19,787 bases of DNA, taken from Archangium sp. (GTDB lineage: Bacteria > Myxococcota > Myxococcia > Myxococcales > Myxococcaceae). Below the pieces are notes generated by a model. That model was given only the letters and a program-made list of their open reading frames with translations. It ran no database searches and was not told the DNA's origin. The position numbers were made by a program, and so were the translations under genes. Positions within the stretch are counted from its first letter, which is position 1. Every line of letters starts with the position of its first letter. This document shows, in pieces, positions 1 through 19,787 of the stretch. The stretch covers positions 1-19,787 of the forward strand of contig JANLPS010000136.1 in assembly GCA_031367385.1 (NCBI GenBank), read 5' to 3'.

Positions 1-16
1 TGTCCCCTTTATTTCT

Positions 17-454
17 TCAGTTCAGAGTGGCCGGCGGGAGCTGCGACGCCAACCGGCGCTCGCGAGCCTTCAGCAACAGCGACCACCCATTGAAATCAAT
101 CAACGCGGCACGGCTGACCAACTTGATTTCACCGCTGGGCCGACGCACCGCCAACGCACCGACCCCGTTCTGCGAGACCAATCGAATCGCGTCGATCAAC
201 CGGGTGCTGGCGGTGACCTCGACGACCTTCAACATCGACAAGCGCGAGAGCGGGCCATCGGGCGCGAGCGCCGCCACCTCGTTGACCACCTCAGCGCCGA
301 CCACGCCGCGAATCAACCCTTCGATGTGGGTGATGACCAGCAGATCAGACGACTTTGAGTGCATCAGTGACGCTGCCTTCCGAAGGGTCTCGGTCTCGGC
401 CAGAATGACCACGTCTTTGAATGGCAGGTCTGCCACTTCGAACTGATCAAGCAT
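17..454 (-). CDS. CBS-domain-pair-like protein (145 aa)
   Basis: Two CBS-like halves (ETETLRKAASLM...LLVI...IRGVV and ASTRLIDAIRLV...GALAV...IKLVS). ATG at 454. Confidence 0.65.
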   Translation of the reverse strand: MLDQFEVADLPFKDVVILAETETLRKAASLMHSKSSDLLVITHIEGLIRGVVGAEVVNEVAALAPDGPLSRLSMLKVVEVTASTRLIDAIRLVSQNGVGALAVRRPSGEIKLVSRAALIDFNGWSLLLKARERRLASQLPPATLN

Positions 455-466
455 GCGCGCGACCTC

Positions 467-482
467 AGCAAGTCATGGGCCC
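467..482 (-). promoter_or_regulatory. sigma54 (RpoN)-type -24/-12 promoter candidate
   Basis: Minus strand GGGCCCATGACTTGCT = GG-N10-GC with TTGCT, ending 12 nt before the ATG at 454. Confidence 0.45.
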
Positions 483-563
483 GAAAGTTCTCGAAGGGTT
501 TCGAGAGGTTCGCTCCGGCCCCGCATTGCACCGGCGAAGGTGAGTTTCAGAAGTGAAATGGCT

Positions 564-950
564 TCAGGCGGCTCGGGAGTGGGATGACGCCGTGCGCCGT
601 GGAATCGACCGGGCTCGGGTCACCAACGCCACCAGCTCACCGGTGCGCATCATCGCGATCGCTTCGAGGCCCGACGAGCCGAGCTGCGTCTCGAGCTCGC
701 GAACCGTGACCAGGCTCGAGGTCTGCCCCACCTCGTGGAGCGGCAGCGCAGCGATGGCATCTTGAGGTCGCAGCATCGCGTAGCGCTCGAGCTCGTCGCG
801 CCGAAGCATCTTCAGGCCTCCATCGGCATCGCGCACCATCACGACCTGCGCGCCAGCGGCCCTCGCCTTGAACCACGTCACCGCCGCCGTTTGATCGGCC
901 GCAGCGAACTGAACCGCCTTGTTCGAAGTGCTCAGCAATTGGAGTTGCAT
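564..950 (-). CDS. Hypothetical protein, degenerate CBS-pair-like (128 aa)
   Basis: AADQTAAVTW...VVMVRDADGGL and SLVTVRELE...IAMMRTGELVALVTR resemble CBS repeats; same size and orientation as the neighbouring gene. Confidence 0.5.
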   Translation of the reverse strand: MQLQLLSTSNKAVQFAAADQTAAVTWFKARAAGAQVVMVRDADGGLKMLRRDELERYAMLRPQDAIAALPLHEVGQTSSLVTVRELETQLGSSGLEAIAMMRTGELVALVTRARSIPRRTASSHSRAA

Positions 951-962
951 GGCCTTTGGGAG

Positions 963-978
963 AGCAACAACCAGGCCA
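963..978 (-). promoter_or_regulatory. sigma54-type -24/-12 promoter candidate
   Basis: Minus strand TGGCCTGGTTGTTGCT matches TGGC-N7-TTGCT, ending 12 nt before the ATG at 950. Confidence 0.55.
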
Positions 979-1063
979 TTATTTTCCGCTGGGATTTACA
1001 CGAGACGGAGGCGGCCGAATGGGGCGTGCCTGTTGACGACCTGCGTCAGCCGCCACAGCGGGA

Positions 1064-1624
1064 CTACCTGGGTTCTTTGGCCTCGACGAGGGTGTCCCAC
1101 GTCTTGGTGGCCTCGGCTTCGTGCGCCAACACCGCGTTGACCGCGTCGGCCCCAAAACGGGCCTTTTCAGCGTCGAGGCTGGTCGCCTGGGCCGAGCGCG
1201 CCCGGAGGTCTGCCATCGCCTGCTCGGCCTTGGCCCGTTGTGCCGGCGTGAGTGCCGCTGTGGCCTGCTCGAACTGCCGAACGGCCTCGGAGCCGGTCAG
1301 ACGGGCCAGATTTCGCTGGGTCACGATGGCGGCCACCACGTCTTCGATGCGGTCGACCTCGTCTTCGCTGAGCCCTGCGTCGGTTCGAAGCGCGCGTTCT
1401 CGACGGGCGCGGTCGAGGGCGCCGGCATCGGTTCGGGCCATCATCAATCGCTGGTACGCAAGCCACGCCACGACCTTGGCCTCGGTCAATGGCCAGCCGG
1501 CATCGTCAGCAATGACGGGCACTTCGGCACTCGCAGCCGGGGGAGGCCCCGCGATGGGTGCTTGGGTCGCCGGCTTGGCGCAGGCCGTCGACACGCAGGC
1601 GATGAGGCAGAAGAGTCGAGTCAC
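1064..1624 (-). CDS. Putative lipoprotein, helical hypothetical protein
   Basis: Probable GTG start at 1624 gives (M)TRLFCLIACVSTAC, a lipobox-like signal followed by a Pro/Ala linker. The ORF-track start at 1702 is probably too long. Confidence 0.6.
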   Translation of the reverse strand: MTRLFCLIACVSTACAKPATQAPIAGPPPAASAEVPVIADDAGWPLTEAKVVAWLAYQRLMMARTDAGALDRARRERALRTDAGLSEDEVDRIEDVVAAIVTQRNLARLTGSEAVRQFEQATAALTPAQRAKAEQAMADLRARSAQATSLDAEKARFGADAVNAVLAHEAEATKTWDTLVEAKEPR

Positions 1625-1704
1625 GAGCGAATTCGTTGCGCAGAATGCCACGCTGGTGTGTGACTTGACTACAGTCCCATCGCCTTTCACCTCCGGAGCC
1701 ATTC

Positions 1705-2049
1705 ATGTCGGTCACTGCCACCAAAGCCACCCAAGCTGCGCAATCTGCCACTCAAGGCTACGAGAAGGCCGCCAAAGCGCCGACCGCGGCGAAGCTGAAG
1801 AGCGTGCTCAAGGCGTACGAGGCGCAGGAGCGCACCTGGGCGAAGTTGGCTCCGGCGATCTTGAAGAACTCGGCCAACGTCACCAAGACCATCGACATCT
1901 CGCCGCGCGGCAGCTCGCAGCGCACGACGGCGTATGTGCTCAACGACAACCGGGTGGTCTTCGCGCGCAGCGGCGGCATCATCGCCACCGCGCCGGTGTA
2001 CCTGGGCCCGGTCGGCCTCGACGCCGCGGCTTCGGTTTCAAAAAAGTAA
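1705..2049 (+). CDS. Hypothetical Ala/Lys-rich protein (114 aa)
   Basis: GGAG at 1695-1698 before the ATG; G/C-ending codons; ends just before sixA. Confidence 0.65.
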   Translation: MSVTATKATQAAQSATQGYEKAAKAPTAAKLKSVLKAYEAQERTWAKLAPAILKNSANVTKTIDISPRGSSQRTTAYVLNDNRVVFARSGGIIATAPVYLGPVGLDAAASVSKK

Positions 2050-2065
2050 GGTATCGTCGCCCGTC

Positions 2066-2563
2066 GTGAGGGTTTTCTTGATTCGCCACGGAGACGCGGA
2101 CGCCGAGGTCCCCGAGGCGCTCGATGACGACGCACGTTCACTGACGGCGCGAGCGCGCGACGCCTTGCCGGGCCACTTCGCGGCGCTGGCCGGGCACTTC
2201 GGCCGCGTCGACGCGATCTTCACCAGCCCCCTGGTGCGCGCGGTTCAGACCGCGACCCTGCTCTCGAATGCGCTCAAGTTCGGCGGCCCGTTTCGAGCGC
2301 ACCGCAGCCTCTTTCCCGATGCGCCGGTGGGTGGGCTCGAGGCGTTGCTCGATGAGAGCCCGCGCAAGACGCTGATTCTGGTCGGCCACCAGCCGTCGAT
2401 CGGCGCGGCGGCGGCCTACCTGCTCGGGCGCGCGAACCTGCCCAAGACGGTTTCTCCGGGCACGGTCATCGGCATCGAGCGTGATGACCTGAAGCCCGAC
2501 CCGCTGACCAGCAAGTTGCTTTGCTTCGCGCAGGTCGGCCAGCCGGTGCTCGAGACCCTCTGA
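2066..2563 (+). CDS. sixA: Phosphohistidine phosphatase SixA (histidine phosphatase family)
   Basis: RHG motif (VFLIRHGDA), RSLT, FTSPLVRAVQTA and LVGHQP. Likely GTG start at 2066. Confidence 0.85.
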   Translation: MRVFLIRHGDADAEVPEALDDDARSLTARARDALPGHFAALAGHFGRVDAIFTSPLVRAVQTATLLSNALKFGGPFRAHRSLFPDAPVGGLEALLDESPRKTLILVGHQPSIGAAAAYLLGRANLPKTVSPGTVIGIERDDLKPDPLTSKLLCFAQVGQPVLETL

Positions 2564-2577
2564 TACAAGCGTTTCGC

Positions 2578-2907
2578 ATGATGGACGACGCGGAGTTCAC
2601 GGTGGTGGCGAGCCAGCTGTTCAAGCGGGTGGTCAAGGCCGTCGACGCGAGCGACCCCGATGTGCTCGAGGCCGACTCGACCGGTGACATGGTCACCCTC
2701 ACCGCCACCAAGACCGGCGAAAAAATCGTCATCAACACCCAGCGGGCGGTCAAGCAGATCTGGGTGGCTGGCAAGGGCGCGGGGCTGCACTTTTCGTTCG
2801 GCTCGGCCGGGCAGTGGCTCGATGACAAGGGCAAGGGGCTCGAGCTGTTCGCGTGGGTCGCCGAGTGCGTCGAGGCGGCGACGGGCCTGCGGCTCGATTT
2901 GAAATGA
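2578..2907 (+). CDS. cyaY: Frataxin-family iron donor CyaY
   Basis: MMDDAEF...VINTQRAVKQIWVA...GLHF...QW frataxin/CyaY signature; ~109 aa. Confidence 0.88.
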   Translation: MMDDAEFTVVASQLFKRVVKAVDASDPDVLEADSTGDMVTLTATKTGEKIVINTQRAVKQIWVAGKGAGLHFSFGSAGQWLDDKGKGLELFAWVAECVEAATGLRLDLK

Positions 2908-4025
2908 GCGCAGTGCTGCGCGTCAGCCTGCTTCGTCAGGTGAGCGCGTCAACGACTCCGGCGGCAATGGTGGTGGCTCGGGTGTGCCGGTTGGAGCGCT
3001 CGACTGCGCAGGCGCTGGTCACCAGGCTCGGCGTCTTACCGCGCGCCTTCGATGAGGCCGAGGCCACCGCGCTGGTCGAGCAGCTTCGGGTCGCGGGAGT
3101 CGAAGCGCAGACGATACCCGGGCCAGCGACGGCGGCCCGGCGGTGCGGCGTGCACCCATCGCTCGAGGCCACCAGCGCGTGTCGCGAGTGCGGGGCATCG
3201 ATGTGCACCGCGTGCGTGCTCGAGGAAGCGCGGCCCCAGTGCCAGGCCTGCCTGGGCAAAGAGCGGCGGCGGCTGGCATTTCGAAACGTGCGGGTCGCGG
3301 TGCTGCTGGTGTTCTTGGGAGGCGTCGGCTTGTGGGCGCTCTCGCGGCAGCTGCGGCTCGACCGGCGAACGACCTGGGCGCGGCCGCTGACCGTGTCAGT
3401 GGTGTTGGTCACGCAGGGCGAGCCGAACCCGGCGCTGATACCGCGTTGGGAAGCGGCCACCGATGCGCTGACCGAGTGGTTTACCGGTGAGTGGGCCCGG
3501 TATCGTGCTCCGGGCGCGCAGCCGCCGGTGCGGTTCGTGCTCGAGAAGGTGGCGCGCGTGGAGGCGTTGCCGGTCGCTCCGGAGGACACGCAAGGCACGG
3601 TGGCGTTCGAGCGGCAGCTCAATGAGATTGACGCGCAGGTCGGCGTGCGAAGGAACGACGCGACGGTGTACGTGGCGCTCTCAGGTGGAGGCGAGGCCTC
3701 GCAGCGCGTCGAAGGCATTGGCGAGGCGGGCGGGCGACGCGGGTTGATCTACGCTGACGTGAACGCGACCGAGGTCACGCTCGAGTCGGTGGCGCTGGCG
3801 CATGAAGTTCTTCACTGCCTGGGCGCGCGAGACAAGTACGACGCGCAAGGGCACGCGGCCGGAGTGGCCGGGTTGGTGGCTCCTGAGCAGGTGCCTTTGT
3901 ACCCGCAGCCCGGCGGTGAGGTGATGGTCGGCGAGGTCGCGACCGGGCCCAACAGCGGTGAGCCGATTCGGTCACTGCGTGAGGTGCACGTGGGGCCGGC
4001 GACCGCGCGCGAGATTCGGTGGTGA
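2904..4025 (+). CDS. Membrane-anchored zinc metalloprotease with B-box-like Zn finger
   Basis: ATGA overlap with the cyaY stop. CGVH-CREC-CTAC-CQAC finger, a TM helix (VAVLLVFLGGVGLWAL), HEVLHCLGARDKY zincin motif and a downstream Met-turn-like EVM. Confidence 0.75.
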   Translation: MSAVLRVSLLRQVSASTTPAAMVVARVCRLERSTAQALVTRLGVLPRAFDEAEATALVEQLRVAGVEAQTIPGPATAARRCGVHPSLEATSACRECGASMCTACVLEEARPQCQACLGKERRRLAFRNVRVAVLLVFLGGVGLWALSRQLRLDRRTTWARPLTVSVVLVTQGEPNPALIPRWEAATDALTEWFTGEWARYRAPGAQPPVRFVLEKVARVEALPVAPEDTQGTVAFERQLNEIDAQVGVRRNDATVYVALSGGGEASQRVEGIGEAGGRRGLIYADVNATEVTLESVALAHEVLHCLGARDKYDAQGHAAGVAGLVAPEQVPLYPQPGGEVMVGEVATGPNSGEPIRSLREVHVGPATAREIRW

Positions 4026-4067
4026 GCGTGCTCGGGAGCAAAGTTGCGGGGGCTTTTCGCTGAAGGG

Positions 4068-4216
4068 GCGATCAATTCACGTCAATCGGAGGGTCTTCTT
4101 TGGAGAAGTGCGGCCAATTCACGTGAATCGGTGGCCCCGCTCCGGAAAAGCTCGACCAATTCACATGAATTGGTGCTCCCGCTCCCAAAAAGGCCGAGCA
4201 ATTCACGTGAATCAGC
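4068..4216. repeat. Four degenerate 42-bp tandem units with palindromic core ATTCACGTGAAT
   Basis: CAATTCAC(G/A)T(G/C)AAT begins at 4073, 4115, 4157 and 4199, an exact 42-bp period, in a convergent intergenic region. Confidence 0.85.
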
Positions 4217-4235
4217 CCCGTCTCACGCCGATAAC

Positions 4236-4264
4236 CCCTTGAACTGCCTGTCAGGCTTCAAGGG
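4236..4264. terminator. Hairpin between convergent genes, possible terminator
   Basis: CCCTTGAA-ct-GCCTG-t-CAGGC-TTCAAGGG imperfect inverted repeat; no clear U-tract. Confidence 0.35.
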
Positions 4265-4298
4265 TGTAGAGCGGGCCAGAGTTGCGCACGAGGGCGGC

Positions 4299-5207
4299 TC
4301 AGGCCTCGAGATCGAGCCGAATCAACGCCTCGTCTTGCCGCGCGCCCTCGAACACATGCCACGCGGCGACCACGTCGAGAAATGACGGCCCGACGCTCGC
4401 GAACACCGTCAGCTCTTCAGCGCTTTGCCGCCCCGGCTGCCGGTTCGCCAACACGTCACTCAACGTCGATGTGAAGGGCACGCCCCAGTCGAGCGCGGGC
4501 TCGGCCGCGTCGGTGAAGCGCTTCGCCCGACGCAGCAGCGCCGCCGGCAACGGCGGAGTCGCATAGCCGTCTGCGTTCAGCACCGTCACGTGCGCGCCAG
4601 GCCGCAGCCGGTCGGTCGGCAGGGTCACTTCGCCGGTCAGCACGATCAAGTCGGCGTTCTCGACGGCCTCTTCGGGTGAGTTCGTGCCACGCACCGAGGT
4701 CGCCAGCGTCGACTGCAGCCGCATCGCCAGCTCGGTGTTCGCGGCCGGGTCTTCTTCGTACAGCCACACCCGTTGAATCGAGCGCACCAGCCGAATCGCC
4801 TTGAGCGCCCCACTCGCCGCGGCCCCCGAGCCCAGCACCGCAACCTGTCGCGCGTCTTCGCGAGCCAGTACGTCAGCCGCGAGGGCGCCGACCAACGAGG
4901 CTCGCAGCGAGGTCAGATGCCCCGCGTCCATCACCGCGAGCACTTTGCCGGTCTTCACGTCGTGCAGCTGCAGCACCGAGCGGCTCTCACCCGGCTTCGC
5001 CAGCGCACTGCGCACCGTCACCGCGAAGGCCGGCACCGTTGGCCAGGTGGCCTGCCGAACCTGCGTGCTCAGCGCCTCGTGCTGCGAGCTGACGGTGTGC
5101 GACTGGTACGGCAGCGACGCGGTCAGCGCCTCACGCAGCTCACGCAGGAGGTGCAGCGCCTGCATGTGCCGCGAGACATCTGCGCGCGAGAGAAAAGCCG
5201 TGAGCAT
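4299..5207 (-). CDS. Ornithine cyclodeaminase / mu-crystallin family protein
   Basis: FLSRADV N-terminus, LHDVKTGKVLAVMDAGHLTSLRA, Rossmann VAVLGSGAAA, GRQSAEELTVFASVG...DVVAA. Confidence 0.85.
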   Translation of the reverse strand: MLTAFLSRADVSRHMQALHLLRELREALTASLPYQSHTVSSQHEALSTQVRQATWPTVPAFAVTVRSALAKPGESRSVLQLHDVKTGKVLAVMDAGHLTSLRASLVGALAADVLAREDARQVAVLGSGAAASGALKAIRLVRSIQRVWLYEEDPAANTELAMRLQSTLATSVRGTNSPEEAVENADLIVLTGEVTLPTDRLRPGAHVTVLNADGYATPPLPAALLRRAKRFTDAAEPALDWGVPFTSTLSDVLANRQPGRQSAEELTVFASVGPSFLDVVAAWHVFEGARQDEALIRLDLEA

Positions 5208-5393
5208 GCGCGTCGATACAACGCCGATGCCCGCCTTGACAGCAGCGAAATCTCACGGCGGGCAGGTCACCGCGGTGTCGTGCTGATAGCAGCCGTTGCC
5301 TTGCGACACCCACCCCGGCGTCGGCGCGGTCGTACAGGTGCAGAGGTACTCGACCAGGTGATTGGCGCCGCTACAGAACACGCCCTTGCCCGT
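5126..5393 (+). repeat. Direct repeat copy 1 (268 bp)
   Basis: Manual alignment to 7093-7361 gives 16 substitutions and 1 indel. Spans the lipoprotein 3' end, the intergenic gap and the OCD 5' end. Confidence 0.95.
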
Positions 5394-6878
5394 GCAGGCC
5401 GCGTATTCGGCGACGGTGCAGGTGTTGTTGCTGACGTGGTGAAAGCAGTTGTTGCCCACGTCGACCCAGCCCAGCCCGAGCAGCTCGGCGCGACCGGCGG
5501 AGTCGACACCGCAGGTGTAGAGGCGGTCACTTGGCGCGGCGCAGAAGAAGCCCTGATTCACCGGGGTCTCTTTCATCGGCGTGCTCTGGGGCCCGACGTA
5601 GATCTCGTGCCACGCGCCAGCGATCTCCACCGGCGTCGTCGCCACCAACGGGTTGTACCCTTCCTGCCCGAATTCGACTTGCAGCAGGGTCCACTGCTCA
5701 TAGTCGGCCCAGGCGGCTCCCCAATAGGCGGCGAGGTCTGCGGGGGTGATCGACCCGACCGGTTTGACCAACTTCTTCGCGGTCACCAGCTTGAGCGCGT
5801 TGGTGAATTGCCAGAACTCCATCGCCACGTCGAAGGCCTTGCGCGTGAAGGGCGCGAACTGCGAGGTCTCGGCTTGCGAGGTGTAGAGCGAGAGGCCTGA
5901 CGTCGCCTCGACGATGTCGGTGTGCAGCGGCTTCATCGGGCCATCGAAGACCGGCAGGCTGCCCTGCGCGGGGTCGAACCAGAGGCTGGCGTTTTGAAAC
6001 CAGGCCACCTTGCTCCAGTCAGTCGTGTCGGAGCGGTTGATGGCGGTGTTGAAGAGAAACTGCACCTGACACGGGCCAGGCACCGGCACCTGCGTGGTGC
6101 AGGCATTGTTGATCAGGGTGAAGACCATCTGCTGCTTGACCTGGGTGACCTGCCCGCTCGACGGCCCGACGCGCCACGAAGGCACGCTCTGCACGGTTCG
6201 AATGCGAAGGCGGCCGGCGCCGCTGAAGGGGTGCGGGGCGGTGGTGAGCCACCAGGGTTGGCGAATCGCCGAGAAGCTGCCCTGAATGTACGGGTTGCTG
6301 CCCGAGCCGAGCTGACCGTGGCTGTCGAAGGGCTGCCAGAAAGCGCTGCCGCCCTGAGTGCGCGGGCCGCTGGTCGTCCACTGCCACCAATCACCACCGA
6401 CCGGGTCGATGAAGCCGACCGATTCACCCGCGAGGGTGGGCGAGGTGCAGCCGGCGATGGTGCTGGCCGTGGGCGTCCACCGCATTGAAGACGACACGTT
6501 GGCGCCATTGACGTGGGTGGCGTTGAGGGCGTTGGTCCAGGCGACTCCTGTGGGGGCGATGGTGGGCCCGCCGGCCCCCTGCGCGCAGCCCCGGCCGAGC
6601 CCGAAGAACGACATCTTGGGCCCAGGCACGAGGCTCGTGGGGTTGGTCGCCGTCACCCAGGTGCCGCCGACGTTCTTCTTCGCCAGCACCGCGTCGGGCG
6701 AGGTCCAGCTCGAGTCGACCTTGAGGTAAAACGCCTTGGGGTTGGTCGTCTCGACCGCTGGAGCGACCCAACTGCTCAAGGCCTGAGACTCGCTGGCGAC
6801 GTCATCGGTCGCTGACGGCGGTTCGGCCGGGCCGCACGCGGTCAGCGCGCACACCAGCACCATCACTTGGGTTTTCAC
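5253..6878 (-). CDS. Large secreted lipoprotein with C-terminal Cys-rich repeats, function unknown
   Basis: GTG at 6878 gives (M)KTQVMVLVCALTAC (lipobox LTAC); Trp/Thr-rich body; two C-terminal GxFC...GWV..GN.C..H repeats. Confidence 0.75.
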   Translation of the reverse strand: MKTQVMVLVCALTACGPAEPPSATDDVASESQALSSWVAPAVETTNPKAFYLKVDSSWTSPDAVLAKKNVGGTWVTATNPTSLVPGPKMSFFGLGRGCAQGAGGPTIAPTGVAWTNALNATHVNGANVSSSMRWTPTASTIAGCTSPTLAGESVGFIDPVGGDWWQWTTSGPRTQGGSAFWQPFDSHGQLGSGSNPYIQGSFSAIRQPWWLTTAPHPFSGAGRLRIRTVQSVPSWRVGPSSGQVTQVKQQMVFTLINNACTTQVPVPGPCQVQFLFNTAINRSDTTDWSKVAWFQNASLWFDPAQGSLPVFDGPMKPLHTDIVEATSGLSLYTSQAETSQFAPFTRKAFDVAMEFWQFTNALKLVTAKKLVKPVGSITPADLAAYWGAAWADYEQWTLLQVEFGQEGYNPLVATTPVEIAGAWHEIYVGPQSTPMKETPVNQGFFCAAPSDRLYTCGVDSAGRAELLGLGWVDVGNNCFHHVSNNTCTVAEYAACTGKGVFCSGANHLVEYLCTCTTAPTPGWVSQGNGCYQHDTAVTCPP

Positions 6879-7092
6879 GGGAGTCTTTCGAATGACGAGG
6901 GGCACCTTGGTGAAAGAACCAAGGCCCCTGCGACGTTCACGAGGCTCCGGCGCTTGCGTTACGGCAGCGGTGGAATCCACGAGCAGGTCGAGTCGACCTG
7001 GCAGGCTTCGAAGCCGAACTCCTTGCCGTCGGAGCCTCCGTAGCGGCCGATCATGTTCGCCAAGACCGAGCCCAAATCGAACGGCGCGGTGG

Positions 7093-7174
7093 GCGCCTCA
7101 CGCAGCTCGCGCAACAGGTGCAACGCCTGCATGTGCCGCGAGACATCTGCGCGCGAGAAAAAAGCCGTGAGCAT
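7093..7174 (-). pseudogene. 5' fragment of the OCD-family gene
   Basis: MLTAFFSRADVSRHMQALHLLRELREA matches the first 27 codons of 4299-5207, then runs into unrelated sequence (ORF 6959-7174). Confidence 0.8.
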
Positions 7175-7219
7175 GCGCGTCGATACAACGCCGATGCCCG
7201 CCTTGACAGCAGCGAAATT

Positions 7220-7361
7220 TCACGGGGGGCAGGTCACCGCGGTGTCGTGTTGATAGCAGCCGATTGCCTTGCGACACCCAACCCGGGCTCGGTGCGGTGG
7301 TACACGTGCAGAGGTACTCGACCAGGTGATTGGCGCCGCTGCAGAAGACGCCCTTGCCCGT
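7220..7361 (-). pseudogene. 3' fragment of the Cys-rich lipoprotein gene, frameshifted
   Basis: Reads GKGVFCSGANHLVEYLCTCTTAPSPGWVSQGN, then +1 frameshift, then GCYQHDTAVTCPP-stop; no upstream gene body. Confidence 0.8.
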
Positions 7362-7423
7362 TCAGTCGGTCTGCGACGGAGGGGTGTGCGATCTGTTCGC
7401 CTCTTGAGTCAGACCGCCTTGGG

Positions 7424-8926
7424 TCAGACGCCGCCGGGGCGAAAGACTTGCAGCACGACGGGTGCCTCAGCCAGGGGGGCACCGCCACATCGAACCCGGG
7501 GCACGGTCGCCGGCTCACGACCCAGCAGGGTACGGTAGAGCGAGAGAAACGACCGGGGCCTGCGCAGTGGGTGAAAGAAGCGCCAGAGCTCGAACGGCGA
7601 CAACGGTACGACCTTCGGCATGAAGCTCCAGGTGCGACTTCGCCCGAAGGTGACCGCTGTCGACCCGAACTCTCCTCGAAAAAGACCTAACAGGTCGGCT
7701 GCCCAGCACTCGAAGCCGACGAGGTACGCTGCGGCGGGGTCGTCGCAGTCAACCCGCGCAAACGAGCAGTCGTGAGGGCGGTACTCGAGAACGTGGTACT
7801 CGTCGCCCGAGCGCAGGGCCAAGGCCAGCGCCGGCTTTCTGCCCAGGGTACGGGCGCCGTCAAGCGAGTGAAGCCCGCGAAACAGCCCGTGACCGTAGAA
7901 GTAAGCGGCCAAGTCGTTCAAATGAGCGCACAGCTCCTCGAGCTCGCCCACGGCCAGCTCGGCTTTCCCGCTGGCCGGCGCATACGCCTCGAGCAGCTCC
8001 ACATCTCCGCGGAACTCGCGGTCTGGCCAGCTCGCACGTGGGGCAGTCTTCAGAAATGGGAGTTCAGCCTCGACGTTCTCCACTCGGTAGTGTCGCAGAT
8101 GAATGGTCTGCCCAGGCGTCGGAGCCAAGAAGAGCCCGTCTGGCGTCAAGGCCTGCATGGCGGTCGCGACGCGAGCTGAATCGGCGAAGAAGGCGTTGTG
8201 GTTGAGCCACTCGCGATCGGCGTCGAAAGAGAGCCCTCCGCCACAGATGAGCATGCCGACGGGGGCCTCCCAAACGGCGCGTAAGTTGGCTTCTTCTTCA
8301 AGCAGCTGGCCCGCGACTTTCAGGGTATCGAAGGGCACGATTTTTTCGACCTCACCCGCCACCAGAAACGACCAATTGCTGCTGTTGTTCGTACACCCCC
8401 ACAGCCCCGGCTTGCTCACCAGCTGACGAAAGGCCTTGATGCTGCTCGGAAGGAAGGGGGTATCGACTGCCGAGAAGAAATTGCCGTGGCCCGCTTGATC
8501 GCGAACCAGAAACGGCAAGACGTCCCACTCGTCGAGGTGGTCGCGAGTGACGTGGTCGGGCGTCAAGAAGAAGACCTCGAGGTCACCCACCCGAAACCCT
8601 TCTCCGGGCTGGGCGAGGTGAACCGTGAAACCCATTTCGCCCAGAATCTGGCGTGCCGCGCTCGAAGAACGAACCGAAAGGATGATGGGAATTGAGCGCT
8701 CAAGGCGATTGAGCGTGGGAATGTCGAAGTGATCTTCATGCTCGTGGGAAATAAACACGGCATCAATCGCTGGAAAGAGGCCCAGGTTCACCACCCGCGG
8801 CGGGTACATGGCACCGACTGACCGGGCATGCCCGAAGTTCTCAGTCAGCAGCGGGTCGACCAACAAGCGCGTCGCTGGGGTCTGAAACAGCCACCCTTGG
8901 TGGCCGAGAAACGTGGAGGAGAACAT
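7424..8926 (-). CDS. Metallo-beta-lactamase-fold enzyme (500 aa), putative tailoring enzyme
   Basis: FLGHQGWLF...LLVDPLL and FISHEHEDH (HxHxDH), plus a long C-terminal extension. Start overlaps the upstream stop (TAATG at 8924-8928). Confidence 0.85.
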   Translation of the reverse strand: MFSSTFLGHQGWLFQTPATRLLVDPLLTENFGHARSVGAMYPPRVVNLGLFPAIDAVFISHEHEDHFDIPTLNRLERSIPIILSVRSSSAARQILGEMGFTVHLAQPGEGFRVGDLEVFFLTPDHVTRDHLDEWDVLPFLVRDQAGHGNFFSAVDTPFLPSSIKAFRQLVSKPGLWGCTNNSSNWSFLVAGEVEKIVPFDTLKVAGQLLEEEANLRAVWEAPVGMLICGGGLSFDADREWLNHNAFFADSARVATAMQALTPDGLFLAPTPGQTIHLRHYRVENVEAELPFLKTAPRASWPDREFRGDVELLEAYAPASGKAELAVGELEELCAHLNDLAAYFYGHGLFRGLHSLDGARTLGRKPALALALRSGDEYHVLEYRPHDCSFARVDCDDPAAAYLVGFECWAADLLGLFRGEFGSTAVTFGRSRTWSFMPKVVPLSPFELWRFFHPLRRPRSFLSLYRTLLGREPATVPRVRCGGAPLAEAPVVLQVFRPGGV

Positions 8927-10476
8927 TAAGGAGACCTCAGGCTGAAGGGCTCACCGTATTTGATCGACGGCAATGAGGTGCCAACGCTGGCGGCCTGCGC
9001 TGCTTGTATCGCCAGCGCTTTGGCCGACATCGACGCAATCTTCGCCGAGAAGAAGCTCGACTCTGCGTCGAAGCGAAACCACGGTGTCGAGCCCAGCGCG
9101 TAGGGGAAGAAGTACTTCAGGCCAGCTCGTTGAACCAGTCGGCGAATATTGACTTCGCTCACCCCCAGCATCGGGGAGGGCTCAAAGAGCCCCAGCGTCG
9201 TGACATACCAGGGCCACAAGCGCATCAGCGGCAACAACTCCTCGAACGAGTCTTGATACCCCTTCTGCATTCCCGTCCCGACGGTGCCAGCGCTGTAGAT
9301 GTTGCGCGCGAACAAGATGCCGGGCCGCGAACGCCCTTCCAGCCGGCCAATGAGCCAGTCGGTCTGAGCGTCAGTCAAAGCCGCATCGGCGATGAAGGTC
9401 GCCGTCGAGTGGGCCGTCTCGACGAGGTAGCAATTCCAACCATGAGGCAGTGACGCGGGGTACTCGCCGATGAAGGGAAAAGCGGTCACGGTGATTGAAC
9501 CGAAGGTGACCTTCTCGCCGTGGCCGAGGCTGACCACCTTGCGGTCGGCGCCGAGTATCTGGTGAATGATCTTGCGCAGATCGACTTCCCAGGGTCGGTT
9601 GACGGGGTCTGCTTTGGGCACGACGATGGTGGTTTGCAGCGGCAGCGCCAGCAACGTCCCCAGGCTGAAGTGATCAGCGTCTTGATGTGTAATCAATACC
9701 GCGTCGGGAGAAGGCAACGCGTGCATCGACAACTGCTCACACCTCGGCCCATAGGAAGTGAACAGGTGCTCGTCAGCAAACTCTGATGAGAAGACCTTGG
9801 GCAGCTCGTTGTCTCTAAAGTCGAACCGAGGCTGCAGGTAGGGGTCGACCCATACCGAGGCGTCGGGTGACTGAAAACTGACGGCCGCGTGCCCGAGCCA
9901 GGTCACGCGATCTCCCTCGCCTCTCTTGAGGCGCGCCGGCACCCGGTCGGCGCCCGCCGCAAGCGTCTCGACGATGCCCTGCTGAACCCAGACCGCGAGC
10001 ATTTCGTTGTCGAGCTCGACGCCCCACTCCGCGGCCCGCACCAGCAGCTCATCTTTGCCGATGCCCTGCATCAGGGCCGAAATGACTCGACCAAAGCCCT
10101 CGGTCATTTCTCCGGTCTCGTAGGCGAGCATGTCGTCGGCGCGTCGCTTGCGACCGTCGGCGAGCACCACGCGAAGTCGCTCCGGCTGAAAGTGCAGCAT
10201 GTCTTCGGCGTCGGGAGCGACCTTGAACTCGACTCGGCCGTCGACCAACGTGTTGGTGATCAGCCGATCGGCGAAGGGCACACCGAGTTGAATCTGATTC
10301 AAGCGGACCATCGACGTGGCCGACAAAGCGGCCTGGCGCAAGAAGGTGAGGGCGCCATCGAGGTGCGCCAGCCGCTGGCGCCCATCGCTCAGGTTCTGAG
10401 CGGTCACGCCGATGTTGCCCATGCGGAGCTCTGGCAACACATACGAAGACAGGGTGAGCCGTGGGCTCGACGTCAT
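8926..10476 (-). CDS. MBL-fold enzyme resembling CmlA-type non-heme diiron beta-hydroxylases (516 aa)
   Basis: ~185-aa N-terminal extension, then VTWLGHAAVSF...VDPY, ITHQDADH, PFIGEY, FIADA, WPWY and PYALGSTPW, in the order I recall for the CmlA family. ATGA overlap with the upstream gene. Confidence 0.7.
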   Translation of the reverse strand: MTSSPRLTLSSYVLPELRMGNIGVTAQNLSDGRQRLAHLDGALTFLRQAALSATSMVRLNQIQLGVPFADRLITNTLVDGRVEFKVAPDAEDMLHFQPERLRVVLADGRKRRADDMLAYETGEMTEGFGRVISALMQGIGKDELLVRAAEWGVELDNEMLAVWVQQGIVETLAAGADRVPARLKRGEGDRVTWLGHAAVSFQSPDASVWVDPYLQPRFDFRDNELPKVFSSEFADEHLFTSYGPRCEQLSMHALPSPDAVLITHQDADHFSLGTLLALPLQTTIVVPKADPVNRPWEVDLRKIIHQILGADRKVVSLGHGEKVTFGSITVTAFPFIGEYPASLPHGWNCYLVETAHSTATFIADAALTDAQTDWLIGRLEGRSRPGILFARNIYSAGTVGTGMQKGYQDSFEELLPLMRLWPWYVTTLGLFEPSPMLGVSEVNIRRLVQRAGLKYFFPYALGSTPWFRFDAESSFFSAKIASMSAKALAIQAAQAASVGTSLPSIKYGEPFSLRSP

Positions 10477-12233
10477 GACGCACGCTCCGTGGCATTCGCT
10501 TCATTATCGGCGGTTGGCGAAGCCTGCCTCAGCGCGAGCTGAAGCAACTCCGGGCTTTCGTTGATGAGCTTTCGAATGACGTTCAACGAAGACTCGAGTC
10601 GCCGCCCAGCAAAGAGCACCAGCGGGTAGGGGCAATAGTCTTTGGCGCCAACCGCCTGCGCGCACTCGCCGGGTACCTCAGCCACTTGCCGCTGCGCGAT
10701 CTCTCGGTACCTCTCGAGCTCATCGACCGGCAGGCCCATGGCGTCGGCCACATCTGCGAAGGCGTCGGTCTTGAGGTCGAGCCGCGCGGGGTCAGCCTTC
10801 GCCCATCGGTAGGCCTCGAAGAGCCGTTCTCCCTTCGTGGCCAAGCCGACCGCCATGATGGCTTCTGCCAACCCCGGTCTGGCCGACATGGCAAACCCGA
10901 CGCGAACGCAGAGCCCTCGGCCCTTCTCTTCGGCCAGCCAGGCATCCAAGCTCTTCATGAGCAATGCACACGTGAGGCAGTCGAGGTTCGCGATGACCGA
11001 AAGGTCATAGCCCCCGGGGCTGCGGGTCACCGAAACCGTCACCGCTTGGGCGTCGAACGACACCTGCTTCGCCTCGGCCAACTGGCGCCCGAGCCACCAA
11101 GGAGATTCTCGAAGCTGCTCCAACTCGGCTTGAAAGACACCGGCTCGGTCAGCCCCAATGAGGTGTGGCACGACTCCTGAGAGGACGAGCCCGAAAACCA
11201 AAAGCCACGCGACCCCGACCAGCGTCACTTCGAAGAGCGGGGGCAGGTGACGTGACACGACGAAGAGAAAATACACCCCCGAAGCCAGATTGACGGCATG
11301 CACCACGGCACACAGTCGGCAAAACATGCGGTTCTGCACCATCACCCAAAAGAACAGAGCCGCCTCGGGCAGCACAGCCAACGACAGACACCCCGTGAGA
11401 TATGCACCGGTCGGAAAGCACCCCAGCACCATCACTTGTGCTGAGAAAAACGCGACCCCGAGCCCCGACGCGGGAATGCCAGCCACCCTGGCAAAGCGGG
11501 AGTGAAGGAGATCATTGCAACCGCTGTGAGCGCCGCCGCACAGAAAATTCACGCTCTCACTGCCCCCGTACACACTCCGAATCATCGCGTAGCTCAGCCC
11601 CAGACCCACAGCGGCCAGACCGCCAAGCACCGCCACTGTGACCGGAGAGGCTCGAACCGCGCCCAAGGCCAAGAGCGCTGCCACCAGCCCAAGAAGAACG
11701 CGGGGCGCCCCGGGGGCTGAAGCAGGCCCGACCAAGTCGGTTCGAATTCGAAGCTCCTCGAAGAGACGCTCGACCAGTCTTCGACCGAGCCGGCCTGGTT
11801 CTGGGTGTGGAGGCCGGTGGAGTTCGGGGAGCTCGATGACGGCCAACACTCCGGAGAACTCGCGCGTAAACTGTGGGCGAGTCAGCGACCTCGATTTGTA
11901 GACAGAGTCCCACAGCTTGACCTCGGTCGCGCCCACCGACTCAATGAGCCCAAACCCACGGCTGCCGAGACCGCAGCACAAGACGACCCCAGGCTCGGGC
12001 GACTCCAAGCTCTCAACCTGAATCTCGCCCGTGGTGACCTCGAGCCCCAGGGCCTTGGCCGTCTCGACCACGGCAAGCATCGAGGTGGCGTTTTTCTGGG
12101 CTTCCACCAGCGAGCGCACGTGGTCGCGAGAGTACGGCAGCCCCAGACGACGACTGGCTTCGGCGAGGGCATGCGAGCCTTCAGCGACCCGCCAGGACTT
12201 CGGAACTTTCTCTTCGTCGGAGAGCTCGAGCAT
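10473..12233 (-). CDS. Fusion of C39-peptidase-like domain, VKOR and thioredoxin/DsbA-like domain
   Basis: Probable ATG at 12233 (MLELSDEEK). C39-like SMLAVVETAKALGL...LWDS...FTREFSGVL without an obvious catalytic Cys; VKOR loop CGGAHSGCNDLLHSRFA..AGIP and CRLC; C-terminal CLTC thioredoxin-like motif. Confidence 0.85.
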   Translation of the reverse strand: MLELSDEEKVPKSWRVAEGSHALAEASRRLGLPYSRDHVRSLVEAQKNATSMLAVVETAKALGLEVTTGEIQVESLESPEPGVVLCCGLGSRGFGLIESVGATEVKLWDSVYKSRSLTRPQFTREFSGVLAVIELPELHRPPHPEPGRLGRRLVERLFEELRIRTDLVGPASAPGAPRVLLGLVAALLALGAVRASPVTVAVLGGLAAVGLGLSYAMIRSVYGGSESVNFLCGGAHSGCNDLLHSRFARVAGIPASGLGVAFFSAQVMVLGCFPTGAYLTGCLSLAVLPEAALFFWVMVQNRMFCRLCAVVHAVNLASGVYFLFVVSRHLPPLFEVTLVGVAWLLVFGLVLSGVVPHLIGADRAGVFQAELEQLRESPWWLGRQLAEAKQVSFDAQAVTVSVTRSPGGYDLSVIANLDCLTCALLMKSLDAWLAEEKGRGLCVRVGFAMSARPGLAEAIMAVGLATKGERLFEAYRWAKADPARLDLKTDAFADVADAMGLPVDELERYREIAQRQVAEVPGECAQAVGAKDYCPYPLVLFAGRRLESSLNVIRKLINESPELLQLALRQASPTADNEANATERAS

Positions 12234-12246
12234 CGGTGCTGAAAGC

Positions 12247-14397
12247 TTACGCCGCGTCACCACCACCATCGAGCTGCATCTGCACCAACTGGGCGTAGGC
12301 GCCATTCAAGGCGAGCAATTCGTGATGGCGCCCTTTTTCAGCGATGCGCCCGTCTTGCATCACCAGAATGACGTCTGCGTGCGCCACCGTACTGAGTCGA
12401 TGCGCGATCACGACGCGAGTGCACTGAAGGCGAGCGAGCGCTTGCTGCACCTGATGCTCGGTGATCGCATCGAGAGCGCTCGTCGCCTCGTCGAGAACGA
12501 GAATCTTCGGCTTTCGAGCCAAGGCACGAGCGATCGCGAGACGCTGCCGCTGCCCGCCCGAGAGCGTCGTACCCCCCTGTGGAAGAATGGTATCGAGACC
12601 GGTCGGCAGTGCTCCGATGTCTTCAGCAAGACACGCCACTCGAATCGCCTCGTGAACCTCTTCGTCAGTCGCCCCGGGCGCAGTCTTCAAGACGTTCTCT
12701 CGAATGCTGCCAGAGAAGATGTGCGGTTGCTGAAGAACGATACCCATTTGTTGGCGCAGCGCTCGCAGCTCGAGCTCTTGCAGCTCGACGCCGTTGAACG
12801 AGATCGAGCCCGACGATGGCCGGTAAAGCCCCAGCAGCAGCATCGAGAGGGTCGATTTGCCTGAGCCGGAGCGGCCGACCACCGCCACCATCTTTCCCGG
12901 CTCAATGTGCAAGTCGACATCTTGGAGCACCAAGGGGGTGTCCGGTGCGTACCGAAAACTGACCCCTTTGAGGTCGATGCTCCCGTCGAGCTCGATCTCG
13001 CGACGGGGTCGGCCGGGTGGCTGCTCGACTTCGCTGTCGAAAACGTCATCGAGCCGCTCGCATGCGCTGGCAATGGCTTGAAAGGTGGAGGCCGTGTTGA
13101 TGAGGTTAGCCAGCGGTGTCAGCAGCGCGGAGGCGAGTGCCCACAGCCCGAGCATGGTGCCGAGCGACACCTGCCCGCTGAGCACCTGCTGGGCTCCAAA
13201 CCCCAGGAGAATGAGTGGAGCCGCCGTCTGCAGCGTTCCTTTGATCGCGTCGATCCACGCCTCGAACTTGCTGCGGGCGGTCATGACCTCGGCGTAGGTC
13301 AGCCTGCGCGGTACCCACTCATCGAGGCTTGCTTCTTCGGCGCCCATCGACTTGAGGTCGTTCACGGCAGTCAACATTTCGCTGAGGCCTTCATGCGATC
13401 GAGAGGTGGCTTCCAGCTCGCGTCGGGCGTACTGGCGGAGCGGCGCTCGACTCGCCCAAAACACCACCCCCATCAGCGCCCCGACCACCAGCGTGGTCAG
13501 CGCAAGCAGGGGGCTGAGCGCGAACAAGATGATGAAATAGAGCAGCGCGAGCGCCCCGTCGAGGAGCGAGCTCAGCGCCCCCTGGGTCAGAAACTGCCGA
13601 ACTTCTCCAATGGTATTGTAGCGGGCCAGCAAATCTCCTGTGTGCCGCGACTGAAAGTACGCCAGGGGCAAGCCCATCAAGTGCCGAATGAATGTGAACG
13701 GGAGCGCCATATCAAACCGGGCCCGCACCTCGGTGAGCAGATGTGCACGCACGATAGAGGCGACGAACTGCCCCGCGAGCACGCAGGCAAACCCCGCCAG
13801 GAGCACCACCAACAAGCGGTAGTCGCCGCGCGGCAGCACGCGGTCGATCACTGACCCTGTCAGAATTGGCACGGCGAGGCCGACCATCTGTAAAAGGGCC
13901 GTCGTCGCTAAGATTCGGCCCCAGCGCGACCGCTTGACGTGACGCACAATCCACGCCCAGCTCTGGCTGTCGGTCTGACCTCCGCCGGGCACAAATGCTT
14001 CGGTCGGTTCCAACAGCAACGCCACGTGGGTAAAGGCCCTGTTGAACTCGTCGAGGGAGAGCGTCTCGGGGCCACTGGCCGGGTCGATGATGTCTACCCG
14101 GTTGCCCCGAAGGCGCTCGAACACGACGAAGTGAACCCCTTTCCAGTGGAGAATCGCGCCGGGCTCGAGGTACCCGACCTGGTCGTTCTCGACCTGAACG
14201 CCCTGCCCATCAAGCCCCAGCTTTCGAGCCGCGTGGAGCAGGTCACGCGCCGTCGACCCCGAGCGACCTCGCCCGACCACCTGGCGCAGCTCGTCGAGCT
14301 TCGTTCGACGCCCGTGATAGCTGAGCACCATCGCGAGGCAGGCGATGCCGCAGTCCATCGAAGACATCTGCTGCACGAATGGAATTCTCTTCGCCAC
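12247..14397 (-). CDS. Peptidase-containing ABC transporter (PCAT; SunT/LagD-type bacteriocin exporter)
   Basis: C39 motifs QQMSSMDCG, HFVV and IIDP; TM domain; Walker A GRSGSGKS; LSGGQ; LDEATS; IAHRLS. GTG start. Confidence 0.95.
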   Translation of the reverse strand: MAKRIPFVQQMSSMDCGIACLAMVLSYHGRRTKLDELRQVVGRGRSGSTARDLLHAARKLGLDGQGVQVENDQVGYLEPGAILHWKGVHFVVFERLRGNRVDIIDPASGPETLSLDEFNRAFTHVALLLEPTEAFVPGGGQTDSQSWAWIVRHVKRSRWGRILATTALLQMVGLAVPILTGSVIDRVLPRGDYRLLVVLLAGFACVLAGQFVASIVRAHLLTEVRARFDMALPFTFIRHLMGLPLAYFQSRHTGDLLARYNTIGEVRQFLTQGALSSLLDGALALLYFIILFALSPLLALTTLVVGALMGVVFWASRAPLRQYARRELEATSRSHEGLSEMLTAVNDLKSMGAEEASLDEWVPRRLTYAEVMTARSKFEAWIDAIKGTLQTAAPLILLGFGAQQVLSGQVSLGTMLGLWALASALLTPLANLINTASTFQAIASACERLDDVFDSEVEQPPGRPRREIELDGSIDLKGVSFRYAPDTPLVLQDVDLHIEPGKMVAVVGRSGSGKSTLSMLLLGLYRPSSGSISFNGVELQELELRALRQQMGIVLQQPHIFSGSIRENVLKTAPGATDEEVHEAIRVACLAEDIGALPTGLDTILPQGGTTLSGGQRQRLAIARALARKPKILVLDEATSALDAITEHQVQQALARLQCTRVVIAHRLSTVAHADVILVMQDGRIAEKGRHHELLALNGAYAQLVQMQLDGGGDAA

Positions 14398-14489
14398 GAG
14401 CGTGAGACGCTATCACGCGCATTCTGAAGGACGACTTACCGCCCGCTTTTCTGGCCTCGTGCCGGGGGTGACCTACACTCGTCGCCGAA

Positions 14490-15848
14490 ATGCGTCGCGC
14501 TCCCTCCGCCTCTTGGCTCGCCTTGGTGATCGCCGCCCACGCCACGTCAAGCTTCGGTGAGAGGCTCACCCTGCCTCAGGCGGTCAGTCGGGCGATGGAG
14601 GTCGACCCCTCCCTCGCTGCGGCGCACACGCTCGAAGATCGAACCAAGCTGGCAGTTCTGCGTGCCCAGCTCGACCGTGTCTCGGTCACGGTTGATGGCC
14701 AAGTCTCCGAGCTGTGGAACCGGTACGGCATTGGCCTTTCGACGGAGCAGGCTCTTGGCGCAGAGGTGCCCACGAACCAGGGGTTGTTCGGCCTCACGGC
14801 CGTCGTTTCGGTGCCGCTCTTCTCGGGGTTGCGGGTCGAGTCGACCGTCGGGCGGGCGCAAAAGCTTCGAGAAGCTCAAAGCGGCTCGGTGACGTTGAGT
14901 CGAAACGACTTGGCGCTCTCGGTCGCTCGCGCGTACTGGGCCATCAGACGCACCTCGCTGTTGACCGAAGTTCAGTCCCGCTCGGTTTCACGACTCGAAG
15001 AGGCGGAGCAGATCGTCAGCGTTCGAGTTCGAGCGGGGTTGGCCCCGCCAATCGATCTGAACCGAGCCAAGCTGCGCCGCCTGCAACTGACGGTCGCGCT
15101 GGTCGAGCTCGAGGGTCAGGCCCGGCAAGCCGCGGCCGAGTTCGCCGTGGCCCTCTCGCTTTCGAAAGAGGTCGAGTTGGTCGATATGCCAAACGTCAGA
15201 CCACTGCTCGAAAAGACGCTCCCCGCAGTCGAGCTCCTCGTCGAAGATGCCAAGCGCGACCGCCCCGAGTTGGCCATCGCCCACCTTCAGGTCGAGGCTC
15301 AGCGCTCTGGCGTCAGCATCGCTCGCTCGGGCTATTTCCCGCAGCTTTCGGCGATCAGTCTGCTGCAGCTCGGCAACAACCCGCAGATCTTGAGCGCAGG
15401 CTCAAAGGTCAGCCCGACCTCATGGAACCCGTTTCTCAATGTGTCGGCCAACATCACCTTCGGAGCAGTGCTGTCGGGCAACATCTTCAACATGCTCAGC
15501 ACCTACACCGCAGTTGCTGATGCAACGTACGAGCTCGACCGACTGACCGAGGAGGAGCGACGCGCGGCTCGTCTCATTGAGACGAACGTTCGAACCGCCT
15601 ACATCAAGGTTCAGGCGTTGATGAAGCGACGAACCCCCCTCGTCGAGGCGCATGAAGTCGCCGCCGACAATCTGACGATTCTGGAGGCCCGCTACGCGCA
15701 GGGGTCATCGCTTGTCATCGAGCTGCTCGACTCGCAGCTCGAGCTGACGAACGCCGAGCTCAATCTCAGTGACCTTGACGCGCGGCTCGCCCTGGCTTGG
15801 CTCGAGCTCCAAGCGGCGCTCGGCGTCACGCTCGGTACCGAGCCCTAA
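14490..15848 (+). CDS. TolC-family outer membrane efflux protein
   Basis: Signal peptide, LTLPQAVSRAM, VSVPLFSG, RPEL...ARSGYFPQLS and RYAQG..LVIELLDSQ; divergent from the PCAT gene. Confidence 0.9.
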   Translation: MRRAPSASWLALVIAAHATSSFGERLTLPQAVSRAMEVDPSLAAAHTLEDRTKLAVLRAQLDRVSVTVDGQVSELWNRYGIGLSTEQALGAEVPTNQGLFGLTAVVSVPLFSGLRVESTVGRAQKLREAQSGSVTLSRNDLALSVARAYWAIRRTSLLTEVQSRSVSRLEEAEQIVSVRVRAGLAPPIDLNRAKLRRLQLTVALVELEGQARQAAAEFAVALSLSKEVELVDMPNVRPLLEKTLPAVELLVEDAKRDRPELAIAHLQVEAQRSGVSIARSGYFPQLSAISLLQLGNNPQILSAGSKVSPTSWNPFLNVSANITFGAVLSGNIFNMLSTYTAVADATYELDRLTEEERRAARLIETNVRTAYIKVQALMKRRTPLVEAHEVAADNLTILEARYAQGSSLVIELLDSQLELTNAELNLSDLDARLALAWLELQAALGVTLGTEP

Positions 15849-15892
15849 AAAGAACAACCGCGCTGGCGACGTTGAAGCGATCGCCAACGCGG
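15847..15892 (-). terminator. Rho-independent terminator for the precursor gene
   Basis: Minus strand CCGCGTTGGCGA-N11-TCGCCAGCGCGG (12-bp stem with one G-U pair) followed by TTGTTCTTTTT, 22 nt after the precursor stop. Confidence 0.75.
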
Positions 15893-15914
15893 GGAGTGCT
15901 CGATTCACTGATTG

Positions 15915-16079
15915 TTACGGGCAGTAGCTCGGGCCGCACTTCGAGCCGTACATAAATACTTGATAAGGGTTGTTGAGGGGCGAGCAACAGCCATAGATGG
16001 TCATGCCGCCACCGTGGCTTGCAAGCGACTCTTCAGAAACGGGCTTCAGGGCGGTCTTCAGCGAAAGCATCTTCTTCAT
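15915..16079 (-). CDS. Double-glycine-leader RiPP/bacteriocin precursor peptide (54 aa; not in ORF track)
   Basis: Manual translation: MKKMLSLKTALKPVSEESLASHGGG|MTIYGCCSPLNNPYQVFMYGSKCGPSYCP-stop. With cleavage after G25 the leader has V-12, S-11, L-7 and GG. Flanked by a promoter and a terminator; PCAT nearby. Confidence 0.85.
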   Translation of the reverse strand: MKKMLSLKTALKPVSEESLASHGGGMTIYGCCSPLNNPYQVFMYGSKCGPSYCP

Positions 16080-16129
16080 GGGGTTGTCCGGGTTGGGGTG
16101 GGTTGTTAGGTGATTCGATGGTGAGCTTT

Positions 16130-16145
16130 AGCAATACGGGGGCCA
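16130..16145 (-). promoter_or_regulatory. sigma54-type -24/-12 promoter of the precursor gene
   Basis: Minus strand TGGCCCCCGTATTGCT = TGGC-N7-TTGCT (GG-N10-GC), 50 nt upstream of the ATG. Confidence 0.65.
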
Positions 16146-16246
16146 GGGGCAGCCTCCGAGTTTCAAGCCTTTGACGCTGACTCCACGTGCACCCGAAGTG
16201 CACAGCTGCGCTTCAGATGCACTTGCGCTTCTCTCGAAGTGAAAAA

Positions 16247-19200
16247 TTACTGAGCTGCATAGCAGCGCGGGTCGATTTCAACTGAGGTCACGGTGCTGCC
16301 GTGGAGGGCGAGCGGCACGTTGCAGCGCACCAGCTCCGAAAGAACTGCCGGGCTGCGAGTGTACCGCTCGATGGCCCACACAAACGCCCACCCCGCAGCG
16401 TCGCCGATCACGAACTTGCGCCCCTCATCGACGAAATACCCGAACAGGGGAGTGTCGCGGTGGCCCGAGTAGGTGGCGAGCAGGTCAAGGGTGTCGGCGT
16501 CCCACAGTCGGGCCGTCAGGTCGCCGCCGGTCAGAATGACGCGCCCATCTGGGCTGTAGCGCACGAGCGGCGTCTCTCCCTGGTGCCGACTCAGGAGGCC
16601 CACCTGCTCCCCAGACTCGATGCTGAACACGACACTCACGCCGTCTGCGCACGTCACGACCAGGCGGCGCCCATCGGGGCTGAAGGCGGCCTGCATGGGC
16701 CACACCTTGAGGGTGAGTGACCGGTCGAGCTTTCCCGTGGCGGCGTTCCACAGCTTGACCGTTCGATCGATGCCGACGGTGGCAATCGTGCGATCATCGG
16801 GCGAAAACAGCGCCGCGACAATCGGGCCCTCGTGGTCCTTCAGAGACGCGAGCACCGTGCCGGAAGCGACCTCCCACACTCGTACAAAGGTCGTGCCACC
16901 TCGCACCAGTACCCGGGCTCCATCATGGCTGAAGGTGACTTGGCGGGCATCGGTGGGCGCCTCCAGCTGAAACAGCTCGTCACCCTTCGGAGAATAGAGA
17001 CGCAGGGCGCCGTCTCGAGCAATCGCGGCGAGCGTACCGCCCGACGAAAACGCGACCGCCTGCGGGCCGGCGCCTTCGATGCGGCGCCTCCACAGCTCGT
17101 CGCCAGTCTTCGTGTCCCAGCAGCGTACGGTGCCGTCTTTCGAGGCCGTCGCCACACGAGCGCCATCGACGGTGCAGGCCCCTCCCCGCACTTCGTCTTG
17201 ATGCCCCGCGAAGACCCTCACCAGCTTGCCGGTGCTGGCCTCCCACAGCTTCGCAGTGCGGTCGTTGCCCGTCGTCACAAAGTGCGCTTCGCCGCACAAC
17301 TCGAGACTCGTCATCGGGCCGTTGCGAGAATACCCATCAGAAAGCTCGGTCACATCGCCGAGGTTTGCGGCCCTCGAAGCGACCAAGGCCGAGGTTCTCG
17401 GGTGCCAGATGCGTGCCGTGCCATCACCGGAGACGGTCAGCACCTCCTGCGAGTCGGGGCTGAAGGCACCAAAGAGCACGGCGTTGCTGTGCCCATCGAG
17501 CGACGAGAGAATGGTACCGGTTTCGGCGCTCCAGACTTTGGCACTTGAGTCGCCGCTCGTCGTCACCACCCGCTTGCTGTCGCTGCTCCAGTCGACACTG
17601 AAGATGTTGCCGCGGTGCCCATTCAAGACGTGGAGAAGCGTGCCATCGAGGCCCCAGAGGCGTGCGGTGCCATCTTGGCTCACGGTGGCGATGGTCTTTT
17701 GGTCGGGGCTGAAGGCGACGCCCCACACATAGTCACTGTGCCCTTGCAGAATGGTCAACAGGCGCCCGCTCTTCGATTCCCAGATGCGGGCGGTTCGATC
17801 GTAGCTGATGGTGACCAGGCGGCTGCCGTCGCGGCTGAAGATCGCGTCTTTGACGGGGGCCGAATGGCCGGTGAGCACCGACACCGGCGCCCCGGTGCGC
17901 GCGTTCCACAGTCGAACGGTGCCATCTTCAGACGCCGTCGCGACCCGGCTGTCGTCGGGGCTGAATCTGCCCGACGCGACCATCTTGGTGTGCCCTTTGA
18001 GCTCGGCGATCAACTCGCCTGTCTGCGCCGACCACACTCGAGCGACCCCGTCGTTGCAGCTGGTCACCACGGTTCGACCGTCGTGGCTGTAGTCGACCGT
18101 CACCAGCGCGTCGGGGTGCTTGAGCGTGGCAATCAGGCGGCCGCTGGGCACCTCCCAGATCTTGGCCGTCGTGTCCCAACTCGAGGTCACCACCCGCGTG
18201 CTGTCGGGGCTCACTGCGACCCCCTGCAGCAGTTTCTCGTGGTGCAAGGTCGCGATGACGTGCCCGTCGGTGGTGTCCCACACGCGCGCGGTACCGTCGT
18301 CGGCTCCGGTGACGACGAACTTCCCGTTGGGGCTGTAGGCACCGCAGATGATCTGCCCCGTATGACCGCGGAGCACGAGCCGCTGCGCCTCGATGGGCGC
18401 CGTGGCCTGCGCCAACAAGACCTCCATGCTCAGACCACCCCGCTCGAGCTTCGAGGCTTCATTGAGGTAGACGAGCCCTGGTAAATAGTCGCGGCTGAGT
18501 ACGAGCTGGCGCCCGCGATCGAAGTGACTCTGCGCGAGGCTCTTGGTGGCCCGCTCGGCGTTGGCGACCGCTTGGGTTCTTTGAACTTCGACGTTGGCAT
18601 TCAAGCGCAAGAGCATGACCACGCCGACCGAGAGCACCGTAAATGCCGTCGCAATCAAGATTCGGCGACGGCGCAGACCACGCGAGGCCTCGGTCAAGCT
18701 CGCGCTGACGAACGCCTCTTCGAGCGCCGTCAGACGCCCCTTGTAGCGGGCGCGCCAGAGCCGACACTCGAGCAGCACATCGCCACGCCACAAGAGCCCC
18801 GACGCGCGGGCCTTTTCCTCCCACTGGCGGGCCGCCGCGCGAATCTGATCACGCATGCGCATGTTCTCTGCGTCTTCGTGCCGCCACTCGACCAACCGCG
18901 GCCAGGCGCCGATCAGGGCTTCGTGAATGACTTCGACCGAGTCATGGCCGTCGGCCGTCTCGGACGAGACGAGGAGCCTGGCCGTGACCAACTTGTCCAA
19001 CACGCCTTGGGCGAGGCTGCCCCCGCCGAGAACCTCGAGTGCCTCTTGCTTCCACAAGACGGCACGGGTGCCCTGTGCCGTCACCAGGTGGCGAAACGCC
19101 TCGCGCACGAGGTTTCGCTCCTCGTCCCTGAGCGACGCCAGCGTCGCCTCGGCGTGATGGGCGAGCGCGCCGCCGACGCCTCCCAGCGCATCATAGGTCT

Positions 19201-19787
19201 TCACTCGCATCTGCCGCAGGTGCCGGTCGCGCAGCTCCCAGAGCTGCGACGCGGTAAATGACAGCAGCGCCAACGCTCCCGAATGCTCCAACACCGCATC
19301 GACCATCCGCTTCGGCAGCTCGGCGTCGTCGAAGGCGTAGCCGACGCGCTTCGCCGGCTCCGTCACCACCCGGAGCAGGTCGTCGGCCGCAGGCGTCGCG
19401 AGCAGCTGAAGGCTGTTCGAGAGAGAATCGCGAAAAGCGGGAATCTGCTGCACCTTGATGAGAAAGTCGTCGCGCAGCGTGACCACCACCCGCACGCGGC
19501 CCGAAGGGTGTCGCGCTGCCGCCAAGAGGGTGGTGGCGAACGCAGCGCGCGCGTTGGCGTCTTGACAGAGCGTCACCAGCTCCTCGAACTGGTCGAGCAC
19601 CAACACGAGGGTGCGCTCGGGCCCCACGGCGGAGATCAAAGCCTCGACTCCGTGCTGGGGCGTGGGCAGGCCCTCTGCCTCGAGCCGCGCGGTGAGCGCG
19701 CTGAGGGGTGACGCGCCGGGCCGCAAGACCACCGGGGTCCAGCTCCTGGGCAACAAGGGCAGCACACCGGCCAGAATAAAAGACGAC
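16247..19787 (-). CDS. STAND-class (nSTAND1-like) NTPase with TM helix and WD40 repeats; 5' end outside the window
   Basis: The frame stays open to the window edge (SSFILAGVLP, just after a Walker A). Walker B LVLDQFEEL, VVTLRDDF, EVIHEALI..WPRL, a TM helix after RRRR, then roughly 14 GH...FSPD...DGTARIW repeats. Confidence 0.92.
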   Translation of the reverse strand, partial: SSFILAGVLPLLPRSWTPVVLRPGASPLSALTARLEAEGLPTPQHGVEALISAVGPERTLVLVLDQFEELVTLCQDANARAAFATTLLAAARHPSGRVRVVVTLRDDFLIKVQQIPAFRDSLSNSLQLLATPAADDLLRVVTEPAKRVGYAFDDAELPKRMVDAVLEHSGALALLSFTASQLWELRDRHLRQMRVKTYDALGGVGGALAHHAEATLASLRDEERNLVREAFRHLVTAQGTRAVLWKQEALEVLGGGSLAQGVLDKLVTARLLVSSETADGHDSVEVIHEALIGAWPRLVEWRHEDAENMRMRDQIRAAARQWEEKARASGLLWRGDVLLECRLWRARYKGRLTALEEAFVSASLTEASRGLRRRRILIATAFTVLSVGVVMLLRLNANVEVQRTQAVANAERATKSLAQSHFDRGRQLVLSRDYLPGLVYLNEASKLERGGLSMEVLLAQATAPIEAQRLVLRGHTGQIICGAYSPNGKFVVTGADDGTARVWDTTDGHVIATLHHEKLLQGVAVSPDSTRVVTSSWDTTAKIWEVPSGRLIATLKHPDALVTVDYSHDGRTVVTSCNDGVARVWSAQTGELIAELKGHTKMVASGRFSPDDSRVATASEDGTVRLWNARTGAPVSVLTGHSAPVKDAIFSRDGSRLVTISYDRTARIWESKSGRLLTILQGHSDYVWGVAFSPDQKTIATVSQDGTARLWGLDGTLLHVLNGHRGNIFSVDWSSDSKRVVTTSGDSSAKVWSAETGTILSSLDGHSNAVLFGAFSPDSQEVLTVSGDGTARIWHPRTSALVASRAANLGDVTELSDGYSRNGPMTSLELCGEAHFVTTGNDRTAKLWEASTGKLVRVFAGHQDEVRGGACTVDGARVATASKDGTVRCWDTKTGDELWRRRIEGAGPQAVAFSSGGTLAAIARDGALRLYSPKGDELFQLEAPTDARQVTFSHDGARVLVRGGTTFVRVWEVASGTVLASLKDHEGPIVAALFSPDDRTIATVGIDRTVKLWNAATGKLDRSLTLKVWPMQAAFSPDGRRLVVTCADGVSVVFSIESGEQVGLLSRHQGETPLVRYSPDGRVILTGGDLTARLWDADTLDLLATYSGHRDTPLFGYFVDEGRKFVIGDAAGWAFVWAIERYTRSPAVLSELVRCNVPLALHGSTVTSVEIDPRCYAAQ

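Follow-up and report, generated by a model that had tools for sequence, protein, structure and literature searches.

The window, by which we mean the whole stretch of 19,787 nucleotides that was analysed, carries two metallo-beta-lactamase (MBL)-fold genes, MBL1 and MBL2, close to genes for a VKOR fusion, an exporter, an outer-membrane channel and a candidate precursor peptide:

7424..8926, minus strand: MBL2, a second MBL-fold protein of 500 aa with the motif HEHEDH; its start overlaps the MBL1 stop by one base
8926..10476, minus strand: MBL1, a 516-aa enzyme with a predicted RRE-like N-terminal domain and a CmlA-type MBL-fold domain
9943..10476, minus strand: MBL1 residues 1-178, the N-terminal domain, whose predicted RRE-like fold is interrupted by about 80-90 inserted residues
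9670..9687, minus strand: MBL1 metal motif H264-Q-D266-A-D268-H269 (HxDxDH)
9463..9465, minus strand: MBL1 E338, aligned with CmlA E377 (Glu in 32 of 32 full-length rows)
9385..9387, minus strand: MBL1 D364, aligned with CmlA D403 (31 of 32 full-length rows)
10473..12305, minus strand: fusion of C39-like, VKOR and CxxC-bearing C-terminal domains; probable start 12233
12247..14397, minus strand: peptidase C39-containing ABC exporter with the catalytic Cys motif QQxSSMDCG
14490..15848, plus strand: outer-membrane channel of the TolC type, transcribed divergently from the exporter gene
15915..16079, minus strand: candidate precursor of 54 aa, with a double-Gly leader and a 29-30-residue core (4 Cys, 4 Tyr, 1 Phe, 2 Asn)

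Two runs, which are a possible source of the window, assembled into single contigs over positions 7311-17474 and 7311-19787, with no differing letter. The ATG start of MBL1 overlaps the stop codon of the upstream gene. MBL2 starts directly with its MBL domain; its residues H61, H63, D65, H66, E133 and D155 are invariant in 25 aligned relatives, and its C-terminal part is possibly SCP2-like. No catalytic Cys was seen in the C39-like part of the VKOR fusion, whose likely role is to make the disulfides of the core, and the C39 exporter is likely to remove the double-Gly leader. No HlyD adaptor gene was seen in the window. A promoter scan gave no sites, and terminator-like sites numbered 7 against 8.5 expected, so that the one following the precursor (15857-15870) counts as no evidence.

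The initial annotation had counted four Tyr and one Phe in the precursor core, which is correct on the reading 15915-16079. With two disulfides and no other modification, the core would have a monoisotopic mass of 3275.3 or 3218.3 Da, according to the cleavage site. The protein collection includes the precursor among its called genes, and a search for its homologs returned only the precursor itself. The same annotation had seen no NRPS or carrier protein nearby, and this was borne out: the 15 proteins scanned in the window gave no match to adenylation, condensation or carrier domains, and the 98%-complete genome yielded no condensation domain. None of the 24 adenylation-like matches in the genome rose above the cut-off. 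The genome has 17 PP-binding matches, none of them on the window's contig, and one contig (C322) holds a stand-alone adenylation-like gene adjoining a carrier gene. Across the window and 21 loci (148 kb), no adenylation-like match was obtained; carrier-protein queries tested the absence of carriers from the loci weakly, as their control recovered only the queries themselves.

Fold relatives and putative metal site of MBL1

CmlA (chloramphenicol; PDB 4JO0, 5KIK, 5KIL) and FrsH (FR900359; PDB 8A90) are non-heme diiron beta-hydroxylases; the substrates described for enzymes of the CmlA type are amino acids bound to the carrier domains of NRPSs. Pfam recognised only Lactamase_B_2 and Lactamase_B_3 in MBL1, and database sources label its relatives 'UlaG'. 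The best phmmer match was FrsH (E 2.5e-6; CmlA, 1e-3), and a 14-sequence profile matched CmlA (E 2e-15) ahead of NAPE-PLD (1.4e-8) and UlaG (0.28). The predicted model of MBL1 (pLDDT 95.7) superposed along its whole length, residues 2-513, on FrsH (Z 27.4, rmsd 3.6, 380 aligned) and CmlA (Z 23.0-23.3), whereas the UlaG match (Z 20.4) was limited to the catalytic domain, residues 177-516; NAPE-PLD scored Z 18.9. Foldseek ranked FrsH/CmlA, UlaG and NAPE-PLD in the same order. By sequence and by modelled fold, then, the nearest solved relatives are CmlA and FrsH, at about 14-20% identity in structural alignments, and not the hydrolytic UlaG/NAPE-PLD type. Hydrolases of that type share the MBL subfold and bind metal through His in motifs 2, 3 and 5, where MBL1 has D266, E338 and A460.

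The motif order that had been likened to CmlA is present in MBL1 (GHA 195-197, THQDADH 263-269, PFIGE 334-338, AD 363-364, YALGSTPW 459-466) and aligns with CmlA and FrsH, including the closing YAxG..PW; only the 'W.Y' element is loose (WPWY, 421-424). Five site residues are kept, namely H264, D268, H269, E338 and D364, which correspond to CmlA H305, D309, H310, E377 and D403. The position of E338 is Asp in the PDB chain of the CmlA E377D mutant. In CmlA, Asp403 has a bridging role and Glu430 is the seventh ligand. As in CmlA, Glu replaces His in the third motif and the last motif has no His. The unusual HQDADH motif is real: CmlA H307 corresponds to D266, and this His-to-Asp change is fixed in all 32 full-length relatives, which makes D266 a hallmark of the family. 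Only one of the 32 departs from the full set of six site residues.

Judged from sequence in two possible registers, a Glu at the E430 position occurs in the family in 1 of 32 rows (at 392) or in none (at 408). The adjacent position 409 is Asp or Glu in 29 of 32 rows and might, on the alignment, substitute for Glu430. With two CmlA site positions differing in this way, a diiron site in MBL1 is not assured; diiron content and beta-hydroxylation would follow by analogy with CmlA. According to PMC7785958, the ligand sets of MBL oxidoreductases that bind iron are more acidic, and in flavodiiron proteins the His of motif 2 is changed to Glu. The latter (ROO type) resemble MBL1 in combining an MBL-fold iron site, predicted in MBL1, with a His-to-carboxylate change; unlike MBL1 they have a flavodoxin domain, and they reduce O2 or NO and do not hydroxylate. 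W347, N348 and R419 are invariant near the site, family-specific and without a CmlA counterpart.

MBL1 was placed outside the CmlA family itself, because it lacks CmlA_N and a Glu at the E430 position and because the genome search turned up no condensation domain; the second His of the motif also differs. CmlA_N (PF18456) matched none of the 51 MBL1-family rows at E 0.1, whereas the positive control gave six matches in three relatives, each on a contig other than that of the MBL1 copy. The initial reading is supported in part, with its underlying sequence observation essentially confirmed. In a quick tree of 59 rows, with two rows skipped for want of the anchor motif, the MBL1 family formed one clade (SH-aLRT 99, 31 rows); because the only CmlA-type row sits on a long branch, we draw no conclusion on the order of descent. 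A scan of the genome collection with the family alignment gave at least three distant loci (27-29% identity over about 100 residues), which were set aside.

The N-terminal domain and possible contact with the leader

Twenty rows reached a Z of at least 5 when the MBL1 N-terminal domain, folded on its own, was compared with 48,161 chains, and 12 of them were RiPP enzymes or RRE proteins. The top RRE match was ThcOx (Z 8.2, rmsd 2.4, 83 aligned), followed by PbtF (7.1), TigE (6.8), MibB (6.5), MadB (6.5), TbiB1 (6.4), MccB (6.1), NisB (5.9), lasso B1 (5.7), McbBCD (5.2), the heterocyclase 4V1T (5.1) and TbtB (5.0). About 80 residues superpose at these middling Z values (rmsd 2.4-4.1), and the predicted fold differs from the known RREs, which are three-strand/three-helix domains, in being discontinuous, with the insertion separating the first strands from the remainder, and in giving no PqqD match in Pfam. 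The second-best match was BmdC, an oxidase associated with an NRPS and bearing an RRE-like domain that is regarded as a relic (PMC8795117). The N-termini of FrsH and CmlA matched weakly (Z 5.4 and 4.3) and were the top Foldseek rows at E 0.02; no Foldseek match reached E 0.001. Winged-helix domains of protein-modifying enzymes (2XDV, 5DOO) were also among the matches. On the modelled structure, we interpret the domain as an RRE-like fold split by an insertion, closer to RREs than to the N-termini of CmlA and FrsH.

A predicted complex of MBL1 with the precursor scored 0.56 against 0.00 for the best control and lends weak support to their contact; no interface was returned. The model runs agreed in at least 28% of contacts, with a partner pLDDT of at least 38. 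Scores of 0.60 or below were obtained for only 18 of 157 solved complexes, and for both of the two mismatches (among 215) that passed.

RRE-MBL fusions have been catalogued computationally by RRE-Finder as RREFam045, Metallo_Beta_Lactamase_RRE (PMC12710340, Table S1), for which the accessible part of that source states no function. Its figure legend gives PF00753, PF21221 and PF05402 (PMC12710340), none of which MBL1 passes.

Gene neighbourhoods and candidate cores

A family-specific DNA pattern gave 20 metagenome loci, from which L008, L011, L014 and L025 were dropped as encoding no relative. In all seven lineages with DNA context, a RiPP enzyme, an exporter or a candidate precursor adjoins at least one MBL1 copy, and in five of the seven this includes a RiPP enzyme or C39 exporter recognised by Pfam. 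A double-Gly precursor and a C39 exporter occur together in the window, L019, L031 and L032. In L019, MBL1 is the sole enzyme seen, between three double-Gly precursors and a TolC/C39 exporter; its relative L026 lacks these precursors. Five near-identical loci (L009, L012, L018, L020 and L021) have an MBL1 gene without a RiPP neighbour, and in L015, L023 and L024 the gene is in pieces. No MBL2-family gene was present in any other fetched MBL1 locus.

The suggestion that the enzyme acts on a ribosomal peptide has gained ground, as the family adjoins ribosomal-peptide genes and not NRPS genes, and the predicted RRE-like domain strengthens it. Sister families that share the Glu/Asp set are widespread, occurring in 125 of 401 genomes at E 1e-14; of 16 neighbourhoods fetched for them, a single one looked RiPP-like. 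Some sister-family genes adjoin deoxyhypusine-synthase-like genes.

Tyr or Phe as the target is not supported. The candidate cores beside MBL1 relatives are mutually unrelated and share no aromatic residue. Tyr was rejected as a family-wide target because 4 of the 12 candidate peptides have none, and one lacks Tyr, Phe and Trp altogether. NCBIfam names none of the 12.

Proposed role and alternatives

A CmlA-like predicted shape, found in a small-peptide cluster and joined to a predicted leader-gripping domain, makes it likely that MBL1 oxidises the peptide of its cluster. We propose, at a probability of about 0.5, that MBL1 is a leader-dependent iron oxygenase that hydroxylates the double-Gly precursor at one or more core residues. 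The ribosome would make the precursor, which MBL1, and perhaps also MBL2, would bind in the cytoplasm, MBL1 likely by gripping the leader with its RRE-like domain. H264, D266, D268, H269, E338 and D364 would hold the metal, most likely two irons, in a site with one His fewer and one carboxylate more than the first site of CmlA; the seventh CmlA ligand would be absent or replaced by D409. The reduced site and O2 would add oxygen to the core, most likely at a beta carbon. The C39 exporter would then cut at Gly-Gly and export the peptide, and the VKOR fusion would form two disulfides. If hydroxylation does occur, we judge the target to be Tyr/Phe or Asn/Asp with equal and rather low probability each, and some other residue somewhat more readily.

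It is distinctly less probable that MBL1 modifies the precursor without hydroxylating it, by Zn/Mn hydrolysis (of an amide or ester, or in leader trimming) or by another oxidation such as desaturation, cross-linking or decarboxylation. The Pfam assignment, the altered ligand set and the invariant W347, N348 and R419 are consistent with such a role, and the wide divergence among the cores beside relatives suggests that the reaction does not depend on one side chain. However, the hydrolase-type His residues at motifs 3 and 5 are replaced as in CmlA, the nearest characterised relatives are hydroxylases, and the cluster already has a C39 peptidase.

A substrate unrelated to the precursor, either a protein or a small molecule, with the cluster position incidental, we hold to be unlikely. 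Stand-alone MBL1 copies exist, sister families lie mostly outside RiPP clusters with some beside the deoxyhypusine-synthase-like genes, and the winged-helix matches come from enzymes that modify proteins; yet overlapping stop and start codons link MBL1 with both MBL2 and the VKOR fusion, downstream of the C39 exporter, and RiPP neighbours recur in every lineage.

Very unlikely, in our view, is that catalysis falls to MBL2 (HxHxDH) and that MBL1, its metal site weakened, serves mainly as a scaffold or to bind the leader. Two CmlA ligands are missing from MBL1, and MBL2, whose gene overlaps that of MBL1 and which has no domain before its MBL domain, keeps HEHEDH with the invariant E133/D155; this arrangement is at odds with the conservation of the MBL1 site and with loci that have no MBL2, among them L019 with MBL1 as its sole enzyme. 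Action like CmlA proper, on an amino acid attached to a carrier protein whose gene lies elsewhere in the genome, is scarcely to be expected: the closest solved relatives use carrier-bound amino acids and C322 offers an adenylation-like gene beside a carrier gene, but no condensation domain and no adenylation match above cut-off was found in the genome, no fetched locus has an adenylation-like gene, MBL1 has no CmlA_N, and the three relatives with true CmlA_N genes carry them on other contigs.

Leader-dependent hydroxylation by MBL1 would have a counterpart of sorts in PqqB, an MBL-fold iron hydroxylase of a pathway that begins from a ribosomal peptide. PqqB is mononuclear and acts on an excised small intermediate; it is not among the structural matches listed for the MBL1 model. 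No report of a CmlA-like enzyme acting on a RiPP was found in the literature searched, mostly outside subscription papers. There is a chance just short of even that the family as a whole is a distinct group of CmlA-fold iron oxygenases, fused to an RRE and with an HxDxDH site, that act on ribosomal precursor peptides across many unrelated RiPP clusters and in some are the sole enzyme. Such enzymes would form a new class among RiPP tailoring enzymes, would bring a further type of cofactor into RiPP chemistry and would allow hydroxylation of genetically encoded peptides without an assembly line. They would also suggest that the NRPS-docking N-terminal domain of CmlA and the RRE are one fold with two uses. 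The minimal L019 cluster and the window offer cheap test systems, in which a soluble peptide substrate would ease mechanistic study of substrate-triggered O2 activation in the CmlA fold, and the natural His-to-Asp site provides a ready comparison with CmlA.

Since L019 and L026 each contain an nSTAND1-WD40 gene, the adjacent gene of this kind in the window was weighed as a further component. It was rejected because the window copy is only the fifth-best genome match of the L019 gene, whereas the best match of the L019 exporter is the window exporter.

Predicted fold and metal site of MBL1

The gene of MBL1 (8926-10476, minus strand) encodes 516 residues, which the initial annotation had taken for a homologue of the diiron beta-hydroxylase CmlA. 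The order of motifs noted there was borne out (GHA at 195-197, THQDADH at 263-269, PFIGE at 334-338, AD at 363-364 and YALGSTPW at 459-466), with the claimed W.Y matched loosely by WPWY at 421-424. Pfam detected Lactamase_B_2 and Lactamase_B_3 and no other domain, and no NCBIfam model scored above its cut-off. The top matches among PDB sequences were FrsH (E 2.5e-6) and then CmlA (1e-3); a 14-sequence profile gave CmlA 2e-15, FrsH 7e-12, NAPE-PLD 1.4e-8 and UlaG 0.28. The AlphaFold2 model (pLDDT 95.7, pTM 0.94) was matched best by FrsH (E 2e-20) and CmlA (1.5e-18) in Foldseek, and VIA-align superposed both over residues 2-513 (Z 27.4 and 23.0-23.3, respectively). UlaG and NAPE-PLD, which the annotation had named as the competing structural matches, scored lower (Z 20.4 and 18.9) and over the catalytic domain only; the structural outcome that the annotation had set as refuting its assignment therefore did not occur.

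Alignments placed CmlA H305, H307, D309, H310, E377 and D403 opposite MBL1 H264, D266, D268, H269, E338 and D364, the equivalence of E338 and E377 being anchored by an E377D mutant chain. CmlA E430, which we take to be the seventh ligand, had no Glu counterpart in either possible register (392 or 408), though position 409 was acidic in 29 of 32 family rows. D266 and E338 were kept in all 32 full-length rows and the other four residues in 31, P0151 being the single degenerate row. Because D266 is kept throughout, the change from HxHxDH to HxDxDH is a family hallmark rather than decay. It is also compatible with iron, since PMC7785958 describes MBL oxidoreductases that bind iron as having more acidic ligand sets, and flavodiiron proteins as carrying Glu in place of a motif 2 His.

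We consider MBL1 most like CmlA in mode of action, but not a CmlA member. The likeness in sequence and fold stands; the CmlA_N domain (0 of 51 family members), HxHxDH, E430 and an NRPS partner were each looked for and not found. A word search retrieved 14 family proteins, query included, and a profile search 47 clusters at E 1e-30, followed by a steep fall to remoter families. In a quick tree, 31 family rows formed one clade (SH-aLRT 99), with the single CmlA-type row and the three sister groups falling outside it. The family is rare: among sampled genomes it was present in 4 of 401 from the phylum and, within the host's family, in 4 of 208, the host genome counted in both.

The gene cluster and the N-terminal domain

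The cluster comprises the following genes.

7424-8926, minus: MBL2, a second MBL-fold protein
8926-10476, minus: MBL1
10473-12305, minus: C39-like/VKOR/CxxC fusion
12247-14397, minus: C39-peptidase ABC exporter
14490-15848, opposite direction to the minus-strand genes: TolC
15915-16079: double-Gly precursor of 54 residues

Stop and start codons overlapped along the run from exporter to MBL2. In the fusion the C39-like domain is apparently inactive, and the protein probably serves specifically to form disulfides in the four-Cys core. No HlyD adaptor gene was seen in the cluster with the exporter and TolC (12247-15848). The precursor leader aligned in register with double-Gly leaders adjoining MBL1 relatives. 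GC content was 0.63 in the cluster versus 0.66-0.67 in its flanks, and in two runs, possibly the source of the window, single contigs spanned the whole cluster with zero differing letters. Judged by its gene content, the host is probably a myxobacterium.

Outside the cluster, a 284-bp direct repeat (92.6%; 5115-5397 and 7082-7365) spans the start of an ornithine-cyclodeaminase-like gene and flanks a 575-aa ORF (5253-6980) without Pfam match; reads there revealed differences between strains and a skip of 571 bases (6384-6956). An nSTAND1-WD40 gene (16247-19787) adjoins the precursor. Loci L019 and L026 carry one likewise; comparison ruled out orthology with the L019 copy.

Residues 1-178 of MBL1, folded separately (pLDDT 96) and compared with 48,161 chains, gave 20 rows at Z of at least 5, of which 12 were RiPP enzymes or proteins with a RiPP recognition element (RRE). 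The top RRE-type matches were ThcOx (Z 8.2, rmsd 2.4, 83 aligned) and the PbtF RRE (Z 7.1), and FrsH gave Z 5.4 at rmsd 10.4, values that may reflect a widespread arrangement. As about 80 aligned residues were scattered over 2-175, the predicted RRE-like unit is split by an insertion. Foldseek gave this domain no match at E 0.001, with CmlA and FrsH ranked first. The second-best structural match was BmdC (Z 8.0), which partners an NRPS and whose RRE-like domain is considered a likely relic in the part of PMC8795117 consulted. An RRE model for MBL fusions is catalogued in PMC12710340, with no function given in the part seen. A predicted MBL1-precursor complex scored 0.56 versus 0.00 for the best control, with at least 28% of contacts agreeing between runs and partner pLDDT of at least 38, and weakly suggests an association; 116 of 157 solved pairs passed the acceptance mark, and so did 2 of 215 mismatched ones, but just 18 of the solved pairs did so with a score of 0.60 or under, where both mismatches also fell.

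Candidate substrates and neighbourhoods of relatives

Our preferred reading, with a probability of about one half, is that MBL1 is a leader-guided, O2-dependent iron oxygenase that hydroxylates the precursor core. PqqB provides a precedent: it is an iron hydroxylase of the MBL fold whose pathway starts from a peptide. The largely open-access literature searched yielded no report of a CmlA-like enzyme acting on a RiPP, and the parts of PMC7470986, PMC13097080 and PMC12002111 consulted held nothing on the family. The Tyr/Phe target proposed initially is possible for this cluster but lacks family support, because 4 of 12 candidate peptides contain no Tyr and that of L013 contains no Tyr, Phe or Trp. 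Asn or Asp, Gly and Ser were present in all 12, with core boundaries being guesses. Some other chemistry on the precursor is clearly less probable than hydroxylation.

MBL1 relatives were encoded in 16 of 20 metagenome loci and three genome loci, which with the window formed seven lineages at 60% identity (fragments L015 and L023 assigned by likeness).

L019, 4142-12162: three Cys-rich double-Gly precursors with paired CxxC motifs, TolC, adaptor-like gene, C39 exporter
L031/L032: LanB, JmjC, ATP-grasp, radical SAM/SPASM, C39 exporter, double-Gly precursor; LanC in L031
L010: relative adjoining a lantibiotic dehydratase N-terminus
L027: two extra MBLs (three paralogs), TfuA, dehydratase-like gene, candidate peptide ending TIMCGW
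L013/L015/L016/L024: short LEERIAP-type peptide about 0.3-0.8 kb from the relative
L033: short repeat peptide directly upstream of the relative

From the genes adjoining the MBL1 copies, each of the seven lineages had at least one locus with a RiPP marker, and five had a recognised RiPP enzyme or exporter. Against this link, the gene stood alone in L009, L012, L018, L020 and L021, and L026 lacked the precursors of L019; L017 and L022 were too short for judging neighbours, and three family copies were fragmented. A substrate unrelated to the precursor is improbable. In L019 the relative was the sole enzyme seen, and this minimal cluster is the best test case.

The LanB clusters of L031, L032 and L036 have a precursor core that lacks Cys and, in G356, additionally YcaO/TfuA and a further MBL. 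L027 adjoins an aminopyruvatide (ApyA) cluster.

MBL2 belongs to a separate family (199 matches; 5 of 401 genomes), has no N-terminal extension, and keeps H61, H63, D65, H66, E133 and D155 invariant in 25 rows; its C-terminal end is possibly SCP2-like, as a lead only. Short candidate peptides lay near three of four fetched MBL2 copies, and directly before two plasmid relatives (L089, L090, L092, L094 and L095 are the loci concerned). That MBL1 merely serves MBL2 as a scaffold is quite unlikely: the two genes overlap here, but no MBL2-family gene was seen in the other MBL1 loci fetched. We infer that each enzyme probably acts on the shared peptide independently of the other.

CmlA-like action on a carrier in trans is the least credible alternative: PMC7794379 describes CmlA-family enzymes as working on amino acids tethered to an NRPS, and the host genome (98% complete) has 17 carrier domains, but none of these is on the window's contig, no condensation domain was found in that genome, 0 of 24 adenylation-like matches exceeded the cut-off, CmlA_N had no match there (it was detected in three relatives as positive control), and neither the window nor 21 loci yielded an adenylation-like gene.

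Sister families and paralogs

Sister families, related to the MBL1 family but outside its clade, occurred in 125 of 401 genomes, and at least one of 16 fetched neighbourhoods (L080) looked RiPP-like, with 97 of 155 picked ORFs scanned. A Streptomyces sp. ADI95-16 plasmid (L038:11626-21255) carries a sister-family MBL beside LanC, a GrrM/OscB radical SAM and LanB. Since seven of seven MBL1 lineages stand against this sister count, together with the plasmid, the RiPP link is specific to the MBL1 family and some sisters and does not extend to the whole clade.

A sister family with THGDNDH (L069, L071, L081) lies near deoxyhypusine-synthase-like genes, as does L072, whose motif was not read, and the sister copy of L082 lies near an arginase-family gene. 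These loci are not independent, because all come from one family of genomes; polyamine or hypusine-like hydroxylation is a lead here. A stand-alone THSHGDH paralog was seen on contig G000:C321 (L005, L035) and in L075, L076, L078, L079 and L084; of 171 genomes from the host's family, 103 contained distant profile matches, and those whose surroundings were fetched had ordinary neighbours. By eye, P0185 and P0199 have sister MBL domains behind long N-terminal parts that are radical SAM-like and lantibiotic-dehydratase-like, respectively.

What the first reader, a model, noticed from the sequence alone, without database searches (positions are those of the whole stretch)
7424..16145. Candidate new RiPP class: disulfide-rich double-Gly peptide cluster tailored by two MBL-fold enzymes
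Seen: a coupled operon PCAT > C39-like/VKOR/Trx > MBL1 > MBL2 (13-nt gap, then ATGA and TAATG overlaps), a divergent tolC and a GG-leader precursor. Established: PCATs cleave GG leaders and export the core, and VKOR with a thioredoxin domain forms disulfides. Inference: the 4-Cys core is oxidised to two disulfides and further modified by the MBL-fold metalloenzymes. No LanM, YcaO, radical SAM, P450, ATP-grasp or lasso enzymes are present, so it fits no RiPP class I can name.
Basis: partly seen in the sequence, partly recalled or inferred. Interest (0 to 1): 0.92.

Follow-up and report, generated by a model that had tools for sequence, protein, structure and literature searches.

The report
Peptide cluster with two undescribed metalloenzymes
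An intact bacterial gene cluster encodes a small four-cysteine peptide, an exporter, a likely disulfide-forming protein and two metal-binding-fold proteins from undescribed families whose relatives mostly sit beside other small peptides, so the two are likely new peptide-modifying enzymes, one of them predicted to hydroxylate the peptide as the antibiotic enzyme CmlA does.

Summary
Genes, junctions and precursor are real and intact, and independent assemblies span the cluster unchanged. The cluster is a mosaic of three modules that recur separately. (1) A C39-like/VKOR protein recurs in 12 other genomes of 208 searched; those loci carry a PCAT and double-Gly precursors with 4 or 2 Cys, mostly with an ATP-grasp gene instead of MBLs. 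(2) MBL1 is a full-length structural homolog of the diiron beta-hydroxylases FrsH and CmlA (Z 24.4 and 20.2; next 16.6). It keeps their ligand positions except one His-to-Asp change and forms its own clade. All 6 other readable loci of that clade carry RiPP genes or a precursor-like ORF; 0 of 15 control MBL loci carry RiPP markers. (3) MBL2 is a separate family that resembles CMAH without the Rieske domain, and is often beside precursors too. The MBL pair was found in no other genome, so it is not a conserved class signature. Best model: cytoplasmic hydroxylation (Tyr is the leading guess), then leader cleavage, export and two disulfides. The chemistry is untested. Ten literature searches found no such enzymes described in RiPPs.

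The parts
15915..16079 (-). Precursor peptide, 54 aa. Double-Gly-type leader, likely cut after Gly25. The 29-aa core has Cys31, 32, 48, 53 and Tyr29, 39, 44, 52.
   Evidence: a one-substitution variant P0140 exists; no other homolog found
15857..15893 (-). Hairpin plus T-run after the precursor stop, likely an intrinsic terminator between precursor and tolC
   Evidence: fold -29.7 kcal/mol; the scan found one terminator-like site, no more than the chance level of 1.6
14490..15848 (+). TolC-family outer membrane channel, 452 aa
   Evidence: Pfam OEP E 1e-34
12247..14397 (-). PCAT: C39 peptidase + ABC exporter, 716 aa, with the catalytic Cys (DCG) and His (HFVV) motifs present
10473..12233 (-). 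586-aa protein: C39-like domain lacking the catalytic Cys motif, VKOR domain (loop Cys232/239, CRLC at 305-308) and a likely DsbA-type thioredoxin domain (CLTC at 419-422)
8926..10476 (-). MBL1, 516 aa, CmlA/FrsH-like fold; predicted metal ligands H264, D266, D268, H269, E338, D364
7424..8926 (-). MBL2, 500 aa: MBL domain plus a C-terminal domain that is likely SCP2-like; CMAH-like without Rieske; conserved H61, E62, H63, D65, H66, E133, D155

Best explanation
The cluster encodes a 54-aa double-Gly precursor that is likely oxidised in the cytoplasm by two predicted dimetal (probably diiron) MBL-fold enzymes, then likely cut and exported by the PCAT and likely locked with two disulfides by the VKOR protein. 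Shown: the genes, their motifs, MBL1's full-length fold match to FrsH/CmlA, and the repeated placement of each MBL family beside precursors. Inferred steps: (1) MBL1 binds the leader-bearing precursor and uses O2 at a CmlA-type diiron site to add a hydroxyl at a side-chain beta-carbon; Tyr is the leading guess (about 0.35), Asn or Pro are alternatives. (2) MBL2 makes a second oxidation, possibly on an aromatic residue near the C-terminus. (3) The PCAT cuts after Gly25 and moves the 29-aa core across the inner membrane. (4) The VKOR/thioredoxin-like protein forms two disulfides among Cys31/32/48/53, perhaps holding the leader with its protease-dead C39-like domain. (5) TolC releases the product, with an adaptor and an electron donor supplied from elsewhere in the genome. 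The cluster is a lineage-specific combination of portable modules, not a conserved class.
For: MBL1 model pLDDT 87.6. Foldseek ranks FrsH and CmlA first (E 1e-20 to 4e-17; next 5e-10). VIA-align gives FrsH Z 24.4, rmsd 3.9, 372 aligned over residues 2-510, and CmlA Z 20.2; the next rows are 16.6. The family profile ranks CmlA/FrsH best in the PDB. E338 aligns with CmlA E377 and is kept in 32 of 32 members; H264, D268, H269 and D364 in 31 of 32. The MBL1 clade has SH-aLRT 99 (quick tree). All 6 other readable loci of the clade, in 4 lineages, carry RiPP genes or a precursor-like ORF, against 0 of 15 loci of other MBL clades with a RiPP marker. Only Gly, Ser and Tyr occur in all five MBL1-associated cores examined. 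MBL2 family: 3 of 8 other myxobacterial loci are clear RiPP clusters (L115, L116, L117), 2 more have a small peptide (L045, L046), and 4 of 4 actinomycete plasmid relatives have a 41-50-aa ORF ending Y-H-H/R directly upstream. Atlas structure neighbours of an MBL2 homolog include CMAH and Rieske/MBL/SCP2 clusters (TM 0.63-0.69). VKOR loci carry 4- or 2-Cys cores, while MBL1 loci without VKOR carry 0-1 Cys cores.
Against: No activity is shown. MBL1 has Asp where CmlA has its second His (D266, 32 of 32); a non-RiPP clade (HGDNDH) has the same change, so the metal site may differ. Characterised CmlA and FrsH act on carrier-tethered amino acids (PMC7794379 passages). MBL2's best PDB matches are UlaG-type hydrolases and NAPE-PLD, and hhalign puts MBL1 E338 against MBL2 positions 124-125 (Asp/His), not E133. 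The Tyr argument is post hoc: chance 0.01-0.11, and two of the five cores are kin. Three of 8 MBL2 loci show no precursor (L047, L048, L066). No reductase, ferredoxin or HlyD-type adaptor is among the cluster's ORFs. The precursor has no homolog beyond one near-identical variant. Both MBLs together were found in no other of 207 genomes.
Confidence: 0.6

Rival explanations
1. The MBLs do act on the peptide, but as oxidases that cross-link or desaturate it (aromatic Tyr/His links, Cys-derived heterocycles, backbone cleavage; -2 or -4 Da) rather than adding oxygen.
For: MBL1's altered ligand set (D266). MBL2 relatives sit on His/Tyr-ending or His-Xaa-Ser precursors. The core has four Tyr.
Against: The only characterised full-length fold relatives of MBL1 are beta-hydroxylases. 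Most MBL1-associated cores lack Cys.
Confidence: 0.17
2. One or both MBLs are zinc or manganese hydrolases (secondary peptidase, esterase, dephosphorylating or deformylating enzyme, or self-protection factor); MBL2 is the more likely of the two.
For: MBL2's top PDB matches are UlaG, NAPE-PLD and SaxA-like hydrolases. H125 is kept in 103 of 119 members. APH-type kinases follow some MBL2 genes.
Against: Carboxylate-rich conserved sites in both families; full-length CmlA match for MBL1; CMAH-like neighbours for MBL2; the PCAT already has an intact protease.
Confidence: 0.14
3. The island is a recent, partly mismatched mosaic: PCAT/VKOR make a plain disulfide peptide, and the MBLs are passengers or act on another substrate.
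For: The combination is unique among 208 genomes. The island is lower in GC (0.628 against 0.652; 18 of 661 windows are as low) and was not found in congener G390, which is 87% complete.
Against: All frames are intact and the MBL genes are translationally coupled to the VKOR gene. Elsewhere MBL1 stays beside a precursor even when no other RiPP enzyme is near (L044).
Confidence: 0.09

Closest known systems
CmlA / FrsH non-heme diiron beta-hydroxylases (chloramphenicol, FR900359)
   Same: Full-length two-domain fold, the Glu and Asp ligand positions, and the C-terminal YAxG-x-xPW motif.
   Different: About 15-19% identity; HxDxDH instead of HxHxDH; no CmlA_N hit in 32 of 32 members; neighbours are ribosomal precursors, not NRPS genes.
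CMAH / NamH-type Rieske-MBL hydroxylases (NamH assignment recalled; CMAH from PMC4819959 passages)
   Same: MBL domain plus a likely SCP2-like C-terminal part; TM 0.63-0.69 between predicted models for an MBL2 homolog.
   Different: MBL2 has no Rieske domain, and its context is peptides rather than sugar nucleotides (though GT9 and PIG-L genes occur in L045 and L046).
PqqB (MBL-fold iron hydroxylase of PQQ biosynthesis; activity recalled)
   Same: An MBL-fold oxygenase in a peptide-derived pathway.
   Different: Only a generic fold match (Z 12.2); it acts on an excised small molecule, and no other pqq gene was recognised here.
Double-Gly, disulfide-containing bacteriocins/microcins and glycocins (recalled; listings only)
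   Same: PCAT cleavage and export of a disulfide-bonded core with a dedicated thiol oxidoreductase.
   Different: The oxidoreductase is a C39-like/VKOR/Trx fusion; there is no glycosyltransferase or HlyD gene; two MBLs are added.
PCAT + VKOR + ATP-grasp clusters of related myxobacteria (L087-L099; uncharacterised as far as searched)
   Same: Same export and disulfide chassis; 4-Cys double-Gly precursors.
   Different: They have an ATP-grasp-like gene (12 of 13) and acidic cores; the window has two MBLs and a Tyr-rich core.

Membership tests
PCAT-exported double-Gly RiPP | Short precursor with a GG-type leader | tested here: met
   Val at -12, Leu at -7 and GG for a cut after Gly25; position -4 is His rather than hydrophobic (sequence; consensus recalled)
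PCAT-exported double-Gly RiPP | ABC exporter with an active C39 domain | tested here: met
   Pfam C39 E 3e-35; Cys and His motifs present
PCAT-exported double-Gly RiPP | HlyD-type adaptor for one-step export in Gram-negatives | tested here: not met
   none among the cluster's ORFs; the rest of the genome was not searched
PCAT-exported double-Gly RiPP | Modified, secreted product | not testable with these tools
   needs expression and mass spectrometry
CmlA/FrsH beta-hydroxylases (MBL1) | N-terminal domain + MBL domain fold | tested here: met
   Z 24.4, rmsd 3.9, 372 aligned over residues 2-510
CmlA/FrsH beta-hydroxylases (MBL1) | Ligand set HxHxDH + Glu + Asp | tested here: not met
   5 of 6 positions kept; the second His is Asp in 32 of 32; ligand roles recalled
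CmlA/FrsH beta-hydroxylases (MBL1) | Pfam CmlA_N domain | tested here: not met
   0 of 32 members at E <= 1
CmlA/FrsH beta-hydroxylases (MBL1) | Cognate NRPS carrier nearby | tested here: not met
   none in the window or recognised in 6 other loci, 2 of them short contigs
CmlA/FrsH beta-hydroxylases (MBL1) | Diiron, O2-dependent hydroxylation | not testable with these tools
   needs biochemistry
CMAH/NamH hydroxylases (MBL2) | Rieske domain | tested here: not met
   no Rieske hit; the protein begins with the MBL domain
CMAH/NamH hydroxylases (MBL2) | MBL + SCP2-like fold | tested here: inconclusive
   Atlas neighbours of homolog P0026 only, predicted against predicted; the wide structural search of the window's own model did not run
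RRE-containing RiPP enzymes | PqqD-like winged helix domain in MBL1 | tested here: inconclusive
   strands then three helices at residues 101-172; no PqqD hit in 32 members; the domain was not folded alone
Lanthipeptide / graspetide / rSAM / YcaO / lasso / P450 classes | Class-defining enzyme in the cluster | tested here: not met

The most novel reading that the evidence does not exclude
Two undescribed families of MBL-fold diiron oxygenases are portable RiPP maturases. The MBL1 family is a CmlA-derived clade with an HxDxDH site that has moved from NRPS-tethered amino acids to ribosomal peptides. The MBL2 family is a Rieske-less CMAH-like family acting on His/Tyr-rich termini. Each can define a peptide class alone (a 45-aa repeat peptide with only MBL1 in L044; YH[HR] peptides with MBL2 and a kinase-like gene in actinomycetes), and here both decorate one disulfide-locked miniprotein with chemistry not yet seen in RiPPs.
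Probability: 0.45. Interest if true: 0.85.

Novelty: new variant of a known kind. Interest (0 to 1): 0.7.

Why it matters
If right, it adds a new cofactor class, MBL-fold diiron oxygenases, to RiPP enzymology beside MNIO, 2OG, P450 and radical SAM enzymes. It gives two mining handles that Pfam and NCBIfam now label only as generic hydrolases. It would also show a CmlA-type hydroxylase working without an NRPS carrier, which is attractive for site-selective peptide hydroxylation. Two-gene systems such as L044 make the claim directly testable.

Tried and rejected
The MBL2 viral scan gave 5 weak hits that were not examined. MBL1 was not found in 20 genomes of one other class and MBL2 not in 301 genomes of an actinobacterial draw; neither search had a positive control. 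The CmlA_N search of the own genome rang nowhere, controls included, so it is uninformative. No RNA holder was listed, which is no evidence on expression. The wide structural search for MBL2 never ran. The careful tree did not finish; the quick tree is used. The RRE idea is unresolved. A possible second MBL1+MBL2 pair (P0141 and P0029, same source and the same longest-contig length of 8,316) could not be checked and may be chance. Two regex hits judged spurious (L091:14521, L099:15253) and one Cys-free precursor of a neighbouring ATP-grasp cluster (L088:14360) were dropped before the Cys count; 4 of 13 VKOR loci gave no precursor by that pattern. The primary CmlA papers were not held. The RRE-Finder paper was listed with one MBL mention that I could not locate in its text or readable supplements; two scanned files were unread. 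Rejected: a conserved paired-MBL class; a lanthipeptide or graspetide reading of this window; an assembly artefact.
Full report
Observation. tolC (14490-15848, +) is divergent from PCAT. The precursor (15915-16079, -) reads MKKMLSLKTALKPVSEESLASHGGGMTIYGCCSPLNNPYQVFMYGSKCGPSYCP and is followed by a hairpin and T-run. Pfam and NCBIfam give no class-defining RiPP enzyme and label both MBLs only as generic Lactamase_B proteins. Single contigs of two runs, possibly the source samples, span the cluster with no difference. The island is lower in GC than most of the genome (18 of 661 windows as low) and was not found in the one congener, which is 87% complete.

The export and disulfide chassis is not unique. 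The VKOR protein has homologs in 12 other genomes of the 208 in the family. In the 13 loci fetched, a C39-domain hit was seen in 12 and an ATP-grasp-like hit in 12 (tblastn, 28-32% identity to the L042 protein), and none had an MBL hit. Double-Gly precursors were found in 9 of 13 loci: nine with 4 Cys and one with 2 (dropped rows are listed under Tried and rejected). These genomes are kin, about three precursor types. The four cores beside MBL1 in loci without VKOR have 0, 0, 0 and 1 Cys. This supports disulfide formation as the VKOR protein's job. Its VKOR cysteines and a second CXXC are intact; the thioredoxin call rests on homologs.

MBL1 is CmlA-like. Sequence search of the PDB gave FrsH and CmlA first. 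A confident model matched them over its whole length by Foldseek and VIA-align (Z 24.4 and 20.2 against 16.6 for the next rows). The Atlas placed homolog P0002 near CmlA_N-containing clusters. Across 32 full-length members, H264, D266, D268, H269, E338 and D364 are kept in 31-32; they align with CmlA H305, H307, D309, H310, E377 and D403 (alignment; E377 matches the title of PDB 5kil; their role as iron ligands is recalled, as the primary papers were not held). The second His is always Asp. The family is small (47 representatives at E <= 1e-30) and forms its own clade (SH-aLRT 99, quick tree of 94 rows, one row left out).

MBL1's neighbours are RiPP genes. Six other loci of the clade could be read, in four lineages: L042 and L043 (LanB, ATP-grasp, radical SAM-SPASM, JmjC, PCAT, double-Gly precursor; LanC in L042), L005 (LanB, LanC, precursor), L006 (two precursor-like ORFs on a 1.8-kb contig), L004 (divergent LanB on a 2.2-kb contig) and L044 (only a 45-aa Met-rich repeat peptide directly upstream). 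As a control, 0 of 15 loci of other MBL clades (10-17 kb each) hit the LanB, LanC, radical SAM, ATP-grasp, C39 or VKOR markers. One outer-group MBL on a Streptomyces plasmid does sit with LanB, LanC and GrrM, so the link is not confined to the clade. Only Gly, Ser and Tyr are common to the five cores examined; beta-hydroxylation of Tyr fits CmlA-family precedent (recalled), but the argument is post hoc (chance 0.01-0.11).

MBL2 is a different family. It shares only a short stretch with MBL1, has at least 199 homologs, and keeps H61, E62, H63, H66, E133 and D155 in 119 of 119. The PDB offers only generic MBL matches. Atlas structure neighbours of homolog P0026 include CMAH and Rieske/MBL/SCP2 clusters; CMAH is described as a likely oxygenase (PMC4819959 passages). 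Whether its third ligand is E133 or H125 is unresolved. Of 8 other myxobacterial loci, three are clear RiPP clusters: L115 (LanB-MBL2-LanB with a double-Gly precursor), L116 (PCAT, a precursor ending HHY, MBL2, APH kinase) and L117 (His-Xaa-Ser repeat peptide with radical SAM genes). Two have a small conserved peptide with ABC and GT9 genes, and three show no precursor. Four of four actinomycete plasmid relatives examined (136-169 bits to the family profile over nearly full length) have a short ORF ending YHH or YHR directly upstream. Two earlier unchecked notes of this scan describe MBL+SCP2 proteins with double-Gly precursors in other genomes; they agree but are not counted as support.

The pair is not conserved. 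In 208 family genomes MBL1 was found in 4 and MBL2 in 7, the own genome included, and only the own genome has both; the 401-genome phylum draw gave the same result. One genome has MBL1 and VKOR on different contigs. The cluster is best read as a combination of portable modules.

Mechanism. Most likely (0.6): leader-dependent oxidation in the cytoplasm by MBL1 (CmlA-type beta-hydroxylation) and MBL2, then PCAT cleavage after Gly25, export, two disulfides by the VKOR protein and release through TolC. The cluster lacks an adaptor and a reductase; FrsH was assayed after chemical reduction (PMC7794379 passages). Rivals are oxidative cross-linking (0.17), hydrolysis (0.14) and passenger genes (0.09).

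Literature. Ten full-text searches of the open library listed no paper whose title or opening abstract describes a CmlA-type or CMAH-type MBL as a RiPP maturase; VKOR terms had zero occurrences in the 20 papers listed for each. Seen as passages: 10.1101/2020.04.16.045138 (CmlA as a rare beta-hydroxylase), PMC7794379, PMC4819959, and PMC13097080 (its beta-lactamase is the serine family PF00144; no VKOR or Lactamase_B hit in two supplements). PMC7470986 was searched without locating its one listed mention. The others were seen as listings only. Subscription journals are mostly absent, so prior description cannot be excluded. PqqB is a recalled precedent for an MBL-fold hydroxylase in a peptide-derived pathway.

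Verdict. A real, intact, uncharacterised RiPP cluster. It is not a conserved new class as framed, but it joins two enzyme families that look like undescribed RiPP oxygenases, and small two-gene relatives make this easy to test. New variant of a known kind; interest 0.7.

Noticed in passing
L044:1855-3567: Minimal two-gene system: a 45-aa peptide with GAAPM-type repeats directly upstream of an MBL1-clade gene, with no other RiPP enzyme recognised on the 8.8-kb contig; the cleanest test case.
   Followed up: partly
L051:9740-12336, L108:5768-8354, L109:5748-8353, L110:2279-4854: Actinomycete plasmid cassette: short ORF ending YH[HR], MBL2-like gene and a roughly 290-aa gene (kinase-like by one annotation), near a regulator gene. 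L116 has a similar layout with a PCAT.
   Followed up: partly
L087-L099: PCAT + C39-like/VKOR/Trx + ATP-grasp-like clusters with 4-Cys acidic double-Gly precursors: candidate disulfide-containing graspetides.
   Followed up: partly
L042:608-18124, L043:685-16624: Hybrid cluster with LanB, ATP-grasp, radical SAM-SPASM, JmjC, MBL1, HlyD and PCAT around a 16-aa Cys-free core; L042 also has LanC.
   Followed up: partly
L115:1599-9802: Two LanB genes flanking an MBL2-family gene, with a 3-Cys precursor and no LanC hit on the 12-kb contig.
   Followed up: no
window 5115-5425 and 7082-7387: Direct repeat (280 of 305 identical) around the 575-aa gene at 5253-6980; it duplicates the start of the ornithine cyclodeaminase-like gene and abuts the cluster's end, a possible insertion scar.
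   Followed up: partly
window 5253-6980: 575-aa protein with no Pfam or NCBIfam hit, a Cys-rich C-terminus, a partial paralog on G000:C556 and an ortholog in G390.
   Followed up: no
L049:9423-9605 (G000:C158): Orphan peptide with a similar basic double-Gly leader and 2 Cys, directly downstream of a large kinase-like gene. The window precursor likewise follows a STAND-WD40 gene, and L115 lies between WD40 and kinase-like genes.
   Followed up: partly
L050:10538-21933: Streptomyces plasmid cluster with an outer-group MBL (HSHPDH), LanB, LanC, GrrM-type radical SAM and a 93-aa acidic precursor-like ORF.
   Followed up: partly
L052-L057, L067: A separate MBL clade with HxDNDH, also Asp for the second His, in non-RiPP contexts; function unexplained.
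   Followed up: no
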